A stretch of DNA of 64,000 nt, from assembly GCA_041660505.1 (NCBI GenBank), contig JBAZWG010000001.1, forward strand, positions 609,768 to 673,767, read 5' to 3'. This document shows, piece by piece, positions 1 through 64,000 of this stretch. The notes below the pieces were generated by a model that was not told where the DNA came from, searched no databases, and saw nothing but the letters and a program-made list of their open reading frames with translations. Positions within the stretch are counted from its first letter, which is position 1; each line of letters starts with the position of its first letter. The DNA is from Minisyncoccota bacterium (lineage in GTDB: Bacteria; Patescibacteriota; Minisyncoccia; Phycocordibacterales; JACRKE01). Made by a program: the position numbers and the translations under genes.

Positions 1-16
1 CTGTAATTAGGGCTGT

Positions 17-45
17 TTGAGTTTTTCGTGATTTTATAGTATTAT
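17..45 (+). promoter_or_regulatory. sigma70-like promoter TTGAGT-N17-TATTAT upstream of tRNA-Ile
   Basis: -35 TTGAGT at 17-22 and -10 TATTAT at 40-45 with a 17-nt spacer; the tRNA starts about 16 nt downstream. Confidence 0.45.
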
Positions 46-61
46 CATAGTTTGAGAGAAT

Positions 62-134
62 GCGCGTGTAGCTCAGTTGGTAGAGCATTCCGCTGATACC
101 GGAAAGGTCCTTGGTTCGACCCCAAGCACGCGCA
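62..134 (+). tRNA. tRNA-Ile (anticodon GAU)
   Basis: Cloverleaf read by eye: acceptor GCGCGTG/CACGCGC, D-arm GCTC..GAGC, anticodon stem TTCCG/CGGAA with loop CTGATAC (anticodon GAT), T-arm CTTGG-TTCGACC-CCAAG, discriminator A; CCA not fully encoded. Confidence 0.85.
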
Positions 135-138
135 CCGA

Positions 139-1482
139 ATGTATTCTTCAGATTATTTCAAAGGCAAAAAGATCACCGTCATGGGTTTGGGCCTTTTGGG
201 GCGGGGGATTGGTATTACCAAGTTCTTGGCGGAACATGGTGCTTTGCTCACGGTGACAGATTTAAAAACGAAAGAAGAACTTGCCCCGGCTTTGGAGAAA
301 CTTGCAGAGCTCAAAAATATCACCTACGTTCTGGGCGAACATCGGCTTGAAGATTTTAGTAAGGCTGATATGGTTATTCGCGCGCCGAACGCACCGCTCG
401 ATTCTATATATCTTGCCGAAGCCAGAAAAAATAATGTGCCAATAAAAATGGACGCTTCGCTCTTCGCCGAACTCGTGCCCGAAGACGTCACGCTCATTGG
501 TGTGACCGGTACGCGTGGCAAGAGCACGGCCGTCCAGCTCGTTTACGAAATGCTCAAGTTAGCGGGAAAGTCAGTCTATCTCGGTGGCAACGTACGTGAC
601 ACTGCAACATTGCCACTGCTTGATATTGTAAAGTCGGGCGACTATGTTGTACTCGAGCTCGATTCATGGCAGCTCCAAGGCTTCGATGAAGATAAGGTTA
701 GCCCGACTATTGCAGTCTTTACATCATTCTTCCCCGATCATTTGAACTATTATGCCGGTGACATGCAGAGGTACTGGCATGATAAGGCGTCGATATTTCG
801 CCATCAAAAGCCGGGCGATAAGCTTATTGTTAGCACGCAGATACAGACAGAAATGTGGAAGCACGGAGAGAGCAGAAAGCTCGACGCTATCGCCGATGTT
901 GCCAATGTGTCGGACTGGAAAATTAGGATGCGTGGCGAGCATAATAAGTTGAACGTGACACTTGCCCGCGAGACAGCGAAGTTGCTCGGCGTTAACGATG
1001 ATGTCATAAAAAAAGTTGCCGAAAGCTTCGGCGGATTACCAGGCCGGCAGGAGATCGTAGGAGAAGCGAATGAAGTCTTGTATGTGAATGACACGAACGG
1101 TACCTCGCCCGAGGCCGTCATGGCGGCGCTGGAATCGTTCTCTGATTACAAAGGCAAAATAATTTTACTCTGCGGGGGATTCGATAAAGGCTTAGACTAT
1201 CGCGAGCTCGTCGCAAAATTTCCCGAGTATTTGAAAGCATTAATTCTGTTTAAGGGGACGGCGAGTGACAAAATCGAATGGGAGATAGGAGTTGGGAGTT
1301 GGGAGATAGGGAAATTCGTAAACATGAGCACAATGCACGAAGCGTTTGCAAAAGCGCAAGAACTGGCTAAGCCGGGAGATGTAGTACTATTATCGCCTGG
1401 CGCGGCATCGTTTGGCATCTTTAAAAATGAATATGACAGGGGCGATCAGTTTATTGCCGAGGTCAAGGCGGTAAAACCATAA
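139..1482 (+). CDS. murD: UDP-N-acetylmuramoylalanine--D-glutamate ligase
   Basis: N-terminal Rossmann motif KKITVMGLGLLGRG; Mur ligase ATP site GVTGTRGKST; length 447 aa typical of MurD. Confidence 0.88.
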   Translation: MYSSDYFKGKKITVMGLGLLGRGIGITKFLAEHGALLTVTDLKTKEELAPALEKLAELKNITYVLGEHRLEDFSKADMVIRAPNAPLDSIYLAEARKNNVPIKMDASLFAELVPEDVTLIGVTGTRGKSTAVQLVYEMLKLAGKSVYLGGNVRDTATLPLLDIVKSGDYVVLELDSWQLQGFDEDKVSPTIAVFTSFFPDHLNYYAGDMQRYWHDKASIFRHQKPGDKLIVSTQIQTEMWKHGESRKLDAIADVANVSDWKIRMRGEHNKLNVTLARETAKLLGVNDDVIKKVAESFGGLPGRQEIVGEANEVLYVNDTNGTSPEAVMAALESFSDYKGKIILLCGGFDKGLDYRELVAKFPEYLKALILFKGTASDKIEWEIGVGSWEIGKFVNMSTMHEAFAKAQELAKPGDVVLLSPGAASFGIFKNEYDRGDQFIAEVKAVKP

Positions 1483-1524
1483 AAGTGCTATAGTTATTAG
1501 CAATTAACAAATAATAATAAATTT

Positions 1525-1803
1525 ATGACAGAAGGTATCCCAACGGAATCAGCACCAGCCGATTCTATCGAAGAAATATTGAAGAATGATGAATCGTACC
1601 AAAATTCTCTCAAGAGGCTGCAAGAAGTGGGCGTTAATATTACAGAGTTAGTTCAGACGCTTTGTTCATTGGATGCAAGGCAGTTAAGGGATTTGTCCGT
1701 ATATCTTCCTAGTATGATTGAGACTATCGCCAGTGCAAAGAACGCACTTAGACAGAAAGAATTAGAAAAAGACCCTAACTACAAAAAACCCGTTTGGAGG
1801 TAA
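1525..1803 (+). CDS. hypothetical small protein between murD and murC
   Basis: 92-aa ORF with no recognised motif; overlaps the murC start. Confidence 0.35.
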   Translation: MTEGIPTESAPADSIEEILKNDESYQNSLKRLQEVGVNITELVQTLCSLDARQLRDLSVYLPSMIETIASAKNALRQKELEKDPNYKKPVWR

Positions 1804-3053
1804 TGTCTGACATATTACAAAAAGCGAAGCACATTCACTTCGTCGGCATCGGCGGGATTGGCATTTCTGCAATTGCTCGGATGATGCTTGCTGAAGGGCG
1901 GATGGTGACGGGGTCAGATACGCATGCTTCGCATGTCACTGATGAGCTTTCTAAATTAGGGGCGGTTATCACTTTTGACCAGAGTACACAGACTATTCCT
2001 GCCACGACTAATCTGGTTATTTATACCGCGGCGATACCTGTTGCTGACGTGTCATTTTTTGAGGCGATGAAGGCACTGCCTGTTCCTTCACTTTCTTACC
2101 CCGAGGCACTGCGCGAAGTAACCAAAGAGAAGTTTACTATCGCAGTGGCCGGCACTCATGGCAAGACGACGACGACTGCCATGATTGCAAAGGTTATGAT
2201 GGATGCCGGGCTTGACCCCACTGTCATCGTCGGCTCTATACTCCTTGACCATAAAAGCAATTTTATCGCTGGTAAAAGCAAATATCTAGTAGTAGAAGCA
2301 GATGAATATCAGCGCGGATTCTTGAATCTCTCACCGCACATCTTGGTCATAACCAATATCGGTGTTGATCATTTGGATTATTATAAGGATTTAGCAGAAA
2401 TTCAAGCAACGTTTGACGAATTGGTTGCGCGGGTCACACCGGGTGGTCACGTGATAAAACCGGCAGACTGGTCGCTTGTTAATCCGCCAAAACAATTATT
2501 GATTCCCGGTTTGCATAATAGGCAGAACGCGCAGGCCGCGCTTGCCGTTGCGGAGGTATTAGGAATATCGCGAGAAAAGGCTGAAGCATCGCTCGCAAAC
2601 TTCCAAGGTACTTGGCGCAGATTTGAATATAAAGGCACGACCAAAGAAGGAGCATTGGTCTATGACGATTACGCACATAATCCAGACAAAGTCAGAGCGG
2701 CTCTGCAGGGTGCAAGAGAAAAGTTCCCGGATCGGAAAATCATTGCAGTATTCCAACCCCACTTGTATAGCCGAACCAAGTCGCTTCTCCCACAGTTCGC
2801 GGAAAGTTTTAACGATGCTGACGAAGTCTTTCTCGTTCCTATTTACGGCGCTCGCGAGTCTCTTGACCCGACGATTACGGCAGAGATGCTCGCAGAAGCA
2901 TTGCGCATACATCACGAGCGCGTGTTCGTCTTCCCTGATTTCGAAGCGGTGGAAACATATCTCCACACCATACTTACTCCCGAGTGCGTCGTGATGATGA
3001 TTGGTGCCGGAAGTATTACAGAGCTGGCGAGTAAACTTATTGCAGAAAAATAA
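1794..3053 (+). CDS. murC: UDP-N-acetylmuramate--L-alanine ligase
   Basis: HFVGIGGIGISAIA N-terminal motif; GTHGKTTTTAMI P-loop; RBS GGAGG upstream; 419 aa. Confidence 0.88.
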   Translation: MEVMSDILQKAKHIHFVGIGGIGISAIARMMLAEGRMVTGSDTHASHVTDELSKLGAVITFDQSTQTIPATTNLVIYTAAIPVADVSFFEAMKALPVPSLSYPEALREVTKEKFTIAVAGTHGKTTTTAMIAKVMMDAGLDPTVIVGSILLDHKSNFIAGKSKYLVVEADEYQRGFLNLSPHILVITNIGVDHLDYYKDLAEIQATFDELVARVTPGGHVIKPADWSLVNPPKQLLIPGLHNRQNAQAALAVAEVLGISREKAEASLANFQGTWRRFEYKGTTKEGALVYDDYAHNPDKVRAALQGAREKFPDRKIIAVFQPHLYSRTKSLLPQFAESFNDADEVFLVPIYGARESLDPTITAEMLAEALRIHHERVFVFPDFEAVETYLHTILTPECVVMMIGAGSITELASKLIAEK

Positions 3054-3054
3054 T

Positions 3055-3744
3055 ATGGCTACATTATATATAGTCGCCACGCCGATAGGCAATCTCGAAG
3101 ATATCACCCTTCGTGCTATCAGAATTCTAAAAGAAGTCGACACCATTGTCTGCGAAGATACGCGCGTGACGAAAAAGCTTTTAGAAAAATATCTGGACAA
3201 CCCAAAAAGAGTTTTGTCGTTCCATGCCCATAGTGATGAAGGTAAGGTGACAGAGCTTATTACATTACTCACTGAAGGCAAGTCGGTAGCACTCGTAACA
3301 GACGCGGGGACGCCTGGCGTGTCAGACCCGGGTTCACGGCTCGTCTCGGCTGTACGCAAAGAGTTTGGTGATGAAGTGCGTACAGAACCAATTCCCGGCC
3401 CATCGGCAATCACCACGGCACTTTCTGTCGCCGGAATCGAGGCTTCGGCATTTACTTTCCTCGGATTCTTGCCACACAAGAAAGGAAGAGAGACGTTATT
3501 TAACGAAATAAAAAATAGTGAACGCACGATGATATTTTATGAGTCATCTCACAGGATATTGAAGACCATAGAACGACTCGCCGAACTCTTGAGCGAGACG
3601 CGAAAAGTGGTAATTGCCCGCGAACTGACGAAAAAATTCGAAGAAATCATCTCCGGTACGCCGGCAGAGGTGCTCGCGAAGATGAAAGAGACTCCGGACA
3701 GAGAAAGGGGCGAGTTTGTCGTATTGGTCGGTCCTCTGGTATAA
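3055..3744 (+). CDS. rsmI: 16S rRNA 2'-O-methyltransferase RsmI (tetrapyrrole-methylase fold)
   Basis: MATLYIVATPIGNLEDITLRA...VCEDTR is the typical RsmI N-terminus; start moved to the ATG at 3055, 2 nt after the murC stop. Confidence 0.8.
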   Translation: MATLYIVATPIGNLEDITLRAIRILKEVDTIVCEDTRVTKKLLEKYLDNPKRVLSFHAHSDEGKVTELITLLTEGKSVALVTDAGTPGVSDPGSRLVSAVRKEFGDEVRTEPIPGPSAITTALSVAGIEASAFTFLGFLPHKKGRETLFNEIKNSERTMIFYESSHRILKTIERLAELLSETRKVVIARELTKKFEEIISGTPAEVLAKMKETPDRERGEFVVLVGPLV

Positions 3745-3764
3745 TGGCAGAATAATCACTTTGT

Positions 3765-3977
3765 ATGCATAAACTGAACCACATTTGGCAAAATAGACTC
3801 GTGACCATCCTCGGCTTCATTGTCCTTGTATTGCCACTTACCGGCTTCCCGCACAGTTGGACAGATAACTTTTATTTTTTACTCGGCTTAGCTATCGTCA
3901 TCATCTCATTCCAGCTCGGCAGATTCTTGGTCTATGGCGAAGAGCATGGCGAAAATAATGTTAAAGGGAAAAAATAA
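3765..3977 (+). CDS. small two-helix membrane protein (hypothetical)
   Basis: 70-aa ORF with two hydrophobic helices; overlaps the next gene start. Confidence 0.3.
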   Translation: MHKLNHIWQNRLVTILGFIVLVLPLTGFPHSWTDNFYFLLGLAIVIISFQLGRFLVYGEEHGENNVKGKK

Positions 3978-5322
3978 GATACTCGCACTCGCCTTAGCTG
4001 GGCTCTTTGCGGGCTTTGTTCTTATTGGGGGAGCTTCTCGCCTGCCTTTTATCAGCAAATATCTGCAAGCGAGCAGTGTTTACGTACGCGATACACCAGA
4101 GCCGATAGCAATAAAAGTTGCTTCTACAACGCAAGATCAAGCCAAGTTTGCCTTTATCGCGCCGGTAGTTGCATTACACGAGCCGCGGCCGGAAAAATTG
4201 AAGGCGATATATATATCAAGCTGGTCGGCCGGCTCGGCGACACAGATGAAGCGTCTCATCGGCCTTATAGATCGCACAGAAATAAATGCCGTCGTAATAG
4301 ATATTAAAGATGCGACAGGCGAGATCGCCTTCCATGTGAACGATCCGGCGCTTAAGGCGATGGGCACGGAATCCAATCGCATCGGCAATATAGATAGTCT
4401 TATCAAAGAGCTTCATGCTAAAAATATTTACGTCATCGGCCGAGTCTCGACCTTCCAAGACCCGCTCTTCGCCAAGATCCATCCAGAACTTGCGGTCATT
4501 CGCAAAAGCGATGGCAAATTTTGGCGCGATAGGAAAGGTTTAAGCTGGCTTGACGCCGGCGCCAAGAAGACTTGGGACTATATTATTGCAATAGCGAAAG
4601 AATCTTACTCAAGAGGCTTTGACGAAATTAATTTCGATTACATCCGCTTCCCCTCGGATGGGAATATGAAAGATATCGCCTACAGATTTTATGACGAGGC
4701 CAAACTTACTAAACCGGCGCAAATGAAATTATTTTATGAATATCTGCACAATGCGATGCAAGATAGCCCCACCCCCAACCCCTCCCCGAAGGAGAGGGGA
4801 GGAATATTTTCAAGCGACCAAGGTCTCTCCTCAAGGAGCGAAGCGGGAAGAGGTGAGTCCTTGGTCTCCACCGCCATCCCGCACTCCGCCGACCTCTTCG
4901 GTATGACCACAACCGCCGACGATGATATGGGTATCGGCCAGATGCTGACTGACGCGCTCCCATACTTCGACTATATTTGCCCGATGATATATCCATCGCA
5001 TTACGGCCCGGGCATCAACGGTTACAAAAAGCCGGCGCAATATCCGTACGAAATGGTGGCGTATGCCCTTGAAGGCGCTCTTGCTAAAGCCTCCTCGACC
5101 GACAAGTGGCAAGGTGAGTCCTTACCTAAAGGGGAAGGTCTCTCCTTGCCACCAAGCTATAAAAAAATCGTCCCATGGCTCCAAGACTTCGACATGGGCG
5201 CCACCTACGACGCAGGTATGGTAAGAGCCCAAATAAAAGCGACAGAAGACGCCGGCCTAACGAGCTGGTTACTGTGGGATCCTGCAAACAGATACACAGA
5301 GGGGGCTTTGCAGAAGGAATAG
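3934..5322 (+). CDS. putative glycoside-hydrolase-like TIM-barrel protein (GHL/DUF187-like), membrane anchored, with in-frame low-complexity insertions
   Basis: N-terminal TM anchor; motif GFDEINFDYIRFPSDG recalled from GHL-type putative glycosidases; contains the in-frame repeat that encodes SPTPNPSPKERGGIF. Confidence 0.5.
   Translation: MAKSMAKIMLKGKNKILALALAGLFAGFVLIGGASRLPFISKYLQASSVYVRDTPEPIAIKVASTTQDQAKFAFIAPVVALHEPRPEKLKAIYISSWSAGSATQMKRLIGLIDRTEINAVVIDIKDATGEIAFHVNDPALKAMGTESNRIGNIDSLIKELHAKNIYVIGRVSTFQDPLFAKIHPELAVIRKSDGKFWRDRKGLSWLDAGAKKTWDYIIAIAKESYSRGFDEINFDYIRFPSDGNMKDIAYRFYDEAKLTKPAQMKLFYEYLHNAMQDSPTPNPSPKERGGIFSSDQGLSSRSEAGRGESLVSTAIPHSADLFGMTTTADDDMGIGQMLTDALPYFDYICPMIYPSHYGPGINGYKKPAQYPYEMVAYALEGALAKASSTDKWQGESLPKGEGLSLPPSYKKIVPWLQDFDMGATYDAGMVRAQIKATEDAGLTSWLLWDPANRYTEGALQKE
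4771..4803. repeat. GC-rich palindromic element copy (CCCCTCCCCGAAGGAGAGGGG family), in-frame inside a CDS
   Basis: Same core as copies at 18383, 21061, 41002 and 41047; here it encodes PNPSPKERGG. Confidence 0.75.
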
Positions 5323-5405
5323 AAACGAAACAGCCAGCTCCCATGAAAAATCAGGAACTGGCTGTCCGGCTTGATAGGCAAAAAACTTGAGTCGACGGGA
5401 ATCTG

Positions 5406-6953
5406 TCAGACCGTCGACGGATACTTCTGCTCCACGTCTCGATCGTGGAGTTGTTTGATGATTTCTTCGATCGCCCCATACTGCTCGGGTGAGACCGTCG
5501 AGACGTTCGGGGTTATGATCAGGGGCTCCTCGCACGTTTCGTGGTAGCCCCAATCTGGGTGTACCCCGAACTTCTGCTTCAACGACCGGAAGGCCGCCAC
5601 CGTGAACTTCCCGATTATCCATCGGGCAATGTCCTCGATGTTCTGGTTCTTCCGAAAGCTGAACTGCGGGTACTGCGTCGTGAGCTCTAGGATGAAGTCG
5701 CCCGGCGTCCGTGTTCTCGTCTGCCCGAGCTGGCGAGCGCACGACCAGATCTTCGCAATCTTCAAGTTCTGGTCCCTTTTGCCGACCATTCGGCGAATGA
5801 GGACCAGATAGTAGATCCCGATCTGAACAACCCGATTGTACGTCGGGGTGCTGAACGACACACCCTTGTCTTCCGCCACCTGCTTCACCTCGCGGTGCAG
5901 GATCTTGTTCGTGTGGTAGACGTGCTTCCAGTAACGGAAGGTGTCCACCCCGAACATTGTCCTGGCCCGGCCTGCTGCGTGGATGATGCCGTTACAGCAG
6001 GAGAGGAATCCCTCCGGAGTGAAGAAGAGTGCGTGCTTCGTGAGAAGCGCGTGGTTCTGGTCGATATCCCTACAGTTCATGTAGTGGACGATGTCCCAGA
6101 TCTTGAGCTTTTCCACGCCGTCCGCGTCGACGCCGAGCTCGGCCGCAACCACCCAGATGTTCGTCACCTGGGGGCCGCAGACTATGTCCTTGTCGGTGAG
6201 GGGCAGTTCGGCCCAGAGGATTCGCTCAACGAGCCTGATGGAAATGGCTTTCAGTTCCTCTTCCGACAGCCACTCTGGTGGCGGAATAACCCTGAGCACG
6301 ATCAAGTAGACATAGATCTTCAAAAACAGCCTTGCGACTCCTCCTTTGTATCCAGTCTGCTTGACCTTGAAGCGGGCCGTTTCGTCCGATTCTCCCTTCT
6401 TGCGAGTGGGGAAGCGGATGTCGACCACCGCCGTTTCGATCGCCTCCCTCATCTCCTTGTTGGGGATCTGGGGGATGCTGTCGACGACCAGCTTGGTCGG
6501 TACCTCGCGGTACGTTCCAAACTTGATCTCCTCTTCTGGAACGACAACGACAGAGAGCCCCTTGACCTGCTCGATGACCTTCTTGGCGAAGGCCTCTTCA
6601 GGTTTGTCGGTGCTTTCCTCTTCTTCCTCCGAAGGCATCGCCGGCGTCTTCAGGCCGGAGTCGTGTGCCATTTCCCGAAGAAGGTTGAACGAGCAACTCA
6701 TGATCCTTCGGATCTCTTCCTGGATCTCGGTGGGGAGATTGCAGGCCCGCATATCCCGGAGGACAATGCGGATGAGACAGAGAAAGCGTGCGAACAACCC
6801 GAAGGTGTTCCGCGCCTTCTTCATCCCGTCAACGATGATCTCCTTGTACTCGTCAAACTTGTGGACGAGCTTCCAGCGCGTTTCGTCTGGATAGATGTAT
6901 CGTCGTTCCGAGTCCATTTCTACCTGATTAACCTCTGTTTCCGTGGTTCCCAT
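5406..6953 (-). CDS. hypothetical protein (515 aa), GC-rich
   Basis: Long ORF with codon-biased GC-rich composition and no recognised motif; GGGAAC hexamer repeats at its start codon. Confidence 0.6.
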   Translation of the reverse strand: MGTTETEVNQVEMDSERRYIYPDETRWKLVHKFDEYKEIIVDGMKKARNTFGLFARFLCLIRIVLRDMRACNLPTEIQEEIRRIMSCSFNLLREMAHDSGLKTPAMPSEEEEESTDKPEEAFAKKVIEQVKGLSVVVVPEEEIKFGTYREVPTKLVVDSIPQIPNKEMREAIETAVVDIRFPTRKKGESDETARFKVKQTGYKGGVARLFLKIYVYLIVLRVIPPPEWLSEEELKAISIRLVERILWAELPLTDKDIVCGPQVTNIWVVAAELGVDADGVEKLKIWDIVHYMNCRDIDQNHALLTKHALFFTPEGFLSCCNGIIHAAGRARTMFGVDTFRYWKHVYHTNKILHREVKQVAEDKGVSFSTPTYNRVVQIGIYYLVLIRRMVGKRDQNLKIAKIWSCARQLGQTRTRTPGDFILELTTQYPQFSFRKNQNIEDIARWIIGKFTVAAFRSLKQKFGVHPDWGYHETCEEPLIITPNVSTVSPEQYGAIEEIIKQLHDRDVEQKYPSTV

Positions 6954-7090
6954 GGTTCCCTCCTAGGTTCCCGGTTCCCGTTCCCGTATTCCTTTTTTGC
7001 CTATTTATTTGCCAAAGACCGATACACTGCCTATTTTTAGGCTAGGTTGACATGCTAGCATAAATTAGAGCTGTTTCCCAGAGAAATTAT

Positions 7091-7119
7091 TTGCATAATC
7101 GTCAAATTAGTGCTATTAT
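7091..7119 (+). promoter_or_regulatory. promoter TTGCAT-N17-TATTAT (extended TGc -10) for rnc
   Basis: -35 at 7091-7096 and -10 at 7114-7119 preceded by TGC; the RBS GGAAGG precedes the ATG at 7172. Confidence 0.5.
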
Positions 7120-7171
7120 ACAAAGTAATATTCGATTCCAGAAACGCTGTTTGAAAAAAGGAAGGTGATTA

Positions 7172-7870
7172 ATGTCCGAAACCAGAGAAGAGTTGCAGGT
7201 GCGGCTCGGCATCAAGTTCAATAATCCAGAGTTGCTGGCCGAGGCCCTTCGGCACAAGTCAGTCTCGCCACTCGGCAAGAAAAACAAACCGCAACCGCCG
7301 TATGAACGACTCGAATTCTTCGGCGACGCTGTGATTGACTACGTCGTGAGCAAGCGCCTTTTCCGGCGAAGCCCGCCACTGTCTCAAGGGCGCATGACCC
7401 AGGCGTTCACGAGCCTCGCTTCGCGTATGGCGCTTGGTGAGCTGGCAGAGGAAATAGACCTCTTCCCTCACATCGAGTTCTGCCCTGGCTTTGGCGACAA
7501 CATGTCTATCGAGTTGAGACATAATGTCGTCGGGGACGTCTATGAGGCTCTCGTCGGTGCCATCCACGAGGACCAGGGCTTCGAGACTGCTGAGAATTTC
7601 GTCGAACGCACGGCCATGGCGAAACTCGATGAACTGCTCGCCGGCAAGAACCTTCTCGACCACAAGAACCAGCTTTCTCGGTTCTTGCAGGGTCGTCATC
7701 ACAAGAGAGTCTACCCAGAGTACCAGCTCATCGGGCGTAAGTCTGATGGCGTCTACGTCTCTCAAGTGAGTCACGACGGCAAGAACCTCGGCCAAGGCGA
7801 AGGCAAGACCCAGACCGCCTCAGAGCTCAATGCCGCCAAGGAGGCGCTCGAGATTCTCAAGAAGCGGTAG
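7172..7870 (+). CDS. rnc: ribonuclease III
   Basis: RNase III signature ERLEFFGDAV; DVYEALVGAI; C-terminal dsRBD-like region. Confidence 0.85.
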   Translation: MSETREELQVRLGIKFNNPELLAEALRHKSVSPLGKKNKPQPPYERLEFFGDAVIDYVVSKRLFRRSPPLSQGRMTQAFTSLASRMALGELAEEIDLFPHIEFCPGFGDNMSIELRHNVVGDVYEALVGAIHEDQGFETAENFVERTAMAKLDELLAGKNLLDHKNQLSRFLQGRHHKRVYPEYQLIGRKSDGVYVSQVSHDGKNLGQGEGKTQTASELNAAKEALEILKKR

Positions 7871-7957
7871 CGGATTCACATCCGCTCGGAAATCTACACG
7901 ATTCGTTCGTGGGAAAACATCCGGGTGGGTGTTTTCTTTTTCCTATAAAAAAATTAT

Positions 7958-7986
7958 TTGCTGTTAAGTTTTGCCTGTGTTATAAT
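7958..7986 (+). promoter_or_regulatory. promoter TTGCTG-N17-TATAAT
   Basis: Consensus spacing; sits upstream of the small basic ORF, which has RBS GGAAGGAG. Confidence 0.5.
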
Positions 7987-8075
7987 CATGAACTTCGCAA
8001 ACGCGAGGTGCTCAAAGTACGGCACCCGCGTCCGCGGAGTGTTATGTTCTTTGAGCTGAATGGAAGGAGAATGCC

Positions 8076-8294
8076 ATGTCTCTCACTCAACGGGAGTTCA
8101 GGAAGAACCTCGTCAAGGCCAAGAAGGCCAAGAGGATTCGGAAAATCAAGGAGAAGAGGCGCGCTTTGCGCGCTAAGAATGGCCAGCCGTCGCCGAATGG
8201 CGTGAAGCCTGCACGGGTGTCGCTCCCGCACATGAGCGACACCCTGCCTGTGCCGGCGGCCATGTTGGCTCAGCCGGCCCAGTCCGACCAGTGA
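8076..8294 (+). CDS. small Lys/Arg-rich basic protein (hypothetical)
   Basis: 72-aa ORF with a good RBS, followed by a hairpin plus T-run terminator at about 8307-8400. Confidence 0.5.
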   Translation: MSLTQREFRKNLVKAKKAKRIRKIKEKRRALRAKNGQPSPNGVKPARVSLPHMSDTLPVPAAMLAQPAQSDQ

Positions 8295-8306
8295 CCTTCC
8301 TAGTTC

Positions 8307-8400
8307 AGCAGTTCGCACCCCCGGGTGATTTTAATCTCGCGACTCACAGCGCGGGAGAGGGACACCGGGGGTGTTTCTTTTTTCTCCGGAATTTTCAAGA
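8307..8400 (+). terminator. intrinsic terminator (GCACCCCCGGGTG...CACCGGGGGTG plus T-run)
   Basis: Long GC stem followed by TTTCTTTTTTCT. Confidence 0.55.
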
Positions 8401-8546
8401 TTAGTCTTTTTCCGAAATTTGTTTTCTTATTTTTAAAACCGTTAGCGCGTTACTTTTTTTGTGTTAGACTCCGCATGATACAGAGACCAACTACTGAAAC
8501 AGACACGCGCCTTTGAACGGTGCATTTGACAAGGAGGAATGACAGC

Positions 8547-9404
8547 ATGAGCAATGGAACGTTGGTTGATCCAGTGAGTCCAGAAGAGTACCACCGGGCG
8601 AGGCAGAAGTTGCAAGAATTCTTTACCAAGAAGGGTCTCACCTGGGCGGTCGCTCAGCAGAGGCTCTCAATTCTCTCGGCCTGCGAGAACCATCTCTCCA
8701 TCGCGCTCCACGCATTTGCCGGCCAGACCTGGCCACTCCATCAGACGAACCAGATGGAGTTGGAAAAGATGCTCTTGGAGAACCAGGGGTCGACGGGCTA
8801 TTTCTGCGACACGACCTCGTATCGCGAGGAACCGACCCCCAAGAAGGGCAGGCACAACCTGATCTTCCCTATGGTGGAGTTCGAGCTCCCAGGGAACTTC
8901 GAGGTGCTCCTGGCCTTCCTGCAGGATCTCGTCCAGCACCTCGGATTCGTCAAGGCGCCGGCCCCCGTCGTTGACTACCGCGACTACGCCAAGAAGTGCG
9001 GAGTCGAGGAGCTCGGCGATGAACACGAAACCCAACTCTTCCGCGAGCTCGGTCCGGTCGTGATGCTCGTCGACTTCCCGATGAGCACCTCGCCGTTCTG
9101 GAACATGCGGCTCGACGGCGGTCCCGGCGAAAAGATCGCACGAAAGTGCGACGTCATCGTCTGCGGACAGGAGACGATCGGTAGCGCCGAGCGCTCTTGC
9201 GATCCCGAGCAGATGCGGAAGTCCTTCCGTGCAGTCTCTGGTGGAGACTACGCGAGGACGCTCTTCGCACGCTTCTGCAGCGGGCGGGTCCTGGAGGAGT
9301 TGGAAGACTTCCTCTCGCTTCCGTTCTTCCCGCGCTGTGGCGGAGGAATCGGGATGACCCGGCTCATCCGGGCTACACGGATGGTCGGCCTCATTGACAA
9401 GTAG
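8547..9404 (+). CDS. class II aminoacyl-tRNA synthetase catalytic-core paralog (EpmA/AsnA-like, no anticodon-binding domain)
   Basis: Class IIb motif 2 YREEPTPKKGRHNLIFPMVEFEL and motif 3 GGGIGMTRL; about 285 aa, so the catalytic core only; RBS AAGGAGG 8 nt before the ATG at 8547. Confidence 0.65.
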   Translation: MSNGTLVDPVSPEEYHRARQKLQEFFTKKGLTWAVAQQRLSILSACENHLSIALHAFAGQTWPLHQTNQMELEKMLLENQGSTGYFCDTTSYREEPTPKKGRHNLIFPMVEFELPGNFEVLLAFLQDLVQHLGFVKAPAPVVDYRDYAKKCGVEELGDEHETQLFRELGPVVMLVDFPMSTSPFWNMRLDGGPGEKIARKCDVIVCGQETIGSAERSCDPEQMRKSFRAVSGGDYARTLFARFCSGRVLEELEDFLSLPFFPRCGGGIGMTRLIRATRMVGLIDK

Positions 9405-9420
9405 TACGGTCAACCTAGAA

Positions 9421-9455
9421 CCGGCTCCCTTCGTTCGCGAAGGGAGCCGGTTTCG
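9421..9455 (+). terminator. hairpin terminator CCGGCTCCCTTC-GTTCGC-GAAGGGAGCCGG followed by TTTCG
   Basis: Perfect 12-bp stem right after the aaRS-like gene. Confidence 0.55.
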
Positions 9456-9468
9456 CGTCTGCCTAGCA

Positions 9469-9512
9469 TTAGAAGGTTCAACCTTTTTGATGCTTAAGGT
9501 TGAACCTTCTTG
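9469..9512. repeat. AAGGTTCAACCTT / AAGGTTGAACCTT double-palindrome hairpin element (family copy a)
   Basis: Arms AGAAGGTTCAACCTT and AAGGTTGAACCTTCT are perfect reverse complements. Confidence 0.7.
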
Positions 9513-9583
9513 TGCGTTATAAAACGAAAAGGGGATCGCGACCTTGCGGTTGCGACCCCCTTTTGAACCAGATGAAAGCAGGA

Positions 9584-10189
9584 TTACTTCTTGCCCTTGC
9601 CGACGTCCATACTCACGGGGATGTCGGCTTCGCAGAACGAGCACTCCTCCGATGCCCATGAGTCGAGAGTGATGTTCACTAGCGACTCAAGCCTCGGCGC
9701 GCCAATATCGAAAGCGGTGACGCCTCCGCGATTGCAGATAGCGCCCACGCCCACGACCTCGCCGCCGATGGCGCGGACGACCTCGACGACCTTCTTCACC
9801 GAGCCGCCGGTCGTCAGGACATCCTCGACGACGAGCACTGTCTTGCCAGCCACGATCTTGTCGTAACCGCGCTTCACTACGAACCCGCCGTCGGCCGACT
9901 TCTCGGCGTAGACACTCATTGCGTCTGAGTGTACGAGCTCCGAGAGTTGATAGGCCACCCATTGGGAGAGGATGAGCCCGCCCATCGCGGGCCCGACGAC
10001 CACCTGCGGTCGTTCTGCCAAGAAGCGGCCGGCCAGGTACAGGCAGAGCTCGCCCGTCAACCTAGGATGCACGTAAATCGCATCCTTGTTGATGTACCTG
10101 TTGCCGTGCCGGCCACTTGTGTAGACGAAGTGGCCCTCGAGTAAGGCACCCACTGCCTTGATCTTCTCCATGACACTGACTTCTTTCAT
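9584..10189 (-). CDS. pyrE: orotate phosphoribosyltransferase
   Basis: PRTase motif VLVVEDVLTTGGS; start set at MKEVSVMEKIKAV, since the ORF track start is further upstream. Confidence 0.78.
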   Translation of the reverse strand: MKEVSVMEKIKAVGALLEGHFVYTSGRHGNRYINKDAIYVHPRLTGELCLYLAGRFLAERPQVVVGPAMGGLILSQWVAYQLSELVHSDAMSVYAEKSADGGFVVKRGYDKIVAGKTVLVVEDVLTTGGSVKKVVEVVRAIGGEVVGVGAICNRGGVTAFDIGAPRLESLVNITLDSWASEECSFCEADIPVSMDVGKGKK

Positions 10190-10205
10190 GAGACCTCCTT
10201 GCGGG

Positions 10206-11021
10206 TCATGATCGGTATCGGTTGATTGCGTCATGCAGTCGCTGCGTCTCGCGTCGCGCCGCCTCTGCGAAGTTCTGTCCGCCACCGGCGAAGATGATGC
10301 TCCGTGAGGCGGCAATGATCATGCCTTGACCCCGCGAGTCTTTGCCAGCAGCGACGGTCGCTTCGAGATCTCCGCCTTGCGCGCCGATACCCGGGACGAG
10401 GATTGGCATGTCGCCGACAATCTTGCGCACGGCGCGCAGTTCGTCGGGATATGTTGCGCCGACGACCACGGCACAGTTGCCGTTCTCGTTCCATGCGCAT
10501 GCAACGTTCAGGGCGACCACTCGGTAGAGCGGCACGCCGCCGACGAGCAGATTCTGGAATTCGCCGGCGCCGACATTTGACGACCTGCAGACGATTATAC
10601 AACCCTTGTCCTTCTGGGCGAGGAATGGCTCGAGAGCCTCCTTGCCGAAGTAAGGGTTCAGGGTGACGGCGTCGGCGTGCAGGTATCCGAACGCTTGCTC
10701 GACGTAGCCGACATTGGTGTTGCCAATGTCGGCGTACTTGGCGTCCAAGATGATCGGCACCTCGGGGGCGATGGCATTCGCCTCCGAGACGGTGTGATAG
10801 AGCGCGAGGATGCCCTCGATGCCTTGTGCCACGTAGAAGGCCAAATTGACTTTGTACGCGCAGACGAGGTCGCTGGTGTGCTCGATGATGGCGCGGTTGA
10901 ACGCGCGAATCCTATCGAGCTTCGACGGGTACTTGACCTCCGCCGGGATCTTGCCGAGCTCGCTGTCGAGTCCGACGCAGACGCTCTTGCCTTGCTCCCA
11001 CCGAGCCTTGAGCATCTCCAT
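10206..11021 (-). CDS. pyrF: orotidine 5'-phosphate decarboxylase (long type 2 form)
   Basis: ILDAKYADIGNT matches the OMPdecase DxKxxDIxNT motif; about 270 aa from MEMLKAR. Confidence 0.75.
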   Translation of the reverse strand: MEMLKARWEQGKSVCVGLDSELGKIPAEVKYPSKLDRIRAFNRAIIEHTSDLVCAYKVNLAFYVAQGIEGILALYHTVSEANAIAPEVPIILDAKYADIGNTNVGYVEQAFGYLHADAVTLNPYFGKEALEPFLAQKDKGCIIVCRSSNVGAGEFQNLLVGGVPLYRVVALNVACAWNENGNCAVVVGATYPDELRAVRKIVGDMPILVPGIGAQGGDLEATVAAGKDSRGQGMIIAASRSIIFAGGGQNFAEAARRETQRLHDAINRYRS

Positions 11022-11164
11022 GAAGTTTCTGGTCTTCAAATTCTGCCTCGCTTTCACTTGGTTCAATGAACAGTATGAGCCGGACTATCCGGCTCAAAAT
11101 CTCCTTGACACTATCAAAAATATAGTTAGAAATCAAGCTCGAAAATTTGCGGGAAATTATTTTT

Positions 11165-11210
11165 AAAACAAAAACAGGATGCCGGCTACAGAGAGCTTGC
11201 ATCCTGTTCG
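11165..11210 (-). terminator. intrinsic terminator after pyrD (CAGGATGC..GCATCCTG plus TTTTTGTTTT on the minus strand)
   Basis: 8-bp stem, T-run on the minus strand. Confidence 0.5.
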
Positions 11211-11230
11211 AGCGAACATTACCGGACGAG

Positions 11231-12124
11231 TCATTCGTCGGTGAGTTCGCTAAGGATCGATGAGAATATGGTCTCGCCCCGCTCCAGATAAGCGGTGGCG
11301 ATTTGCACGGCCGAGGCACCGGCCAAGATGTACTCGCGCACGCCGGTGCTATGGATAATGCCGCCGACGCCTATGAGTTGCTGGGTGCTCGGCAGGAGCG
11401 CACGCAGTTGCCTGACCTGCCCCAGGCCGATAGGCTTTAGTGCCGGGCCGGCCATGCCCGCGAGTCCTCCGGCTGGAGTGATTCGTGGCGCTTCACCATT
11501 GAGGCCGAAGGCGTTGGGAAAGGTGTTGACGGTTGTGACCGCCTTCACCAACTTCGACTTGCCGATCACCTCCGCCACTTGCGCAAGTTGGAAAGGGTCG
11601 GAGTAAGGCGAAACCTTACACGCGATCTTCGCCTCGGCTCCGACCCACGTTTCTACCTGTCGCAAGATGTTCGCAACAAGCACGGGGTCGAAGCAGGCAA
11701 TCCGCTTCTGCATCCCGCCCTGCCAGACGTTGGGACAGCCGAGGTTGAGCTCGACCATGTCGGCCCCGCCGGCGAAGGCGATCTTAGACATTATCGCGTA
11801 CTCCTCGGCCGAGAAGCCGGCGATACTCACGAAGAGTGGCTTGCCATGCGCATGTGCCTCCGCCACCATCGCGGGCAGTTTGAGCCCATAGTACTCTATC
11901 CCTCTATTCGGCAAGCCGAGAGAGTTTAGCGAGTAATCTGACTCTACCCAGTACACGTTGCCACCGTTGCCTTGACGAGGCTCCATGGTGATAGAGCCGA
12001 CCATGATGGCCGCGGTGGCAGAACGGGCGAGCTGGCTTACCTCCTCCAGCAGCCGGCAGGTACCCGCCGCGTTCATGAGCGGGTGCTCAAGCGGGATACC
12101 GGCGAGCGTAGTTTCAAAGTTCAT
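11231..12124 (-). CDS. pyrD: dihydroorotate dehydrogenase, class 1
   Basis: ELNLGCPN motif and TIM-barrel FMN-binding profile; RBS AAGGAGG before the ATG. Confidence 0.82.
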   Translation of the reverse strand: MNFETTLAGIPLEHPLMNAAGTCRLLEEVSQLARSATAAIMVGSITMEPRQGNGGNVYWVESDYSLNSLGLPNRGIEYYGLKLPAMVAEAHAHGKPLFVSIAGFSAEEYAIMSKIAFAGGADMVELNLGCPNVWQGGMQKRIACFDPVLVANILRQVETWVGAEAKIACKVSPYSDPFQLAQVAEVIGKSKLVKAVTTVNTFPNAFGLNGEAPRITPAGGLAGMAGPALKPIGLGQVRQLRALLPSTQQLIGVGGIIHSTGVREYILAGASAVQIATAYLERGETIFSSILSELTDE

Positions 12125-12217
12125 GTGACCTCCTTAAGGTCTTTTTTTGTGCTCGTTATTCTCTTTATGCTGTATGTAAGTTAACAAATATGACCTGTTT
12201 TATCAACACAAAAAAAC

Positions 12218-12246
12218 TTGCATAAAGACGCAATCTGTGCTATTAT
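12218..12246 (+). promoter_or_regulatory. promoter TTGCAT-N17-TATTAT (gTGcTATTAT extended -10), same architecture as the rnc promoter
   Basis: Exact spacing; followed by a 110-nt leader and RBS GAGGAGGG before the ATG at 12355. Confidence 0.5.
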
Positions 12247-12354
12247 CCATACCAGCTTGCTACCGTCCCTGATTACTTCAGGGTATGTTGCGGGAGCAAA
12301 TGAGACAGAACGCCCCAGAAAAATCTAGAGCGTTTTGTGTTTAGAGGAGGGACA

Positions 12355-12555
12355 ATGTCCTCGGTCTTCCACCCTACGGATCTGCTCGTCTTTCCCGCGC
12401 ATACCGAGCATGCGCGGCTGATTCTGCTCGCAGTTTGCGAGCATGAGGACGAGAAGATCCACTTCGAGGCGGCTCGGGCCGCAGACGTTCCCGTGCTTGT
12501 CGCGCTCTGCGACGTGTACGGGATTCCCCACACGGTCCAGCAGGAGGTGAGGTAA
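12355..12555 (+). CDS. small hypothetical protein, first of a coupled pair
   Basis: RBS plus ATG at 12355; stop overlaps the next ATG (TAAGATG). Confidence 0.4.
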   Translation: MSSVFHPTDLLVFPAHTEHARLILLAVCEHEDEKIHFEAARAADVPVLVALCDVYGIPHTVQQEVR

Positions 12556-12556
12556 G

Positions 12557-12760
12557 ATGGGACGACCCCCTTTCCGCACCACCGGCAGATACAGGTCACC
12601 GGCCGTTCAGCCGGAGAAGCCCATTGGCCGCTTCGGCAACGAGGATCCGCGGATTCTGCTGAACGAGCAGGAGCCGGCGGATCCCGAGGCCCAGCGCCGG
12701 GCCAACGTCCTCATGGGGCGCGACCCGGATGAGAAGGACCCTGGGCCGCCCCTCCTCTGA
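12557..12760 (+). CDS. small hypothetical Pro/Arg-rich protein, second of the coupled pair
   Basis: Tightly coupled to the upstream ORF; followed by an imperfect hairpin plus T-run at about 12790-12840. Confidence 0.4.
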   Translation: MGRPPFRTTGRYRSPAVQPEKPIGRFGNEDPRILLNEQEPADPEAQRRANVLMGRDPDEKDPGPPLL

Positions 12761-12935
12761 CACTCCCGCAACACTCGGTAAAGATCGCCCCGGTTCGCGC
12801 GTACACCATACGCTGCGAGCCGGGGCTTTCGACTTTTTATACACTTTGCGCTAGATATCTTTTATAGTATAGTAAATAGAATATTTATCTGCCTCTACGG
12901 CAGACCGCCGATGAGGCGGTTAATAAGAATAATTT

Positions 12936-13403
12936 ATGAATAATCGCAACATTGCAATTGTCATAGCCATCATCGTCATAATTATCCTCGGATACTTTAT
13001 GTTTTCGAAGAAGGCAGTGACCGCACAGAACGGCTCGGTTGTTACAGTTAATTACGTCGGCTCGCTCCAGAACGGCACCAAGTTCGATGCCTCGGCAGAT
13101 CACGGCGGTCCGCTCACACTTACACTCGGCCCTATTGGTCCGAACGGTGAAGGCTACGTCATCCCGGGTTGGGAAGAGGGACTTATCGGTATGACAGTCG
13201 GAGAGAAGAAGCACCTCGTTATTCCGCCGGAGAAAGCTTACGGCGACAAGCAGATGGGCCCTATCCCGCCGAACTCGACTCTTGTCTTCGATGTAGAAAT
13301 GCTTGATATCCAGCCAGCCGGCCCGAAGCCAGTAGAGCCTCATTTCCCACCGGCACCGGCCTTGGCCCAGCCAGAAACACAGGGCACAACTACAACGCAG
13401 TAG
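12936..13403 (+). CDS. FKBP-type peptidyl-prolyl cis-trans isomerase with N-terminal membrane anchor
   Basis: VTVNYVGSLQNGTKFD...GYVIPGWEEGLIGMTVGEKKHLVIPPEKAYG...LVFDVEMLDI is the canonical FKBP domain. Confidence 0.82.
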   Translation: MNNRNIAIVIAIIVIIILGYFMFSKKAVTAQNGSVVTVNYVGSLQNGTKFDASADHGGPLTLTLGPIGPNGEGYVIPGWEEGLIGMTVGEKKHLVIPPEKAYGDKQMGPIPPNSTLVFDVEMLDIQPAGPKPVEPHFPPAPALAQPETQGTTTTQ

Positions 13404-13423
13404 CCCACTGGCAGAGGTTCGAC

Positions 13424-13449
13424 CTTAGGCATTCAAAAGGTCGAACCTC
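13424..13449. repeat. hairpin element variant GAGGTTCGACCTT...AAGGTCGAACCTC (family copy b)
   Basis: Perfect 13-bp inverted repeat about 85 nt upstream of rpsN. Confidence 0.6.
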
Positions 13450-13532
13450 AAGAATGCATGCCAATACTTGCGTTAAGCCGTATAATTTGATAGTATTTCA
13501 TTCAAGCTCTTACGTAGAGCTTGAATGCTTTT

Positions 13533-13718
13533 ATGGCAAAAACATCAGTAATCGCGCGTTCGAAAAAGACGCCTAAATTCTCGACCAGATTGGTCCGCCG
13601 CTGTTTCCGTTGCGGTCGCAAGCGCGGCTACATGCGCGACTTCGACGTTTGCCGAATTTGCTTCCGCGAGCTAGCGAATGAAGGCATGATCCCGGGCATC
13701 CGGAAGTCAAGCTGGTAA
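13533..13718 (+). CDS. rpsN: 30S ribosomal protein S14 (zinc-binding type Z)
   Basis: MAKTSVIARSKK...CFRCGRKRGYMRDFDVCRICFRELA, CxxC...CxxC, 61 aa. Confidence 0.88.
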   Translation: MAKTSVIARSKKTPKFSTRLVRRCFRCGRKRGYMRDFDVCRICFRELANEGMIPGIRKSSW

Positions 13719-13728
13719 AATAATGACA

Positions 13729-13769
13729 AGAAGGTTCAACCTTTAAGATGCCCAAGGTTGAACCTTCTA
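13729..13769. repeat. AAGGTTCAACCTT double-palindrome hairpin element (family copy c)
   Basis: GAAGGTTCAACCTT-TAAGATGCCC-AAGGTTGAACCTTC; ends about 15 nt before the rpsH start. Confidence 0.7.
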
Positions 13770-13783
13770 GACAAAAATATTTC

Positions 13784-14182
13784 ATGACCATCGACCCATT
13801 AGCAAACATGCTCATCCAGATCAAGAACGGTAGCGTCGCCAAAAAGGAGACGATTACCGTGCCTTTGTCTAACATGAAGTTTGCTGTCGCAGAAGTTCTT
13901 AAGCGCGCCGGATTCGTGAAGGACACAGCCAAGCGCGGCAAGAAAGAGAATCGCTCATTCGAGATTGACTTGGCTTACACAACAGAAGGCGAGCCGAAGG
14001 TCACGGGCGTGGAGCGCATCTCCAAACTTTCGCGCCGAGTCTATGCCGGCGCCGGCGAGATTCGCAACTTGCGCCGAGGTAAGCCTGGTATGATGATACT
14101 CTCGACACCGAATGGTATCCTGACAGCATCGGAGGCCAAGAAAGCGAATGTTGGCGGGGAAGTTTTGTTCGCCATTTGGTAA
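13784..14182 (+). CDS. rpsH: 30S ribosomal protein S8
   Basis: MTIDPLANMLIQIKNG is the S8 N-terminus; the ORF-track start at 13748 lies inside the repeat, so the start was moved to 13784. Confidence 0.88.
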   Translation: MTIDPLANMLIQIKNGSVAKKETITVPLSNMKFAVAEVLKRAGFVKDTAKRGKKENRSFEIDLAYTTEGEPKVTGVERISKLSRRVYAGAGEIRNLRRGKPGMMILSTPNGILTASEAKKANVGGEVLFAIW

Positions 14183-14228
14183 TGGCTCACAGATTTAAAC
14201 ATTTCAAGATTTAAATATTTAAAAACTC

Positions 14229-14765
14229 ATGTCACGCGTCGGCAAACAAATTATCGAAATACCCGCAAAAGTTGAGGTTACGCTCAGCACCGGTACGATG
14301 CGCATCAAAGGACCTTTGGGCGAACTCACCAGAGAATTCAAAGACGACATCGAGATTACAATTGCCGACAAGCAAATTACACTTAAGCCGAAAGTCGAAA
14401 CGATTTTTACCCGCTCGCTCTGGGGCACATACGCCGCACACATCATCAACATGATCAAGGGCGTGACGGAAGGTTACATGAAGAAGATGACGATAGAGGG
14501 TGTCGGCTATAAAGTGGAGCTCAAAGGCACACAGCTCGTCTTCGCTCTCGGATTTTCTCACCCAGTACCGATGGATATCCCTAAGGGCATCAAAGCTGTT
14601 GTAGAGAAGAACGTTTTGACTATTTCCGGACCGGATAAAGATCTGGTCGGATTATTCTCCGCGCAGATTGTGGCGCACAAACCGCCGGAGCCGTACAAGG
14701 GTAAGGGTATAATTTACGCCGGTACTGTCGTCCGCAGGAAGCAGGGGAAGAGGTCTGTTGCTTAA
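14229..14765 (+). CDS. rplF: 50S ribosomal protein L6
   Basis: MSRVGKQIIEIPAKVEV..., two-domain L6 profile, 178 aa. Confidence 0.9.
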   Translation: MSRVGKQIIEIPAKVEVTLSTGTMRIKGPLGELTREFKDDIEITIADKQITLKPKVETIFTRSLWGTYAAHIINMIKGVTEGYMKKMTIEGVGYKVELKGTQLVFALGFSHPVPMDIPKGIKAVVEKNVLTISGPDKDLVGLFSAQIVAHKPPEPYKGKGIIYAGTVVRRKQGKRSVA

Positions 14766-14769
14766 CGGC

Positions 14770-14813
14770 TTAGAAGGTTAAACCTTCTAGATGCCCAAGG
14801 TTTAACCTTCTAA
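14770..14813. repeat. AAGGTTAAACCTT double-palindrome hairpin element (family copy d)
   Basis: TTAGAAGGTTAAACCTTCTAG-ATGCCC-AAGGTTTAACCTTCTAA, perfect 17-bp arms; the 44-mer is identical to copy e. Confidence 0.75.
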
Positions 14814-14826
14814 GACAAGACAAAAC

Positions 14827-15177
14827 ATGAAAACAACAAATTCAAAAAAATTAAAACGAGACCGACGCCACACGAAGATCAGGACGCGCGTTTTTGGTAC
14901 GTCTGCCAAGCCTCGCCTCGCAGTCTTCCGTTCCAACGCTTTCGTCTACGCACAGATTATCGATGATGAGGCGGGCAAGACACTTTTGGCCGCGAGCGAC
15001 CTCAAAATGAAAGATGGGACCAAGCTTGCGCGCGCAGAAAAAGTGGGCGAGACGATAGCTGTGGCTGCCAAGGCGAAGAAAATCGGTACTGTTGTATTTG
15101 ATCGCGGCGGATTCATCTACGCCGGACGCGTTAAGGCTGTTGCCGATGCCGCACGTAAAGGAGGATTGCAATTCTAA
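14827..15177 (+). CDS. rplR: 50S ribosomal protein L18
   Basis: [28 protein letters not shown]... is an L18 profile. Confidence 0.9.
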
Positions 15178-15213
15178 AGTTGAAAGTCAAAAGTATAAAG
15201 TTCATAAAGTAAA

Positions 15214-15879
15214 ATGGAAGACACTACAAAAAAAACAGAATCAGCAGTTCCTACGCCGAAGCCAGCCGGTAGCCCGATTTACGTACCCAAGGAGCCTTCA
15301 AGAAGCTATCAAGGACAAGGCGGCCCGCGCAATTCGAGCGGTCCTCGCACGGGAGGTGCTCCGGGGGGAGGTCAAGGAGGCTTCGGCGGACAGCGCGGAG
15401 GTCCGCGCGGTCAAGGTGGCCGAGGCGGAGACAGGCGTGCACCGCGCACACCTTCGGAATACGATCAGAAAATTTTGAACATTCGCCGTGTGGCGCGTGT
15501 TGTGGCCGGTGGCCGTCGCTTCACTTTCTCTGTCGCTATGGTGCTCGGCAACCGCAAGGGTTCTGTCGGCGTCGGTGTCGGCAAGGCGGGAGATACGACC
15601 TTGGCTATCGACAAAGCTTCGCGTGTTGCCAAGAAGCACATGATCAAGCTCAACCTGACGAAGGACAAATCCATCGCTCACGAAATCACCGAGAAATACT
15701 CAAGCGCGACAGTAATGCTCCGCCCGGCCAAGGGTAAGGGGCTTGTTGCCGGCAGTGCTGTGCGCTCTGTGCTCGAGCTCGGCGGTGTAACAGACACGAC
15801 AGCGAAGATTCTTTCACCGTCGAAGAACAAATTGAACATCGCGCAAGCGACGATAAAGGCACTGAACAAACTCAAATAA
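15214..15879 (+). CDS. rpsE: 30S ribosomal protein S5 with Gly/Arg-rich N-terminal extension
   Basis: Conserved S5 core ILNIRRVARVVAGGRRFTFSVAMVLGN...; unusual about 80-aa GGRGG/GQRGG low-complexity N-terminus. Confidence 0.9.
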   Translation: MEDTTKKTESAVPTPKPAGSPIYVPKEPSRSYQGQGGPRNSSGPRTGGAPGGGQGGFGGQRGGPRGQGGRGGDRRAPRTPSEYDQKILNIRRVARVVAGGRRFTFSVAMVLGNRKGSVGVGVGKAGDTTLAIDKASRVAKKHMIKLNLTKDKSIAHEITEKYSSATVMLRPAKGKGLVAGSAVRSVLELGGVTDTTAKILSPSKNKLNIAQATIKALNKLK

Positions 15880-15888
15880 TTTTAACGA

Positions 15889-15933
15889 CTTAGAAGGTTA
15901 AACCTTCTAGATGCCCAAGGTTTAACCTTCTAA
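15889..15933. repeat. AAGGTTAAACCTT double-palindrome hairpin element (family copy e, identical to copy d)
   Basis: Identical 44-mer and nearly identical downstream spacer CTAAGACAA(G/A)ACAAAACATG. Confidence 0.75.
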
Positions 15934-15942
15934 GACAAAAAC

Positions 15943-16374
15943 ATGCAATCCCACGAACTCAAGCGCAAACATCCGAATAAACGAACCAAGCTCGTTGGCC
16001 GTGGCAGTAAGCGCGGTAAGACGTCCGGTCGCGGTACCAAAGGCCAGAACGCCCGCGCCGGTCACAAAAAACGCCCCGAAATTCGCGAGCGTATCAAGAA
16101 GATTCCTAAACTCCGCGGTTATCGCTGGAACGGTGCTATTATGGACAAGGCGATTGTCATTAATGTCGGCGACCTGAACAAGTTCGAGGCCGGCGCCGAG
16201 GTTACCCCGCGCACGCTCGTGAAGAAGCATCTCATCAATATGCCGAAGGATGCGCGCATGATTGTGAAGATTCTTGGCGGAGGCGAAATCAAGCTTGCCT
16301 ACAAAGTTTCTCACTGCTTCGTCTCGAAGAGTGCAAAAGAGAAGATTGAGAAAGCGGGAGGAACAGTGAAATAA
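15943..16374 (+). CDS. rplO: 50S ribosomal protein L15
   Basis: KRTKLVGRGSKRGKTSGRGTKGQNARAG is the L15 N-terminus; it follows S5 directly, so no L30 gene is present. Confidence 0.9.
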   Translation: MQSHELKRKHPNKRTKLVGRGSKRGKTSGRGTKGQNARAGHKKRPEIRERIKKIPKLRGYRWNGAIMDKAIVINVGDLNKFEAGAEVTPRTLVKKHLINMPKDARMIVKILGGGEIKLAYKVSHCFVSKSAKEKIEKAGGTVK

Positions 16375-16434
16375 TGAACTCGGAAGCCTTGCTTCTGAGA
16401 ACAAGACCCGGAAGCGAGGCTTCCAAGTACAAAA

Positions 16435-17706
16435 ATGGACAAATTCATAGAAAAACTCAAAGTTGTTTTCGGAGATAAGAACCTGCGCAACCGGGTCTAT
16501 TTCGTTCTCGGCGCGCTTATTATCTTCCGCTTCCTTTCATCTATTCCCATTGCGGGCGTTGATAAACTCAAGCTCGATCAATTGCTGACAGGCAATCAAT
16601 TCCTCGGCTTCTTGAACATTTTCTCCGGCGGCGGGCTCTCGACCCTTTCTATTGTCATGCTCGGAGTCGGCCCCTATATCACCGGCTCTATTATAATGCA
16701 GCTCCTTACTATCATCTTCCCCAAGCTTAAGGAGATGTATCAAGAGGATGGCGAAGCTGGCAGAAAGAAGTTCGTTCAATATTCACGTCTCCTCACCGTG
16801 CCTCTGGCAATCTTCCAGGGCTTCGGACTTTTATTTTTACTTCGCCAATCAGGCGTCGTTGTGGCCGACACTGTCTTCGATCAGATGGTTAACATCATCG
16901 TCGTCACTGGCGGCTCTGTCCTCGTGATGTGGATAGGCGAGCTTATGACCGAATATGGCATAGGCAACGGTACGTCTATAATAATCTTCGCAGGTATCAT
17001 TGCACAGATGCCGTCGACTATCGGCCAGATGTTCGCCTCGTTTACTGTGGCGCAGATCCCGACCTATCTCGTATTTCTCGTAGTCTCCATCATCATCATC
17101 GCCGGTGTAGTAATAATTACAGAAGCAGAGCGCCCAGTGCCAGTGACTTATGCCAAGCGTGTGCGCGGGGCCAAGATGTACGGCGGTGTTTCGACGTATC
17201 TGCCGATACGCTTGAATCAGGCAGGCGTCATGCCGATAATTTTCGCGCTCTCGCTCTTGCTTTTGCCCCAGATGATAGCGACATTCCTCCTCGGCCTGCA
17301 TCAGTCAACTTTGCAGGCGATAGGAACATTCCTTCGCGACTTGGTGGCGAACCAGCTTTACTATGCGATCTTCTATTTCCTTCTCGTTTTTCTCTTCACT
17401 TACTTCTATACGGCCATCACCTTCGACCCAGACAATATCGCGACAAACTTACAGAAGAACGGCGCCTTCATCCCCGGTGTTCGCCCCGGCAAGCCGACGG
17501 CCGAGCACTTATCCCGTATTCTCGTGCGCGTGACCTTTGTCGGCGCATTATTCCTTGGTATAATCGCAGTGTTACCTCTGGGCATCAGATCTATTACCGG
17601 CATCACCGCGTTATCTATCGGCGGTACCTCGCTCCTCATCGTTGTGTCCGTGGTGCTTGATCTCATTAAGCAGATGAACGCGCAGATCTCGATGAGAGAG
17701 TACTAA
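16435..17706 (+). CDS. secY: preprotein translocase subunit SecY
   Basis: 10-TM profile, 423 aa, canonical position after rplO. Confidence 0.9.
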   Translation: MDKFIEKLKVVFGDKNLRNRVYFVLGALIIFRFLSSIPIAGVDKLKLDQLLTGNQFLGFLNIFSGGGLSTLSIVMLGVGPYITGSIIMQLLTIIFPKLKEMYQEDGEAGRKKFVQYSRLLTVPLAIFQGFGLLFLLRQSGVVVADTVFDQMVNIIVVTGGSVLVMWIGELMTEYGIGNGTSIIIFAGIIAQMPSTIGQMFASFTVAQIPTYLVFLVVSIIIIAGVVIITEAERPVPVTYAKRVRGAKMYGGVSTYLPIRLNQAGVMPIIFALSLLLLPQMIATFLLGLHQSTLQAIGTFLRDLVANQLYYAIFYFLLVFLFTYFYTAITFDPDNIATNLQKNGAFIPGVRPGKPTAEHLSRILVRVTFVGALFLGIIAVLPLGIRSITGITALSIGGTSLLIVVSVVLDLIKQMNAQISMREY

Positions 17707-17719
17707 AGAATCAAGCGAA

Positions 17720-17756
17720 AAGGTTCAACCTTAAGTATCAAAAAGGTTGAACCTTA
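17720..17756. repeat. AAGGTTCAACCTT double-palindrome hairpin element (family copy f)
   Basis: AAGGTTCAACCTT-AAGTATCAAA-AAGGTTGAACCTT between secY and adk. Confidence 0.7.
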
Positions 17757-17781
17757 GAATTCCGCTTGATACAATATTCAC

Positions 17782-18378
17782 ATGCAACTCAAAACCGTCA
17801 TCTTCATGGGTCGCTCCGGTTCCGGTAAGGGGACGCAGGCGAAGTTGCTTGTCGATGAACTCGTCCTAAAAGGCGTGAACGTTAACGACATAATGAACGT
17901 CTCATCCGGGGAACTCTTCCGCGCTTTTGCTAAGGATGGCGGTTATACTCAAGACAAGATTCGCGCCGTAATGGCGGCGGGCAATCGCGTCCCGGACTTC
18001 CTCGCTGTGCGCCTCTGGGGTAATTGGCTGGTGCAGACATATCGCCCGAGTTTGAATATTATTTTGGACGGCACCCCGCGCTCGCACGCCGAGGCGCGCA
18101 TGCTCGAGAACGCCCTCGTTTTTTATGAACGCAACCCGATAGAGATCGTCAATATCAAAGTGTCTAACGAGTGGTCTATAGAACGCTTATCGGCGCGCAA
18201 ACGCTTGGACGATTCATCCCTTGATACCATCAAGCATCGCCTCGCTTTTTATGAAGACGATGTGCTCGAGGCGATAGATTATTATCGCGGATCGCCCAAA
18301 GTCCGCTTCTCTGAGATTAACGGCGAACAGACGATAGAAGAGGTGCATAAAGATGTCTCAAAGGCGGTATTTGGATAA
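17782..18378 (+). CDS. adk: adenylate kinase, short form lacking a zinc LID
   Basis: P-loop GRSGSGKGTQA; NIILDGTPRS; 198 aa; canonical position after secY. Confidence 0.82.
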   Translation: MQLKTVIFMGRSGSGKGTQAKLLVDELVLKGVNVNDIMNVSSGELFRAFAKDGGYTQDKIRAVMAAGNRVPDFLAVRLWGNWLVQTYRPSLNIILDGTPRSHAEARMLENALVFYERNPIEIVNIKVSNEWSIERLSARKRLDDSSLDTIKHRLAFYEDDVLEAIDYYRGSPKVRFSEINGEQTIEEVHKDVSKAVFG

Positions 18379-18382
18379 GGCG

Positions 18383-18418
18383 CAACCCCTCCCTCGCCCT
18401 CCCCGAAGGAGAGGGAAA
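18383..18418. repeat. GC-rich palindromic element copy (CCCTCCCTCGCCCTCCCCGAAGGAGAGGG), intergenic adk/map
   Basis: Same core CCCTCCCCGAAGGAGAGGG as the in-frame copies. Confidence 0.75.
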
Positions 18419-18422
18419 ATTC

Positions 18423-19184
18423 ATGTCGTATATCAAATCTTCACAAGAAATAGAGATTTTGCGAGAAGGCGGGCGGAGGCTCGCTCTTGTGCTTAAAGAG
18501 GTTGCAGCCGCAACGAAGGCCGGAGTGATGCCGAAAGAGCTTGATGCGCTTGCAGAGAAATTAATTCGTGCGGGCGGTGATGAGCCGGCATTTTTAAACT
18601 ATCAGCCCGACATGGCGCGCATACCATTCCCTGCGACATTATGTGTATCGGTAAACGACGCCGTTGTGCACGGTATTCCGGGCGAGACTCCGCTCGTGAA
18701 CGGCGACATCGTCGGTCTCGACCTCGGGCTCAAACACCGAGGGCTTTTTACCGATGCCGCGGTCACTGTCGCTATCGGTAAAATCAGTAAAGAAGCAAAA
18801 GAGCTTATGAAAATCACGCGTGAAGCATTAGAGCTCGGCATCAATGAAGCTAGAGCCGGCAATTACACTGGCGACATTGGCTACGTCATCGAACGTCATG
18901 TTGCACCGCATCACTATGGTATTGTGCGCGAACTATCGGGCCACGGTGTCGGCCATGAGATTCATGAAGAGCCGTACATTCCCAATTATGGCAAAAGGGG
19001 AGAAGGCATGAAATTAAAAGCGGGCATGGTCATTGCGATTGAGCCGATGATAAACCTTGGTAGTGGCGATATCCGACTTGCAAAAGACAAATTCACCTAC
19101 GCGACCAAAGACGGTTCTCTCTCCGCCCACTTCGAGCACACGCTGGTCATCACCGACGGCGCACCCGAAGTTCTCACGCGTTAA
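18423..19184 (+). CDS. map: methionine aminopeptidase type I
   Basis: Pita-bread fold metal ligands at VHGIP, GDIVGLD, HGVGHEIHE and IEPM; 253 aa. Confidence 0.9.
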   Translation: MSYIKSSQEIEILREGGRRLALVLKEVAAATKAGVMPKELDALAEKLIRAGGDEPAFLNYQPDMARIPFPATLCVSVNDAVVHGIPGETPLVNGDIVGLDLGLKHRGLFTDAAVTVAIGKISKEAKELMKITREALELGINEARAGNYTGDIGYVIERHVAPHHYGIVRELSGHGVGHEIHEEPYIPNYGKRGEGMKLKAGMVIAIEPMINLGSGDIRLAKDKFTYATKDGSLSAHFEHTLVITDGAPEVLTR

Positions 19185-19205
19185 AATTCCCGAGGCCTCG
19201 GGGAA

Positions 19206-21512
19206 CTATAATGAACCGCCGCCGGAATCTGACGTTGGGTCGAAGTATTCGTATTCGGCTGTGGCGGTGCTGGTGCCGACTGCATTGGCCATATAGCCAC
19301 GTACCCAATACTCCACATCTACCGGATGTGTGAAGTCTATATACTGCCAGTCATCGGCGGGGTCTCCCCATATTGGCTCGGTTGCAAGCGGGAGAAAGGT
19401 TGGTCCATTAGGCCCCTCTGTGCTGTATCTAAGTTCCGCATAAGTGAGAGGATTACTACCGATTTCTGGCGACGCGAAGAGTCTATCGCCACGATGCATA
19501 ATCCCGGCATCGTCTTCGTAAGAGAAATAATAAATATCTGTAGGGGCGTTAGGGACTACACCGGGTATCATTGCGATCACATTGGACGCGGTACTCGTCC
19601 CGGCGTTGTTTATTGCGAAAACTTTGAACGAATATTGCGTGCCGTTCGCGAGTTCGGTTATGAGATAACCTGTTGTGGTGCCTGTGCCGTCAACAAGAAT
19701 GTCATCATTGCTCGTGAACCCATCTGTGCTCTTGTGAATTTCGTAATCCGTTAATTCTCCGCCGTCATCCGCTGGTGCTGACCAAGCGAGCGAAGCGCTT
19801 GCGTTGCCCCGTGTGGCGGTTAAACTTTGCGGCGCGCTTGGTGCGACTATCGGGCTTACCGGTGTTGCTGTCACAATGTCTGACGCCGAGCTCGTGCCCG
19901 CGCGATTGATAGCAAAAATTTTGAAATAATAAGCCGTACTATTTGTGAGCCCGGCGACGAGCGTACTTGTGGCGATACTGACACCGTCATCAAGTGTTGT
20001 ATCCGTTTCAGAAAAATTATCGGTGCTCTCGTGAATTTCGTAATCGGTAATCGGAGCATCGGTAACTTCAGTCGGAGAGAGCCATGAGAGTAATACAGTC
20101 GCATCACCGGCAACAGCGAGCGGCGAGAGCGGCGCGCTAGACGTTGCATATGTCGGATCCGGTTCGGGTTCGGGCTCTGATGGCGGAGGTTTAACCTCCG
20201 CAATAGGGACGCCGGTACCGCCACCGCCGAAACCGGGCGAGAGAATTTGAAATACGCTCGTTATCGAGGCTGTCGGTTTTGGCAATTCTGCTTTCGGCGC
20301 CTCTGTCTTCACGGCAGGAGGTGCCGGTTCCACCGGCTTTTTCGGCATCGCACGTAACTCTGCGTGCTGTTCGCGCAGACCGATCGCGCGGTCTTGCAGA
20401 CTTTGTATCTGGCGCACGAGAGCGTCGGTTTCTGCTTGAGTCAGTGTGCGCGGCGGTTGCGGGGCGGGTGCTACTTGGACGATAGCTTTCGGCGTCAGAC
20501 CCGTCACGAACATCGTTTCTTTATGCGGTATAGGAATAATGATAGGCGTCGGTTTGCCGAGTATCGCGATAGTGAAGGCGGAAGCAACTGTGTAGAGCGC
20601 CCCGCCAACCCCCTTTGCTATTGCCGATGTTGTGGTTATTACTGCATTCGCGCTGTCACCGACGGTCTTCATGCCTAAGTTGGCCAGAGGGTCCGCGACA
20701 ACGAAAACGAGGCTCTGGACTTTATGCACGAGCGAGAGTTCCGGTGGGTCGATGCACTTTTTGTCTGGTGCTTGCACATCGTTCGGCTTTAATTTATCCA
20801 AGGACTTCTGAATGGCCGAGACGATTTCTGCTCCGCGATATTTGAGATAGACAGTGGCGAAGCCGTGGCCGGTCTCGTCCCTCTCAAACTCGAGATCGAT
20901 GTGCGTGTTGGGCGCCATTATAGTACGTGAAAGGGTAGAATTGACGATGCCTGCGATGACTTTATCGGTGTCGGAGGTGAGCCATTGCCCTCCGCCGGCT
21001 ACGCGGGATGACGGCGTGGCAACACTGTACACGCCAATGGACTGTGGCGGAACATCCGGCCCCTCCCCAGCCCTCCCCGAAGGAGAGGGAGATGATGCCG
21101 TAACTTTGTCATAAAAGCTGTTGGCATAAAAATTGCCCTGTGAATGGGCAACGAGGAGGAGCTTTTGCGTTGTTACTTTCTGACTCGCGGAGTTCAGTAT
21201 CTCCGTCAAGTCATAATCGCTCACGACCTCGTCGTCAAAGTACTTCTGATTTGCGGCATCCAAAATATCCTTAACCCCGGCAAGGTTGGTGTCGTTGAGG
21301 AGATATTGATAATCCAGACGTTCGTTTTTATAAGAAAGACCTAGAGTATCCCTAAGTGCTTTCATGTTTACTCTAGCTCCAGCGTCGTCTGTAAAAACAC
21401 CGTTGACGGTTGCTACAGTGTATCCATCTTTCGTGCATTGGGTAACTACCGAGGCAAGAACAAAATTTGGTAGTAAACAGATACCTAAGATTAAGCCTGT
21501 TTTAACATTCAT
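19206..21512 (-). CDS. secreted alpha/beta-hydrolase (lipase/esterase-like) with two C-terminal fibronectin type III domains
   Basis: Signal peptide MNVKTGLILGICLL; nucleophile elbow LLLVAHSQGNF (GxSxG type); two Fn3-like repeats (LxWSAPADDGGELTDYEIH...YSFKVFAIN); start set at the internal Met with the signal peptide. Confidence 0.6.
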   Translation of the reverse strand: MNVKTGLILGICLLPNFVLASVVTQCTKDGYTVATVNGVFTDDAGARVNMKALRDTLGLSYKNERLDYQYLLNDTNLAGVKDILDAANQKYFDDEVVSDYDLTEILNSASQKVTTQKLLLVAHSQGNFYANSFYDKVTASSPSPSGRAGEGPDVPPQSIGVYSVATPSSRVAGGGQWLTSDTDKVIAGIVNSTLSRTIMAPNTHIDLEFERDETGHGFATVYLKYRGAEIVSAIQKSLDKLKPNDVQAPDKKCIDPPELSLVHKVQSLVFVVADPLANLGMKTVGDSANAVITTTSAIAKGVGGALYTVASAFTIAILGKPTPIIIPIPHKETMFVTGLTPKAIVQVAPAPQPPRTLTQAETDALVRQIQSLQDRAIGLREQHAELRAMPKKPVEPAPPAVKTEAPKAELPKPTASITSVFQILSPGFGGGGTGVPIAEVKPPPSEPEPEPDPTYATSSAPLSPLAVAGDATVLLSWLSPTEVTDAPITDYEIHESTDNFSETDTTLDDGVSIATSTLVAGLTNSTAYYFKIFAINRAGTSSASDIVTATPVSPIVAPSAPQSLTATRGNASASLAWSAPADDGGELTDYEIHKSTDGFTSNDDILVDGTGTTTGYLITELANGTQYSFKVFAINNAGTSTASNVIAMIPGVVPNAPTDIYYFSYEDDAGIMHRGDRLFASPEIGSNPLTYAELRYSTEGPNGPTFLPLATEPIWGDPADDWQYIDFTHPVDVEYWVRGYMANAVGTSTATAEYEYFDPTSDSGGGSL
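21061..21092. repeat. GC-rich palindromic element copy, in-frame in the minus-strand hydrolase gene
   Basis: CCCTCCCCAGCCCTCCCCGAAGGAGAGGGA; its reverse-complement reading frame gives SPSPSGRAGEGP in the protein. Confidence 0.75.
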
Positions 21513-21513
21513 T

Positions 21514-22122
21514 TTAGTTAGGCAGTGTGGTTGGTTGTATGTCACACCCACCGTCAGATGGCCCCCCGCTTTGTAAATTATTGTTGATAAGGTCTTTAAG
21601 ATATTTAGTTCTTGCTGTTGAGTTAAGCTGAAGTTTTTCAACAAAGCTTCTGTATTTATTTACATCAGCAATAAATTTTGTCATATCGGATCGCGAACTA
21701 AGACTCCACAAACATACATCTGCGTGGCCTTCTAAATCCTCAATTGTCGCCGAAACTGTTCCTCCGTTCACAAGCTGTAGCGTCATTTCGGTTTGTAATG
21801 CTAAGGCATACTGAAGAAGTGGAGAACGTATCTTGGCACTATCGGGATAGGTTTGGAATATTGCCAGTTCGACGTCGTCGCGGATGCCGTTTTTGTTGGC
21901 GTCTACGCCAGCAATAGTTGCATCCGGCGAGGCGGGGACAGGCGGCAAATTTTTACCCATTACATCATTCAGTGTAAGCTTGGTCGCATGGATGCGCGCA
22001 ACTTGCACGGCTGTCTGCTTGGCTCGTTCGAGCACGTACATTCTGTAGAAGACCAACACCGCGAACAGCACAAAAATAACCGTCCCCGCTCGGGAAAGGT
22101 AAGTTGTAAGAGATTTTTTCAT
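21514..22122 (-). CDS. membrane-anchored hypothetical protein
   Basis: N-terminal TM helix; ORF abuts the downstream hydrolase gene (operon). Confidence 0.5.
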   Translation of the reverse strand: MKKSLTTYLSRAGTVIFVLFAVLVFYRMYVLERAKQTAVQVARIHATKLTLNDVMGKNLPPVPASPDATIAGVDANKNGIRDDVELAIFQTYPDSAKIRSPLLQYALALQTEMTLQLVNGGTVSATIEDLEGHADVCLWSLSSRSDMTKFIADVNKYRSFVEKLQLNSTARTKYLKDLINNNLQSGGPSDGGCDIQPTTLPN

Positions 22123-22169
22123 TTGCCGACACTATATACCTTTCATTCGATTTGCGCCACATTTTTATG

Positions 22170-22550
22170 CACCATAAAAGAGAACAAGCCCCGGAGTCTT
22201 GGGAGACTGGGGGCTTGTTCAGGTTGACGACGAATCTGATCATTCCAAGTTGGAGTGTCACCCGCCGAAGAGAAGAGAGAAGGCTTGCTAGCGTTCCTCC
22301 TCCTGTTTGCAGGCAGTGTTCTCGCTCTAACCGGTCGTTTCAAGTGCCAAGAACGACCGGGCTCACGTGTCGCCATGACGGGCGATTACACTGTTGACAC
22401 TAGAACTCGGCCAGCAACCATCCTATTCTACTTCCGACCGCAATGGCTCGCTCAACGAGCACGCGCGGCGGTGGGGAGGGTGTTTTTTGCTGGTCTTATG
22501 ACCATGCCCTGTTACGGGCAGATTCGTCTATTTCCTGAAAGAACGTAACC
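22170..22550 (-). ncRNA. candidate structured ncRNA (about 380 nt, unidentified)
   Basis: Minus-strand promoter-like TTTGAC-N16-TATAAT at about 22558-22585; minus-strand intrinsic terminator (11-bp GC stem 22182-22220 plus TCTCTTTT); 10-bp long-range closing helix GACGAAUCUG/CAGAUUCGUC; several internal hairpins; no credible ORF; a 530-bp non-coding gap in an otherwise compact region. Confidence 0.35.
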
Positions 22551-22595
22551 CGAAGATATTATACCCAAATTAACGTTCGGTCAAATCGCTTTTTG

Positions 22596-22606
22596 TGCTA
22601 TTATAT
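22596..22606 (+). promoter_or_regulatory. extended -10 element gTGcTATTAT for the downstream plus-strand operon
   Basis: Same TGcTATTAT motif as the promoters at 7111 and 12238. Confidence 0.35.
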
Positions 22607-22854
22607 CCCCAGAATTTATTTATATATTAAGTACAAGTAATAATAAGAATAATATGTCAGAAGAAAATATGCCGGAGCCGGAGTTGGAGATAGTGCCGGA
22701 GCCCGAAAAAACACAAGTCCCTGCGCCCGTTATCTTCCCGGACATAGTGCCCAAAACAGACGAGCCGGAAAAGCCGACGATACACTAAATATTCTTAGCC
22801 TCGTTGTCCACTGTTTTATTTTGCGCGGCATACTCGGCGTTATATAATACAGGG

Positions 22855-23214
22855 ATGGAAGGCTCACCGAAGCTCTATAAAGAGTCGCGCCCGTGGGGGA
22901 ACTTCGAACGCTTCACCCTGAACGAACCGACGACAGTCAAGATAATCACGGTTAACCCCGATGAGGCCTTTAGTTTGCAAACACATGATCATCGCAACGA
23001 ATTCTGGCGCGTGCTTAATGGCTCCGGCTTGGTGCAGATAGGGGAGGCGGAGCATGAGGCGCAGGAAGGCGATTCTTTCCTCATCAAGGCGCACGAGAAG
23101 CACCGCGCAACGGCCGGTACGAACGGGCTGGTTATGCTGGAAATTGCCTTCGGCGAGTTCGATGAAAAAGATCTTACTCGAATAGAAGATCGTTATGGGC
23201 GCGCTCAACAATAA
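22855..23214 (+). CDS. cupin-fold protein, mannose-6-phosphate isomerase type II (ManC C-terminal) like
   Basis: WGNFERF...VKIITVNPDEAFSLQTHDHRNEFWRVLNGSG...EGDSFLI...HEKHR cupin motifs with His ligands. Confidence 0.62.
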   Translation: MEGSPKLYKESRPWGNFERFTLNEPTTVKIITVNPDEAFSLQTHDHRNEFWRVLNGSGLVQIGEAEHEAQEGDSFLIKAHEKHRATAGTNGLVMLEIAFGEFDEKDLTRIEDRYGRAQQ

Positions 23215-24316
23215 TCCTAATAATTTTTGGCCGGTCGTTTTATTCTTCCTCGCGATATTCGCCTTAGCCTTTTTCTATCATTGGCTCACACGCAAGAAAA
23301 TTTCGGCGCCGGTCATACTCCTTCGCTTGCCCGAGAATCCCATCCTCTCGCCCGTCAAAGAACATTGGTGGGAGTCAGAGGCGGTCTTCAATCCCGCAGC
23401 GTTCGTGGATGACGGCAAAGTACACCTCTTCTATCGCGCCTTGGGCCGTGATGGCATTTCGCGCATTGGCTACGCCTGGAGTACGGACGGCTTGCACTTC
23501 GAGCGTTTGTCATACCCCGTATTCTCTGCCGAGAACGTGCAGGAAGTGAAGAGCCACTTCCCCTACACCTCGCCGGTGCGCTTGTCCTATGACACGGTCA
23601 ACAATCCATCCGGTGGCGGCTGGGGAGGCTTAGAAGACCCGCGGGCTATAAAGATTGACGGCCGTATTTACCTTACCTTCAACGCTTTCAACGGCTGGGA
23701 GTCGATGCGCGTCGGCTTGACCTCGATAAGCGAAGAAGATTTTAAAAATAAGAATTGGAACTGGCGCAAGTTCGTCTACCTTACCGACGAACGCAACAAG
23801 AATTGGATGTTCTTCCCCGATAAAATTAACGACAAGTTCGCGCTCCTCCACAGTATCTACAGCGAGAATGGCGAACGCGTCCAGATTAAATATCTTGATA
23901 GCTTGCATATTCACGGCCCGCTCCAGAATCTCAAGTCCGCCGACCCGCACAGGCTTAAGGACCAGAAGATAGCCTGGCACTATCGCATCCGCAGTGCCGG
24001 CACGCCGCCGTTGCGCACCAAGTACGGCTGGCTGGTCTTGTACCACGCAATGGATCCGAATGAGCCGAGCCGGTACAAAGTCGGCGCCCTGCTCCTCGAC
24101 CTCGCTTCGCCCACCAAGGTCATCGCGCGGAGCGACCATCCTATCCTCGAGCCGGACATGTGGTACGAGAACGATTGGAAGCCGGGGATAGTCTACGCCT
24201 CCGGTGCTGTAGTTCTCGGTGAAGATCTCATGGTCTACTACGGCGGCGGTGACAAATATGTCGCCGGCGCAAAAGTGAATTTGGAGTTGCTTATCAAGAG
24301 CCTAATGCGACAGTAG
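23195..24316 (+). CDS. GH130-family glycoside phosphorylase-like protein (DUF377), N-terminal TM anchor
   Basis: NPA..YRALG.DG.SRIGYA.S.DG motif and C-terminal VYYGGGD; five-bladed propeller family signature. Confidence 0.68.
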   Translation: MGALNNNPNNFWPVVLFFLAIFALAFFYHWLTRKKISAPVILLRLPENPILSPVKEHWWESEAVFNPAAFVDDGKVHLFYRALGRDGISRIGYAWSTDGLHFERLSYPVFSAENVQEVKSHFPYTSPVRLSYDTVNNPSGGGWGGLEDPRAIKIDGRIYLTFNAFNGWESMRVGLTSISEEDFKNKNWNWRKFVYLTDERNKNWMFFPDKINDKFALLHSIYSENGERVQIKYLDSLHIHGPLQNLKSADPHRLKDQKIAWHYRIRSAGTPPLRTKYGWLVLYHAMDPNEPSRYKVGALLLDLASPTKVIARSDHPILEPDMWYENDWKPGIVYASGAVVLGEDLMVYYGGGDKYVAGAKVNLELLIKSLMRQ

Positions 24317-24380
24317 TTCTCGCCTAGGCCGGTCTGTCATACGGCGGCCTTTTTTGCTATACTGTCGTCGTCAGAATTAT

Positions 24381-25154
24381 ATGAAAAAGTGGGAAATAGT
24401 CGTGGAAAAGTTTCTTGATGAATGGCGGGACAAGCCGGAGGTTTTAGGCGCTATTGTCGGAGGCAGTCATGCGGTGGGGAATGAGACGGACCTTTCGGAC
24501 ATTGATCTTCAGGTGGTTTTGAAAAACGATATTCCGTGGAGAGACCGAGGGCTTACATGCATCGATGGAATTATTATTGAATATTTCCTTGTACCTATAG
24601 GAAACTATAAAATCTATTCCGAGCAGGGAATCAACAGAGACCAGATCAAAGTAGATGCCAGAATATTTTCGACCGGAAAGGTTGTATTAGACAAAGACGG
24701 CAGTATGGCAGAACTGGTCAAAGAAGCTTATGAGAAATTGAAGAAAGAATTTCCCGTCTATCCGGACGAGGCAAAAGCCTTGATGCAAAAACACCTTTGG
24801 GACACGCATGATCATTTGGAAGAATACACTAAATATCCCTCACCGATGTTCGGTATCCTATACGGCATTTTACTGAATGATATTCTAGAATTCTACGCGC
24901 GAGTTACTCGCACGGAAAGATTGCCTTTAGAAAGAGCCCATAAATTGATTACAAATGAAGTCTATAGAGAAAGATATGGATTCCCAAGAGTATCAGACAA
25001 AAAATTCGAGACACTTCTACTGTCGGCGATAGAAAAGCAAGATTTCGCAAATATTGATGCGCTCTATACCTATGCCCAAGAACTCGGTGGGGGCTTCGAC
25101 CAGTGTAATTGGTATTTAAGACGGAAATCACTGGTGCAAGTGGTGAATAAATAA
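24381..25154 (+). CDS. Pol-beta-type nucleotidyltransferase domain protein (ANT/KNTase-like fold)
   Basis: LGAIVGGSHAVGNETDLSDIDLQVV is the GS...D.D nucleotidyltransferase motif. Confidence 0.58.
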   Translation: MKKWEIVVEKFLDEWRDKPEVLGAIVGGSHAVGNETDLSDIDLQVVLKNDIPWRDRGLTCIDGIIIEYFLVPIGNYKIYSEQGINRDQIKVDARIFSTGKVVLDKDGSMAELVKEAYEKLKKEFPVYPDEAKALMQKHLWDTHDHLEEYTKYPSPMFGILYGILLNDILEFYARVTRTERLPLERAHKLITNEVYRERYGFPRVSDKKFETLLLSAIEKQDFANIDALYTYAQELGGGFDQCNWYLRRKSLVQVVNK

Positions 25155-25176
25155 TAATGATTGATATTGCGCCGGA

Positions 25177-26112
25177 TTGCTAGTATTATGTCTGATATTC
25201 ATGTCTTGGTTACTCATTGCCCTTATTGGGCCTATACTCTACGCTGTCGCTAATCATATCGATAAGCATGTTATCGAGCGATACTTGAAGGGAGGGGTCG
25301 CAGGCGCACTTATAATATTTTCATCCCTCTTCAGTATCGTGGCGTTGCCGGTGCTTACTTACTTCGAGCCGTCGGTACTTGATGTTACTCTTTTGCAGGG
25401 GGTTTACCTTGCTCTGAACGGCATGCTCGTCGTGTTTGCCTTCCTCGCTTATTTCTACGCGCTCACTTATGATGAAGCATCATATGTTGTCCCATGGTAT
25501 CAGACCATACCGATCTTCGGATTCATTCTCGGCTATTTTATATTAGGCGAGAAAATTTCCCAGACTCAAGCTCTGGCGTCCGCATTCATTCTCGCCGGTG
25601 CAATAATTCTATCGCTCGACTTCGGCGGCAAAAAGATGCACTTTAAACGCGAGGTTGCTTTCCTTATGCTCGGCGCCTCGCTACTTTATGCAATCAATGG
25701 AGTTGTATTTAAAGTTATTGCAACCGACGCCGGTTTCTGGGTCAGCGTATTCTGGGGGCTCGTGGGCAAAGTTATCCTTGGCTTCGCCTTCCTCGCCTTC
25801 ATTCCCTCATATCGCAATCAATATTTATACTTGTTACGACATAGCGGTTTGACAGTACTGGGCTTTAATTCTTTAAGCGAATTTCTCTCGATGATTGCAG
25901 AAGCGGCCATGCAATATGTGACCCTGCTTGTACCCGTCGGGATAGCGCTTCTTGCCAACTCGTTCCAGCCATTCTTCGTTCTTATTATCGGTAGTCTCAT
26001 CGCATTCTTCTGGCCGAGCAAAGAGGCCGAATCGCTCCGAGCCGGCAAAATGACCCAAAAAGTTGTAGGCATAGCCATTATGGTCCTGGGGAGCTATCTG
26101 ATCGGGGTATAA
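25177..26112 (+). CDS. DMT/EamA-like multi-TM transporter
   Basis: About 10 predicted TM helices in a two-fold repeat architecture. Confidence 0.5.
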   Translation: MLVLCLIFMSWLLIALIGPILYAVANHIDKHVIERYLKGGVAGALIIFSSLFSIVALPVLTYFEPSVLDVTLLQGVYLALNGMLVVFAFLAYFYALTYDEASYVVPWYQTIPIFGFILGYFILGEKISQTQALASAFILAGAIILSLDFGGKKMHFKREVAFLMLGASLLYAINGVVFKVIATDAGFWVSVFWGLVGKVILGFAFLAFIPSYRNQYLYLLRHSGLTVLGFNSLSEFLSMIAEAAMQYVTLLVPVGIALLANSFQPFFVLIIGSLIAFFWPSKEAESLRAGKMTQKVVGIAIMVLGSYLIGV

Positions 26113-26160
26113 AAGATTTTATTTGCGATGATTTTTAAATCCTAGTATACTGTCCTCACT

Positions 26161-26550
26161 ATGCATTTTGGCGAACATCTGATGATTGACGGTTATGGTG
26201 GCGACACGGAACTTTTGAATTCCGAGGCACTCGTCCGTAAAATTCTGACAGAATTACCAGTGCAGTTAGGGATGCAAACTTTGGCGGCACCCGTAATAAT
26301 TTCTGCTCCCGACAACGATAAAAAAGACCCCGGTGGCTGGAGCGGCTTCGTCGTTATTGCCGAGAGTCATGTGAGTATTCATACTTTTCCCAAGCGCGGT
26401 TTCGTCAGTATCGATGTGTACACCTGTAGGAATGGACTCGATATTGAAACTATCAAAGCCTATTTCACCGGCTCATTCGCGCTCGCCGAACTCGAGACCA
26501 ACTTCGTCTTACGCGGTAAGAAGTATCCGCAACAAAACATTCATGCATGA
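26161..26550 (+). CDS. speH: S-adenosylmethionine decarboxylase proenzyme (small pyruvoyl type)
   Basis: Self-cleavage motif AESHVSIHTFPK...SIDVYTCRNG matches ESHxxIHTWPE...FTCG; 129 aa. Confidence 0.78.
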   Translation: MHFGEHLMIDGYGGDTELLNSEALVRKILTELPVQLGMQTLAAPVIISAPDNDKKDPGGWSGFVVIAESHVSIHTFPKRGFVSIDVYTCRNGLDIETIKAYFTGSFALAELETNFVLRGKKYPQQNIHA

Positions 26551-27479
26551 CAGAGCTTCCAGCCTTTCCCGAATTTAAGCAGATAGAGCTGGCAGACCGA
26601 TCGTCGGTAGAAAAACTGACAGAAAAATTTCCGCCATATTCAGACTTTCATTTCTCCAGTTTGTATTCTTGGGACATCAACAAAAAAATGGGATTATCCG
26701 TGCTGAACGGCAATCTGGTGGTTTTGTTCAATGATTATATTTCCGGAAGTTTTTTCCTGACATTTATTGGAGATTCAAAGATTTCTGAAACAGCCTCCAT
26801 ACTGCTAGATTTTTCAAAACAGAATGGTTATGAAAGCTCCCTAAAACTTATTCCCGAAGAAATGGCAAAAGTATTGTCGGAAACAGGATTCTCTGTAGAG
26901 CCCGATGCCGGAGCTCATGATTACATCTATTCGATTGAACGTCTCGCAAACATGGAAGAATGGAGTAAGAGCACACAAAAGAAGCAGATCAGAAAATTTA
27001 TGGATACGAACCCTCAGTACTCCGCTCGGATATTACCCACTAAGGAATTAGACAAACGAGAATACCTCGAACTTTTTAAACAATGGGCAACCAACAAAAA
27101 TCTCCTTGATCACACGGAGTTGAACGAGTATAAAGCCTTTAGCCGGCTTCTGGCCGAAAACAATGGCGATGTTGAAATGTTGTCTATATATAGCGACGAG
27201 TCGTGTAAAAAAATGATCGGATTTACATCGTTTGAAACGATATCCGATGACTACGCCATAGCGCATTTTTCTAAAGCCGATATTAAGCATCACGCCGCAA
27301 TTTACTGCGTTTTGATATGGGAAGAGGCGAAATATCTTCAGAAAAAGGGTATAAAGCACTACAATTGGGAACAGGACCTGGATATACCTGGACTACGCAC
27401 TTTCAAAATGTCCTACAAGCCGGAATTTTTCTTAAAGCAGTACACGGTGAGTTTACCTGTGTTGTCGTCACAATCGTAG
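26547..27479 (+). CDS. hypothetical 310-aa protein translationally coupled to speH; AT-rich; not spermidine synthase
   Basis: ATGA overlap with the speH stop; no SpeE GGGDGG motif. Confidence 0.55.
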   Translation: MTELPAFPEFKQIELADRSSVEKLTEKFPPYSDFHFSSLYSWDINKKMGLSVLNGNLVVLFNDYISGSFFLTFIGDSKISETASILLDFSKQNGYESSLKLIPEEMAKVLSETGFSVEPDAGAHDYIYSIERLANMEEWSKSTQKKQIRKFMDTNPQYSARILPTKELDKREYLELFKQWATNKNLLDHTELNEYKAFSRLLAENNGDVEMLSIYSDESCKKMIGFTSFETISDDYAIAHFSKADIKHHAAIYCVLIWEEAKYLQKKGIKHYNWEQDLDIPGLRTFKMSYKPEFFLKQYTVSLPVLSSQS

Positions 27480-27504
27480 CCAACCTCGTATTAAATAGCC
27501 CCAA

Positions 27505-28617
27505 ATGATAATCATTGACCTGAAATTTCTTGTTAGAAAACGAGCGAATTTATTTTTTCTTATCGACAATCTCTCTTTTCCTATTGATTCAATGCACCGA
27601 GATTACAACCGTGAGTGGCTGGAGCTTTTCGGACAACTGTCGGATAGCGAGAATAATGCGCTCGAAAAATACAGGTTGTTTAAAAAGTCTATCTGGGACA
27701 GAGGGGGAGGCAAACTACTTACTCGTTTTGAATCTGCCTTTTATCAATTTTCAGAATTAGACCTGAGAGAAGAAAAATTATTACTAAATATTCTTACCGA
27801 AGAAGAGTCTGGCGAATTAGATAAAATCTTTAGCTATTTTCAAGGCAGGTTTGAACTAATGTGGGAAAATTATTGTCGGATTCTCTCGAATAATCTTATC
27901 TTTCTTGAAAACGATTTTGCTTCCGTTCAACAAGTGTTTAGTGAGACACTCTCTGTAATTGGCGGGTTGTATGGGGTTAATAATTTTAACGATCGAATCG
28001 AAGTCTTTCTTATGATGCGACCGGCCACCGGGTTTTCCGGAGGGAGAATGATTAGCCGAAAGCCCCCTATAGTAATGATCGAGAGCGGGATTTCTAAACC
28101 ACAAGATCTTGACCAAATAAATCATCTGCGGCTATTACTTTTTCATGAGCTCACTCACGCCTGTTTTGAAAACGAACGTTTTTTAAAATTTCTCGGTGAA
28201 TATATCGAAAAGAAAACTCCACTCACTCACTTTCTTGAGAAATACCCCTCAACAAAGACTCCAGCTTTGGCCACCCGCCGAGCAATGCGAGAAATGATTA
28301 TTAACTCCATTGAATATAGTACGTACGTTCGAGGTCGGCTTGAACAAGGTTGTGAGATAAATTCCAATAATGGGGAAACTATTCTGAACGAAATTCGAAA
28401 CAAAAAATCTTTTAAACTCGCGAAAGGCACCCAAGAGAAACGCTCTATTATTTTGACCAGCGGAGAGGATACTTACCGGTATGTCGCGTGGAAGCTAGAA
28501 GGAATTGTGCGACCATATCTTGATAATAAAAAGCGCATAGATGATGAATTCTTAGACGGTGTTTATGATGTCTTAAAAGCATTTCCGGATAACCTTCTTG
28601 ATGATTTGAAATTGTGA
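27505..28617 (+). CDS. hypothetical protein with HExxH motif (LLFHELTHACF), possible metallopeptidase
   Basis: Single HELTH motif; AT-rich; converges on the rSAM gene end. Confidence 0.5.
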   Translation: MIIIDLKFLVRKRANLFFLIDNLSFPIDSMHRDYNREWLELFGQLSDSENNALEKYRLFKKSIWDRGGGKLLTRFESAFYQFSELDLREEKLLLNILTEEESGELDKIFSYFQGRFELMWENYCRILSNNLIFLENDFASVQQVFSETLSVIGGLYGVNNFNDRIEVFLMMRPATGFSGGRMISRKPPIVMIESGISKPQDLDQINHLRLLLFHELTHACFENERFLKFLGEYIEKKTPLTHFLEKYPSTKTPALATRRAMREMIINSIEYSTYVRGRLEQGCEINSNNGETILNEIRNKKSFKLAKGTQEKRSIILTSGEDTYRYVAWKLEGIVRPYLDNKKRIDDEFLDGVYDVLKAFPDNLLDDLKL

Positions 28618-28674
28618 ACAAAAAGGCTGGCTCCCTAGAAACCCAGGAACCAGCCAAACTCCTCATCCTTTCTG

Positions 28675-29931
28675 TTAGTGATCAAGGATGTGTCTAAGGA
28701 GGTTCTTCGAAAATTCCCTGATTGCTTCGCATCGATAGCTCCTCTCTTTCCAGAAAGCTTCTGGTGAGACTTCGGCTTTATTGGCAGGGCAGTCTCCCTT
28801 ACAACCAAATTGAGCGAAGCAGTTCTGGCAGTCGGGAATACTCCTGACATTGAATTGCCGGAGGTGTCTGTATCGGTCTGCATCGAACACGAAAGCCTGT
28901 TGTTTTGGATCGTACTGTCCGAAACAAAATAGCAAAGCAGCGTCGTTTGCGCCCACACCGGCCATTCTATGGCAGGAAACAACTCGGCCGTCATAGGTGA
29001 TTGTGAAGTTCTTGCCAGCGGCTCCACAAAAAGCGCTACCCGTTGTCCGCCACGCCTGTGCAAGCGATGTTCTTATGCTAACGTTCAACGTTTTGGCAAC
29101 TTCAGACGCCTCAGTGAATTTCCCTAAGAATAGGGAGTCCACTGGTGGTTGAGCAAGCGGATTGACTTTCGCTCTCCCCATCGCGAAAAGTGGTTCGTAG
29201 GTTTGGACGCAACCAGGGAATCGTTCCCCGAAAAATCTCACCATTTCAGTCAGACGGTGAACGCTTGCTGCGGAAATGGTGGAACGGAACCTTAGTTTGT
29301 GCGGTGCAATCTGATAGATTTCCGTTGCCGCATCGAACACGCGGTCGAAACTCTTGCCCCGTTGCGCATCGTGGATATCCTTGGGCCCATCCACGGATAG
29401 TAGTATGTTGTCCATGTTCTCGGCGAGCCACCTGGCCTTTTGAGACGACATACAACCGTTGGTAGTGATTCCTGCCGAGCTCTCGAGACCCTGTTCTGAC
29501 GCTTGCGCGTGGAGGTACTGTACCGCTCCGACCAAGGTAGTCCAAGGTAGTGTCGGTTCACCGCCGAACATCCATGCACCGACCTTGCGCTTTCCTGAGT
29601 CTCTCGCAGATTTTATGAGATGGTCGACAGTAGCTCGGACAACCTCAGTCGGCATCGTTATGGTTTCTGTCGGCCGCGGGACGTAACCTCCAAAGCAGTA
29701 GATGCACCCAAGCTTGCACTGGTTAGTGAGCATCAAGGTTGCACCCGTAAAGAGGTAGTTCGGTTCTTCCGCTACCTCTTTTTGTATCGTCGAAGTCGGG
29801 GCGGTTACAAAATCTGGGATTGTTTCTGCAACATTCGCTTCGACCCGATACACCTTTCGCATTGTGGGAACGTAAATAATGACGCTATCTCCGTCTTGAA
29901 TCTTGAAGAGTCGGTGTTGAACAAGTTCCAT
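28675..29931 (-). CDS. radical SAM enzyme with C-terminal SPASM domain (RiPP peptide maturase-like)
   Basis: CxxxCxxC at LTNQCKLGCIYCFG; SPASM CX2CX5CX3C at CQNCFAQFGCKGDC plus flanking Cys; about 65-aa N-terminal extension; RBS ACGGAGG 6 nt before the ATG. Confidence 0.85.
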   Translation of the reverse strand: MELVQHRLFKIQDGDSVIIYVPTMRKVYRVEANVAETIPDFVTAPTSTIQKEVAEEPNYLFTGATLMLTNQCKLGCIYCFGGYVPRPTETITMPTEVVRATVDHLIKSARDSGKRKVGAWMFGGEPTLPWTTLVGAVQYLHAQASEQGLESSAGITTNGCMSSQKARWLAENMDNILLSVDGPKDIHDAQRGKSFDRVFDAATEIYQIAPHKLRFRSTISAASVHRLTEMVRFFGERFPGCVQTYEPLFAMGRAKVNPLAQPPVDSLFLGKFTEASEVAKTLNVSIRTSLAQAWRTTGSAFCGAAGKNFTITYDGRVVSCHRMAGVGANDAALLFCFGQYDPKQQAFVFDADRYRHLRQFNVRSIPDCQNCFAQFGCKGDCPANKAEVSPEAFWKERSYRCEAIREFSKNLLRHILDH

Positions 29932-29951
29932 GGATAACCTCCGTTATTATG

Positions 29952-29988
29952 GATCGAGGGTGGAAGCTATACGCTTCCACCCTCGATC
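29952..29988 (-). promoter_or_regulatory. perfect 16-bp stem-loop (GATCGAGGGTGGAAGC-TATA-CGCTTCCACCCTCGATC) between precursor ORF and maturase
   Basis: No U-run on the transcribed strand, so more likely an attenuator or processing/stability hairpin than a full terminator. Confidence 0.6.
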
Positions 29989-30014
29989 TTCTTCGAGTCA
30001 ACGACAGTTAGTTG

Positions 30015-30161
30015 TTACTCGCCGCAGCTGTCTCCATCTCCCCAGCAACCGTCTTGGTCCGAGTCGCATGCACTGCAACTTCGTGACGTGTCGGATGGAA
30101 GCGATGCGCTTGCGCAGGCAAGCCCTTCCAGCTGCTCCAGGGTCAAAGTCGGCTCTCTCAT
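30015..30161 (-). CDS. unannotated 48-aa Cys/Asp-rich RiPP precursor peptide candidate (ranthipeptide/SCIFF-like)
   Basis: Minus strand reads CGAAAGGAGGTGCCTATG...TAA. It translates to MREPTLTLEQLEGLACASASLPSDTSRSCSACDSDQDGCWGDGDSCGE. RBS AAGGAGG lies 5 nt upstream. Five Cys with nearby Asp/Ser/Thr at the C-terminus, helical acidic leader. Below the 60-aa ORF-track cut-off. Confidence 0.6.
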   Translation of the reverse strand: MREPTLTLEQLEGLACASASLPSDTSRSCSACDSDQDGCWGDGDSCGE

Positions 30162-30200
30162 AGGCACCTCCTTTCGTTGTCGAAGATCATTGTCAAGCTG

Positions 30201-30231
30201 ATTCTACCCCCCCCCTATTGCAATTTGTCAA
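30201..30231 (-). promoter_or_regulatory. promoter for the precursor peptide: TTGACA-N19-TAGAAT with a G9 (C9 on plus) tract in the spacer
   Basis: Reverse complement of plus 30201-30231; C9 run at 30207-30215; the 19-nt spacer is suboptimal; direct repeats TTGTCAAG at 30190-30197 and 30225-30232. Confidence 0.45.
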
Positions 30232-30419
30232 GTCCTTCGACTGAGCGAATTCCAAAGTGATTCCAAAACCTTAACTGTTAGACGGGCATGTACACCCGGA
30301 TACTTACTAACCTACGCCATTGGGGATATATAGTCGATTTACCAACTTCTCTCTGTTAGGTTCTTGTGATACGATTAGTGTATGGATAGAATCTCAAAAG
30401 TGTTACTGGGTGCGATAGT

Positions 30420-31373
30420 ATGCCTAGTTGTATCTTCGGTATTATATTCATTTTATTCGACAGTCGTTCGACAAGATTTTCAGGTGAGCGACACGACTCC
30501 CGCAACCGAATAATTACATATATTCCCATGCAATCAGATCAAAATCAATATTGGTCAATGACAGAAGGTGTCTTTAACTGTCTCATTGACACCGAGCGAA
30601 CCGAAGCCTTTCAAAAAGCTATACGAAATACGGTAAAAAGGGGTGATATTGTTGTCGATCTCGGGTCTGGCTCCGGGGTCATGGCTATGTTCGCCGCCGA
30701 CGCAGGTGCGGCAAAGGTATACGCCGTTGAAATAGATTTGCGCAATATAAAAACGCTCCGAGATACGTTTGCAAAAAATGGATATGCAGACGTGATTACA
30801 GTTATCGAGGGGGATGCCACAAGTGTTGTGTTGCCAGAAAAAGTTGATGTGATTATCGCAGAGATGGTTGCGACTGGCCTGATTGAAGAACTACAAATTC
30901 CAGCGATGAATAATGCGCTCATGTATAAAAAGGAGAGAACACGCGTTGTTCTAAGCCGAATTGATAACTATATTGATCTCGTTTTTAATAATCCTGTATT
31001 TTATAATCACACGTTCAATATCTTCCGTTACGAATATCCGGACATCGAGCAGCTACGATCAAATAGTTTTTCTGACAGGATTATATATTCTTCTATAGAC
31101 TTCAACCATGTATGCAGTGAGAGGAATGTGGATGCAACATACGAAGTCTCGATTACTAACGACGGGGTGATTAATGCGCTCAGAATAAGCACCGACACTT
31201 TTTTTGCTGACAATTCAACACTTGGTCCTACCTATGCCTACGCATATCCGTTAATTCTCCCCATCCCCGAATCCAAGGTTAAAAAAGGAGATATTTTTTC
31301 GGTAAAAGTGTCCTACGAGCTCTGCGGAGGTTTCGATGGGTTCTCATACTCGGTAACTAAAAAAAATGTTTAG
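30420..31373 (+). CDS. PRMT-like class I SAM-dependent methyltransferase
   Basis: DTERTEAFQKAI...DIVVDLGSGSGVMAMFAADAGAAKVYAVE (motif I and post-I) and VDVIIAEMV match the protein arginine methyltransferase family pattern; alternative start at 30528; stop overlaps the HK start. Confidence 0.6.
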   Translation: MPSCIFGIIFILFDSRSTRFSGERHDSRNRIITYIPMQSDQNQYWSMTEGVFNCLIDTERTEAFQKAIRNTVKRGDIVVDLGSGSGVMAMFAADAGAAKVYAVEIDLRNIKTLRDTFAKNGYADVITVIEGDATSVVLPEKVDVIIAEMVATGLIEELQIPAMNNALMYKKERTRVVLSRIDNYIDLVFNNPVFYNHTFNIFRYEYPDIEQLRSNSFSDRIIYSSIDFNHVCSERNVDATYEVSITNDGVINALRISTDTFFADNSTLGPTYAYAYPLILPIPESKVKKGDIFSVKVSYELCGGFDGFSYSVTKKNV

Positions 31374-33075
31374 CAACTACTATTGCCCGGGAAATCTCTC
31401 CGTGCTCGGGGCCTTTGATTTCAGTTATGCCCCCACGCTCATTTTTTATGCTTACATACCAATAATTCTTGTCTCGATATTTTTCGGATTATTGCTTATT
31501 TTCAGAGATAAGTTTTCTATTCAGGGAAAGCTTATCTTTCTGCTTTCACTCTTCTTTTCGTTTTGGAATCTTAATGTTATTGCCGAGTGGATAACCGTCC
31601 CCGTCAACCTAAATCATTTTTTTTGGCAACTAACCATGCTGTTTGAGATGCCGATTCCGCTACTCGCGATATACCTCACTCTTGTTTTTATCTACAAAAA
31701 GGATATTTCGAGCAAGTTAAAAATATTACTGACTATATTTTTCCTGCCGGTCCCACTGCTTCTGGCGACCGTCTATAATATCGGCGTATTTGATGTGCAA
31801 AATTGTCAGCCAGCAGTCGGTTGGTTAACGTATTACGTCTATGCGATCGAGATTTTTTCCATTCTATGGATTGTTATAGCCGCGTATAGAAAATACCAGA
31901 TCGAATCAAGCCCCTCCGAAAAAAAACAAATTCTTCTGATGGTTTCTGGTATATCACTATTTCTCCTTACCTTTTCTTTGTCGAATATTCTCGGCGAGTG
32001 GACTCAATTTTATCAAATCAACCTTATCGGTCCTATTGGTATGGTGGTGTTTCTGGCGCTCATGACTTACCTTATCGTCAAGTTCAAGACCTTCAATATC
32101 AAGCTTATTGGTACACAGGCTTTGGTGTGGGCGCTTATTATACTTATCGGGTCGGAGTTTTTCTTCATCCAAACAAACGTCAATAGAATTCTCACTGCCG
32201 TTACCCTTGTAATATCGGCTTGGATGGGTCTCATAATTGTGAGAAGCGTAAAGAAGGAAATTGAGGCTCGTGAGATTATCGAAGGTATGGCGAAGAAACT
32301 TGAGGGGGTTAACACCGAGCTCGAGGGTGCCAATGCCAAGCTCAAGGTACTTGACCAACAGAAGTCGGAGTTTGTCTCTATTGCTTCGCATCAGTTGCGG
32401 TCGCCGCTCACAGTCATTAAGGGCTATTTATCCATGATGATCGAGGGCGAGCCGGAGTTGGCCGACCTTAAGGCGGGGACTATCACGCCGAAGGGGGTGG
32501 AGGTCATGAACACGATGTTCCAATCGACCAACCGCTTGGCGCATATTATTGAAGACTTCTTGAACGTCTCGCGCATCGAGCAGGGCAAGATGAAATACGA
32601 GATGAGCGACTTCGACATCCGCCAGATGGCGCGGGAAGTGGTGGGTGAATTCCAAGCCGAGGTGGGCGAGAGGAAACTGACGCTTATCTGCACCGACAAG
32701 TCGCCAAACGCGAGCTATATGGTCTACGCCGACGCGGGCAAGCTCCGCCAAGTCATCGGCAATATTATTGACAACTCTATCAAGTACACGCCGCAGGGCG
32801 GGATCACTGTCTATCTTGAACGTCTGGCGGATAGTACTAGACTTTCGGTGAAGGACACCGGCATCGGCATCTCGGCCGAGAACCTTAAGAATTTGTTCCA
32901 GAAGTTCTCTCGCGCATCGAACGGCGGTAAGGTCAACGTGACAGGATCCGGCCTCGGCCTCTTCGTCGCTGTCGAAATTATGAAGGCGCATAAAGGCAAG
33001 CTGTGGGCAGAGTCGGATGGAGAAGGCAAGGGCTCAACTTTCGTGATAGAACTTCCAATTAAAAAACGGAATTAA
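31366..33075 (+). CDS. sensor histidine kinase with about 8-TM N-terminal membrane sensor domain; no response regulator adjacent
   Basis: H-box SIASHQLRSPLTVIKGY; HATPase_c N/G boxes (IIDNSIKYT, GSGLGLFVAVEIM); start overlaps the MTase stop. Confidence 0.85.
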   Translation: MFSNYYCPGNLSVLGAFDFSYAPTLIFYAYIPIILVSIFFGLLLIFRDKFSIQGKLIFLLSLFFSFWNLNVIAEWITVPVNLNHFFWQLTMLFEMPIPLLAIYLTLVFIYKKDISSKLKILLTIFFLPVPLLLATVYNIGVFDVQNCQPAVGWLTYYVYAIEIFSILWIVIAAYRKYQIESSPSEKKQILLMVSGISLFLLTFSLSNILGEWTQFYQINLIGPIGMVVFLALMTYLIVKFKTFNIKLIGTQALVWALIILIGSEFFFIQTNVNRILTAVTLVISAWMGLIIVRSVKKEIEAREIIEGMAKKLEGVNTELEGANAKLKVLDQQKSEFVSIASHQLRSPLTVIKGYLSMMIEGEPELADLKAGTITPKGVEVMNTMFQSTNRLAHIIEDFLNVSRIEQGKMKYEMSDFDIRQMAREVVGEFQAEVGERKLTLICTDKSPNASYMVYADAGKLRQVIGNIIDNSIKYTPQGGITVYLERLADSTRLSVKDTGIGISAENLKNLFQKFSRASNGGKVNVTGSGLGLFVAVEIMKAHKGKLWAESDGEGKGSTFVIELPIKKRN

Positions 33076-33135
33076 AGAATTTGAGAATTAAAGAATCATT
33101 CCAAAATTCATAAATTCTAAGATTCCGTCCAAATT

Positions 33136-35052
33136 ATGTATATCATCAAGCGCAGCACGCACAATCCGCTCATTGCACCATTGAATGACAAGCAGTGGGA
33201 GTCGCGCGCGACATTCAACCCTTGCCCCGTCCGGCAAGGCAAGACGACGCACATGCTCTATCGCGCCTTGAGCCGGCCGGATGCCTTGCGCGAGCCCGAA
33301 GGCTTATCAACGATCGGCAAGGCAATCACAATGGACGGTGAACACTTCCAGGCGCGCAGGGCGTTCATCGTGCCGGAGCAGCCGTGGGAGAAGTATGGCT
33401 GTGAAGACCCGCGCGTTACATTCTTCGAGGGGAATTATGTGACGTTCTATACTGCTCTGGGTGGGATGCCCTTTGGCCCCGGCAATATCAAGGTGGCAGT
33501 GGCGCTGTCTAAAGATATGGAGCGCATCGACGAGAAGCATCTGGTCACACCCTTTAATGCCAAGGCGATGGTGCTCTTCCCCGAGCGAGTCGGCGGCAAG
33601 GTTACGGCAATATTCAGCGCGCACACCGATGAGCCACCGGTCAAGACTGTAATCGTCCAGGCCGACAAGCTCGAAGACTTTTGGGATTTGAAATTTTGGG
33701 AAAAGTGGCACGCGGAAATTGACGAGCACATCGTTAATCCTTTGCGCTTCAGCCACGACCATATCGAGGTTGGGGCGCCGCCATTGCGTACCAAAGACGG
33801 CTGGCTCTTGTTCTATTCTTATATCCAGAATTATTTCGGCGGAGGGGAGCGCGTCTTCGGCATCGAGGCATTACTCCTCGACTTCGATGACCCGCGCCAG
33901 ATAGTCGGCCGGACGAAGGGGCCGATCATGGTGCCGGAAGAAACTTACGAGAAGTACGGCATGGTGCCGAACATCGTCTTCCCCACGGGCGCGCTCCTGA
34001 ACACGAACGGCCGCGTGGATATTTATTACGGTGCGGCGGATACTGTCTGTGCGCGAGCCTCGTTAAGTTTACAAGATTTACTCAGCGCTATGGTGCCGGA
34101 ACGGCGCGCCCAACTCGCCGTGCGCGCGAAGGAGAATCCGATTCTTAAACCTGCTGAGGGCCACTCGTGGGAAAGCAAAGCGGTCTTCAACCCCGGGGCT
34201 ATCGAGATAGACGACACTATCTATTTGCTTTACCGCGCGATGGGTAACGATAATAATTCTGTTCTCGGCTATGCATCGACCAAAAATGGCGTGAAGATAA
34301 CAGAGCGTCTGGATCAGCCAGCCTATGTCCCGCGTGAAGACTTCGAGAAGAAAAGGGGTGGCAATACCTCGGGCTGTGAGGACCCGCGCCTGACCAGAAT
34401 AGACAATACAATTTACTTGGCTTACACGGCGTTCAACGGCGTCGACCCATGGCACGCGGCACTCTCCTCGATATCCGTAAAAGATTTCTTGGCCAAGCGC
34501 TGGGATATGTGGGAGAAGCCTCAACGTGTTACTCCGCCCCAGATACAGGATAAAGACGCCTGCCTTCTGCCAGAGAAAGTTGCTGATCAATACATGATCT
34601 TCCATCGCATCGATCCGATGATTTGCGCCGACTTTGTTGACTCTCTCGACTTCGCTAAGACTCCGCTCACGCGTTGTATCGAGATAATGGGGCCGCGGCC
34701 GGGTATGTGGGATAGCGCTAAGATCGGTATCGCCGGCCCGCCTATAAAGACAGATGCCGGCTGGCTTTTGCTCTATCACGGCGTGTCCAAGACCTCTACA
34801 TACAGACTCGGTGCTGTACTATTGGACTTGAAGAATCCCTCGATAGTGCTCTCGCGCTCTGTGGACACTATCTTCGAACCGCTTGAGGAGTACGAGCGCG
34901 TCGGCCAAGTACGCAATGCTGTGTTCTCGTGCGGGGCGGTGTTGCGCGGCAAGACCATCTATGTGTATTATGGCGGGGCGGATACGGTCGTGGGCGTAGC
35001 GAAGATAGCACTCGACAAGTTGCTCAAAATCCTGGCGCCGAAGAATTTATAA
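33136..35052 (+). CDS. tandem-duplicated GH130-family (DUF377) glycoside phosphorylase-like protein
   Basis: Two copies of the NP...YRA.G.D..S..G.A.S.DG ... YYGGAD pattern in a 638-aa protein. Confidence 0.7.
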   Translation: MYIIKRSTHNPLIAPLNDKQWESRATFNPCPVRQGKTTHMLYRALSRPDALREPEGLSTIGKAITMDGEHFQARRAFIVPEQPWEKYGCEDPRVTFFEGNYVTFYTALGGMPFGPGNIKVAVALSKDMERIDEKHLVTPFNAKAMVLFPERVGGKVTAIFSAHTDEPPVKTVIVQADKLEDFWDLKFWEKWHAEIDEHIVNPLRFSHDHIEVGAPPLRTKDGWLLFYSYIQNYFGGGERVFGIEALLLDFDDPRQIVGRTKGPIMVPEETYEKYGMVPNIVFPTGALLNTNGRVDIYYGAADTVCARASLSLQDLLSAMVPERRAQLAVRAKENPILKPAEGHSWESKAVFNPGAIEIDDTIYLLYRAMGNDNNSVLGYASTKNGVKITERLDQPAYVPREDFEKKRGGNTSGCEDPRLTRIDNTIYLAYTAFNGVDPWHAALSSISVKDFLAKRWDMWEKPQRVTPPQIQDKDACLLPEKVADQYMIFHRIDPMICADFVDSLDFAKTPLTRCIEIMGPRPGMWDSAKIGIAGPPIKTDAGWLLLYHGVSKTSTYRLGAVLLDLKNPSIVLSRSVDTIFEPLEEYERVGQVRNAVFSCGAVLRGKTIYVYYGGADTVVGVAKIALDKLLKILAPKNL

Positions 35053-35059
35053 AACACAC

Positions 35060-35806
35060 ATGAATATACCGAAGCTCGTCGCTTTCGACCTCGACGGCAC
35101 CATTGCACCAAGTAAACATCAGACGGAGGCCGACATGGGCTTGCTTCTCGCGAGCTTGCTGGCGAAGTTGCCTGTCGCTATAATGTCCGGCGCTTCGTTC
35201 CATCAGTTCGAACGGCAATTTTTGCCAGCCTTACCGGTTGACGCAAATTTTTCCAATTTATATTTATTCCCAACGAACGCGGCGGCCTGCTATGTGTACA
35301 AAGACGGCAAATGGCAGGAGCAATATAACGAGAAGTTTACCGATATTGAGCGTGAGAAAATTATGAATGCACTGAATGAGGCGATGACAGAAACTAATTT
35401 CCAATCTTTCGTGCCGCAAACTTGGGGTGAGCAGATAGAAGATCGCGGGGCGCAGATTACTCTCTCTGCCCTGGGCCAGCAAGCACCGCTTGAGGAGAAG
35501 CAGAAGTGGGACCCGACACGAGAGAAGCGCCAGCCGCTCTATGATTTGCTTTGTGAAAAATTACCTGATTTCTCCATCGGTTTGAACGCCACGACCTCAA
35601 TAGATATTACGAAGAAGGGGGTGAACAAAGGCTACGGTGTGCTCAAGCTCGCAGAACTGACGAAAATTCCCGTAGGCGAGATGCTCTATGTTGGCGACGC
35701 ACTCGGCCCGGGCGGTAACGATGCGATAGTTATCCCAACATGTATCCAGACGTATGCAGTAGCTGACCCGGAAGATACAAAAAAGTTTATTAAAAGCATA
35801 ATTTAA
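35060..35806 (+). CDS. HAD-superfamily IIB hydrolase (PMM/Cof-like)
   Basis: Motif I FDLDGTI; C-terminal GDALGPGGNDA. Confidence 0.68.
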   Translation: MNIPKLVAFDLDGTIAPSKHQTEADMGLLLASLLAKLPVAIMSGASFHQFERQFLPALPVDANFSNLYLFPTNAAACYVYKDGKWQEQYNEKFTDIEREKIMNALNEAMTETNFQSFVPQTWGEQIEDRGAQITLSALGQQAPLEEKQKWDPTREKRQPLYDLLCEKLPDFSIGLNATTSIDITKKGVNKGYGVLKLAELTKIPVGEMLYVGDALGPGGNDAIVIPTCIQTYAVADPEDTKKFIKSII

Positions 35807-35817
35807 TTTTTATTATC

Positions 35818-35997
35818 ATGACCGCGAATATTTTAAACGACGGGGAAGAGGATGTGCTCTCTGACGAGGCGGAGGAGGAGCTGACAGAGCTTATGGACGA
35901 ATATAGCATTGACCGCGATAGAGCTTTGCGCGTAAAGAAGCTGATGGATCGCGAAGGTCTTGACTCCGACAAAGCCATTGAAGCTCTGGAGGACTAA
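35818..35997 (+). CDS. small acidic helical protein (59 aa, unlisted ORF)
   Basis: ATG at 35818; its stop TAA overlaps the next ATG (TAATG). Confidence 0.3.
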   Translation: MTANILNDGEEDVLSDEAEEELTELMDEYSIDRDRALRVKKLMDREGLDSDKAIEALED

Positions 35998-36386
35998 TGT
36001 TCTGGCGGATTATCCGAAGAAGATTGCGCCGGCGGCCGAAACGGCGGAAAGGTTCGACCAAGCACTATATAGCCCACAAGGAAAATGCTCGAGCGCTCGT
36101 GCATGAACGCTTAGCGCATTTTAATACGCGCTATAGTTTTGCGATCGGCCGAGTGGCGATACGCAACCAGAAGAGCCGATGGGGAAGCTGTTCGAAGAAA
36201 GGAAACTTAAATTTTAATTACAGAATTGTCTTGTTGCCGGCGCATCTCGCCGATTATGTGATTGTCCATGAGCTTTGCCACATCGGTGAGTTCAATCATT
36301 CACGCAAATTCTGGGTGCTCGTCGCGCAAGCCGCGCCCGATTGGCGGCGACACAGAGCGGAGCTTAAACGAGTGCGTTTGAAATAA
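35997..36386 (+). CDS. YgjP/DUF45-like HExxH metal-dependent hydrolase, short form with Arg-rich N-terminus
   Basis: VIVHELCHIGEFNHSRKFW matches the DUF45 HELxH..NHS..FW signature; only about 129 aa. Confidence 0.55.
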   Translation: MFWRIIRRRLRRRPKRRKGSTKHYIAHKENARALVHERLAHFNTRYSFAIGRVAIRNQKSRWGSCSKKGNLNFNYRIVLLPAHLADYVIVHELCHIGEFNHSRKFWVLVAQAAPDWRRHRAELKRVRLK

Positions 36387-36417
36387 TTATGCAAATAATG
36401 CTATTATTGCAAAACAT

Positions 36418-37116
36418 ATGAGCATCCAATCAAAAGCCTATCTTTTAATTCTCGCTTGTATCGTCGGCGCGGGAATTTATTTTCTCCAAGAACCGCCAAA
36501 GGAGACTATTGCCGGCGACCAAGTTGCCCAAGTGTCGGCCATATCTCCTACACCAGATGCAAACGCATCAGCAACGACCACTAATCAAGAACAAATAACA
36601 CAAAATAATCAAGAAAGTAATAAAGAAAAAGTCATGACCAAAGCAACATTAGAGACGAATTACGGGGAGATAGTTATAGAATTCCTGCCAGCGCAGGCGC
36701 CGAACACGGTCGCGAACTTCATTAAGCTGGCAGGGGCCGGCTTCTACGACGGCACACGCTTCCACCGCGTCATGAAAGATTTCATGATCCAGGGTGGCGA
36801 CCCATTAAGCAAAGACGAGGCTCAGGCATCACGTTGGGGGACGGGCGGCCCGAACTATACCTTCGCCGACGAGATAAGCGCAAGCAACCACGATGTCGCC
36901 GGTACGATAGCGATGGCGAACGCCGGACCGAACACGAACGGCAGTCAGTTCTTCATTAACACCGCAGATAATAATTATCTGGACGGCAAGCATACTGTCT
37001 TCGGCAAAGTGACGGCCGGCATGGACGTTGTCGACGCAATCCAGAATGTGGAAGTCGACGACATCTCAAGTAGGCCGGTGAAAAGTGTGACTATAGAAAA
37101 AGTCGTGTTACAATAG
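36418..37116 (+). CDS. cyclophilin-type peptidyl-prolyl isomerase with N-terminal membrane anchor
   Basis: FHRVMKDFMIQGGDP...HDVAGTIAMANAGPNTNGSQFFINT. Confidence 0.85.
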   Translation: MSIQSKAYLLILACIVGAGIYFLQEPPKETIAGDQVAQVSAISPTPDANASATTTNQEQITQNNQESNKEKVMTKATLETNYGEIVIEFLPAQAPNTVANFIKLAGAGFYDGTRFHRVMKDFMIQGGDPLSKDEAQASRWGTGGPNYTFADEISASNHDVAGTIAMANAGPNTNGSQFFINTADNNYLDGKHTVFGKVTAGMDVVDAIQNVEVDDISSRPVKSVTIEKVVLQ

Positions 37117-37284
37117 TAGTGTTATTAAAGCCGACGTTTCAGTCGGCTCCCCGACCAGAGCGTCGGGGCTAAAAACTAATACAATGGCAAAAGGTAACAA
37201 CCGCCAGCAGAAGAACAAGAAGAAGCCGAAGGCTGACAAGAAAAAATAGTCCAGAAGAAATAAATTTTGTGCTAGACTAGCCTG

Positions 37285-38919
37285 ATGACACAGTCACAGG
37301 CGTTGGATATTTTAAAGACCGGAGCGAACGTGTTCCTCACAGGCGAGCCGGGCGCGGGCAAGACTCATACTATCAACGAGTACATCTGGTATCTGCGCAG
37401 TCGCGGGATAGAGACGGCCGTAACGGCTTCGACCGGCATTGCCGCGACGCATCTATCCGGCATGACGATACACTCATGGAGCGGTATAGGCATCAAGCCG
37501 AAACTTTCGCAGTATGATTTGGACAAACTCACAACCAATGAGTATTTGGTAAAGAGAATTGCGCGGGCGAAGGTCTTGATTATCGATGAAGTGTCGATGC
37601 TCGGGCCGGACACAGTGACGATGGTGGATCAAGTCTGTCGCGAGATACGGATGTCGGGTGAGCCCTTCGGCGGGTTGCAAGTGATATTTGTGGGTGATTT
37701 CTTCCAATTACCGCCAGTCGTTAAAGAAATGCCCAAAGCAAAAGCAGACGAATTTTCACAAGAAATACTTTTTGACGAGATGTCCGAGGTCTCGCCTCGG
37801 ACAGATAGATTTGCTTACTCTTCTCCCGCATGGCAATCAGCTAACGTGATTACTTGCTATTTAACAGAGCAACATCGGCAGGATGATAACGATTTTCTAG
37901 AGCTACTTTCGGCGATACGGCATAACGAATTTACCGAAGATCATTTATTACATCTCGTAAAGCGCAAAGTTGATAGAGAGAAGATTCCGGCCGGGATCCC
38001 CAAATTATATTCGCACAATGTGAATGTCGACGCCGTGAACGACGGCACGCTTAAGAAAATAGAGGGCGATGAGAAGGTGTACGTGATGCAGACAGAGGGT
38101 AAAGAATGGCTTGTGGAGGCGCTTAAACGCGGTTGCCTATCGCCGGAGAAACTCGTGCTCAAGATCGGTGCTGAAGTGATGTTCACAAAAAATAAACCTA
38201 AAGATGGTTTCGTGAACGGCACACAGGGCGTGGTCGAGAAATTTTCCGAATTTACGAACAATCCGATTGTAAAAACGAAATCAGGCCAGCGTATCGAAGT
38301 TGAGCCGATGATGGGCTGGTCTATCGAGGAGAACGGCAAGGTCAAGGCGAGCTTGACCCAGTTACCTTTACGTCTGGCTTGGGCTATCACGGTGCACAAG
38401 AGCCAAGGTATGAGTATGGACGCGGCGGTCATGGACTTGGGCCAAGTCTTCGAATACGGCCAAGGGTACGTGGCGCTCTCTAGGGTGCGCCGGCTCGCCG
38501 GCGTGCACCTCCTCGGCTGGAACGAGCGCGCCTTCCAAGTTCACCCCGAAGTGCTGGCGCAAGACGAAGTTTTCCGCGCGTCGTCGGACGAAGCGGAAGA
38601 AGCCTTCACTAAACTAACGGCCGAAGAGCTCAAGAAGATGCACGATAACTTTATCATCTCATGCGGCGGAAAGGTGAATCGAAAGTTGAAAGTAGAAAGT
38701 AGAAAGTTGAAAGGGAATACCAAAACGAATACAGGCAAACTGGCAGAAATTAGAGAGAAGCATACCAATGCTTATAGACCGTGGGACAAGGCGCAAGAGA
38801 AGATGCTCAAAGAACTTTTCGAAAGTGAAGTGAAGATAAGCGCGATAGCAAAGCAACTTGGCCGCAAGCCGGGCGCCATCAGAATGCGGCTGGAGAGGTT
38901 GGGGCTGATTTCGAAATAA
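37285..38919 (+). CDS. Pif1/RecD-family SF1 helicase with C-terminal HTH-like tail
   Basis: Walker A GEPGAGKTH; LIIDEVSML; motif VI WAITVHKSQGMSMD; C-terminal basic helix-turn-helix-like segment. Confidence 0.75.
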   Translation: MTQSQALDILKTGANVFLTGEPGAGKTHTINEYIWYLRSRGIETAVTASTGIAATHLSGMTIHSWSGIGIKPKLSQYDLDKLTTNEYLVKRIARAKVLIIDEVSMLGPDTVTMVDQVCREIRMSGEPFGGLQVIFVGDFFQLPPVVKEMPKAKADEFSQEILFDEMSEVSPRTDRFAYSSPAWQSANVITCYLTEQHRQDDNDFLELLSAIRHNEFTEDHLLHLVKRKVDREKIPAGIPKLYSHNVNVDAVNDGTLKKIEGDEKVYVMQTEGKEWLVEALKRGCLSPEKLVLKIGAEVMFTKNKPKDGFVNGTQGVVEKFSEFTNNPIVKTKSGQRIEVEPMMGWSIEENGKVKASLTQLPLRLAWAITVHKSQGMSMDAAVMDLGQVFEYGQGYVALSRVRRLAGVHLLGWNERAFQVHPEVLAQDEVFRASSDEAEEAFTKLTAEELKKMHDNFIISCGGKVNRKLKVESRKLKGNTKTNTGKLAEIREKHTNAYRPWDKAQEKMLKELFESEVKISAIAKQLGRKPGAIRMRLERLGLISK

Positions 38920-38929
38920 TGATATACTG

Positions 38930-39847
38930 GTGACTATGATAAATGCTTTTGTCGGCCATATACGGCGTAATATTATTGTTCTCGCGCTTATCCTCGTTGT
39001 CGGCGGGTTTGTCGCGTATCAATATACGCAGATCAATAGCTTGACCGGCAAGCTTGCCTCGCTCCAGACGCAGGTCGCCTCGACGACAGCCGAGCAAACA
39101 CAGAAGGCCGACGAACTCGCGCAGGGTATCTCGGGTCTGACATCACAAACGGCCGGGCTGTCGAACACCCTTAATAACGCCCAGCAAAATATCGACGCGG
39201 TCAAGTCGCAAGTCGGTGGCGTGGCGCAGACTGTCGGCGGTTTACAGAAGCTTGCAACGATTGACCCGCAGCTGCTGAAAAAATATTCCAAAGTTTATTT
39301 CTTGAACGACAACTACACACCGGCGCATCTCTATGGTGTCCCCAATGACTATCTCTACAGCAATAAAAAGCCCGAGCAGTACATCGTCGAGGCGTGGCCA
39401 TTCCTCAAAGTGATGCTCGACACGGCGAAGGCGAACGGCATCACCATCTATATCAACTCCGCGTATCGTTCATTTGCCGAGCAGAAGTTGCTCAAGTCAA
39501 CTTACAAGGTGGTCTACGGTGCCGGCACGGCCAACTCGTTCTCGGCCGACCAAGGATATTCCGAACATCAGCTCGGCACGGCGGTAGACCTCATTATGCC
39601 GGGCTCGGCCGGCGTGCTCGAGGGATTCGACAAGACGCCCGGTTATCAGTGGATGGTGGCGAACGCGTACCGCTTCGGTTTCGAATTGTCGTATCCTAAG
39701 GGTAATCAATATTATGTCTCCGAGCCATGGCACTGGCGCTTCGTCGGCGTCAAACTCGCGACCTATTTGCACGACAATAACAAGAATTTCTATGATATAG
39801 ACCAGCGCGACATCGACCCGTACCTGATTAATATTTTTGATAATTAA
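38930..39847 (+). CDS. VanY-type D,D-carboxypeptidase (peptidase M15B) with TM anchor and coiled-coil linker
   Basis: SAYRSFAEQ...SEHQLGTAVDL...EPWHWRFVG are LAS-metallopeptidase zinc ligand motifs. Confidence 0.75.
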   Translation: MTMINAFVGHIRRNIIVLALILVVGGFVAYQYTQINSLTGKLASLQTQVASTTAEQTQKADELAQGISGLTSQTAGLSNTLNNAQQNIDAVKSQVGGVAQTVGGLQKLATIDPQLLKKYSKVYFLNDNYTPAHLYGVPNDYLYSNKKPEQYIVEAWPFLKVMLDTAKANGITIYINSAYRSFAEQKLLKSTYKVVYGAGTANSFSADQGYSEHQLGTAVDLIMPGSAGVLEGFDKTPGYQWMVANAYRFGFELSYPKGNQYYVSEPWHWRFVGVKLATYLHDNNKNFYDIDQRDIDPYLINIFDN

Positions 39848-39865
39848 TTTAATAACAATATTATT

Positions 39866-40783
39866 ATGAAAAATTGGATAATTGGCATTCTTGTTCTTGT
39901 TGTTGTCGGGGGTATCGGATATTTCTTAATGACCAACGGGTCAAAGAGTTCTGAACCTGTAAATCAGGAGCAGGCAACGAGCACAACCGGTGCGCAGACA
40001 GCGACAACTACAACAACAACGGCGGCACAAGAAAATTCAGGGCAGACTGTCATCGGTAAGTCGGTCGAAGGGCGCGATATCATTGCGTATCACTTCGGCA
40101 CGGGCCCTGAAGAAATTCTTTTGATCGGTGGCATCCACGGCGGGTATGAATGGAATACTACCTACCTTGCAAATACACTCGTTGATTACTTTCCGAAAAA
40201 CTCGAAGTTGATTCCTGGTAATCTAAATATCACAATTATCCCGACAATGAACATAGATGGCTTCGCTAAGATTGCTGATGGTCAATACCTTGGCGACGCC
40301 CCGATTTTCACTGCGGCCTCCTCCGCGCAGCTTACTGAGGCTCGCTTTAACGCCAATACCGTCGACTTGAACCGCAACTTCGATTGTAACTGGCAAGCAT
40401 CCGGCGTTTGGCAGAATAAGAAAGTTAGCGGTGGCAGTGCGCCGTTCTCCGAACCGGAAAGTCAGGCTATTAAGAATTATATCGAAGCAAATCACCCGAA
40501 AGCAGTTGTCGTCTATTACAGCGCGGCAGGTGGGGTGTACTCGTCGAGTTGTGGTAACGGTATTTTACCCGAAACCAAGGCTCTCACCTCACTTTACGCT
40601 AAAGCATCCGGCTATAAAGCCTACGACAAGTTCGATGCCTACCAAACATCTGGCGACATGGTCGACTGGCTGGCGAAAATAAATATTCCGGCAATCAGTG
40701 TTTTGCTCACTAATCACACTGATATTGAACTTGATAAAAATCTCGCGGGAGTGAAAGCTGTTTTCGCAAAATACGCGAAATAA
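39866..40783 (+). CDS. M14-family zinc carboxypeptidase-like protein (paralog A)
   Basis: GGIHGGYEW (HxxE-like) and VDLNRNF motifs; TM anchor plus Thr-rich linker. Confidence 0.62.
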   Translation: MKNWIIGILVLVVVGGIGYFLMTNGSKSSEPVNQEQATSTTGAQTATTTTTTAAQENSGQTVIGKSVEGRDIIAYHFGTGPEEILLIGGIHGGYEWNTTYLANTLVDYFPKNSKLIPGNLNITIIPTMNIDGFAKIADGQYLGDAPIFTAASSAQLTEARFNANTVDLNRNFDCNWQASGVWQNKKVSGGSAPFSEPESQAIKNYIEANHPKAVVVYYSAAGGVYSSSCGNGILPETKALTSLYAKASGYKAYDKFDAYQTSGDMVDWLAKINIPAISVLLTNHTDIELDKNLAGVKAVFAKYAK

Positions 40784-40786
40784 GTA

Positions 40787-41746
40787 ATGACGAAGATTTT
40801 CCCACGGTGGGTCGTTATCACGATTATTGCAGTAGTGGCGCTTGGCCTAGGCTTCTCTGTTGTCGCATTATTACAAAAACAACCAACGCCGGCGCCGAAC
40901 CCTGTCGCGCAAAAAGTTGAAAAGGCAAATCCCGAACGCAAAGTCATTGGCAAGTCTGTCGAAGGTCGTGATATCGAGGCGTTTACTTACCGTTCAAACC
41001 TCACCCCTGACCCCTCTCCGAAGGAGAGGGGAGGAATCAGTATTTCCCCCTCCCTTTCGGGGAGGGGGCCGGGGGGTGAGGTGCTTCTCTTCGTCGGCGG
41101 TATCCACGGCGGGTACGAATGGAATAGCGTCGTGCTCGCTTATGACTTGATGGACTACCTCGTCGCAAATCCAGACGCAATTCCCGCGAACGTGCATGTT
41201 ACTGTGATTCCGAACGCCAACCCCGATGGCGTCTTCAAGGTCATCGGCAAAGAAGGGCGCTTCACAATTGCCGATGTGCCGGCTACTGGTGATCAAAGTA
41301 TCGGCCGTTTGAACGCTGACGGCGTAGACTTGAACAGGAACTTCAATTGTAAGTGGAGCCCGAAGGGAGTGTGGAAGGGTAAGTCTGTCGGCACCGGCAC
41401 CGGTCCTTTCTCGGAGCCGGAGGCGATGGCGCTCCGCAATTATATTTTAGAGAACAAGCCCAACGTCGCAGTTTTCTATCACAGTCAGGCCAACGCTGTT
41501 TACGCATCGCAGTGTGAGAAAGGCATCTTGCCAGAGACAACGAACATCATGAACACCTACGCCAAAGCGTCGGGTTACAAGGCCGTCCCGACCTTCGACA
41601 GCTACGCGGTCACGGGCGCGTCGGAGGATTGGCTCGCGTCGCAAAACATTCCCGCGATTACCGTAGAATTATCCTCGCATAAAAAAGTCGAATGGGAGAA
41701 AAATCTGCTTGGCATCACGGCAATCATCGATTATTATAGAAGGTAA
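40787..41746 (+). CDS. M14-family zinc carboxypeptidase-like protein (paralog B) carrying in-frame palindromic insertions
   Basis: Same motifs as paralog A. Where paralog A has GTGPEE, paralog B has RSNLTPDPSPKERGGISISPSLSGRGPGGEV, encoded by two palindromic elements. Confidence 0.62.
   Translation: MTKIFPRWVVITIIAVVALGLGFSVVALLQKQPTPAPNPVAQKVEKANPERKVIGKSVEGRDIEAFTYRSNLTPDPSPKERGGISISPSLSGRGPGGEVLLFVGGIHGGYEWNSVVLAYDLMDYLVANPDAIPANVHVTVIPNANPDGVFKVIGKEGRFTIADVPATGDQSIGRLNADGVDLNRNFNCKWSPKGVWKGKSVGTGTGPFSEPEAMALRNYILENKPNVAVFYHSQANAVYASQCEKGILPETTNIMNTYAKASGYKAVPTFDSYAVTGASEDWLASQNIPAITVELSSHKKVEWEKNLLGITAIIDYYRR
41002..41068. repeat. two tandem, oppositely oriented GC-rich palindromic elements (CCCCTCTCCGAAGGAGAGGGG and CCCTCCCTTTCGGGGAGGG), in-frame
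   Basis: Each is a perfect hairpin; the insertion is absent from the adjacent paralog. Confidence 0.8.
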
Positions 41747-41755
41747 GTTGCGACC

Positions 41756-43597
41756 ATGAACCCCGCGAAAATCTTCGACCAGCCAATGCGCGAATACGTC
41801 ATCATTGTGGCGGTTTTTATTGCGCTCACTTTTAACTTTTTCGTGCCCGGCACACAAATGTTTCTCATAATCGCGGCGGCTATCGGTGGCATACCTACCG
41901 CAGTGGCGGGCTTGCGCGGATTTTTAAAACTTTCCATCACCATCGAAGCTTTCAACTTGGTCGCGCTTGTTATTTCGTTTATGACCGGGGAGTATCAATC
42001 GGCGGCGTTCATTGTACTTATGCTCTCCTTCGCCAGTTTGCTCGAGTGGCGCACGCAGTCGCGGACGCGTAACGCGGTGGCCGAACTTCTCGCTCTCAAG
42101 CCACGCACGGCGACCGTCGAACATGATGGTGCGACAAGTGAAGTCGAGGCAGACACGCTCAAAGAGGGCGACATATTCATCCTCATGGCTGGCGCGCGCG
42201 TACCGGCAGACGGCGTTATTGTGCAAGGCAGTGTCTTCGTTAATGAAGCATCGGTAACCGGCGAATCGGTGCCGATAGTTAAGGATATTGGCGAATCGGT
42301 GCTCTCCGGCACATTGGGCGACTCCGGTGCCGCCAAAGTGCGCGTTACCCACATCGGCAAGGAGTCTACGCTCGAGCGTATGGCGGTACTTATCGAAGAG
42401 GCGCTTAAACATAAATCCAAGACCGAGCGATTGGCTGACAGGTTTGCCACAATATTTTTACCCGTCGTTTTGTTGCTTGGCGCGGGGACTTACTACTTCA
42501 CCCACAACTTGATGATGGTGGCCTCAATCTTTCTCGTCGCTTGCGCTGATGATATGGCGGTGGCGATACCCTTGGCGGTTAGCGCGGCCATCGGTTCGGC
42601 AGCCAAGCGCGGAGTGGTCGTCAAAGGCGGGGAATGGCTCGACGCCTTGAGCCGAGTGAAGACAGTGGTGCTCGACAAAACAGGAACTCTCACCTACGGC
42701 AGCTTCAACGTCAGCACGGTTGCCATCGAGCCCGGCGTTAATGAAAAAGAATTTTGGACGCTCGTCGCCTCGGCGGAGAGATATTCCGAACATCCGGTCG
42801 CCCGCGCAATATTCAAAGAGGCGAAGGAGTGGGTGGAGAAGGTGCCGGACTACAGCGAACTCAAAACAATCAAAGGTTGCGGAGTCACGGCGAAGGTGCA
42901 CGGACATGATGTGGCCGTGGGCGACGAAGGAATCTTAGAACTTTCGAAAGTCGTGAATGAAGACCGGGCGCGCACCGCGCTCGATGTCCTGGCGAAGAAA
43001 GCGGAGACTGCTGCCATCGTCGTCATTGATGGCAAATTCGCCGGGAGCTTCGGTATCTCGGATATGCCTAAGCCCGAAGCGCGTTTAAGCATCGACGCTC
43101 TGCGCCAAGCGGGTGTGGCGCACGTGGTGATGTTTACCGGTGACAACACGGCGGTGGCGAATGCGATGGCAGACGCTATGGGTATTACGGAAGTATCGTC
43201 GGCGATGTCACCCGCGGATAAATTAAATAAACTGGAATCTTTGCCAGGGCCTGTGGCGATGGTAGGCGACGGTATCAATGATGCACCCGCTTTGGCTCGC
43301 TCGGATGTCGGCATTGCCATGGGTATCGGCGGGACGGCAGTCTCCGTCGAGGCGGCGGACATCGTGGTGATGACAGATAACCTCTCGCGCATAAGTGAGA
43401 TGATCGCCTTGGGTCGACGGACGCGATCGGTCGTGCACTGGGACGTTATAATCTGGGCGGTGACGAATGTCATCGGCTTCGTTTTAGTATTTACCGGTGT
43501 GCTCGGCCCAGCTCTCGCGGCATTCTATAATTTTATCACCGACTTCCTCCCGCTTATCAACTCCGCGCGATTATTTAGAGAAAAATCTAATGTATAA
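41756..43597 (+). CDS. P-type ATPase (cation transporting; specificity unclear, no canonical CPC motif)
   Basis: DKTGTLT phosphorylation motif; MVGDGINDAPAL hinge; 613 aa; TM6 reads ACADD rather than CPC. Confidence 0.78.
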   Translation: MNPAKIFDQPMREYVIIVAVFIALTFNFFVPGTQMFLIIAAAIGGIPTAVAGLRGFLKLSITIEAFNLVALVISFMTGEYQSAAFIVLMLSFASLLEWRTQSRTRNAVAELLALKPRTATVEHDGATSEVEADTLKEGDIFILMAGARVPADGVIVQGSVFVNEASVTGESVPIVKDIGESVLSGTLGDSGAAKVRVTHIGKESTLERMAVLIEEALKHKSKTERLADRFATIFLPVVLLLGAGTYYFTHNLMMVASIFLVACADDMAVAIPLAVSAAIGSAAKRGVVVKGGEWLDALSRVKTVVLDKTGTLTYGSFNVSTVAIEPGVNEKEFWTLVASAERYSEHPVARAIFKEAKEWVEKVPDYSELKTIKGCGVTAKVHGHDVAVGDEGILELSKVVNEDRARTALDVLAKKAETAAIVVIDGKFAGSFGISDMPKPEARLSIDALRQAGVAHVVMFTGDNTAVANAMADAMGITEVSSAMSPADKLNKLESLPGPVAMVGDGINDAPALARSDVGIAMGIGGTAVSVEAADIVVMTDNLSRISEMIALGRRTRSVVHWDVIIWAVTNVIGFVLVFTGVLGPALAAFYNFITDFLPLINSARLFREKSNV

Positions 43598-43606
43598 TTT
43601 ATTTTT

Positions 43607-44323
43607 ATGCGCACAGTAATTTTCGATATCGAGACAATCGGCGAGGAGTACGGCAAAATGGATGAGTCAACACAGGAGCTTATCACGGCTTCGCTCAAAA
43701 AGTCGGCGGCGAGCGACGAAGAGTACGAGGCCGAGTTGGAACAGCTTAAAGACGGCTTGGGCTTCTCACCCCTTACCGGCGAAATTGTTGCCATCGGCGT
43801 GCATGATTTGGAACTGGAAAAAGGCGTCGTCTATTTTAATCCTGGAACTGGCCCGGCGAAAAATGATACAGAAGGCGCCTATCAGCTCAAACCGATGAAC
43901 GAAAAAGAAATGCTCGAGGCGTTCTGGGACGGTCTCAAGCAATATGACGTCATCGTTGGCTTCAATAGTCGTGCCTTCGATGGGCCATTCATGATGATTC
44001 GTTCACTCGTGCACGGCGTCAGGCCAAGCAAAGATATTTTAGCAGGCAGATATTTGTACCAGCAATTTAAGTCCGGCATCACGCACATCGACCTGATGGA
44101 CCAGCTCTCGTTCTACGGTGCCTCGCGCTTCAAGGGTAGCAGCTTGCATATGTTCTGCAGAGCGTTAGGCGTCGAGAGCCCAAAGGTAGGCGGTGTCACC
44201 GGCGACGACGTGACTGGCCTCTTCAAAGCCGGCAAATCTTTAGATATCGCCCGTTATAACACCAGAGACATCAAAGCCACGGCAGAATTATATAAAAAGT
44301 GGCGAGATACAATCGCGTTTTGA
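43607..44323 (+). CDS. DEDDy-type 3'-5' exonuclease (RNase H-like fold, PolB-exo-like)
   Basis: Exo I FDIETIG, Exo II GFNSRAFD, Exo III YNTRDIKATAELY. Confidence 0.62.
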   Translation: MRTVIFDIETIGEEYGKMDESTQELITASLKKSAASDEEYEAELEQLKDGLGFSPLTGEIVAIGVHDLELEKGVVYFNPGTGPAKNDTEGAYQLKPMNEKEMLEAFWDGLKQYDVIVGFNSRAFDGPFMMIRSLVHGVRPSKDILAGRYLYQQFKSGITHIDLMDQLSFYGASRFKGSSLHMFCRALGVESPKVGGVTGDDVTGLFKAGKSLDIARYNTRDIKATAELYKKWRDTIAF

Positions 44324-44369
44324 TTTTTCGACATTTTCTGCTAGAGTGAGCGTTCTCTATTAAATAATT

Positions 44370-45452
44370 TTGAACATTATGGCGACTCTAGGATTCCCTG
44401 TTTTTAAGACTAAAAAGAGTGGCGGTGAGAAGAAATACGACCTTGGCGATCCGAAGGGGCGTCAGAAATACTTCGAGTTCAAGGCAGGGAAGGAGATTAA
44501 GGACTTGCGCAAATTTTTGAAGAAGAACACCTTCGTCGCCTTCATGATGGGCAAGAAGAACTCGGGCAAGGGGACTTACACCAAGCTCTTCGGCGAGCAA
44601 GTCGGCCATGAACACATCTTGCATTTATCTGTCGGCGATGTCGTCCGCGATGCGCACAAAGAACTCGCTTCACCGGCGAAGAAGAAAGCGCTCGTGAAGT
44701 GGCTGAAAGAAAATTATCGCGGTATGATGCCACTTACAACCGCCGTTGATGCGCTCGAAGGCCGCAGTACGACGACGCTCGTGCCGACCGAACTTATCTT
44801 GGCTCTCGTCGAACGCGCGATAGACTTGCAAGGCAAAAAGAAAGCGGTCTTTATTGACGGCTTCCCCCGCGGGCTCGACCAAATTTCCTACGCGCTCTAC
44901 TTCCGTCACATTATGGGCTACCGCGACGACCCGGACTTCTTCGTCTTCATCGATGTGCCGACATCCGTCATCGCCGCACGCATGGACGGCCGAGTCATCT
45001 GCCCAATCTGTCACGTACCTCGCCATCCGCGACTCATGCGCACCAAGGAGATTGGATATGATACCGCAAAAAAAGAATTTTATCTGAAGTGTGACAACTC
45101 GTCCTGCAAAGGCGCGCGCATGGGTGCGAAGGAGGGTGACACACTCGGCATGGAAGCTATTAAAGGCCGGCTCGCGACCGATGAAAAAATTATGCGCGAC
45201 CTACTTGTCTTGGAAGGTGTACCGAAGTTGTCTGTCAGGAACACCGTACCGGTCACCGATGCGAAGAAGATGGTGGACGATTACGAAATAACACCAGGCT
45301 ACGAATATTCGCTTGACGCAAGTGGCAAAGTTGTGGTCGGAGAAGTACCTTGGACTGTCAAAGATGATGAGGGAATCGACTCATTTAGCCTCCTGCCGGC
45401 CGCGCCGGTGCTCGCTCTTATCAAGCAGATACACGCTATTTTGGGATTATAA
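44370..45452 (+). CDS. adenylate-kinase-family protein, long form with Cys4 zinc LID and N/C extensions
   Basis: P-loop GKKNSGKGTYT; IDGFPRGLDQ; LID with CPICHVPRHP...CDNSSC; 360 aa. Confidence 0.68.
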   Translation: MNIMATLGFPVFKTKKSGGEKKYDLGDPKGRQKYFEFKAGKEIKDLRKFLKKNTFVAFMMGKKNSGKGTYTKLFGEQVGHEHILHLSVGDVVRDAHKELASPAKKKALVKWLKENYRGMMPLTTAVDALEGRSTTTLVPTELILALVERAIDLQGKKKAVFIDGFPRGLDQISYALYFRHIMGYRDDPDFFVFIDVPTSVIAARMDGRVICPICHVPRHPRLMRTKEIGYDTAKKEFYLKCDNSSCKGARMGAKEGDTLGMEAIKGRLATDEKIMRDLLVLEGVPKLSVRNTVPVTDAKKMVDDYEITPGYEYSLDASGKVVVGEVPWTVKDDEGIDSFSLLPAAPVLALIKQIHAILGL

Positions 45453-45560
45453 ATTCCGCTGGGGAAAACTTGTGAATAAGTGCTGGATAACTTCTGTATA
45501 ACTTGGGGATGGATTAGCGCTACCGTGGCTAACATTTCTGTGGTCTGATTTGACACACAT

Positions 45561-45588
45561 TTGACACGCGCCGTGCCGGGTCTACAAT
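45561..45588 (+). promoter_or_regulatory. strong sigma70-like promoter TTGACA-N16-TACAAT in the adk2/RNase-J-like intergenic region
   Basis: Consensus -35 at 45561-45566 (a second TTGACA at 45550) and -10 at 45583-45588. Confidence 0.5.
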
Positions 45589-45595
45589 GGAGGCA

Positions 45596-45762
45596 GATCG
45601 TAAAGCTGCGTTGACTAGCATAAACATATTCAGGGAGCTCGCCAGTTGCACTGCGCCTTGGCGCATCGCACAGAGCACCCACTTAGAATTTCTAGTACAA
45701 TGTAACTTGACGGTTCAACCCTAGACACAAACCTTCGCTCCGGCGGGGTTTGTGTTTTTTCA
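45596..45762 (+). ncRNA. candidate about 165-nt sRNA or cis-acting leader/attenuator upstream of the beta-CASP ribonuclease gene
   Basis: Bounded by the promoter above and an intrinsic terminator (ACACAAACC...GGTTTGTGT plus TTTTTT at 45726-45762); internal hairpins (GCGCC-TT-GGCGC extended); no ORF. Confidence 0.35.
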
Positions 45763-45797
45763 GTTTGTTTCGTTCGTTTCTGTGGTATAATTATTTT

Positions 45798-47168
45798 ATG
45801 CAAAAGAAAAAAGCGACAATTTATTTTCACTCCGGAGCGGGGACAGTGACGGGCGCGAACTTTCGATTGGTAGGTGACGAAGGGACACAAATACTTTTAG
45901 ACTGCGGGATGTTACAAGGCTCGAAAGTGGCAGACGACAAGAACTGGGACCCGTTCCCATATGAGCCGAAGGATATAACCGCGCTCTTTGTCAGCCATCC
46001 GCACATCGACCACGTTGGCCGTATCGCGCGCCTCGTGCGCATGGGCTTTACCGGCACTATTTATTCGACCGCACCATGCAAGGATATCGGCCTCCTTTTA
46101 CTCGAAGATAGCTTGGGCGTCATTGAGAAAGAATGCGTTCATGATTGCAGATTAGAGCCTCTCTACGCCATAGAAGACGTGAAGAAAGCCGAGACGATGT
46201 GGAAGACTCTTGACTATCATCAGACTGTAAAAGTTGGGGATTATAATGTTCTATTTCGCGATGCCGGCCATGTGCTCGGCTCCGCCATGACGGAGGTGGA
46301 ATGTAACGGTACGAAGCTTCTCTACACTGGTGATCTCGGCAATTCGCCGTCGCCCATCATGCACGACACCGAGATAGTGAAAGATGCTACGTACCTCATC
46401 ATGGAGAGCACTTACGGCAATCGCAATCACGAGCACAAAGAAGAACGAGCAGAAAAATTAAAAGAGATAATACAGAGTACCATCAACTTGGGGGGCACTC
46501 TCATGATACCGGCCTTCTCTGTCGAGCGCACACAAGAGTTGCTTTATGAAGTGAACGAGATGTTCCGAGATAAAAAGCTCGCACCAGTCACGACCTATCT
46601 GGATTCTCCCCTCGCGATAAAGGTGACGGCGGTATATGAGAAGTATAAGAATATGTTTAACGACCAAGCGCGGGCAGATATTCTTAAGGGCGATATCTTT
46701 AAATTCCCCGGTCTCAAGATGACGATGACAACCGACGAGTCGCGCGCCATTTTGCATGACACTCGTCCCAAGATAATCATTGCCGGTTCCGGCATGAGCA
46801 ACGGCGGGCGCATCATCCATCATGAACGCATTTATCTGCCCGACCCGAAGAACACACTTCTTCTTGTGAGTTATCAGTCTGCCGGGACACTTGGCCGTGT
46901 GATCCAAGACGGCGCCAAGGGCGTGCGTATATTGGGCGAGATGGTACCCGTGCGAGCTCAAGTCGTCTCTCTCCCGGGCTATTCTGCACACAAAGATTCC
47001 GACGGGCTCTTCAACTTCGTTGAGCAGTGCGACGGCAATTTGCAAAAAGTGTTCGTCGCACTTGGCGAGCCGGCCTCGGCGCTATTCATGGTCCAACGTA
47101 TTCGCGATTATCTCGGCTATCAAGCCTACGCACCGTCAGCAGGAGAAAAAGCCGAATTAGAATTTTAA
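45798..47168 (+). CDS. metallo-beta-lactamase/beta-CASP ribonuclease (RNase J-like)
   Basis: SHPHIDHVG (HxHxDH) plus beta-CASP profile; extended -10 TGGTATAAT immediately upstream suggests a near-leaderless start. Confidence 0.72.
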   Translation: MQKKKATIYFHSGAGTVTGANFRLVGDEGTQILLDCGMLQGSKVADDKNWDPFPYEPKDITALFVSHPHIDHVGRIARLVRMGFTGTIYSTAPCKDIGLLLLEDSLGVIEKECVHDCRLEPLYAIEDVKKAETMWKTLDYHQTVKVGDYNVLFRDAGHVLGSAMTEVECNGTKLLYTGDLGNSPSPIMHDTEIVKDATYLIMESTYGNRNHEHKEERAEKLKEIIQSTINLGGTLMIPAFSVERTQELLYEVNEMFRDKKLAPVTTYLDSPLAIKVTAVYEKYKNMFNDQARADILKGDIFKFPGLKMTMTTDESRAILHDTRPKIIIAGSGMSNGGRIIHHERIYLPDPKNTLLLVSYQSAGTLGRVIQDGAKGVRILGEMVPVRAQVVSLPGYSAHKDSDGLFNFVEQCDGNLQKVFVALGEPASALFMVQRIRDYLGYQAYAPSAGEKAELEF

Positions 47169-47235
47169 AAACTACCTGCCCGCCAAAGCCTGAGCTTCAG
47201 GCGATGGCAGGCGGGAAAACTACCAACTAAAAACT

Positions 47236-47874
47236 ATGGAAAAAACTCCTCCCGCCTCCAAGCATATTCACGAGAAGATCAAGATAGCCATCTCCGGCGC
47301 GGCCAAAACCGACTTCCTCCCGCAAGGTGTGCTTGATAGTGTTGAAATAGTGGGTGGCGAGATAGCACGCCAAGGCGCCATCATGATTTCTGGCGCTACG
47401 ACGGGTATCCCGCTCTGGGCGGCCAAGGGGTGCAAAGACGCTGGCGGTTTCTCGATAGGCATCTCGCCGGCCTTCAACGAGGCGGAGCATGTTGATTATT
47501 ACGGTTTGCCTTTAGACTATCTAGACTTAACAATTTACACTGGCCTCGGCTATCCCGGCCGCGACATCCTGATGATACGTACAGCGGACGCCATAGTCAT
47601 CGGCCCCGGCCGCGTGGGAACCCTGCACGAGTTTACCGTCGCCTTCGAAGATAATAAACCGATAGGCATTTTGACAAGCTCGGAATGGGAGACGGACGAC
47701 ATCATCAAGCTCATCATTGAGAAAAGCCATCGCGCCGAAGATAATAAAAAAGTGATCTATGATGCCGACCCCAAGAAGCTGGTCAAGCGTCTCATCGATC
47801 TCATAAAGATAGACAAAGCCGCCGTTCATGAGCCTGTCCCCGGCGCCTCCACCCAACCCGCGAAAGGGATGTAA
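47236..47874 (+). CDS. LOG/TIGR00725-family Rossmann-fold protein
   Basis: SGATTGIPLWAAKG and GPGRVGTLHEF resemble LOG family motifs. Confidence 0.55.
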   Translation: MEKTPPASKHIHEKIKIAISGAAKTDFLPQGVLDSVEIVGGEIARQGAIMISGATTGIPLWAAKGCKDAGGFSIGISPAFNEAEHVDYYGLPLDYLDLTIYTGLGYPGRDILMIRTADAIVIGPGRVGTLHEFTVAFEDNKPIGILTSSEWETDDIIKLIIEKSHRAEDNKKVIYDADPKKLVKRLIDLIKIDKAAVHEPVPGASTQPAKGM

Positions 47875-47949
47875 ATTTCTAACGGGACTTATCCCCAATA
47901 TTCTTGAAAAAACGTTTCTAGCGAAGCGTTTTTTTAGTACAATATAACC

Positions 47950-50900
47950 ATGGATTTATTAAAGCAACTCGCGGTGCTTGGGGCTTCGCTCTTGGCCTCT
48001 CTACCTGTTGTACCGACTGTGAATAATCCGCTTCCGACACGTACTGTGCAGGCGCCCGTCCTGACCGCCAGTGTCGTCCCGCCGGTCTACACACCGCCAG
48101 CGCCGGTGATTAACCCCGCACCCGCTCCTGCTCTTTCTCCTACTCTTGCGCCGGTTGCTCCGCTCGCGGCTGTTACCGTATTCAATCCGCTAAATTCTCT
48201 GTCGAAAAATCTCTCGGCCTTACAAAAGGCGATGAACCTTCTCACTTCCACTCTGGCGAAGCAGAAGACAATCACAAAGACTACTATTATTGCGAAAAGT
48301 CCGAGCACTATTTCCCAATACGATTTCCAAACCCAACTCAACCAGCTCGAGAATAAACTGACGGCGCAGATATTCGCCAACTCCAGATCAAGCAGTCTGC
48401 AGACGACTGCTATTTATCAGACCATCGGCCAGGCCACCAGAATAGACGCTTTGAACAGCGTTGATATTTCGGGCAGTACTATCACGAGCTCAAGCATTAC
48501 AGGCTATCTGCCTACCGGCGGAGGCAGTCTCTCCGGGTTATTGTCTGCACCGTACGCAAGTACTACAATGATTACCGCCGAGACAGCCTCGACCACCAAT
48601 CTCACAGTTTCGGGTTCAGCAACTTCAACATTCGCAAACGGCATCAGTATCGCAAGCGGTTGTTACAAATTGCCTGATGGTTCGTGCGCCGGCAGTGGGG
48701 GCTCATCCGCATCATCTACAATATTCTCTGTGGCGAACAGATTGTGGGTAGGCGGTACTGCCACCACGACCATCGATTCAACCGGGCTTCTGACCACACC
48801 AAATCTGCTCGCAACCGGTTCCACCACCCTCCAGAATTTCACCGCTGTTAATTCGACGACTACCAACGCGACTACGACGAATATGTATTCGTCTTCGCTC
48901 GTTGCGGGCAACGCAACAAGTACCAGCTTCTTCGCTACCAATTTCTGGGCCACGACCGCTTCCACCACCAATCTTACAGTTTCCGCCACCACCACCACTT
49001 CCGCCCTCGCCATCACCGGTAACTCTACCTCGACCGGCGCGAATGGTATTAATCTCTCGGCCGGATGCTTTGCGGTCAACGGCACTTGCGTTGGCGGGGG
49101 AGGTAGTGCAACGCCTGCCGGCTCCACGGGTCAGATACAATTTAACACCGCAGACGCTCTTGATGCTACATCGTCTCTGGTCTGGGACAACACGAACGGC
49201 CGTTTCGGCATCGGCACATCATCTCCGCTTCACGGCCTAGACGTAAACTACCGCACCACAGCCTTGAACTCCACAAACGATGGCGCGCTCGACGCTTGGA
49301 GGACGAATGGAACGGTCCTACCGAGCATAATCGAAGGGCATAGTGTGGTTGTGGCGAATGGTTATATATATTCGATTGGTGGCACTAATAATACCGACGT
49401 CATTTACGCCAAACTCAATAGTGATGGCAGTGTTGGGGTTTGGAGTACTACAACATTTTTACCGGAAGCGTTTTTAAACGGTGGTTCGGTCGTCGCAAAC
49501 GGATACATCTATATAATAGATGGCACTGGCTCTGGTAACACCTATTATTCTAAGATTAACGGAGATGGCACACTTGGCGCGTGGAATGCGACGACCGTTC
49601 AGTCGGCAGGTAAATATGGTGTTTCTGCGGTATCGGTCAATGGTTATATTTTCGCCTTCGGTGGGTCTGATGCGATCTACTCGGCTAAAATAAATGGCGA
49701 CGGCACTGTTGGAGCATGGGCGACCGGAGTAAATCTTCTGCCAGAGCCAATATCTTATCAAACATTCGTTACTGCAAACGGTTATATTTATGCTATTGGT
49801 GGTTGTGGAGATGTAAACTGTTCCTCGAATAAAGTTTATTACGCCAAGGCGAACAGTGATGGCACGACCGGCGCGTGGGCTACGGCAAGCGACTTGCCCG
49901 ACACCGCAGATGGGTCTACAGCCGTTGTTGTTAACGGCTATCTATATGTCATGGGCGGGTATAGTGATATTGTCGGTACACCAGTGAGTACTGTGTACCG
50001 AGCAAAATTGAATGCCGGTGGCAGTGTCGGTGCGTGGAGTGTCGACACATCTATGCCAGGCACTTCCTACTACGGCGCTTCGGTTACTGCCAATGGATAC
50101 ATATATACTCTCGGAGGAGAAGACGTGGCATTCAATGCCGTCGACACCATATTCTACACCTCCACCGCTCGTACGCAGATTGCTGGGGCACTTGATTTGA
50201 TAGGTCTCTCTGCCGCTTCAAGTACTCTGGCAGACGCAGGACTTGCGGCAAGCTCTATTTATGCCGGAGACATCTTCAGCACACACGACCTCTCTGTCGC
50301 CGGTAACACCTCGCTTTGGAACGGACTCTCGGTAAACGGCGTCAGCGCTATGGCTTCGACCTCTGTTACGGCGCTTACTGTTTCCGGCGCGGGCAACGGC
50401 GCTACCACTCAATGTTTGCAGGTTGATTCTGCGGGTGTCGTCTCCGGTTCAGGCAATATCTGCGGTGCCGGTACATTTATATTCAATCCGGTGCAGAACT
50501 TCGGTGTTAATGTCAACTCGACGTCAACTCCAATGTGGCTGACAGCCGGGATAATGGCATCGTCTACATCCTATTTTGGAGATGTTTCTGCCGCATACGC
50601 AACCTCATCCCATCTGGCTCTCACCAATGTCACCGATGGGCTCTCTTGGTTCCCGGACTCCAACAATCGTGCGCACCTTTCTCGCGACGGCCTCGGCACC
50701 ATGAATTTCGATTTCTTTGAGTCTTTGGTCAGAATTGGCACTATCGGGGGTGCATATCCATTGGTTCTCAAGACTAACGATACGGAAGCATTGCGCATCG
50801 ATAGCTCCCAGAATATCGGCATCGGCGGTGCGCCGTCGGCAGATAAATTAAGAGTTGTTGGCAACGAGACGGTAACCGGCATTTTGACAGTCTCCGGCGG

Positions 50901-53184
50901 AGCCGCTATAGGAACTGTTACCTCCGGTACATGGAACGGAACTGCTGTAAGTTACGCGAATGGTGGTACAGGTCAGACAAGCTGGACCAAGGGCCAGCTC
51001 CTCTATGCAAGCGCCGATAATGTACTCGACAAACTTGATATAGGGAGCTCGGGCAAGGTGCTTACCGCCTCCGTTGCCGGCGTGCCGGTGTGGGCGGACG
51101 GCATTGCTGGCGGGGATGCTATCGGCGGCGGTTGGTCTACGACAACAGATAATCTAATCGCTTATCCGACAGATCCGGGTGAAGTTATAGTTGTCGGCAA
51201 CTCCGGTACGTCTACGCTCGGCACCGACCTTAGTGCCAGATTTGAATTGTTTGGCGGGTTAGCGCTATTCCATAAAAATATAATAATGACCGACAGTGCG
51301 ATGATTGGTATTGGTACTTCCTCGCCCTACGCTCCTCTTTCTGTCTTGGGTCAGATAGTTTCATCATACTTCACCGCGACCACATCTACGGCTTCATTGT
51401 TCCCGTACGCGAGTACGACCATGTTCACCTTTGTAACAGCTTCGACCACCAACCTTGTTGTGTCAGGCACGGCGACCACAACCGGTCTCGCTGTTATCGG
51501 CAACGCCACCTCCACGTTCGCAAACGGCATCGATTTGGCTGCCGGATGTCTTCTTATGAACGGCGAATGTTTCGTCGGTGGAGCCACCCCAGCGGGCGTA
51601 TCCGGCAACATCCAATTTAATTCCAGTAATGCCCTGGCGGCAAATTCTAATCTGACATGGAATAATACTGCCGGCATGCTCGGTATCGGTACCTCTACTC
51701 CATATGCTGCGCTCTCTGTTTGGGGCAACTCTACGACGACGGGCCGAGCCTTCGAGATATCGGACAGCGCATCCACCACTATTTTCTCCGTTGATAATTC
51801 CGGCACGACCACCATCAGCTTTTTGAATGTCGGTGCCGCTAGCTTCGAGGAAGATGCCGGCGCGGTTTCGTGGATAAATATGCCGACCTCGACGACCACG
51901 GCAAATATCCAGCTCTCATATTCTGCACAGATAGCGGATACAGACCTGCTCACGGTGTTTGCGAGCACGACCGTGACGGCTGGCTCGCCAACCAACTATA
52001 AGATTGTCGTTGGCACAACTTCGCCTGACATTCTGGGTATAAACAACAACGAAACCACACCTCTCATTGTGAGCAATGGCGGGCTGTGTATTGGATTCGG
52101 CAGTACCGATTGTGCGCGAGCGCTTACGGCGGGGGATATCTATTACAACAGCGCACATGCGAGTTATGGTGACGTCGCGGAGCGATATCCTTCGATGGGG
52201 AGCCCTGTGGCCGGAGAGATTGTCTCTCTTGACCCACTGCATCCCGCCTTTGTCGAGCGCGCGTCTAAGACCGCCAGTACCACACTACTTGGTATCGTGA
52301 CAACAGCGCCCGGCATGGTTCTAGGTGGAAGGGATCTCGATACGAGCGGTGCTTCGACAACCGTCGGCGTAGCACTTTCCGGTCGCGTACCGACGAAGGT
52401 TAATCTTGAAGGCGGAGAGATTAAGATTGGCGACTACATAACTTTATCATCAGTAGCGGGCGTGGGTATGAAGGCGACAACTTCCGGTCAGACTGTCGGT
52501 ATCGCGCTAGAAAATTATAACGGTAACGGTGGCAGTGATATTGGTAAAATCTTGGTATTCGTCAATCTCGGCTATCAGAAGCTTTCGCCTAATCTTGCCG
52601 ATGGCAACTTGGACCTCGCCGGCCAAGCTATCACGAATGTTTCTAAGCTCACTTCAGTATCAGGCAATTGGAGTTTGGACGAGAACGGTAAACTTGTAAT
52701 AAAAGATTTGACTGTTGGCTCATCAGCACGGCCGGCCGGCGTGACGCTCTTCGATAAAGCTACCGGCGCCGCTTACTGCTTCTATATAATGAACGGTGCG
52801 CCGGCGACTGCCTCTGGAGATTGCGCCACAGCGAATATTTCCAATTCTAATTCGACTCCGGCAGTTGAGCCTACTGCTTCGGGTACGTCATCTGCCGACA
52901 CATCCGCCTCATCGGCGGACAATGAGGCTCCGGTTGTTACGATAACAGGTCTTAATCCTTCAACGATAGACGTAGGTTCAAGCTACAGCGATATGGGGGC
53001 GACAGTCACAGACAATGTAGATCACAATCTCGGCATAATTACAACGGGCGATCAGATAGACACCAGTATATTGGGCGCACATGAAGTTATGTATAATGCC
53101 ACGGACTCGGCGGGGAATAAAGCAATAGAGCAGATACGAACGGTAAACGTAATAGATCCAAATGCAACTACAACCACACCATGA
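47950..53184 (+). CDS. giant secreted/surface protein (1744 aa) with Kelch-like beta-propeller, internal Thr/Ser-rich repeat modules and C-terminal Ig-like (DUF5011-like) domain
   Basis: Signal/TM N-terminus; six NGYIY.(I/M)GG blades; three copies of the TNLTVSG.ATSTFANGI.LA.GC module; C-terminal LNPSTIDVGSSYSDMGATVTDNVD. Confidence 0.75.
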   Translation: MDLLKQLAVLGASLLASLPVVPTVNNPLPTRTVQAPVLTASVVPPVYTPPAPVINPAPAPALSPTLAPVAPLAAVTVFNPLNSLSKNLSALQKAMNLLTSTLAKQKTITKTTIIAKSPSTISQYDFQTQLNQLENKLTAQIFANSRSSSLQTTAIYQTIGQATRIDALNSVDISGSTITSSSITGYLPTGGGSLSGLLSAPYASTTMITAETASTTNLTVSGSATSTFANGISIASGCYKLPDGSCAGSGGSSASSTIFSVANRLWVGGTATTTIDSTGLLTTPNLLATGSTTLQNFTAVNSTTTNATTTNMYSSSLVAGNATSTSFFATNFWATTASTTNLTVSATTTTSALAITGNSTSTGANGINLSAGCFAVNGTCVGGGGSATPAGSTGQIQFNTADALDATSSLVWDNTNGRFGIGTSSPLHGLDVNYRTTALNSTNDGALDAWRTNGTVLPSIIEGHSVVVANGYIYSIGGTNNTDVIYAKLNSDGSVGVWSTTTFLPEAFLNGGSVVANGYIYIIDGTGSGNTYYSKINGDGTLGAWNATTVQSAGKYGVSAVSVNGYIFAFGGSDAIYSAKINGDGTVGAWATGVNLLPEPISYQTFVTANGYIYAIGGCGDVNCSSNKVYYAKANSDGTTGAWATASDLPDTADGSTAVVVNGYLYVMGGYSDIVGTPVSTVYRAKLNAGGSVGAWSVDTSMPGTSYYGASVTANGYIYTLGGEDVAFNAVDTIFYTSTARTQIAGALDLIGLSAASSTLADAGLAASSIYAGDIFSTHDLSVAGNTSLWNGLSVNGVSAMASTSVTALTVSGAGNGATTQCLQVDSAGVVSGSGNICGAGTFIFNPVQNFGVNVNSTSTPMWLTAGIMASSTSYFGDVSAAYATSSHLALTNVTDGLSWFPDSNNRAHLSRDGLGTMNFDFFESLVRIGTIGGAYPLVLKTNDTEALRIDSSQNIGIGGAPSADKLRVVGNETVTGILTVSGGAAIGTVTSGTWNGTAVSYANGGTGQTSWTKGQLLYASADNVLDKLDIGSSGKVLTASVAGVPVWADGIAGGDAIGGGWSTTTDNLIAYPTDPGEVIVVGNSGTSTLGTDLSARFELFGGLALFHKNIIMTDSAMIGIGTSSPYAPLSVLGQIVSSYFTATTSTASLFPYASTTMFTFVTASTTNLVVSGTATTTGLAVIGNATSTFANGIDLAAGCLLMNGECFVGGATPAGVSGNIQFNSSNALAANSNLTWNNTAGMLGIGTSTPYAALSVWGNSTTTGRAFEISDSASTTIFSVDNSGTTTISFLNVGAASFEEDAGAVSWINMPTSTTTANIQLSYSAQIADTDLLTVFASTTVTAGSPTNYKIVVGTTSPDILGINNNETTPLIVSNGGLCIGFGSTDCARALTAGDIYYNSAHASYGDVAERYPSMGSPVAGEIVSLDPLHPAFVERASKTASTTLLGIVTTAPGMVLGGRDLDTSGASTTVGVALSGRVPTKVNLEGGEIKIGDYITLSSVAGVGMKATTSGQTVGIALENYNGNGGSDIGKILVFVNLGYQKLSPNLADGNLDLAGQAITNVSKLTSVSGNWSLDENGKLVIKDLTVGSSARPAGVTLFDKATGAAYCFYIMNGAPATASGDCATANISNSNSTPAVEPTASGTSSADTSASSADNEAPVVTITGLNPSTIDVGSSYSDMGATVTDNVDHNLGIITTGDQIDTSILGAHEVMYNATDSAGNKAIEQIRTVNVIDPNATTTTP

Positions 53185-54665
53185 GACTCAAACTGGCAAT
53201 TTTTCTCCCCCTTGTTTTCATGGCCTTGCCCGCTCACGCCGCATTTGTTATTTCACCTACGCTGGGCAACATCACCAGTGGGCTTGTTGGCTGGTGGACA
53301 TTCGACTCAAGGGACATAACGAGTGGTACTGTCACGAACCGAGGAAGTCTTGGTGGAACCGGCACTCGTGTTGGCGGCACGGCTGGGGTGGGAAAGATTG
53401 CACAGGCTTTGAGTTTCGATGGTTCGACCGGTTACGTGGACGTCGGTAATAGTGGTAGTTACGATGCGGGTGCAAACTGGACGGTATCATCGTGGTTCAC
53501 AAATACGCAAAGTTCTTCAGAGGAGCGATATATTGCAACTAAATACAATGGCCAACAGGCATGGTTTATTGGTACAAAAATAGATGGTTTTGCGGGAATT
53601 GGTTGTGAGGTTAGGTCCGGTTCTCCGGAGACTTTTACATACGCAATCGATAGTAGTAGCGAATATAGGGACTCAAAATGGCATTTCGTCGCCTGTACCA
53701 AATCGGGAACTACAGTCAAGATTTACATAGATGGCATATTGAAAAACTCATCGACCAACGCAAGTCTCGGTAGTTCCAACACCGGAACGCGAGAGGCTGT
53801 CATCGGTGGCGTTGATACGGGTAGTCCCAGCGCAAGCTGGCTCGGCAAAATAGATGATACGCGAATTTATAATCGCGCACTCTCCGAGAGTGAGGTTTAT
53901 ACATTATATCGATATGGAAGCGCAAAAATAGTTATTAACTCTGTGGCCGCCATGGGTCAAACAGCAAGTGCGAAAATCACAACTAATTCTTCACAGATTT
54001 CACAGCCGAATAATCTAAAAACCGGATTGATAGGTTACTGGACGTTCGACGGCAAAGATATGACGGCAACGGCGGCGCTGGACAAAAGCGGCAATAACAA
54101 TACAGCAATAGCGACAGGATCCCTTCTGCCTATCGCAGGAAAGATCGGTCAGGCAATGAAGCTCGATGGGTCAACAAATTGTTTTACGGTAACTCAGACA
54201 GCCTCATTAAACAGCTTCAGCAGTCAAACAATATCAGCTTGGATTAAACCTACGAGTGTGATTGCCAGTAAAAATTTCGTATATAAGGTTCATACAGACG
54301 GCAATGTTATGTATGTATTATGGCGAAATGGTTCTAGTTGGAAGTATTCGGTTGCCCCTGTTGATACTCAATATGACGCTGTTGCTACAGGTAAAGCCAT
54401 CTTAAATAAATGGTCTCATGTCGTAGGCGTTTATGACGGCTCTAATATTTATATTTACATTGATGGTATAGCTATAGGATCGCCCGTAGCGGTAACAGGG
54501 ACAGTCGATACGGGAACTGCCAAAAATCTCGCAATCGGTGGCAACTCTGCAGTCGCCGCGTGCCCAGCTAGTTCATCAGCTAATGGAATAATAGATGACG
54601 TCCGCATCTACAACCGCGCACTGTCGGCAAACGAAATATATCAGCTCTATCGGTTGGGTAAATAG
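53181..54665 (+). CDS. secreted protein with two LamG-like (Laminin_G_3) jelly-roll domains
   Basis: Signal peptide; twice the hallmark GKIDD(T/V)RIYNRALS..E(V/I)Y; ATGA overlap with the giant gene stop. Confidence 0.75.
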   Translation: MRLKLAIFLPLVFMALPAHAAFVISPTLGNITSGLVGWWTFDSRDITSGTVTNRGSLGGTGTRVGGTAGVGKIAQALSFDGSTGYVDVGNSGSYDAGANWTVSSWFTNTQSSSEERYIATKYNGQQAWFIGTKIDGFAGIGCEVRSGSPETFTYAIDSSSEYRDSKWHFVACTKSGTTVKIYIDGILKNSSTNASLGSSNTGTREAVIGGVDTGSPSASWLGKIDDTRIYNRALSESEVYTLYRYGSAKIVINSVAAMGQTASAKITTNSSQISQPNNLKTGLIGYWTFDGKDMTATAALDKSGNNNTAIATGSLLPIAGKIGQAMKLDGSTNCFTVTQTASLNSFSSQTISAWIKPTSVIASKNFVYKVHTDGNVMYVLWRNGSSWKYSVAPVDTQYDAVATGKAILNKWSHVVGVYDGSNIYIYIDGIAIGSPVAVTGTVDTGTAKNLAIGGNSAVAACPASSSANGIIDDVRIYNRALSANEIYQLYRLGK

Positions 54666-54673
54666 CAGAATTA

Positions 54674-55543
54674 TTAAAACCAGCTTCTGATTTCCTGCAT
54701 CTGCTGTTTGTACTGATACGATGGCGACTCGGCCGGTGTTTCTAATAAAAGAGGAATAAATCCGCCGGTTTTTTTATTCAAGAGCTCGATGAAGTTTTTC
54801 AATCCTTTTTTACCAATTTCGCCTCGATCTATATCTGCATGTCTGTCGAGCCTGGAGCCGCACGGGTTTTTAGAATCGTTAAAGTGCGCGCAGGCCAGAT
54901 GTTCCAGCCCGACTGTTTTATCGAATAAATCCAGTGCTTCGCTGGCAGATTTTTCATTCGTCCAATCATAGCCGGCGGCGAATGAATGTTCGGTGTCCAG
55001 GCAGGCTTTGAGATGTTTAGACCTATGATGCTTCAGAATATTCTTGAATATCGTGCCGTAATCTTCAAACGCAAAGCCGATTTCTGTGCCTTGGCCGGCG
55101 GTGTTTTCTAATATCAAATCTACTTTAAGTTTTTCGGCTGTAGGCAAGATACTCGCAATTTGTTTCTCGAAATTTTCTCGCGCCACAGCCGGATCCTGAC
55201 CAACCGTCTTACCCATGTGAAGGACGACACCGTTTAATCCACAGGCCGAGGCGATGGCCAAATCTTCCTCCAAGAGTTGGAACTGATAAGAATCGCGAGG
55301 CTGTTTCTTGGCGAAATTTAAAAGATACGAGGCATGCAATACGCCGTACGTAAGTGGGCTAGTCTTGAAGTAGGCGAGAGCCTCGGCCGCTTCTGATTTA
55401 AATTCGCCCTTAAGTTTTCCCGAGCGAGGACTCTTGCCGAACATGTGTAGGGCAGTGGCACCATCGGCCACGGCACTCTCAAAAGCGCCCTTGTACCCCC
55501 CGCCGGCGATAGAATAAAAAGCACCAAGTGGGTTCTGAAGCAT
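54674..55543 (-). CDS. nfo: endonuclease IV (AP endonuclease, TIM-barrel)
   Basis: ILENTAGQGTE, CLDTEH and HFNDSKNP motifs. Confidence 0.85.
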   Translation of the reverse strand: MLQNPLGAFYSIAGGGYKGAFESAVADGATALHMFGKSPRSGKLKGEFKSEAAEALAYFKTSPLTYGVLHASYLLNFAKKQPRDSYQFQLLEEDLAIASACGLNGVVLHMGKTVGQDPAVARENFEKQIASILPTAEKLKVDLILENTAGQGTEIGFAFEDYGTIFKNILKHHRSKHLKACLDTEHSFAAGYDWTNEKSASEALDLFDKTVGLEHLACAHFNDSKNPCGSRLDRHADIDRGEIGKKGLKNFIELLNKKTGGFIPLLLETPAESPSYQYKQQMQEIRSWF

Positions 55544-55718
55544 GCAATTACTATAACATATTGATTAAAAGAGGCGAGCGAAATTTAAAGTTGCTATCAA
55601 AAACCGGCTGTGATAGAATACCAATGTGCTTGTGGGGCGTCAGCCCTGTTCGGCTAATACATAAGCTGAAGGCAGGCACAACAAAGATACTCCGTAACAA
55701 CGGGGTGTTTTTGTTTTT

Positions 55719-56204
55719 TTAATCCTCGTCCGGATGCCCCTTCATTGTCGTAAAAAACTTTGTGTCGCGATACCTATTTGTGACCCATGCTGGAACGATA
55801 CTCCAGAAATGAGGAAGTCCATTGTCGCCAACCCTTCTAATTATAACCTTGATTTTTCTACCGTCGATTATCGCAATAATTCCCCAATAATGTACCGATT
55901 TTGTTTTTTGGATTCGTGCTTTATGACTTTTGACCGAGAATTCCTGTACAGTTTCCTCGAACTCTTGATAGGTAGTAGAAAGGCCAATTAACTTTATTGC
56001 CAATGGTAGCAGCTTAAACCGAAGTATTTGAGACGGACGCTCTCTTTCGGTTCGATGATTTTTGAACAAAATATGATTGAACCCTTCTGACGGAAGGTGA
56101 ATTTCCTTATTGAGAGCAGGAGAAAATACAATATGAACGTTTCTGTAATAGTTAAATGCGTTTTCCTTCAGTTTGGCATAGTTCAACAGGTCGTCCATGC
56201 TCAT
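55719..56204 (-). CDS. hypothetical protein
   Basis: 161-aa ORF with no recognised motif. Confidence 0.4.
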   Translation of the reverse strand: MSMDDLLNYAKLKENAFNYYRNVHIVFSPALNKEIHLPSEGFNHILFKNHRTERERPSQILRFKLLPLAIKLIGLSTTYQEFEETVQEFSVKSHKARIQKTKSVHYWGIIAIIDGRKIKVIIRRVGDNGLPHFWSIVPAWVTNRYRDTKFFTTMKGHPDED

Positions 56205-56248
56205 ATTTTAACACGAACACAACAAAAAAGCCCTTGATTTAGTGCCCT

Positions 56249-56270
56249 TTGCATTTGTCCCTTCTCCTTC
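56249..56270. repeat. variant palindromic hairpin CCTTCTCC-TTCG-GAGAAGG downstream of rplT (terminator-like)
   Basis: Perfect 8-bp stem; on the minus strand it is followed by GGGCTTTTTTG. Confidence 0.5.
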
Positions 56271-56296
56271 GGAGAAGGCCAGGATGAGGTGGTATC

Positions 56297-56650
56297 TTAA
56301 ATCCCTGAAATTGCCAATTGCGCCACGGCTTCGAATACCTTCGGATAGTCTGCGGCTAAGGTGGCGAGGACTTTGCGGTCGAGTTCTACGTTCTTCTTTT
56401 TGAGGTTGCCCATCAGCTTGCTGAAGGAGATGCCGTGTTTCTTCGATTCTGCGCCGATCTTGGTCTGGAAGAGCGCGCGCATATCACGCTTCTTGTCGCG
56501 GCGATGGCCGAAGGCGTATTGGTAGGCGTGAGCGAGGGCCTCCTTGGCAGCGGCCTCCTTCTTGGAGCGGCCGAAGCGATAACCCTTTACCTGCTTGAGT
56601 ACGTTTCTGCGGCGCTTCTGCGCGTTTAGTCCTTTCTTGATTCTGGCCAT
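56297..56650 (-). CDS. rplT: 50S ribosomal protein L20
   Basis: MARIKKGLNAQKRRRNVLKQVKGYRF is the L20 profile. Confidence 0.9.
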   Translation of the reverse strand: MARIKKGLNAQKRRRNVLKQVKGYRFGRSKKEAAAKEALAHAYQYAFGHRRDKKRDMRALFQTKIGAESKKHGISFSKLMGNLKKKNVELDRKVLATLAADYPKVFEAVAQLAISGI

Positions 56651-56713
56651 ATCTTTAGTTTAAAAATTAAATATCAAAAATCAAAATTTGAACTTTGATT
56701 TTTTATTTTTGAT

Positions 56714-56899
56714 TTATGGAAGTACGAGGTAGCTCGATAATTCCTTGCGGCGCACTTCGAGCTCGACTCCGCGCTTGTTGCGAAGCTGTTTCGAACGGCT
56801 CTCTTTGGCATTAAAGTGATTTTGCCCGGGCTTGCGACCGATGACCTTGCCGTTCTTGGTCACGCGGAAGCGCTTGGACATTGATTTCTTTGTTTTCAT
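56714..56899 (-). CDS. rpmI: 50S ribosomal protein L35
   Basis: MKTKKSMSKRFRVTKNGKVIGRKPGQNH is the L35 profile. Confidence 0.85.
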   Translation of the reverse strand: MKTKKSMSKRFRVTKNGKVIGRKPGQNHFNAKESRSKQLRNKRGVELEVRRKELSSYLVLP

Positions 56900-56901
56900 G
56901 A

Positions 56902-57423
56902 TTATTGTTTTTCTATAGTTACTGCTAAACCCTTCATACTTTTCTTTATCGGGTCAGTGACCTTGAACGGCTCGGTGATAAGAACCAGAATTCGTTCCAA
57001 ACGCTCCTTCAAGAAGTTGAACTCCATATATTTGGAACGGCCCTTGAGGAAGAGCTCGATGTGAACTTTGTGCCCTTCCTTCAGGAACTTGGAGGCGTTC
57101 TTGGCCTTGAGCTCTAGGTCGTGGTCGCCGGTGCCCACCTTCACTTGGAGCATCTTGAGCTCCGAGACATGGGCGTTCGCCTTGGCCACCTTCTGCTTCT
57201 TGTTTTCGAGGTACTGATACTTGCCGAAGTCCATGATCTTCGCCACCGGGGGTACGGCGGTCGGGGAGATCTCGATCAGGTCTAAGCCCTGCTCCTTCGC
57301 GACTCTTAGCGCCTCGCTTATGGAGATAACGCCCAAATTTTGACCATCACCCATAACAACCCGTAATTCGGGCGCGGTAATCTGGTTATTTATGCGTATT
57401 TTCTTATAGAACAAGGTAGGCAA
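56902..57423 (-). CDS. infC: translation initiation factor IF-3
   Basis: INNQITAPELRVV...GVISISEALRVAKEQGLDLIEISP is the IF3 N- and C-domain profile; start codon uncertain, since infC often uses non-ATG starts. Confidence 0.82.
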   Translation of the reverse strand: MPTLFYKKIRINNQITAPELRVVMGDGQNLGVISISEALRVAKEQGLDLIEISPTAVPPVAKIMDFGKYQYLENKKQKVAKANAHVSELKMLQVKVGTGDHDLELKAKNASKFLKEGHKVHIELFLKGRSKYMEFNFLKERLERILVLITEPFKVTDPIKKSMKGLAVTIEKQ

Positions 57424-57474
57424 ATAATAGTACAGAATGGGGGAAAAAGCAAGCGGGCGAGGCTTATTTGGGCT

Positions 57475-58203
57475 CTATGCTCTTAGCTTGGGGCGTATCA
57501 TAAATAGTCTGCGTGTTGCGTTCTCATAATACGCATCGTCGCGCCCATGACTTGCCTTTGGCTCAACCATGATACTCGGTTTAAAGCCGAGACCCTCTTT
57601 TACAACATTCGTGATAAGTGCCGTAGATTCATCATGTACCTTTTGGTATGAGTTGCCGGTATGAGGCGATATGCCCGGTAAATATGAACCGGAAAATATT
57701 ACGGCGTCTATTGTCCCCGGCTCGCAACGCTCTTTTATTTCTGTCAGGCTGTTTGATAGGTCTGCGATAAATTTATTTTTATTCTCGTCGCTCTTCAAAA
57801 AGAATGTCGGGTTTTGATGGGTTAGGAATGAAATATCGACGCCGAGCTCTTTGTCTTGGCCGGTTACAACGAGCCCGGTGCAGTCGGCGTATTCTTTCGA
57901 CAGCTTATCCCGTCCGTCGACAGGGGAGATGACATAACTTTTCTCGCCGGCATTCTTGATACGCTTTTCTGTCAGTTTCTTCGGGTCGGCATAGAAGCTT
58001 AGTTCTATAAGTTTATTTTCTCTTTCCGCAAGTTCTGTCCGTATAACATTTTCAACCATATTAGATAGGTGCAATGTCGGTCCAGGCTGTTCTTTATAAT
58101 CCCACCAATCGCCAAGGCAAGCCATGATAGGTTTAATATCAGGATTCAGATGTTCCAGCCCGGGACGCTTCTCTGTTTCTGTAGAAATGTTTTCACTAGT
58201 CAT
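57475..58203 (-). CDS. hypothetical protein
   Basis: ORF with start set at MTSENIST; no motif recognised. Confidence 0.45.
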   Translation of the reverse strand: MTSENISTETEKRPGLEHLNPDIKPIMACLGDWWDYKEQPGPTLHLSNMVENVIRTELAERENKLIELSFYADPKKLTEKRIKNAGEKSYVISPVDGRDKLSKEYADCTGLVVTGQDKELGVDISFLTHQNPTFFLKSDENKNKFIADLSNSLTEIKERCEPGTIDAVIFSGSYLPGISPHTGNSYQKVHDESTALITNVVKEGLGFKPSIMVEPKASHGRDDAYYENATRRLFMIRPKLRA

Positions 58204-58256
58204 ATTCAGTATTATAACAGAGCAAGGAAGCACCAAAAAGCAATTTCGAAATCAGT

Positions 58257-58285
58257 TTGACTTAGAGTCAACAGCATGGTATAGT
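58257..58285 (+). promoter_or_regulatory. promoter TTGACT-N17-TATAGT
   Basis: Upstream of the GC-rich ORF; RBS AAGGAGG at 58317-58323. Confidence 0.5.
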
Positions 58286-58322
58286 ATAACCGACTAAGAA
58301 CTTTGACAGACAGGGAAAGGAG

Positions 58323-59363
58323 GTGAGAAATTTGTCTGTTTCGGTCGAAATCCTGCAGGGTGCACACCAGCACATCCTGCCAGCCGGTATGCTCAAGCTG
58401 ATCCGCGTACTGTTGCGGATAGCTGGCTACCGCGGGCGGTGGTTTGTAATGCACGGCCCGGCCATCACCGGTACCCACCACACGCAAGGTGTACGGGTGA
58501 AGGAGGAGTTGGCACCGGACACAGTGGGCACCGTGGAGCTGGATTGCCAGCCTGGCGACAATAAGTCCAGGCGGACTATGTGGCTCCACATCCAGAACGG
58601 CTATCGAAAGGAGGAGGTGATAGCCAAACTCAAGGCGGCAACCGCGAAGCTGCGCTGGCCACCTACCAAAAACAAGAAGCGAAAGAAGCTAATACCCAAG
58701 GTTTCTTTCGCGGAATTTCTGGCGCGTGCAGTGCCGGAACAAGGAGGACATACCATGGAAGATCCCAACAAAACCGGCGTCCCAACGCCGGAGGCACCGA
58801 ACACAACCGAGGGCGAGACCGGCAACAAGCCGGCCAGGCCCAAGTACCAGGGTAGCCCTGCCGACGACCCGGTGTGGGTCAAGCGAGCAGTCGAGGCTTT
58901 CTTGAAGGCAACTGCCGGGGAGAAGGTGATCAAGGCGAATCTCCTCGGGAAGTTTCTCGGGAGAGAAGTGGATCGGTGGTCGTCCCGGACCGTCAAGGCC
59001 CTCGTGAACAGAGGGTACTTGGTTCGGGTCCACGCGCACGGTGACCCAAAGAAGGCTGTGGTCGCCTACGAGGTCACAGATAAGGCGCTCGCGCTCGTGC
59101 GCGGCGTCGAGCCGGAGAAGGATGACGCAACCAAGCGCCGGCTCGAGCGCCTCGCCAAACTTGAGGAGAAGGCGAGACCCATTCTCGAGCTCGAGAAGGA
59201 GCTCGTTGTCGCCGAGGATGAGATTTCGCGCCTAGAGTGTGAGTTGCCCGCGGCCATGTATGTGGCCGAAAAAATCAAGAAGCGCCTCTCGGAGCAGGAA
59301 GACGAGGCGAAGCAGGCGCGCGAGCTCCTGCGGGTCCTCGATGGCAAGGACGACAAGAGCTAG
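58323..59363 (+). CDS. hypothetical GC-rich protein with C-terminal coiled coil
   Basis: Start is GTG at 58323 or TTG at 58332 after RBS AAGGAGG; followed by hairpin CCCACCCCGAC-GAAGT-GTCGGGGTGGG. Confidence 0.5.
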   Translation: MRNLSVSVEILQGAHQHILPAGMLKLIRVLLRIAGYRGRWFVMHGPAITGTHHTQGVRVKEELAPDTVGTVELDCQPGDNKSRRTMWLHIQNGYRKEEVIAKLKAATAKLRWPPTKNKKRKKLIPKVSFAEFLARAVPEQGGHTMEDPNKTGVPTPEAPNTTEGETGNKPARPKYQGSPADDPVWVKRAVEAFLKATAGEKVIKANLLGKFLGREVDRWSSRTVKALVNRGYLVRVHAHGDPKKAVVAYEVTDKALALVRGVEPEKDDATKRRLERLAKLEEKARPILELEKELVVAEDEISRLECELPAAMYVAEKIKKRLSEQEDEAKQARELLRVLDGKDDKS

Positions 59364-59375
59364 CCTTTCCCCGTG

Positions 59376-59404
59376 TGCCCACCCCGACGAAGTGTCGGGG
59401 TGGG
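59376..59404 (+). terminator. hairpin CCCACCCCGACGAAGTGTCGGGGTGGGCGAGG
   Basis: 11-bp perfect stem; near-identical to the element at 60843. Confidence 0.5.
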
Positions 59405-59699
59405 CGAGGCAAGCGAGTGAGAGCCTGATAGATTAAGAACCTATCTTAATCTCGCTCAAATAACAAAACAGATCACGCAAAATACGTGGTCTTTTTTGTT
59501 TCTAATATACATCATTTCTGTGCTATAGCAGAGCGGTGATGTATGTGTCGGAGGCGAGACCTCGGACAATAAAGAGATTCTGAAACTGGTTTAATCAGGT
59601 CGACATTTGGCCATAAATATGGTAGATGTAAAGGCCGTACTCGCTGTTTTGACATAATAATACTGACTGAAACTATTTAACATAAAACACTACAGAGCT

Positions 59700-60824
59700 T
59701 TGCTCGAAAGGGGACTCATCATGGACTTTACGCTTCAGGAAAAAGATGGTCTGCCGGTTTTGCTCGCAGTCATGAAGATTGTCCGGATGGTTCTCTCGAT
59801 GCTCCCCGGAATTTTCGGGGAGTTCTTCATCGAGCCGGCAGGAGACAAGCGGGTAGAGAAGGACACGCCTGATATGTCCGTCGCCCAGTACGTCCCGGGT
59901 GTCGTCTATATCAAGGTTGTGGTCAGCCGACCCACGACTGGCAAGAGGCTTTACACCAGCCGGCTCTATTTGCCAGCCGGCATGGAAACCTATAATTTCC
60001 TTGCCGTATGCAAGGCGATTATCGACTTCATGTTGAAAGCCAAACCGCCACCACCAGACCTGTGCATTAAGAAGATCGAGGTGGAACCACTGCCTCTGAT
60101 GGCGGAGGTTAAACCTCCGACGGACGCGGAAGATCCAGAAGAGAAAGACCTTCTGGCTGGTCTAGAACATCCGGCCGACAAGGTCGAGATTCCGACTCCT
60201 GTCCCCGCGCCCGCAACCGAGCCAGCTCCGGTCATGATGGCGGAGGTTAAACCTCCGCCAATCGACCTCGGTATCCCGCTCGAGGAGATCGAGGCGCAGT
60301 TCGCGCCGGATATTCCCGAGATTGTCGTGGAGCCGGAGGTTGAGTTGCTGCCGATGTTAGAAGTGGCGGAGGAGCCGGCAGAGCCGAGGGCGCTCACACC
60401 GACGGAACGCCTTGCCCTAGTAGCACGAGGCGAAACGGAGAAGGCACAGGCGGCAACGCCTCCACCGCCAAAGCCGACGAAGGTTGACTTAGGCCTCCGG
60501 CTCAAGAGATGGTTCGGAAGCGAGGATAACTTCGCCTCCGTTTCTCTCATGATGGCGGCGCTCGTGAGGGAGGCGGGGTATTCCGACCACGTGCTGAAGT
60601 ATGGTGTGGAGGATTTCCCCAAGGCTTCCACCCTCGAGCGGCAGGAGATTGAAATCCTTGGCCGCAACGAGTGGAGTGCCGAAGTCGATCTCCACCTTCG
60701 GATTGGTGGGAAATTGGTCAACTTCAAGACGAAGCTCAACTTCGGCAAGCCCCAGCGCGGGGAGCGGATGTTTCGCAATCTGCAAACTGCGGCGCGCCGA
60801 CTCAACAAGTACTTTCGCCGATAG
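59700..60824 (+). CDS. hypothetical GC-rich Pro/Glu-rich protein
   Basis: 374-aa ORF with a central PEPEV low-complexity region; followed by the same hairpin family. Confidence 0.5.
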   Translation: MLERGLIMDFTLQEKDGLPVLLAVMKIVRMVLSMLPGIFGEFFIEPAGDKRVEKDTPDMSVAQYVPGVVYIKVVVSRPTTGKRLYTSRLYLPAGMETYNFLAVCKAIIDFMLKAKPPPPDLCIKKIEVEPLPLMAEVKPPTDAEDPEEKDLLAGLEHPADKVEIPTPVPAPATEPAPVMMAEVKPPPIDLGIPLEEIEAQFAPDIPEIVVEPEVELLPMLEVAEEPAEPRALTPTERLALVARGETEKAQAATPPPPKPTKVDLGLRLKRWFGSEDNFASVSLMMAALVREAGYSDHVLKYGVEDFPKASTLERQEIEILGRNEWSAEVDLHLRIGGKLVNFKTKLNFGKPQRGERMFRNLQTAARRLNKYFRR

Positions 60825-60842
60825 AGGTGGGTCAGTCAGAGC

Positions 60843-60871
60843 GCCCGCCCCGACGCAGTGTCGGGGCGGGC
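60843..60871 (+). terminator. hairpin CCCGCCCCGACGCAGTGTCGGGGCGGGCGAGG (paralogous to 59376)
   Basis: Same stem-loop with two compensatory changes. Confidence 0.5.
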
Positions 60872-61048
60872 GAGGTCAAGAGAACAGTCTGAATGTAGCC
60901 AAGGAGAGACCTCCGCTCGAAACCGGAGGACTCACCTTCGCTTCAAAATAATTCGGGCTGTTTTTTTAGTTTATACTCCAAAGAAACAACATCTCGTTTT
61001 CCAGAAATTCTAAATAAATAAGCGGTCGCTGATTAATTTAGACAAACA

Positions 61049-61840
61049 CTAGCCGCCGAAGGTCATGAAGTTGGCGCTTTCATATTTGCGTACGCCGTAC
61101 TTGAAAATATTTATTGATAGGAAGAACCAGAATATTGATAGTGTAAAAAGTAAAATTATTTTATCCGGCGTGAAGTTCCTAATCGCCTCAATAGGTAAGG
61201 CGCCGACCAGTAGTGACGGAATAATAAATGTGTAAACGAATCGCATCCCGCCTTGGAACGCTCCGCCATGGAATAATGTCGGTGTCATAAAGAGCTCGAA
61301 GAGTCCGGTCGTAACAGTATTCGCATCGACGAAGAAGAAGCTGAAGGAGTATACAGTAACCACAGCAGAGAAGAACACAAGTGTTGAAATAATTATAAGC
61401 GGTATCGCCAACAGGATTTGGAAAACAGAGGCATGAATTAAAAAGGCATAGGCAATAAGTCCGACAATGCCGAAGGTCAGATCGCCGAGCGCAGAAGCGC
61501 CGAAGGCCGACGTGGCTATTCGCAATAGTAAATTTTTTGGCGAGAGCATAAATCGATCGAATGAGCCGGACGACACATAGTCAGCAAGTTTGCGCAGACC
61601 GCCACAGGCAGAAAATACGATACCGTAACTGATTGCCAAGAACCCTTGCATGCCGATTATGTCTGACGCTGTCCATCCGCCGATGATACCGACAGATTTA
61701 ACGAAGAATACCCAGAGAATAATGAAGGCGATATTATTAAGCGCCATGCCGATGACGTTCATAAGGAAGCTGGTGCGAAGTTCCGCACTGCTCTGGATAT
61801 TCTTCTTTATTGCATATAAGGCGAATTTAAGTTCATTCAT
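61049..61840 (-). CDS. ABC-2-type transporter permease
   Basis: Six TM helices, 263 aa, operonic with the ATPase. Confidence 0.62.
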   Translation of the reverse strand: MNELKFALYAIKKNIQSSAELRTSFLMNVIGMALNNIAFIILWVFFVKSVGIIGGWTASDIIGMQGFLAISYGIVFSACGGLRKLADYVSSGSFDRFMLSPKNLLLRIATSAFGASALGDLTFGIVGLIAYAFLIHASVFQILLAIPLIIISTLVFFSAVVTVYSFSFFFVDANTVTTGLFELFMTPTLFHGGAFQGGMRFVYTFIIPSLLVGALPIEAIRNFTPDKIILLFTLSIFWFFLSINIFKYGVRKYESANFMTFGG

Positions 61841-61849
61841 ATTTTTATT

Positions 61850-62650
61850 CTAACCGCCGTTTACAGAAACATTAACTTTTGCTTTATTGAACATAAAATA
61901 TACAGCGATAGACAGCACGATTATCCAGACAGCCTGAATGCTTAACAGTCTCGGCCAATCGGTTTGCCACGTTGCGTAGACGGTGTGAGTGATAAAGAAT
62001 GAAGCGCCGAATGGGCTGTATGTGGCGAGCTTCTGCATAAATTCCGGGAAGAGGGCGACAGGGAGGTATGACCCGCCCAGTATCATCACGGCTTTGTTTA
62101 CTATCCAAAAGACCGGTACAACATCCTCTATCCAGAAGGCCAAAAGCCCGACGACAGAGTAAATGAGGATATTAAGGACAGTGCAGAATAGAAGCGTGAT
62201 GACAAGCGTTGGCAAGAAGATATTTACAGTCATTGTGTCAGGGATGCCGATGAGGAGAGCCAGAATTATTGTAGAAAGTATTGTGATGAAGGCGAATGAA
62301 TACAAGCCGGCGCCGATTTGCCACCATATTCTGTATGAGAGATACGAAATGGGTTTAGAAAGCAAAACCTCAACGTTGCCGGATTGGACGTCTTGCATAA
62401 TTAGCCGAGCGATATCGCGCAGACGGAAGACAGAGAAGGTGAAGTAGAAAAAGATGCTCCACGCGGCGTAGGAGAATGGTATGCCTTTTATTATTCCGCC
62501 ATTAAGTTTGTAGACGTACCAATACAAGCCAAGTAAGACTCCGCAACGCGCCACCATCGTCATAGTATCTATTGCCAACCGGCCCGGGTATTGGATGTGG
62601 TCTCTGACTTGCGTCGTAATTATTTTATTGGCCAGCCTTATCGCTTTCAT
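61850..62650 (-). CDS. ABC-2-type transporter permease (second)
   Basis: Six TM helices, 266 aa; overlaps the ATPase gene end. Confidence 0.62.
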   Translation of the reverse strand: MKAIRLANKIITTQVRDHIQYPGRLAIDTMTMVARCGVLLGLYWYVYKLNGGIIKGIPFSYAAWSIFFYFTFSVFRLRDIARLIMQDVQSGNVEVLLSKPISYLSYRIWWQIGAGLYSFAFITILSTIILALLIGIPDTMTVNIFLPTLVITLLFCTVLNILIYSVVGLLAFWIEDVVPVFWIVNKAVMILGGSYLPVALFPEFMQKLATYSPFGASFFITHTVYATWQTDWPRLLSIQAVWIIVLSIAVYFMFNKAKVNVSVNGG

Positions 62651-63623
62651 AGATGTGTCTGATTACCGCCTCAAGGTCGGCGTTGTTCACGTCGATGTCC
62701 TCAACTTCGAACAGGTCGAGCAATTTACGGAGAGCGTTTTTTACCGAAATTTTATTTATATCTACGATGACGGAAATTTTATTCACGTCTTTAGAGGCGT
62801 AGCGTATGCCATCCGGCAGTTCGGGGAAGTTCCGGAAATGTTCATCGGCGATAAGGTCGATGTATTTCTCGTAAACGAAGGCCTTGGCCAGTTCATTAGT
62901 CGGCAAGTTCTTGATTATCACGCCATGATTGATGATGATGGTCCTGTCGCAGAGAGTTTCGACATCACCGACATCGTGCGAGGTTAGGAATATTGTCGTT
63001 TTCTCTTCTTTATTTATCTTAAGAAGCAAATCGCGCAGAGATTTCTTGGCCACCACGTCGAGGCCGATGGTTGGCTCGTCGAGCAGAATTATCTTAGGCT
63101 TATGGATGAGGGCGGCTGCGACTTCTGCCCGCATACGCTGGCCGAGCGATAATTTCCTAACCGGTTGAGTGGCAAACGAGCCTAGGTCGAATATTCCGAC
63201 CAATTCTTCAATCCGCTTTTTTATTTCCGTATCGGTCATGTCGTACATCACGCCAAAGAATTCGAACGAGTCTGTGATGGGCAAGTTGGGCAGGAGTTGT
63301 GAACGCTGGCCGAAGACAGTACCTATCTGATAAGCGAGTTTCTTTCTGTCCTTTGCTGGGTCAAGGCCTAAGACGCTTATTTCTCCCGCAGTTGGGTATA
63401 ATATGCCCGTAAGCATTTTAATCGTAGTGGACTTGCCTGCGCCGTTCGGGCCGATAAAGGCCACTCGCTCGCCGCTTTTGACCGAGAGGGAGATGTTGTC
63501 CACGGCTATTATCTCTTTGGTCACGGGCGCAAAGAGGTTTCTGACCCATCCACGAGAAGAGTCTCTGGCCGAAAAGGCGAACTTTTTCGTCAGATTAGTA
63601 ACAGTTATCGAATTGGATTTCAT
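62625..63623 (-). CDS. ABC transporter ATP-binding protein
   Basis: Walker A GPNGAGKSTT; ABC signature LSLGQRMRAE; Walker B ILLDEPTIGLD. Confidence 0.85.
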   Translation of the reverse strand: MKSNSITVTNLTKKFAFSARDSSRGWVRNLFAPVTKEIIAVDNISLSVKSGERVAFIGPNGAGKSTTIKMLTGILYPTAGEISVLGLDPAKDRKKLAYQIGTVFGQRSQLLPNLPITDSFEFFGVMYDMTDTEIKKRIEELVGIFDLGSFATQPVRKLSLGQRMRAEVAAALIHKPKIILLDEPTIGLDVVAKKSLRDLLLKINKEEKTTIFLTSHDVGDVETLCDRTIIINHGVIIKNLPTNELAKAFVYEKYIDLIADEHFRNFPELPDGIRYASKDVNKISVIVDINKISVKNALRKLLDLFEVEDIDVNNADLEAVIRHIYESDKAGQ

Positions 63624-63649
63624 GCCAAATTAGTATACACTAATTCAGT

Positions 63650-64000
63650 ATGTTTACCGAAATCCGCAACAAGAAGGCCCACTTTAACTACGATATCCTC
63701 GAGAAATTTGAGGCGGGGATAGAGCTTTTTGGATTTGAAGTAAAATCAGTGAAAGGCGGGCACGGGAGCTTGGAGGGAACACGCGTTATTATTCGTGATA
63801 ATGAGGCATATCTAATAGGCGTAAATATTCCGCCGTATCAGACGGGCAACACGCCGGCTGGGTATGACCCAACGCGCACGCGCAAGCTTTTACTGACTAA
63901 GAAGGAAATTAAAGAGCTGATTGGTAAGGGCGAACAGGCAGGCTTGACTATCGTGCCACTGGCGTTGTATAATAAGAGCGGACGGATCAAAGTAAGCATT
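63650..64000 (+). CDS. smpB: SsrA-binding protein SmpB (partial, runs off the window)
   Basis: Unlisted ORF MFTEIRNKKAHFNYDILEKFEAGIELFGFEVKSVKGG...RKLLLTKKEI matches the SmpB profile. Confidence 0.78.
   Translation, partial: MFTEIRNKKAHFNYDILEKFEAGIELFGFEVKSVKGGHGSLEGTRVIIRDNEAYLIGVNIPPYQTGNTPAGYDPTRTRKLLLTKKEIKELIGKGEQAGLTIVPLALYNKSGRIKVSI

Follow-up and report, generated by a model that had tools for sequence, protein, structure and literature searches.

Genomic islands of Prochlorococcus belong to the flexible genome, occupy conserved hypervariable sites and are gained by recombination in their core flanks. Phylogenomic surveys of CPR metabolism have been used to argue that metabolic genes move laterally between CPR lineages. 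A locus with parallels to both lies in the 64-kb window analyzed here (the whole stretch of 64,000 nucleotides), on a 719-kb contig of a Paceibacterota (CPR) MAG; this source does not support the suggestion, made as one option in an earlier note on the same DNA, that the window comes from a less reduced lineage. As in Prochlorococcus-type islands, the composition is atypical, the metabolic cargo is accessory, and a single syntenic site holds the cargo, other genes or nothing, depending on the close relative. Unlike those islands, the locus has no tRNA target, integrase or repeats, belongs to a CPR host with a genome of ~0.7 Mb, and is bordered by native small ORFs with equally high GC3. It shares with CPR metabolic-gene transfer a patchy metabolic capacity and closest homologs in other CPR lineages. 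The best explanation of the data is that 5.3-12.2 kb is an accessory genomic island that was probably gained laterally, the most likely source being another, GC-richer CPR lineage.

The case for lateral gain rests more strongly on synteny than on composition. Synteny defines a variable island at 5323..12354, which extends from the stop codon of a DUF4015 gene and ends where sm66, a conserved small ORF, begins; within it, the GC-rich inserted genes span ~6.8 kb (5406-12124). The DUF4015 gene on the left (3934..5322, + strand; PF13200) and the FKBP gene on the right (12936..13403, + strand; PF00254), which is followed by S14-S8-L6-L18-S5-L15-SecY-Adk-Map, belong to the syntenic core. The closest relatives compared have SecY proteins 81-89% identical to that of the window, and they keep the flanks MurD-MurC-DUF4015 and FKBP-S14-S8-L6-SecY; DUF4015 is colinear in L114 (64% identical) and L117 (60%), and the FKBP-side flank is colinear in L114, L117, L121 and L122. 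Close relatives lack the island at this site. In L114, L115 and L116, which represent one lineage from three samples, ~0.5 kb separates DUF4015 from the small ORFs and FKBP, and the island genes are all missing; in L114, SecY is 89% and L6 85% identical to the window's. In L117 (SecY 81%), the site holds a nucleotidyltransferase (NTase) gene and two other genes, and in L121 yet another gene occupies it. Among the related lineages, pyr genes occupy the site in L122 alone, where pyrD-pyrF-pyrE and an AsnRS-like gene have a native composition (GC3 0.44-0.49). Judged by protein identity to the window (PyrD 24%, PyrF 55%, aaRS 25%, PyrE without detectable similarity), the pyr and AsnRS-like set of L122 is non-orthologous to the window's. 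The site between DUF4015 and the small-ORF/FKBP/S14-S8-L6 cluster is hypervariable.

In a different model, the island genes have long resided in a recombination-prone locus, and the sampled relatives have lost or replaced them; the excess in GC3 would have arisen locally, through GC-biased gene conversion at a hotspot or gene-specific selection, with no foreign donor. The presence of pyr and AsnRS-like genes at the site in L122, another lineage of the clade, is consistent with this model, but, not being orthologous, the window set cannot have descended from the L122 cluster. Similarly, the window NTase shares only 28% identity with its L117 counterpart, which lies in the opposite orientation, whereas the flanks are 60-81% identical. 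In a collection of 5.8 billion proteins, no PyrD match exceeds 69%, while L6 matches reach 75-88% in nine clusters. Interpretation of this difference is complicated by the flanking orthologs of L114, which are only 56-89% identical, so that an identity of 69% would in principle allow PyrD to be an ortholog from an unsampled close relative. Long residence of the genes is unlikely, if still to be reckoned with, and the relatives may have lost the whole island where we propose a gain.

No integrase, transposase or other mobility domain was found in domain and family scans, no significant repeats were found at the island edges, and no tRNA target lies at the borders, the sole tRNA being at 62-136. 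Because integrase, tRNA target and border repeats are absent, the probable route of entry would be recombination in the conserved flanks, not a self-mobile element.

Additional evidence came from composition, for which the 64-kb window is the only reference for the host; against it, the composition of the block departs from that of the host. The block at 5400-12850 has 56.7% GC compared with 49.4% in the remaining window, and the variable island has 0.561 compared with 0.496. Within the block, 1-kb bins range from 0.51 to 0.61, with the highest values (0.60-0.61) at 9-11 kb; coding parts have 0.55-0.65, and AT-rich intergenic dips 0.41-0.49. The earlier estimate of about 60% thus fits the pyr/aaRS part only and is too high for the whole block (~57%); the ribosomal operon has 0.49-0.53. 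GC3 of the eight block genes is 0.72-0.81 (pooled 0.772), compared with 0.564±0.090 (maximum 0.749) for the 49 other window genes (Mann-Whitney p = 4e-9), and in 100,000 gene-order permutations the running mean of the block was never reached. G/C-ending codons are commoner in the block for every amino acid, placing the shift at synonymous sites. The block stands out in the GC and tetranucleotide analyses that the earlier note had proposed, its raw tetranucleotide distance of 0.287 being the largest in the window (vs 0.172±0.044). After GC correction, the tetranucleotide signature is only mildly atypical (r 0.64 vs 0.69±0.07). A signature this close to the host's fits a related donor; it is also in keeping with old residence.

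While these data are consistent with lateral gain, high GC3 alone is no proof of foreign origin, because the native small ORFs are as GC3-rich as the island, both in the window and in L114. These ORFs, sm66 (12355-12555, + strand) and sm67 (12557-12760, + strand), had previously been passed over; sm66 matches L114_84, which in turn matches L117_67, and sm67 matches L117_66. Their homologs have GC3 of 0.60-0.85 even where the island is absent, and 0.77-0.85 in L114, as expected if the excess is local. A GC hairpin terminator element upstream of FKBP (12763..12831, + strand) is likewise native, with 84% DNA identity over 70 nt to L114 8615-8684. The right edge of the block had been placed at 12.85 kb; it lies instead at ~12.2 kb, since the small ORFs and the hairpin terminator are native and GC-rich in relatives that lack the island. 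A local origin of the GC excess also draws support from the insert of L117 (GC 0.58-0.65 vs 0.47-0.52), from NTase homologs that are GC-richer than their hosts in three lineages, and from PyrD GC3 above that of the flanks in L002 and L004. Since NTase and PyrD homologs surpass their hosts in GC in several lineages, the composition could stem from a process that is local or gene-specific. The PyrD excess is not general, however, with z ~0 or negative at many loci.

Promoter-like strings bear on the relation of the island to its host. The earlier note had credited the block with consensus promoters of its own, and the strings are present: TTGCAT-N17-TATTAT upstream of rnc (7091-7119) and again at 12218, and TTGCTG-N17-TATAAT upstream of a 72-aa gene (7958-7986). 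The 12218 promoter and the conserved 5′ leader of the small-ORF cassette (12218..12354, + strand) are native and lie outside the inserted DNA; L114 and L117 share the promoter, together with a hairpin, a GTTGCGGGAGCAA box and a short stem resembling a terminator, and the leader has no Rfam match. Because the 12218 promoter is conserved in relatives without the block, the block promoters are host-type and not the block's own. Each island unit lies 3′ of a sigma-70-like promoter string, and strings of this type likewise precede the native small ORFs in relatives; most units are followed by a hairpin, including a terminator after rnc (7911-7938) and a GC hairpin with a T run after the 72-aa gene (~8318-8385). 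A generic scan for promoters and terminators did not exceed chance.

An abrupt change in composition could also result from an assembly or binning chimera, in which DNA of a co-occurring, GC-richer organism was joined into the contig. The independently assembled Logan contigs of run SRR18595301 do break within the island, between the aaRS-like gene and pyrE. Both junctions are nevertheless spanned at 100% protein identity: DUF4015-NTase on L113, and pyrD-small ORFs-FKBP-S14-S8-L6 on L001. Moreover, the rnc promoter of the island (7091) and the native sm66 promoter (12218) have TTGCATAA...GTGCTATTAT in common. A chimera is therefore scarcely credible.

Domain and family matches agree with the gene content first read from the window, namely pyrD-pyrF-pyrE, a class II aaRS core and RNase III. 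pyrD (11231..12124, − strand; GC3 0.74) encodes a class 1 (1A-like) dihydroorotate dehydrogenase that matches PF01180 at 9.7e-44, with a score against NF002702 of 193.7 bits that does not reach the cut-off of 301. We infer class 1A from features that the protein combines: a DHO_dh TIM barrel, a catalytic Cys and no PyrK partner, pyrK being absent next to pyrD. Cys130 in NLGCPN is near-invariant, and N67, N127, N132, K170 and N200 are conserved. pyrF (10206..11066, − strand; PF00215; GC3 0.78) encodes an OMP decarboxylase of subfamily 2 that exceeds the TIGR02127 cut-off (211.1 vs 110.6 bits); its start is likely at 11021, giving 271 aa, the length called on L001. pyrE (9584..10189, − strand; PF00156; GC3 0.80) encodes a probable Thermus-type orotate phosphoribosyltransferase of 201 aa, also called at that length on L001; its translation contains the PRPP-binding motif VLVVEDVLTTGGS and scores 148.4 bits against TIGR01367, below the cut-off of 150.25. 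Domain families and catalytic residues are conserved relative to the canonical de novo pathway (class 1A enzymes such as Lactococcus lactis PyrDa, TIGR02127 PyrF and TIGR01367 PyrE). Unlike that pathway, the window shows the last three steps only, with no pyrB, pyrC or carAB among the scanned ORFs of the 64 kb.

The best matches to PyrD are 63-69% identical and come from Patescibacteria, and in an NJ tree the window PyrD forms a long isolated branch within a clade whose named members are Patescibacteria. Branching of the pyr genes with vertical relatives, which had been named as evidence against transfer, was found in part: they group with CPR, but not with the genome's close relatives (PyrD at most 69%, compared with 75-88% for L6). 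The gene order is pyrD-pyrF-pyrE in the window and pyrF-pyrD-pyrE in L004, while pyrD stands alone in L002. The neighbors of the window PyrD are repeated in none of ~45 long PyrD loci from other genomes; of the proposed laterally acquired "metabolic module", the lateral gain is upheld by synteny, but the cargo is a mixed island and not a module. Across the island, best matches are only 68-79% identical, and the nearest homologs are from CPR with different neighbors in every genome, a patchy distribution. Because these nearest homologs are CPR (viral ones being equally close for the aaRS core), the donor was probably a CPR bacterium.

At the left end of the island, a 515-aa gene (5406..6953, − strand), passed over previously, has no Pfam (including PF01743), NCBIfam, PHROG or PADLOC match and no Foldseek match. 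Its product is a putative divergent NTase, similar to the CCA-adding enzymes of class II and to bacterial poly(A) polymerase; from members of known structure (PDB 1miv, 3h37, 4wby, 3aql) it differs in having no PF01743 match and in its long N-terminal helical domain. The family is small (122 cluster representatives), with few named members, all of them CPR (Patescibacteria). rnc (7172..7870, + strand; GC3 0.72) encodes an RNase III with catalytic domain, dsRBD (PF14622, PF00636, PF00035) and the signature ERLEFFGD (reference ERLEFLGD), scoring slightly below the TIGR02191 cut-off (156.6 vs 166.25 bits). A gene for a 72-aa basic protein of unassigned function (8076..8294, + strand; GC3 0.81), also previously passed over, is called on L113 as well.

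The remaining gene (8547..9404, + strand; PF00152; GC3 0.80) encodes a stand-alone class IIb (AsnRS/AspRS-type) aaRS catalytic core of 285 aa. It matches phrog_29758 at E 2e-71 and has no NCBIfam match, including AsnA and EpmA. In profile comparison with the PDB, AsnRS is the top match (2.8e-9); an AF2 model (pLDDT 93.3) has AsnRS/AspRS cores as its top Foldseek matches (E ~1e-16), and the invariant residues fall in regions read as motifs 2 and 3. A canonical AsnRS was rejected, since the 285-aa protein aligns to the catalytic part of AsnRS only and lacks the N-terminal OB-fold anticodon-binding domain. It resembles the core-only class IIb paralogs, such as archaeal AS-AR (PDB 3p8t, 1nnh), AsnA, EpmA/GenX and HisZ, in being a stand-alone class II catalytic core (~280-330 aa among these proteins) that lacks an anticodon-binding domain, and in its AsnRS/AspRS-like fold. 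Unlike AS-AR, to which its sequence similarity is only E ~1e-3 (1nnh, 1.4e-3; 3p8t, 2.2e-3), it belongs to a large family of its own, phrog_29758, whose members occur in CPR, giant viruses and phages. It is a speculative and rather doubtful idea that this family is an uncharacterized enzyme tied to both tRNA-Asn and orotate/pyrimidine metabolism, and not a bystander. It might assist the phosphoribosyltransferase PyrE as a HisZ-like partner, supply dihydroorotate as an ATP-dependent amide-forming enzyme, or serve as a minimal synthetase with a dedicated tRNA of its own.

A further alternative is that the island is the remnant of a phage or other mobile element, the aaRS-like gene, RNase III and NTase being typical large-phage cargo. 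Prochlorococcus myoviruses and 484-735-kb phages have genes 45-49% identical to the core, which occurs in at least 592 IMG/VR loci, and the RNase III matches phrog_28637. CPR homologs of the core are, however, equally close or closer (50-79% identical; the named ones are Parcubacteria), and the copies of RNase III in phage records share only 26-33% identity with that of the island. No match to the NTase was found among phages, a single 30% match is all that viral contigs offer for PyrD, and the island lacks structural, replication and integrase genes. A phage origin is very unlikely.

The idea of a tie to pyrimidine metabolism and tRNA-Asn draws on the genomic neighborhood of the core family. 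The core gene directly adjoins pyrE in the window and adjoins it in CPR contigs; in two giant-virus lineages (L127/L133; L204) it directly adjoins a pyrE-pyrF fusion, with pyrD close by. In L122 a different AsnRS-like paralog adjoins pyrE. Among the named phage isolates of the collection, the family occurs in P-SSM2, P-SSM5 and P-SSM7, the three that also have a cyanophage-type PyrE. Of 80 viral loci, 14 have an unusually long tRNA-Asn(GUU) immediately 3′ of the core, as do both P-SSM phages.

For the host, family membership and conserved catalytic residues suggest that the island, probably gained laterally, would supply the last three steps of UMP synthesis: the class 1A-like PyrD is predicted to convert dihydroorotate to orotate, PyrE to form OMP from orotate and PRPP, and PyrF to convert OMP to UMP. 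The rest of the cargo consists of the RNase III, the AsnRS-like catalytic core, the putative divergent NTase with its likeness to CCA-adding enzymes and poly(A) polymerase, and the small basic protein. Compared with the general picture of transfer among CPR, the locus would assign a single event to a defined site of insertion, which is empty in some relatives and holds a non-orthologous set in L122.

The block at 5400-12850 of the window carries genes for a 515-aa protein with no family match (5406-6953, minus strand), RNase III (7172-7870, plus), a 72-aa basic protein (8076-8294, plus) and a class II aaRS core of 285 aa (8547-9404, plus), followed by pyrE (9584-10189, minus), pyrF (10206-11021, minus), pyrD (11231-12124, minus) and two small ORFs, sm66 and sm67 (12355-12555 and 12557-12760, both plus). 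PyrF scores above its NCBIfam equivalog cut-off, and PyrE, of the Thermus type, falls 2 bits below its own. PyrD is a class 1 enzyme nearest to the 1A models, with the catalytic Cys in NLGCPN and without a pyrK partner. No carAB, pyrB or pyrC was found among the scanned ORFs of the window, and a literature search on CPR pyrimidine genes gave nothing relevant.

Evidence for reading the block as an accessory island at a hotspot of gene flux comes from comparison of the site between the DUF4015 gene (3934-5322) and the FKBP gene in related genomes. The window's PyrD matches exactly a protein of a 'Candidatus Paceibacterota' MAG on a 719-kb contig, and the host genome is of the reduced kind typical of CPR. 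Independently assembled contigs of run SRR18595301 (L001, L113) span the two block edges, which argues against a chimera. With ribosomal protein L6 as query, relatives came up at 75-88% identity, far closer than any PyrD match; in a GTDB scan with L6, the nearest species representatives were 52-63% identical and none has the site, so that scan is uninformative on synteny. In three contigs from three samples (L114, L115 and L116; SecY 89% and L6 85% identical to the window), the order is MurD-MurC-g70-DUF4015, 0.5 kb, two small ORFs, and FKBP-S8-L6 through to Map, with none of the block's seven genes at the site. In L117 (SecY 81%), the genes after DUF4015 encode a 508-aa protein homologous to that of 515 aa (28% identical, in opposite orientation) and proteins of 504 and 189 aa. 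This insert is GC-rich in part, and the small ORFs and FKBP come after it. In L121 (SecY 84%), an unrelated ORF lies directly upstream of FKBP. Finally, L122 and L124 (SecY 84%, L6 76%) have the order pyrD-pyrF-pyrE, a 358-aa AsnRS-like gene, a 312-aa gene, and FKBP-S14-S8-L6. Their PyrD is only 24% identical to that of the window and belongs to another subtype, their PyrE, of a different type, shows no detectable similarity, their PyrF is 55% identical, and their aaRS-like gene is 25% identical. Judged by these sequence comparisons, the pyr and aaRS-like genes of L122 and L124 are non-orthologous to those of the window. Each of five related lineages thus has its own content at this site, and lateral acquisition is the best explanation for the island.

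The right edge of the inserted DNA lies to the left of where the block had been drawn. Homologues of sm66 and sm67 occupy the same site in relatives, the promoter and leader of these small ORFs are kept there, and a 70-nt terminator element is 84% identical to that of L114. Because these elements have counterparts in relatives, the inserted DNA is about 5323-12200, and 12.2-12.85 kb is native; the block itself was correctly observed, with a true right edge at about 12.2 kb. The earlier note had also credited the block with promoters of its own. The quoted strings are present, but the motif is common to native genes of relatives, and a generic promoter and terminator scan gave hits at chance level. 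An Rfam search of the block, with E up to 1, gave no match.

The small ORFs (66 and 67 aa, 12355-12760) are conserved beside FKBP in relatives, have a GC3 of 0.60-0.85 in every lineage, and have no family match. A conserved promoter and a 5' leader of about 100 nt precede sm66 (window 12218-12354, L114 8047-8166, L117 8059-8179). The leader has no Rfam match. It contains a hairpin whose sequence varies by lineage with pairing kept by eye (CCCTGA..TCAGGG vs GTCCGC..GCGGAC), as well as the box GTTGCGGGAGCAA and a short terminator-like stem, seen in three sequences.

Base composition sets the block apart. Its GC content is 56.7%, against 49.4% for the remainder of the window (window mean 50.3%), which bears out the description of a GC-rich block; the figure of about 60% holds for the pyr/aaRS part and is too high for the whole. 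GC ranges from 0.51 to 0.61 in 1-kb bins, with the maximum at 9-11 kb, and at 300-bp resolution the coding parts reach 0.55-0.65 with AT-rich intergenic dips between them. GC3 is 0.72-0.81 in eight block genes (pooled 0.772), compared with 0.564±0.090 (maximum 0.749) in 49 other window genes (Mann-Whitney p = 4e-9); none of 100,000 gene-order permutations produced a comparable run, and G/C-ending codons are commoner in the block for all 18 amino acids with synonymous codons. The GC shift is at synonymous sites. The raw tetranucleotide distance of the block from the rest of the window (0.287, others 0.172±0.044) is the largest among 6.8-kb segments. After correction for lower-order composition, the block is only mildly atypical (r 0.64 vs 0.69±0.07), and the true outlier of the window is 24-34 kb.

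Composition is nevertheless weaker evidence for transfer, since the native sm66 and sm67 are as GC3-rich as the island genes, and this is so even at the island-free site of L114. A GC-enriching process, whether local or linked to exchange, is a live rival account of the composition signal; homologues of the 515-aa protein are likewise richer in GC than their hosts in three lineages. GC enrichment provides no alternative for the synteny result, however, and lateral acquisition remains the preferred reading of the island. The insert genes of L122 and L124 have a GC3 of 0.44-0.49, the same as their flanks. PyrD composition is atypical in some other genomes (L002, L004), but the idea that PyrD is a general GC island in CPR was dropped, as its GC3 z relative to flanking genes ranges from -3 to +5 across 31 loci.

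The earlier proposal of a laterally acquired pyrimidine module holds as to lateral gain, but there is no dedicated pyrimidine module, and the source appears to lie inside CPR. Neighbours and gene orders of pyrD differ in other genomes, and the aaRS core, RNase III or the 515-aa protein occur near PyrD in 0 of 80 loci, which rules out a conserved module. The best PyrD homologues are 63-69% identical, with the named ones nearly all from Patescibacteria, and in a neighbour-joining tree the window's PyrD forms a long isolated branch within the clade of its Patescibacteria homologues. The donor was probably a different lineage of CPR: the closest homologues are from CPR, and after correction the oligonucleotide signature comes out near-native. 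Phage-borne pyr genes were considered and rejected. No border repeats or att sites were found, and since the island also lacks an integrase, a tRNA target and any hallmark of defence systems or phages, entry would have been by recombination in the conserved flanks.

The aaRS core is a catalytic domain of the AsnRS/AspRS type that lacks an anticodon-binding domain, and it forms its own large family, with about 5,000 matches in the protein collection. It occurs at no fewer than 592 IMG/VR loci, many of them giant-virus MAGs, and in 484-735-kb phages. In the collection, the only named phage isolates that carry it are three phages of Prochlorococcus, P-SSM2, P-SSM5 and P-SSM7, and the cyanophage-type PyrE is likewise confined to these three among named isolates. 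In the window the core (from 8547) adjoins pyrE (to 10189). On giant-virus-like contigs of two lineages (L127/L133 and L204; 4380-7803 in L127), it adjoins a pyrE-pyrF fusion with pyrD nearby, and in L122 (1883-3771) a different AsnRS-like paralogue adjoins pyrE. A pyr gene lies near the viral core in just 2 of 80 loci, and none is near the CPR copies in L110 and L125. A tRNA-Asn(GTT) of 77-95 nt lies immediately downstream of the core in 14 of 80 viral loci and in P-SSM2 and P-SSM7; the Rfam tRNA model supports three of seven candidates tested. The phage tRNA is unusually long and lies on the same strand, about 10-170 nt past the core; long copies follow it in L129, L130, L161, L163, L172, L182, L185, L186, L190, L191, L193, L196 and L210. 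No tRNA lies beside the CPR copies, the window's included. A literature search on the phage AsnRS-like/tRNA-Asn pair gave nothing relevant, and no published description was found.

The 515-aa protein is probably an RNA 3'-end nucleotidyltransferase. Its family is small (122 cluster representatives), and its best match, 68% identical, is from Candidatus Vogelbacteria. AlphaFold gives a confident model (pLDDT 89.5), and neither a Foldseek search against the PDB nor sequence-family searches gave a match. An HMM search excluded the neighbouring 504-aa protein of L117 and a 447-aa protein of L110 from the family. An FKBP gene is found two genes away from the Vogelbacteria homologue (L118 8735-13619), which adjoins a Y1 (IS200-like) transposase gene and is richer in GC (0.51-0.55) than its surroundings (0.45).

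Several other features of the window were observed. At 462 aa, the DUF4015 protein exceeds its orthologues in L114 and L117 (399-400 aa) by about 60 aa, and its Pro/Gly/Ser-rich low-complexity stretches are the source of a GC rise at 4.65-5.3 kb. A TP_methylase (RsmI-like) gene between MurC and g70 (3001-3744) has no counterpart there in either L114 or L117, and is therefore another small indel. The ribosomal protein cluster (13400-19184) begins at S14, with FKBP upstream in place of L5, and stops after Map; infA, rpsM and the rest are missing. The break before S14 is common to the window, L122 and L124; FKBP is directly upstream of S8 in L114, L117 and L121, and more distant Patescibacteria (L007-L009) have neither FKBP nor block genes upstream of S8. 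The window differs from L114 by a second large indel, at 19206-35900: in L114, only about 1.4 kb or less separates Map from the homologues of window 35997-38919. Genes in the window's segment encode an fn3 protein, GH130 enzymes, a radical SAM enzyme and a histidine kinase, and an AT-rich part of it (24.3-28.6 kb, GC 0.39-0.47) holds genes for a nucleotidyltransferase, EamA, AdoMet decarboxylase and an LPG-synthase-like protein. Two adjacent genes at 58323-60824 (346 and 374 aa; GC3 0.75 and 0.69) have no Pfam, NCBIfam or PHROG match and may be another compositionally atypical patch.

Genomic islands with metabolic cargo are already known. What is added here is the comparison of empty sites and alternative contents, together with two uncharacterised and unannotated enzyme families, the CPR nucleotidyltransferase and the widespread AsnRS-like core, which are cheap targets for biochemistry. 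The DUF4015|FKBP site is a concrete locus for studying gene exchange among CPR lineages, a gene-flux hotspot next to the ribosomal protein cluster at which pyr genes come as cargo. CPR bacteria are thought to be host-dependent for nucleotides, and here the gain of part of UMP synthesis by a CPR genome of about 0.7 Mb is documented by relatives in which the site is empty and by a counterpart whose genes are not orthologous. That pyrD, pyrE, pyrF and an AsnRS-like core were installed twice at one site, from different sources, argues for selection on the capacity itself.

What the first reader, a model, noticed from the sequence alone, without database searches (positions are those of the whole stretch)
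8547..9404. Stand-alone class IIb aminoacyl-tRNA-synthetase catalytic core without anticodon-binding domain
Motif 2 (YREE...RH...F.M.EFE) and motif 3 (GGGIGMTRL) of the Asp/Asn/Lys-type synthetases are present in a protein of only about 285 aa. Known paralogs of this type are EpmA/PoxA, which lysylates EF-P, the ammonia-dependent asparagine synthetase AsnA, and archaeal AsnA-like enzymes. Either would be notable inside a GC-atypical island of a reduced genome.
Basis: partly seen in the sequence, partly recalled or inferred. Interest (0 to 1): 0.55.

Follow-up and report, generated by a model that had tools for sequence, protein, structure and literature searches.

The report
Orphan AsnRS-like enzyme tied to pyrimidine synthesis
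The gene encodes a real, catalytically intact tRNA-synthetase-like enzyme with no tRNA-anticodon domain; it belongs to a large uncharacterised family that travels with, and is sometimes fused to, the last enzymes of uridine nucleotide synthesis, so it may be an unknown way of making the pyrimidine ring precursor.

Summary
Window 8547-9404(+) encodes a 285-aa stand-alone class IIb aaRS catalytic core with intact motifs 2 and 3, inside a GC-rich island (5406-12124) of a Paceibacterota (CPR) genome.

The protein belongs to a large unnamed family: more than 4000 proteins, 270 clusters at 50% identity. Members occur in CPR, DPANN, Rickettsiales, Pasteurellaceae, Bacteroidota, giant viruses and phages. 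Every ATP-, Mg- and amino-acid-binding residue is invariant.

Its context is pyrimidine synthesis:
- pyrE, pyrF and pyrD lie directly downstream in the window.
- About 35-40% of cellular loci carry pyrD/E/F within 5 kb, in different gene orders and with different PyrD classes.
- PyrD-X fusions recur, and one X-PyrF fusion exists.
- carB, pyrB and pyrC never appear nearby.

Best reading (about 0.55): an adenylate-forming ligase that supplies dihydroorotate to PyrD. The proposed chemistry, Asn + CO2 + ATP, is inferred and untested.

Rivals are an asparagine synthetase and a tRNA-Asn-directed enzyme. One phage clade carries an odd tRNA-Asn(GUU)-like gene right after the gene. I found no publication on this family.

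The parts
8547..9404 (+). CDS of the stand-alone AsnRS-like class IIb catalytic core ('X'), 285 aa plus stop
8531..8537 (+). Shine-Dalgarno-like AAGGAGG, 9 nt upstream of the ATG at 8547
   Evidence: Read from the sequence. It supports ATG 8547 over GTG 8520 as the start.
9418..9454 (.). GC-rich inverted repeat (GAACCGGCTCCCTTCG...CGAAGGGAGCCGGTTTC) in the 180-bp convergent spacer between X and pyrE; two further hairpins follow up to 9583
   Evidence: Read from the sequence. The simple terminator scan did not call it, so a terminator role is inferred.
9584..10189 (-). pyrE, orotate phosphoribosyltransferase, convergent with X (the start is taken at the internal ATG; the maximal ORF reaches 10315)
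   Evidence: Pfam Pribosyltran 2.4e-14. NCBIfam pyrE_Therm 148.4 bits against a cutoff of 150.25.
10206..11066 (-). pyrF, OMP decarboxylase
   Evidence: Pfam OMPdecase 1.8e-26. NCBIfam pyrF_sub2 211 bits, above the cutoff of 110.6.
11231..12124 (-). pyrD, dihydroorotate dehydrogenase, class 1A-like
   Evidence: Pfam DHO_dh 9.7e-44. Best NCBIfam hit is 'dihydroorotate oxidase' PRK02506 at 194 bits, below its cutoff of 301.
5406..12124 (.). Compositional island carrying orf515, rnc, orf72, X, pyrE, pyrF and pyrD
   Evidence: GC 0.56-0.61 and GC3 0.72-0.81 inside the block, against GC 0.47-0.54 and GC3 0.48-0.63 in flanking genes.

Best explanation
X is an active adenylate-forming enzyme, not a pseudogene or a regulatory relic. 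It descends from the AsnRS branch of class IIb synthetases and has lost the anticodon-binding domain. It belongs to a large family that has no name in the libraries searched.

It works with dihydroorotate dehydrogenase (PyrD), orotate phosphoribosyltransferase (PyrE, or a mini-PRTase here called c6) and OMP decarboxylase (PyrF). Its most likely job is to supply PyrD with dihydroorotate in genomes and viruses that do not rely on carbamoyl-phosphate synthetase, aspartate transcarbamoylase and dihydroorotase.

Shown here:
- The fold, and the conserved ATP, Mg and amino-acid site of AsnRS type.
- The recurrent neighbourhood with pyrD, pyrE and pyrF.
- Fusions to PyrD and to PyrF.
- Arrival of X with pyrEFD in one compositional island in this window.

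Inferred:
- That the product is dihydroorotate.
- My preferred chemistry. Asn is bound and adenylated on its alpha-carboxylate, as in AsnRS. The alpha-amine, carbamylated by CO2, attacks the mixed anhydride to give the N-carboxyanhydride. The side-chain amide N then attacks C2 and closes the six-membered ring. The net reaction is Asn + CO2 + ATP -> dihydroorotate + AMP + PPi.
- A less favoured sub-variant: AsnA-like beta-carboxyl adenylation of N-carbamoyl-aspartate followed by intramolecular ring closure, that is, an ATP-driven dihydroorotase analogue.
For: (1) Catalytic integrity. Q66, T67, Q69, R93, E95, R102, H103, F107, E111, E113, D202, E209 and R216 are identical in 157 of 157 homologues from cells and viruses; R272 is identical in 156 of 157, the exception being an alignment gap. 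These map onto AspRS E171, QSPQ, R217, D475, E482, R489 and R537.

(3) Neighbourhood.
- In the window, pyrE, pyrF and pyrD follow directly.
- In 77 cellular loci, PyrD is nearby in 18, PyrF in 22 and PyrE-like in 25, almost all within 5 kb. A random single-copy gene would be within 5 kb in about 1% of loci or fewer.
- Gene orders differ. Examples: X-pyrF-c6-pyrD-prs in Midichloriaceae; pyrD<>X-pyrF-c6 in Pasteurellaceae; UMPS<>pyrD-X in Bacteroidota; UMPS<>X-pyrD in a giant-virus-like contig.
- PyrD classes differ: 1A, 2 and a divergent type. The association therefore arose or was kept many times.

(4) Fusions.
- PyrD-X fusions: P0122, P0292, P0299, P0301 and P0303. P0122 is on 7 contigs and P0299 on 6.
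- One X-PyrF fusion, P0150. In L178 it sits beside a PRTase and a DHO_dh gene, so all four activities lie within 3.3 kb.

(5) Missing early steps. carB, pyrB and pyrC were not found by tblastn in the 64-kb window, in 83 cellular loci or in 80 viral loci.

(6) Giant viruses. A virus of a eukaryote encodes PyrD-X next to thymidine kinase. The host CAD protein already contains dihydroorotase. This favours a substrate upstream of, or outside, the CAD route (inference).

(7) Island. X and pyrEFD share one GC3-rich island in this genome.
Against: - No biochemical datum exists. The product and substrates are inferred from context only.
- Most CPR loci (about 34 of 40) and most viral loci (about 70 of 79) carry X with no pyr gene within 10 kb.
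- In one phage clade, including cyanophages P-SSM2 and P-SSM7, X is followed at once by a tRNA-Asn(GUU)-like gene. That points to asparagine or tRNA biology and is not explained by the model.
- I could not check whether X-bearing genomes really lack carAB, pyrB and pyrC elsewhere.
- The N-carboxyanhydride route has chemical precedent only outside enzymes (my own knowledge).
- The AsnRS-type pocket is equally compatible with an AS-AR-like flipped aspartate.
Confidence: 0.55

Rival explanations
1. X is an ammonia-dependent asparagine synthetase of the archaeal AS-AR kind. It adenylates the beta-carboxylate of aspartate and amidates it with NH3, giving amino-acid-poor symbionts and AT-rich viruses their asparagine.
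For: - Two motif variants resemble E. coli AsnA: 'ACE(D/N)' against 'GCEK', and 'GGGIG.TRL' against 'GGGIGQSRL'.
- In a phage clade the gene sits beside tRNA-Asn(GUU)-like genes, and in P-SSM7 inside a tRNA cluster.
- AT-rich viral contigs (GC 0.22-0.44) need many Asn codons read.
Against: - It does not explain the PyrD-X and X-PyrF fusions, or the repeated, differently arranged pyrD/E/F operons.
- X is no closer to AS-AR than to AsnRS.
- X occurs between pyrD and pyrF in Pasteurellaceae (L011, L015, L038). By my recollection that family normally has asnA and asnS already.
- The QSPQ-type residues are degenerate in E. coli AsnA but invariant in X.
Confidence: 0.15
2. X acts on a tRNA. Either it is a minimal AsnRS that charges tRNA-Asn or a dedicated class-II-shaped tRNA-Asn-like RNA without reading the anticodon, or it is a GluQRS-like enzyme that modifies that RNA.
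For: - In about 19 of 82 viral loci a tRNA-like gene with a GUU anticodon lies 10-170 nt downstream on the same strand. Most have a long variable arm (87-101 nt) and G73-CCA.
- AsnRS is the closest relative, and the residues that hold the alpha-amine in synthetases (E47, Q69) are invariant.
- There is precedent for core-only paralogues acting on RNA (GluQRS; PMC9437257).
Against: - The tRNA link is confined to one clade of the X tree, so it counts as about one evolutionary event.
- No such RNA lies next to X in 83 cellular loci or in the window.
- Position 33 of these RNAs is U, G, A or C, and position 37 is often U. That is odd for a decoding tRNA.
- The other known stand-alone class IIb cores (AsnA, AS-AR, EpmA) do not charge tRNA (established knowledge).
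- It does not explain the pyr fusions. In the same phage contigs X also sits by OMP decarboxylase and the mini-PRTase.
Confidence: 0.12
3. X is a non-catalytic or allosteric partner of the pyrimidine enzymes. It would be a HisZ-like regulatory subunit for PyrE/c6 or PyrD that senses Asp, Asn or ATP.
For: - Tight adjacency and fusion with PyrD, PyrF and PRTases.
Against: Every residue needed for adenylate formation is invariant across the family, including the motif 2 and 3 arginines and the Mg ligands D202 and E209. HisZ has lost its counterparts (established knowledge).
Confidence: 0.06
4. X is an EpmA/PoxA-like enzyme that aminoacylates EF-P or another protein.
Against: - No EpmA model hit.
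- Pocket residues are of AsnRS type, not LysRS type.
- No efp or epmB in the window, and EF-P nearby in only 2 of 83 loci.
Confidence: 0.02

Closest known systems
Canonical asparaginyl-tRNA synthetase (AsnRS; e.g. PDB 1X54, 8TC8, 2XTI)
   Different: No OB-fold anticodon-binding domain. No match to any asnS equivalog model. Only about 20% identity. Family-specific invariant residues: C46, W62, F184-W185-N186-M187, K200, Y235, R247, R263. Genomic context is pyrimidine synthesis, not translation.
Archaeal asparagine synthetase AS-AR ('AsnRS2' of Pyrococcus; PDB 3P8T, 1NNH)
   Different: A separate family: profile E only 7e-4, weaker than to AsnRS itself. AS-AR makes Asn from Asp + NH3 (PMC9437257). 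I know of no link between AS-AR and pyrD/E/F.
E. coli-type asparagine synthetase A (AsnA; PDB 11AS, 12AS)
   Different: No HMM or profile match. AsnA keeps the AspRS-type Gln116/Asp118, whereas X has Met109/Glu111. AsnA has lost the QSPQ motif, which X keeps.
EpmA/PoxA/GenX (EF-P lysyltransferase)
   Different: EpmA is LysRS-derived and works with EF-P and EpmB. X has no sequence-model match and no efp or epmB context.
ATP-dependent ring-closing ligases such as beta-lactam synthetase (AsnB-derived) and dethiobiotin synthetase (CO2 + ATP ureido ring closure)
   Same: These are functional analogies for the proposed chemistry. One turns an amide-forming adenylating scaffold to intramolecular ring closure; the other builds a ureido ring from CO2 and ATP (my own knowledge).
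   Different: Unrelated folds. The analogy is a lead, not a test.

Membership tests
Class IIb aminoacyl-tRNA-synthetase catalytic-domain superfamily (Pfam PF00152) | Match to the tRNA-synt_2 model with motifs 2 and 3 and their arginines | tested here: met
Canonical AsnRS | N-terminal OB-fold anticodon-binding domain | tested here: not met
   The 285-aa protein is covered entirely by the catalytic core. The model starts with the motif 1 helix.
Canonical AsnRS | Match to a curated asnS equivalog model | tested here: not met
   NCBIfam returns only a 13-bit hit to AspRS-ND.
Canonical AsnRS | Asn-type amino-acid pocket: no Lys198 equivalent, Glu and Arg pair present | tested here: met
   L72-E73, M109/E111 and R216 align with the AsnRS residues. 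The role of these residues is recalled from published structures, not tested here.
Canonical AsnRS | Charges tRNA-Asn | not testable with these tools
   There is only a contextual hint: tRNA-Asn-like genes lie next to X in one phage clade.
EpmA/PoxA/GenX | Match to EpmA models; LysRS-type pocket | tested here: not met
   No NCBIfam hit. hhalign E 6.7e-3, probability 5.7%. Pocket is of AsnRS type.
EpmA/PoxA/GenX | Genomic association with efp and epmB | tested here: not met
   None in the window. EF-P lies within 10 kb in 2 of 83 loci, and EpmB in none. The rest of the genome could not be searched.
AsnA (E. coli type) | Match to AsnA models; Gln116/Asp118-type residues | tested here: not met
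   No hit. hhalign E 0.015. X has Met109/Glu111.
Archaeal AS-AR | Stand-alone AsnRS-derived core of about 290 aa | tested here: met
Archaeal AS-AR | Closer to AS-AR than to AsnRS (orthology) | tested here: not met
Archaeal AS-AR | Asp + NH3 + ATP -> Asn activity | not testable with these tools
   Needs an enzyme assay.
HisZ-like regulatory aaRS paralogues | Loss of catalytic residues | tested here: not met
   All catalytic residues are invariant.

The most novel reading that the evidence does not exclude
X is a previously unrecognised dihydroorotate synthetase. This single 280-aa AsnRS-derived enzyme would make the pyrimidine ring precursor directly from asparagine, CO2 and ATP, via Asn-AMP and an N-carboxyanhydride. 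In some phages the asparagine might come from a dedicated Asn-tRNA-like carrier.

It would replace carbamoyl-phosphate synthetase, aspartate transcarbamoylase and dihydroorotase. Together with PyrD, a PRTase and PyrF it would form a four-gene, carbamoyl-phosphate-independent route to UMP. That route would be used by CPR bacteria, DPANN archaea, intracellular symbionts, giant viruses and phages.
Probability: 0.22. Interest if true: 0.95.

Novelty: new variant of a known kind. Interest (0 to 1): 0.78.

Why it matters
De novo pyrimidine synthesis is treated as a universal six-step pathway. Its first three enzymes are large and tightly regulated, and they are often reported missing from reduced genomes that still keep pyrD, pyrE and pyrF.

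A small enzyme that supplies dihydroorotate would have several consequences:
- It would explain those 'incomplete' pathways.
- It would change metabolic reconstructions of CPR, DPANN, Rickettsiales-like symbionts and giant viruses.
- It would show how viruses can bypass host control of nucleotide supply.
- It would add a new catalytic use to the aminoacyl-tRNA-synthetase scaffold.

Even if the enzyme proves to be an asparagine synthetase or a minimal AsnRS, this is a very abundant, unnamed aaRS paralogue that current annotation mislabels as 'aspartyl/asparaginyl-tRNA synthetase', 'tRNA ligase' or even 'transposase'. The question can be tested directly with cultured sources: cyanophage P-SSM2 or P-SSM7, and Phocoenobacter.

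Tried and rejected
- Truncated pseudogene of AsnRS or AspRS. Rejected: thousands of equal-length homologues with invariant catalytic residues.
- EpmA. Rejected: no model hit, no efp or epmB context, wrong pocket.
- E. coli-type AsnA. Rejected as membership.
- A tRNA-like or other structured RNA next to X in the window. The Rfam E-value scan of 6900-12400, ARAGORN and a custom covariance model found nothing beyond tRNA-Ile at 62-136.
- Early pyrimidine genes near X. tblastn with E. coli CarA, CarB, PyrB, PyrI and PyrC found none in the window, the 83 cellular loci or the 80 viral loci. Only two partial CarA hits appeared, limited to its amidotransferase half.
- PyrD and PyrF in cultured phages that carry X. 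None found. The phage-database PyrD and PyrF hits are short unannotated records from human faecal samples or from Listeria, Enterococcus and similar hosts, with no overlap with the X-bearing records. The mini-PRTase c6 has no hit in that database.
- Prasinovirus 'asparagine synthetase' as a possible X. Could not be established from the papers read.
- Mimiviridae 'AsnRS' as X. Rejected: the viral full-length AsnRS is only 14% identical, whereas an X-like protein exists in Pithovirus LCPAC304.
- Ten literature searches found no description of this family or of its pyr link. The key AS-AR paper (PMC187858) is not held, so AS-AR active-site details rest on memory.
- The AFDB structure library was unavailable.
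Full report
**1. Observation.**
The window has an ORF at 8520-9404(+). The ATG at 8547 follows an AAGGAGG box at 8531-8537 and gives a 285-aa protein. This protein is identical to a public gene call, P0001. NCBI names it 'amino acid--tRNA ligase-related protein [Candidatus Paceibacterota bacterium]', on a 719-kb contig.
- Pfam places aa 64-274 in PF00152, the Asp/Lys/Asn class II core, at E 3e-10.
- An AlphaFold model built on 30 homologues is confident: pLDDT 92.7, pTM 0.91.
- Nothing is left over to form an anticodon-binding domain.

It is far beyond chance.

**2. What it is not.**
NCBIfam has curated models for EpmA, AsnA, AsnRS and AspRS. None matches; the only hit is 13 bits to AspRS-ND.
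- A family profile against all PDB sequences finds AsnRS first (4e-8). It finds archaeal AS-AR only at 7e-4, and neither E. coli AsnA nor EpmA.
- hhalign against the E. coli proteins ranks AsnS (2.8e-4) above EpmA (6.7e-3) and AsnA (0.015).
- No efp or epmB lies in the window, and EF-P is within 10 kb in only 2 of 83 related loci.

The protein is not a decayed synthetase either. More than 4000 database proteins of 275-300 aa match it. An exhaustive profile search counts 270 clusters at 50% identity with E <= 1e-30.

**3. Active site.**
I aligned the family with E. coli AsnS, AspS, AsnA and EpmA.
- ATP and Mg machinery: the motif 2 Arg (R93), E95, R102-H103, F107, the Mg ligands D202 and E209 (AspRS D475 and E482), and the motif 3 Arg (R272).
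- Residues that hold the alpha-amino group in synthetases: E47 (AspRS E171), and Q66 and Q69 (the QSPQ motif).
- Side-chain pocket of AsnRS type: Leu72-Glu73 where AspRS has Lys198; Met109 and Glu111 where AsnRS has Met and Glu and AspRS has Gln231 and Asp233; and Arg216 (AspRS Arg489).

All of these are identical in 157 of 157 homologues from bacteria, archaea, giant viruses and phages, except M109 (152 of 157, the rest Leu) and single alignment gaps at E47 and R272 (156 of 157). The family also has its own invariant residues: C46, W62, F184-W185-N186-M187, K200, Y235, R247 and R263. Two details resemble AsnA rather than AsnRS: a Cys-Glu pair after motif 1, and GGGIG.(S/T)RL in motif 3. This is the signature of a working adenylate-forming enzyme with an Asn- or Asp-like substrate. 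The roles assigned to the reference residues come from my memory of the published AspRS and AsnRS structures.

**4. Distribution.**
One scan of species-representative genomes found 404 loci. They come from:
- Patescibacteria (Parcubacteria, Saccharibacteria, Gracilibacteria, Absconditabacterales) and DPANN archaea;
- Rickettsiales (Midichloriaceae, Bandiella), Dependentiae and Pasteurellaceae (Phocoenobacter, Actinobacillus);
- Bacteroidota (Aureispira, Saprospiraceae, Moheibacter), Myxococcota, Kapabacteria and others.

IMG/VR holds at least 592 viral contigs with the gene, many of them giant-virus MAGs. Cultured cyanophages P-SSM2, P-SSM7 and P-SSM5 carry it as 'tRNA ligase', and so do 484-735-kb huge phages. 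BFVD shows an X-like protein in Pithovirus LCPAC304, while true viral AsnRS is unrelated at this level. A neighbour-joining tree is star-like, with 45-55% identity between groups.

**5. Context in cells.**
In the window the gene is followed, convergently, by pyrE (9584-10189), pyrF (10206-11066) and pyrD (11231-12124).

After X itself, the commonest neighbour families in 83 cellular loci are PyrE/PyrF/UMPS and PyrD. With iterated HMMs, 29 of 77 loci carry at least one of PyrD, PyrF, PyrE or a 130-aa mini-PRTase that I call c6, nearly always within 5 kb. Five further loci were missed by ORF calling but found by tblastn. Outside the CPR and DPANN the fraction is about 70%. A random single-copy gene would lie within 5 kb in about 1% of loci or fewer.

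The arrangements differ:
- Midichloriaceae and relatives: X-pyrF-c6-pyrD-prs, with 11-bp gaps.
- Pasteurellaceae: class-2 pyrD, divergent from X-pyrF-c6, with 2-3 bp gaps.
- Bacteroidota: a PRTase-OMPdecase fusion, divergent from pyrD(1A)-X.
- A 551-kb giant-virus-like contig: UMPS<>X-pyrD.

PyrD is class 1A, class 2 or a divergent short form. The link was therefore formed or kept repeatedly. tblastn with E. coli CarB, PyrB, PyrI and PyrC finds none of them in the window, the cellular loci or the viral loci.

**6. Fusions.**
The exhaustive search turned up long family members.
- P0122 (661 aa) is DHO_dh + X, and P0150 (588 aa) is X + OMPdecase.
- P0122 occurs on 7 contigs from several samples, next to a divergent 435-aa OMPdecase gene.
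- P0150 is followed by a PRTase and a DHO_dh gene, so all four activities lie within 3.3 kb.
- Four more PyrD-X fusions exist: P0292, P0299, P0301 and P0303.
- P0299 lies on a giant-virus-like contig with TBP, eIF4E, RFC-like ATPases and thymidine kinase.

Fusion with PyrD is what one expects of the enzyme that makes or hands over the PyrD substrate.

**7. The island.**
Genes from 5406 to 12124 (orf515, rnc, orf72, X, pyrE, pyrF, pyrD) have GC 0.56-0.61 and GC3 0.72-0.81. Flanking mur genes, rsmI, ribosomal protein genes, secY and map have GC3 0.48-0.64 (flank annotation). X and pyrEFD therefore share one compositional history in this genome. This fits acquisition as a module.

**8. A second signal: tRNA-Asn.**
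In P-SSM7 the gene lies in a tRNA cluster and is followed after 9 nt by a tRNA-Asn gene. P-SSM2 is alike. ARAGORN and a covariance model built from nine copies find such a gene 10-170 nt after X in about 19 of 82 viral loci.
- All have the anticodon GUU; one outlier has GUC.
- Where the 3' end is intact and the model score is high they carry G73, and CCA is encoded in most, but not in P-SSM2 or P-SSM7.
- Most have a long variable arm (87-101 nt). That is not normal for tRNA-Asn.
- Position 33 is U, G, A or C, and position 37 is often U.
- The loci belong to one clade of the X tree.
- No such RNA is next to X in cellular loci or in the window.
- In the same phage contigs X also sits beside OMP decarboxylase and c6 (L141), so the two signals coexist.
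- ThyA and ThyX are among the commonest viral neighbours.

**9. Mechanism.**
Shown: X is an intact adenylating enzyme with an AsnRS-type pocket, coupled by neighbourhood, fusion and co-transfer to PyrD, a PRTase and PyrF.

Inferred: it provides dihydroorotate. I prefer a route that uses the site as AsnRS does. Asn is adenylated on its alpha-carboxylate. The alpha-amine, carbamylated by CO2, attacks the anhydride to give the N-carboxyanhydride. The carboxamide nitrogen then attacks C2. The result is the six-membered ring with a free alpha-carboxylate, that is, dihydroorotate.
- This accounts for the invariant alpha-amine and amide-binding residues and for the absence of carAB, pyrB and pyrC near X.
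- It also accounts for a virus of a eukaryote carrying PyrD-X although the host CAD protein already contains dihydroorotase.
- The alternative is AsnA-like beta-adenylation of carbamoyl-aspartate with intramolecular closure.
- The tRNA-Asn-like RNA might be a carrier of activated Asn, or a sensor. This is speculation.

I put about 0.55 on 'supplies dihydroorotate to PyrD', and about 0.22 on the specific Asn + CO2 chemistry.

**10. Rivals.**
- Asparagine synthetase of AS-AR type (0.15). It fits the architecture and the tRNA-Asn neighbourhood, but not the fusions.
- A tRNA-Asn-directed minimal synthetase or modifier (0.12). It fits one phage clade only.
- A HisZ-like regulator (0.06). It conflicts with the invariant catalytic residues.
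- EpmA-like (0.02).

**11. Novelty.**
Ten full-text searches found no paper on this family or on its link to pyrimidine genes. A 2022 review of aaRS paralogues lists only AS-A/AS-AR and ErdS for the AspRS and AsnRS branch (PMC9437257). The library lacks most subscription journals, so prior description cannot be excluded. I file it as a new variant of a known kind: a stand-alone class IIb paralogue. If the proposed activity holds, the enzyme and the pathway would be new.

Noticed in passing
L172:8793-8879 (P-SSM7), L171:8801-8888 (P-SSM2), L120:10829-10917, L131:1203-1290, L141:3333-3427, L147:10870-10970, L167:4317-4417, L139:2742-2840, L100:10865-10966: A family of class-II-shaped (long variable arm, 87-101 nt) tRNA-like genes lies directly downstream of X in one phage clade. 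They have a GUU anticodon and G73, and most encode CCA. Position 33 is U, G, A or C, and position 37 is often U. L100 has GUC instead, and no CCA. A tRNA-Asn with a long variable arm is abnormal, and its partner and role are unknown.
   Followed up: partly
L016:9610-10023, L011:11455-11934, L073:3827-4237, L141:4114-4506(-), L169:3812-4240(-): 'c6' is a conserved mini-phosphoribosyltransferase of about 130 aa. It has an OPRTase-like N-terminal signature and a PRPP motif, but only weak hits to Pfam Pribosyltran and NCBIfam pyrE. It always sits with X and pyrF in Midichloriaceae, Pasteurellaceae and phages. It is probably a minimal orotate PRTase.
   Followed up: partly
L171 (NC_006883.2): RefSeq annotates the tRNA-Asn of P-SSM2 (locus tag PSSM2_199) at 164094-164179, inside CDS PSSM2_205. 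ARAGORN and the covariance model place the only tRNA-like gene of this 16.8-kb stretch about 2 kb upstream, right after PSSM2_198. That is also where the tag numbering puts it. The annotated coordinates look shifted.
   Followed up: partly
L173:1589-2932(-), L174:252-1595(-), L175:3120-4454(+), L175:4606-5460(+): The closest relatives of the window protein (79% and 57% identity) sit next to a conserved protein of about 445 aa. It has a CDHNC...C motif and a very weak radical-SAM hit (E 0.23). In L175 there is also a 284-aa protein whose C-terminus resembles uracil PRTase (E 0.11). Neither is present in the window.
   Followed up: partly
window 5406-6953(-) and 8076-8294(+): orf515 has no Pfam family and no homologue in any fetched locus other than the same genome. 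orf72 is a Lys/Arg-rich 72-aa ORF with its own Shine-Dalgarno box, lying between rnc and X. Both lie inside the GC3-rich island.
   Followed up: partly
window 24354-31373: A low-GC stretch (genes with GC 0.39-0.47, GC3 0.37-0.54) begins with a nucleotidyltransferase-like gene. It is a second compositionally deviant block, in the opposite direction to the X-pyr island.
   Followed up: no
window 19206-21644(-) and 47950-53184(+): An 812-aa protein with fibronectin type III repeats and a 1744-aa ORF. The latter was not analysed.
   Followed up: no
L059:3405-4664: In one Saccharibacteria contig a full-length class IIb synthetase (AsnRS- or AspRS-like, about 430 aa) lies about 1.1 kb upstream of X. 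X therefore coexists with a canonical enzyme of the same subclass there.
   Followed up: no
P0235, P0150 (protein ids): Some family members look eukaryotic, with low-complexity N-terminal or acidic C-terminal tails. P0235 is a divergent copy with changed motif residues (QTYQ, GAEKS, ISASIGISRL).
   Followed up: no
one search hit list (P0029, P0044): Two family members are named 'transposase' in NCBI and nr. This is an annotation error that has propagated in CPR MAGs.
   Followed up: no

Follow-up and report, generated by a model that had tools for sequence, protein, structure and literature searches.

Hairpins between ribosomal protein genes of a Paceibacterota genome look like copies of a selfish, REPIN-like palindromic repeat

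The window analysed here, a 64,000-nucleotide stretch of a Paceibacterota genome, carries the spc ribosomal protein (r-protein) operon, an infC-rpmI-rplT operon and rnc; its gene map was scored by codon usage and the gene identities were taken from Pfam. Within positions 9466–17755 lie six hairpins, each consisting of two AAGGT-NNN-ACCTT 13-mers around a loop that is exactly 10 nt long in 6/6 copies (Table 1). An initial annotation of this DNA had recognized six copies and placed four of them inside the spc operon. Both points were borne out, with coordinates that we corrected to the stems including their extensions (9466–9515 for the first copy to 17720–17755 for the last) and with the four junctions assigned from Pfam. 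The cores are exact in five copies (AAGGTT[C/A]AACCTT-N10-AAGGTT[G/T]AACCTT), and the copy at 13414 has the variant core GAGGTTCGACCTT-N10-AAGGTCGAACCTC. The loop motif AGATGCCC is found in 3/6 copies and appears in reverse orientation in the loop of the 13414 copy.

Table 1. Positions and settings of the repeat doublets and of neighbouring features in the window.
Feature	Coordinates	Setting	Sequence	Stem and RNA fold
Copy 1	9466..9515	convergent genes on either side (9.4 kb); flanked by two unrelated hairpins	AAGGTTCAACCTT-TTTGATGCTT-AAGGTTGAACCTT	4-bp outer extension; -28.6 kcal/mol
Copy 2	13414..13449	starts 10 nt past the FKBP stop codon; upstream of the rpsN promoter	GAGGTTCGACCTT-AGGCATTCAA-AAGGTCGAACCTC (variant, loop reversed)	-22.1 kcal/mol
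Copy 3	13724..13773	rpsN-rpsH spacer; stem 10 nt past the rpsN stop, ending 15 nt before the rpsH ATG (13784)		15-bp stem, 13729-13768
Copy 4	14769..14814	rplF-rplR spacer; stem 3 nt past the rplF stop, ending 12 nt before the rplR ATG		perfect 18-bp stem
Copy 5	15889..15934	rpsE-rplO spacer; stem 9 nt past the rpsE stop, ending 8 nt before the rplO ATG		perfect 18-bp stem
Copy 6	17720..17755	secY-adk spacer		13-bp core stem and outer helix 17710-17773; -27.1 kcal/mol
Degenerate seventh doublet	5106..5152	within a DUF4015 gene (3934-5322; Pfam)	AAGGTGAGTCCTT ... AAGGTCTCTCCTT	21-nt arms, 86% complementary
rnc	7172-7870			
Promoter-like site	17747-17775	overlapped by copy 6	TTGAAC-17-TACAAT	

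A scan of the window allowing at most one mismatch yielded 20 strand-hits where 0.22 were expected and where shuffled sequences reached a maximum of 1 (n = 100); the general core was found 15 times against 1.49 expected. Folded as RNA, the six copies reach free energies between -21.9 and -28.6 kcal/mol (z-scores between -5.2 and -8.1), and their stems measure 13–18 bp, with an outer helix added at copies 1 and 6. All six are inverted doublets, and comparing them reveals C/G to A/T changes that are paired across both arms. The copies before rplR and rplO, already noted as identical, match over 50 nt (14769–14818 and 15889–15938), which together with the paired arm changes we take as signs of recent copying. 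The degenerate seventh doublet is translated in frame as KWQGESLPKGEGLSLPP, giving a tally of six extragenic copies and one intragenic copy in the window. No 13-mer core was detected over 53 kb of the contig (window positions 17756–64000 plus 6.8 kb beyond), and the infC-rpmI-rplT operon holds no copy.

The six hairpins belong to a widespread family. Searching with the pattern AGGTTNRACCTT-N6-14-AAGGTYNAACCT returned at least 120 stretches, nearly all labelled as Patescibacteria MAGs (Saccharibacteria, Paceibacterota subgroups and Microgenomates); among the Patescibacteria matches listed, several classes are represented and there are often several loci per genome. The earlier suggestion of a genome-specific REP-like repeat thus survives in its second half only: the repeat is REP-like, and its core is shared by these lineages. 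Of the 128 exact doublets among the matches listed, 116 have centre triplets that complement each other, and the TNA/TNA doublets, whose orientation the pattern does not force, comprise 58 inverted, 4 direct and 3 other arrangements. The stems of listed doublets are frequently extended outward by complementary bases that are not conserved, and the spacing between 13-mers varies from 6 to 14 nt across the family. Complementary centres, variable spacing and flank complementarity together suggest a single strand that folds.

Many copies lie within genes, as though inserted at the DNA level. By a stricter, still rough open-frame criterion (at least 60 open codons), 64 of the 128 listed doublets sit deep in an ORF, a fraction below the random-insertion expectation for a gene-dense genome. 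A NifS-like gene contains 3–4 in-frame copies, NusA has one copy inside NusA_N and another at its C-terminus, and a doublet is present in the SecA of one locus (L164). LepA of locus L163 carries a 13-aa insert, IPQGRTLNTDSQG, that is missing from LepA of L161, a pair that represents a filled and an empty site. We saw no transposition event, excision polymorphism or high-identity empty site, the closest relative standing at 85–92% protein identity. The flanks of the 128 listed doublets and of 20 gene-flanking singlets contain no constant GTAG or CGTC tag; GTAG appears only as part of a lineage-specific stem extension, for example in L168.

A Y1_Tnp homologue is encoded in 11 of the 120 listed hairpin loci (binomial P about 4e-9), and in two of them (L012 and L112) a doublet stands on both sides of the Y1 gene. 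We also approached this association independently from the protein, fetching seven Y1 gene contexts. A 13-mer lies 27–55 nt upstream of the Y1 start in 7/7 contexts, at +157 to +169 of the gene in 6/7 and at the stop codon in 7/7. Exact 13-mers number 18 in 5.7 kb around Y1 genes and 9 in 135 kb elsewhere (~0.07 per kb), a 47-fold enrichment.

The encoded transposase is a conserved protein of 220–240 aa with a Pfam Y1_Tnp domain, in which the HUH motif (N80 H81 x H83) and Y141-x-H-L-N-P are invariant across 46 sequences. Its top NCBIfam match is NF047646, 'REP-associated tyrosine transposase' (RAYT), at 26–47 bits, under the cut-off of 80, and a PDB sequence search with the protein returned no match. 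The best PDB fold match of an AlphaFold model (pLDDT 83.8) is 4ER8, TnpA-REP with a REP hairpin (E 7.7e-6, target-normalised TM 0.68), ahead of the IS608, ISDra2 and IS200 transposases. Clusters of the Y1 gene at 90% identity are mostly confined to one contig. As the window and 6.8 kb beyond it (70.8 kb of this contig) hold no RAYT-like or Y1 gene, a transposase link for the genome studied here is drawn from other genomes.

The position of the hairpins in the spc operon invites a regulatory reading. They could be selected RNA elements that punctuate r-protein mRNA, through processing by RNase III or another enzyme or as 3'-end stabilisers, and so set the relative amounts of the cistrons; the palindromes recruited for this task would differ between lineages, and a mobile origin would be compatible with this through exaptation. 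Five of the six intergenic copies do fall within a run of eight successive junctions that begins at FKBP–rpsN and continues into the spc spacers (post hoc P about 0.001); the stems begin 3–10 nt past stop codons; many relatives hold other long hairpins in spc-type spacers (-20 to -38 kcal/mol); rnc is encoded in the window, as the initial annotation stated; and co-transcribed Correia hairpins are known RNase III targets (PMC10969869). We nonetheless regard such selection as unlikely. None of the 120 listed CPR hairpin loci lies in an spc operon, copies elsewhere in CPR are found in unrelated settings and within ORFs, in several relatives the genes at the corresponding junctions have hardly any spacer between them, the infC-rpmI-rplT operon lacks a copy, and the loop is reversed in one copy.

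Translational operators bound by r-proteins for autogenous control, which the initial annotation had also proposed, would fit hairpins placed 8–15 nt upstream of the rpsH, rplR and rplO starts and the near-identical leaders of rplR and rplO. This idea is largely refuted already and we consider it very improbable: identical elements follow secY, the FKBP gene and an aaRS-like gene, the family occurs beside and inside non-ribosomal genes, and the repeat is in 0/40 of the relatives' spc operons fetched via S5, an outcome of the kind that the initial annotation had named among its grounds for refutation. The repeat also lacks the positional conservation and r-protein restriction expected of an r-protein leader, 0 of the 120 listed CPR hairpin loci lying in an spc operon, and it matches no Rfam family; at the gathering threshold a tRNA is the sole Rfam match in the window, and at E<=1 the sole match in 9300–17900 is a chance miRNA-precursor (E 0.21). 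The hairpins had been described as lying directly upstream of starts that lack a Shine-Dalgarno sequence (SD). Those starts are indeed SD-less, but the trait is not specific to the hairpins, because all nine genes of the spc cluster lack an SD, including those without a hairpin in front; on the same ground we rejected the hairpin as a supply of, or replacement for, an SD. A promoter role was set aside as not general, since a promoter-like site is overlapped by one copy alone, that between secY and adk. AAGGTTCGACCTT resembles the T-arm of tRNA (GGTTCGA), but we rejected a link to it as well, as there is free variation in the centre triplet (TCG, TCA, TAA, TGA, CAG). Strong stems right after stop codons would also suit intrinsic terminators or attenuators within the operon; however, a U-tract follows 0/6 copies, the terminator scan lists none of them and the flanking genes must be co-expressed, so that this reading is scarcely credible.

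The 13-mer is a 5+5 palindrome with the geometry typical of dimeric sites, and one stands upstream of the Y1 start, which could make each doublet two adjacent double-stranded operators for a dimeric transcription factor or nucleoid protein. Against this, the centre triplets are complementary and not identical (58 inverted versus 4 direct), the spacing is variable and complementarity extends into non-conserved flanks, and we hold it to be highly improbable. DNA uptake sequences for natural competence in CPR would be expected to have a core conserved across the phylum, inverted pairs after genes, like those of Neisseria DUS, and copies in coding regions too, all of which the family displays. The low density away from the Y1 gene and the 53 kb of contig with no copy speak against uptake, and an uptake signal would not be expected to recur so closely about a transposase gene; we give this possibility almost no weight.

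We consider it probable that the hairpins are REPIN-like doublets that a RAYT-like enzyme mobilised and that landed in spc spacers, and are not r-protein-specific operators, because the repeat is dispersed and in part intragenic, its 13-mers flank a Y1/HUH gene and the fold of the encoded enzyme is nearest to TnpA-REP (4ER8). Nor is the position of the repeat conserved: the 40 relatives' spc operons lack it, and the closest relatives have unrelated palindromes in the same spacers. Each element is built as an inverted pair of one short REP-like unit, itself a mini-hairpin with a 5–8 bp stem closed by AAGGT/ACCTT and a 3-nt loop. A RAYT-type Y1/HUH tyrosine transposase would copy these units in trans, recognising them as folded single-stranded DNA. 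In the genome studied here, copies would have inserted a few nt past stop codons, between the cistrons of rpsN-rpsH-rplF-rplR-rpsE-rplO-secY-adk, and two spc copies appear to have been duplicated recently. Because they are located inside the operon, the hairpins should be transcribed and folded. The co-transcribed copies would then form very stable stems without a U-tract and serve at most as passive mRNA punctuation that impedes 3'-exonucleases or is perhaps cut by a double-strand RNase. Cleavage by RNase III, whose substrates are double-stranded RNA stems of about two helical turns, may occur as a side effect, as co-transcribed Correia-element hairpins are cleaved by it in Neisseria (PMC10969869), although nothing here requires it. 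A more elaborate version, to which we assign only a small chance, is that the hairpin and its RAYT-like enzyme are ancient partners, passed on vertically in much of Patescibacteria and kept because the host uses them, with the hairpins as punctuation in SD-less operons, QGxTL-type surface loops in essential proteins and self-regulation of the enzyme through its internal unit.

The REPIN-like reading removes a tempting one that lacks support, namely that this CPR bacterium has a novel operator for r-proteins or an RNase III code. In its place stands a testable proposal: Patescibacteria, with their very small and streamlined genomes, would carry a selfish element of the REPIN/RAYT type with a 10-nt core shared across classes and with copies in essential operons and essential proteins (LepA, SecA, NusA and a NifS-like enzyme). 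The proposal is relevant to the persistence of repeats in reduced genomes and to where small insertions in CPR proteins come from. It is also of use in annotation, where the hairpins inflate ORFs and spacers and a simple pattern masks them. In the literature that we searched, the repeat was not described, the 13-mer did not occur and no paper connected REP/RAYT with CPR taxa.

REPINs are defined as inverted doublets of short palindromic units that fold into a hairpin (PMC3116915). The CPR repeat shares this architecture, and the compensatory changes in its arms, with the REP/REPIN-RAYT systems of E. coli (BIME/TnpA-REP) and Pseudomonas fluorescens (PMC3116915). REP copies are found immediately past coding regions and in part inside genes (PMC3733652), as are those of the CPR repeat, and in other CPR genomes a Y1/HUH gene is flanked by units, as in the REP/RAYT arrangement, and encodes an enzyme whose fold is nearest to 4ER8. 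The two differ in several respects. REP units bear a GTAG or CGTC tetranucleotide at one end (PMC3733652), a tag that the CPR repeat lacks. The CPR doublet spans 36–50 nt, whereas Pseudomonas REPINs measure about 70–110 nt; its 10-nt core is constant across class-level lineages, in contrast to the genus-specificity of REP/REPINs; and about half of the listed copies are intragenic, whereas REP/REPINs are predominantly extragenic. The CPR transposase, at 220–240 aa, is longer than TnpA-REP (4ER8 chain, 165 aa) and falls below the NCBIfam RAYT cut-off, and unlike RAYT genes, its gene carries one unit within its own reading frame.

Structural matches also reveal a likeness to IS200/IS605 elements, in which a Y1/HUH enzyme acts on single-stranded DNA hairpins and the gene is bracketed by small hairpins. 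Structural and profile matches nevertheless favour the RAYT branch for the CPR enzyme, the dispersed CPR copies are hairpin doublets without a gene, and the Y1 clusters, mostly on one contig each, seem unlike a multi-copy IS. Correia elements are MITEs of about 100–150 bp that have terminal inverted repeats and duplicate a TA target; the CPR copies show no visible target duplication. Like the hairpins described here, the Correia/NEMIS elements of Neisseria are small inverted-repeat elements that are co-transcribed and form hairpins in mRNA, and their cleavage by RNase III supplies a precedent for the processing sites that the initial annotation proposed (PMC10969869). Rickettsia palindromic elements (RPE) are in-frame palindromes in unrelated, often essential genes of a host-dependent bacterium with a reduced genome, as is the case here (PMC10969869). 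They are larger (about 100–150 bp, adding 30–50 residues) than the CPR elements (36–50 nt, adding 11–14 residues), and the sequences are unrelated. For the related CGTC-tagged repeats, no dedicated transposase has been identified (PMC3733652), whereas the CPR repeat has a physically linked candidate.

The hairpin family flagged in the initial annotation is real: with at most one mismatch allowed, AAGGTTMAACCTT gave 20 strand-hits in the window, versus 0.22 from shuffles (maximum 1). Five copies are exact doublets, pairs of 13-mers following the pattern AAGGTT[C/A]AACCTT-N10-AAGGTT[G/T]AACCTT; a sixth is a variant, and a degenerate seventh within a DUF4015 gene translates in frame as KWQGESLPKGEGLSLPP. 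All six intergenic copies have a 10-nt loop and arms of 13-20 nt, stem extensions included. Three loops contain AGATGCCC, and the loop of the copy at 13414 carries the same motif reversed. Folded as RNA, the copies reach -21.9 to -28.6 kcal/mol at z-scores from -5.2 to -8.1, and the copies preceding rplR and rplO, already described as identical over 44 nt, proved identical across 50 nt. We confirmed the gene map by Pfam. The gene starts behind the hairpins had been singled out as lacking a Shine-Dalgarno sequence; they do lack one, but so does every spc gene, hairpin or none, and the trait is therefore a property of the operon.

Repeat copies, genes and neighboring structures (window positions unless an L-number is given; L-numbers denote DNA stretches fetched from other genomes)
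Feature	Position	Basis or detail
Degenerate doublet	5106-5152	in DUF4015 gene
rnc	7172-7870	Pfam
Three unrelated hairpins in succession	9405-9583	between convergent genes
Perfect G+C-rich stem	9419-9452	15 bp
REPIN-like copy	9466-9515 (the exact doublet at 9473 with its stem extension)	between convergent genes
Exact doublet	9473-9508	
Bidirectional terminator	9527-9564	A-run/T-run
FKBP	12936-13403	Pfam
Sixth doublet, variant	13414-13449	GAGGTTCGACCTT-N10-AAGGTCGAACCTC
Promoter-like site of rpsN	within 13458-13532	
rpsN leader hairpin	13499-13527	12 bp
rpsN leader hairpin, relatives	L151 ~2270-2300; L156 ~995-1025	
rpsN	13533-13718	Pfam
Exact doublet	13731-13766	
rpsH	13784-14182	Pfam
rplF	14229-14765	Pfam
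Exact doublet	14774-14809	
rplR	14827-15177	Pfam
rpsE	15214-15879	Pfam
Exact doublet	15894-15929	
rplO	15943-16374	Pfam
rplO-secY spacer hairpin	16375-16431	21-nt arms
secY	16435-17706	Pfam
Exact doublet	17720-17755	
adk	17782-18378	Pfam
map	18423-19184	Pfam
rpmI|rplT inverted repeat	56651-56715	AT-rich, 25-nt arms
7-nt-repeat hairpins/arrays	L124 653-745, 1091-1180	
7-nt-repeat hairpins/arrays	L135 4709-4800, 7334-7420	
7-nt-repeat hairpins/arrays	L143 4827-4890	
7-nt-repeat hairpins/arrays	L151 2520-2560, 3537-3580	
In-frame 13-mer of Y1 gene	L163 10158-10170 (example)	L161-L164 and L166-L168, about +157 to +169
Nested half-unit duplications	L164 9925-9985; L163 9935-9985	5' of Y1 gene
26-nt repeat pair	L161 10672-10700, 11643-11670	

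To see how far the repeat extends, we scanned the GTDB collection (one genome per species) with AGGTTNRACCTT-N6-14-AAGGTYNAACCT. At least 120 stretches matched, nearly all of those listed coming from Patescibacteria (CPR) MAGs, so the repeat is not genome-specific as had been offered. Groups represented among the matches listed are Saccharibacteria, Kaiser-, Taylor-, Wolfe-, Vogel-, Yanofsky-, Lipton- and Nomurabacteria, Moraniibacteriota, Minisyncoccia, Paceibacterota, Levyibacteriota and Gottesmanbacteria, and several genomes contributed four to six loci each. About a dozen listed matches bear non-Patescibacteria labels as given in the records, including uncultured Gammaproteobacteria and Bdellovibrionales from a single automated binning series, one Bathyarchaeia record and one Tenacibaculum record, the last with a direct repeat.

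The 128 exact doublets among the matches listed define AAGGT-NNN-ACCTT as the conserved part of each arm. The center triplets of the two arms are complementary in 116 of these 128 (TCG/CGA, TCA/TGA, TAA/TTA and others), and inverted doublets outnumber direct ones by 58 to 4 (3 other) in the TNA/TNA subset, whose orientation is independent of the search pattern. Loops range from 6 to 14 nt, most commonly 10-11 nt, and stems frequently continue outward through complementary yet non-conserved bases. This architecture is characteristic of a single strand folded on itself; a pair of duplex binding sites is very unlikely given the complementary centers, the inverted orientation and the stems extending into non-conserved flanks. 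Each 13-mer with its immediate flanks also forms a small hairpin by itself (for example GACAAGGT-CGA-ACCTTGTC), and the doublet is therefore two such units, inverted.

Half of the doublets listed (64/128) lie within an ORF at a depth of at least 60 open codons. A NifS-like aminotransferase with a Pfam match split in two contains three or four copies, RFDLGNSKRSNL among them; NusA has a C-terminal copy and one within NusA_N, whose 119-position profile takes up 155 residues; SecA also contains one. In the LepA protein of L163, QPVRMVY and LNLIDTPGH are separated by 13 inserted residues, IPQGRTLNTDSQG; LepA of L161 provides the empty counterpart, and a second insert near residue 190 is common to both. 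Intragenic copies are read in all three frames across the core. AAGGT-NNN-ACCTT doublets thus behave like inserted DNA.

The initial annotation had also considered a regulatory role in ribosomal-protein operons. We compared 40 spc regions from relatives (S5 identity 57-78%; S14 92% and L6 85% in the closest): none contains an AAGGT/ACCTT doublet, and the 120 CPR hairpin loci listed all lie outside spc operons, which argues against that idea. The two closest relatives (L151 and L156) have the same FKBP-rpsN arrangement as the window and other palindromes in the same spacers, namely (CGGAGMT)n repeats and long AT-rich inverted repeats, respectively. Other long hairpins occupy these spacers in many more relatives, and in some there is hardly any spacer. 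In the window, five of the six intergenic copies fall within a run of eight successive junctions that starts with FKBP|rpsN and ends with secY|adk (P about 0.001, post hoc); of its other co-directional spacers, most are short and lack structure, and no copy occurs in the infC-rpmI-rplT operon or in the 6.8 kb past the window. In the transcript, the stems of the spc copies must be stable, and because no U-tract follows them they are not intrinsic terminators. As a possible consequence, the spc stems could block 3'-exonucleases or be cut by RNase III; RNase III cleavage of hairpins has been shown for Correia elements (PMC10969869). The copies probably have little or only a modulatory effect on spc expression.

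Other structures accompany the repeat in these regions. Between rplO and secY lies an unrelated hairpin (spacer fold -32.3 kcal/mol), which brings to five of eight the spacers from rpsN to map with a strong stem. A promoter-like site of its own and a leader hairpin ending 5 nt upstream of the ATG precede rpsN; the two closest relatives retain this hairpin with a compensatory change in one pair, more distant ones lack it, and it may be a lineage-specific S14 leader. The spc spacers of relatives contain long hairpins or arrays with arms of tandem 7-nt repeats, (GCTnnTA)n, (GGCnCTA)/(TAAAGCC)n, (GCGTTTA)n and (CGGAGMT)n, a class distinct from AAGGT-NNN-ACCTT at the same kind of site. The rpmI|rplT inverted repeat, on the minus strand, likewise falls outside the family. 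S5 of the window is 221 aa with a long N-terminal extension, and no L30 gene (rpmD) lies between rpsE and rplO (15879-15943); the lack of L30 is a trait typical of CPR bacteria.

In L080, a 235-aa Y1_Tnp-domain protein adjoins the NifS-like gene. Of the 120 hairpin loci listed, 11 contain a Y1_Tnp homologue, versus about one by chance (P about 4e-9); doublets bracket the Y1 gene in L012 and L112, adjoin it in L036, L114 and L035, and lie within it in L064 and L049. As an independent test from the protein side, we collected at least 7,721 Y1 homologues at E<=1e-10, the named ones being "transposase" in Patescibacteria and most 90% clusters lying on one contig. Seven 20-kb contexts, picked on contig size alone, all have a single 13-mer 27-55 nt 5' of the Y1 start codon and another at the stop codon, and six carry a further one within the gene, at +157 to +169. 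Exact 13-mers number 18 in the 5.7 kb around these genes versus 9 in the remaining 135 kb, a 47-fold enrichment, and five contexts also contain dispersed, mostly intragenic doublets.

The best NCBIfam match of the Y1 protein is "REP-associated tyrosine transposase" (RAYT), at 26-47 bits, below the cut-off of 80. An HUH motif (N80-H81-x-H83) and Y141-x-H-L-N-P are invariant in 46 sequences. The AlphaFold model (pLDDT 83.8) best matches 4ER8, E. coli TnpA-REP with bound REP hairpin (E 7.7e-6), ahead of the IS608, ISDra2 and IS200 transposases, showing a predicted fold that is RAYT-like. The in-frame unit encodes QGxTL, nearly invariant in the 46 homologues (G54, T56, L57), and may serve self-regulation or be an insertion that became fixed. 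Beside the 13-mer 5' of the gene, nested half-unit duplications (CTCACCGCAAGGTT / CACTCACCGCAAGGTTCGACCTTGCGTTA / GACCTTGCGTTA) resemble one unit inserted in another's 3-nt loop and may hint at the target site. In L161, two identical copies of the 26-nt ATCCTAGCGAGGTTCGACCTTGATAC, 970 nt apart, bracket a 165-aa hypothetical gene adjoining the Y1 gene.

The simplest account is that the window hairpins are REPIN-like doublets of a REP-like unit, the option of the initial annotation supported by the inverted doublets, the intragenic copies and, in other genomes, Y1 genes flanked by 13-mers. In this account a RAYT-like transposase of the Y1 family would work on single-stranded DNA to copy the doublets, which would have colonised the intercistronic spacers of the spc operon. 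We infer that the Y1 enzyme moves the doublets and that the window's genome encodes an enzyme of this kind.

The literature searched yielded no description linking RAYT/REPIN to Patescibacteria, the one paper to mention both being an unrelated study of primer coverage, and none linking REP to CPR classes; because coverage was incomplete, a prior description elsewhere is possible. None of six 13-mers appeared in relevant work; two mycology papers and one on CueR, all unrelated, contain one each. For CPR genome biology the family is a lead worth pursuing. Unlike classical REPs, it lacks the GTAG/CGTC tag, is very small and has a core common to several classes, and the CPR transposase is longer, falls below the curated RAYT threshold and has an in-frame unit in its own gene. 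The family matches the published definition of REPINs as inverted REP doublets forming hairpins, with compensatory arm changes and RAYT genes flanked by units (PMC3116915). It also shares the placement habits of REPs, which lie just 3' of coding regions, sometimes provide stop codons and are sometimes intragenic (PMC3733652), and its frequent in-frame insertion into genes is reminiscent of the palindromic elements of Rickettsia (PMC10969869).
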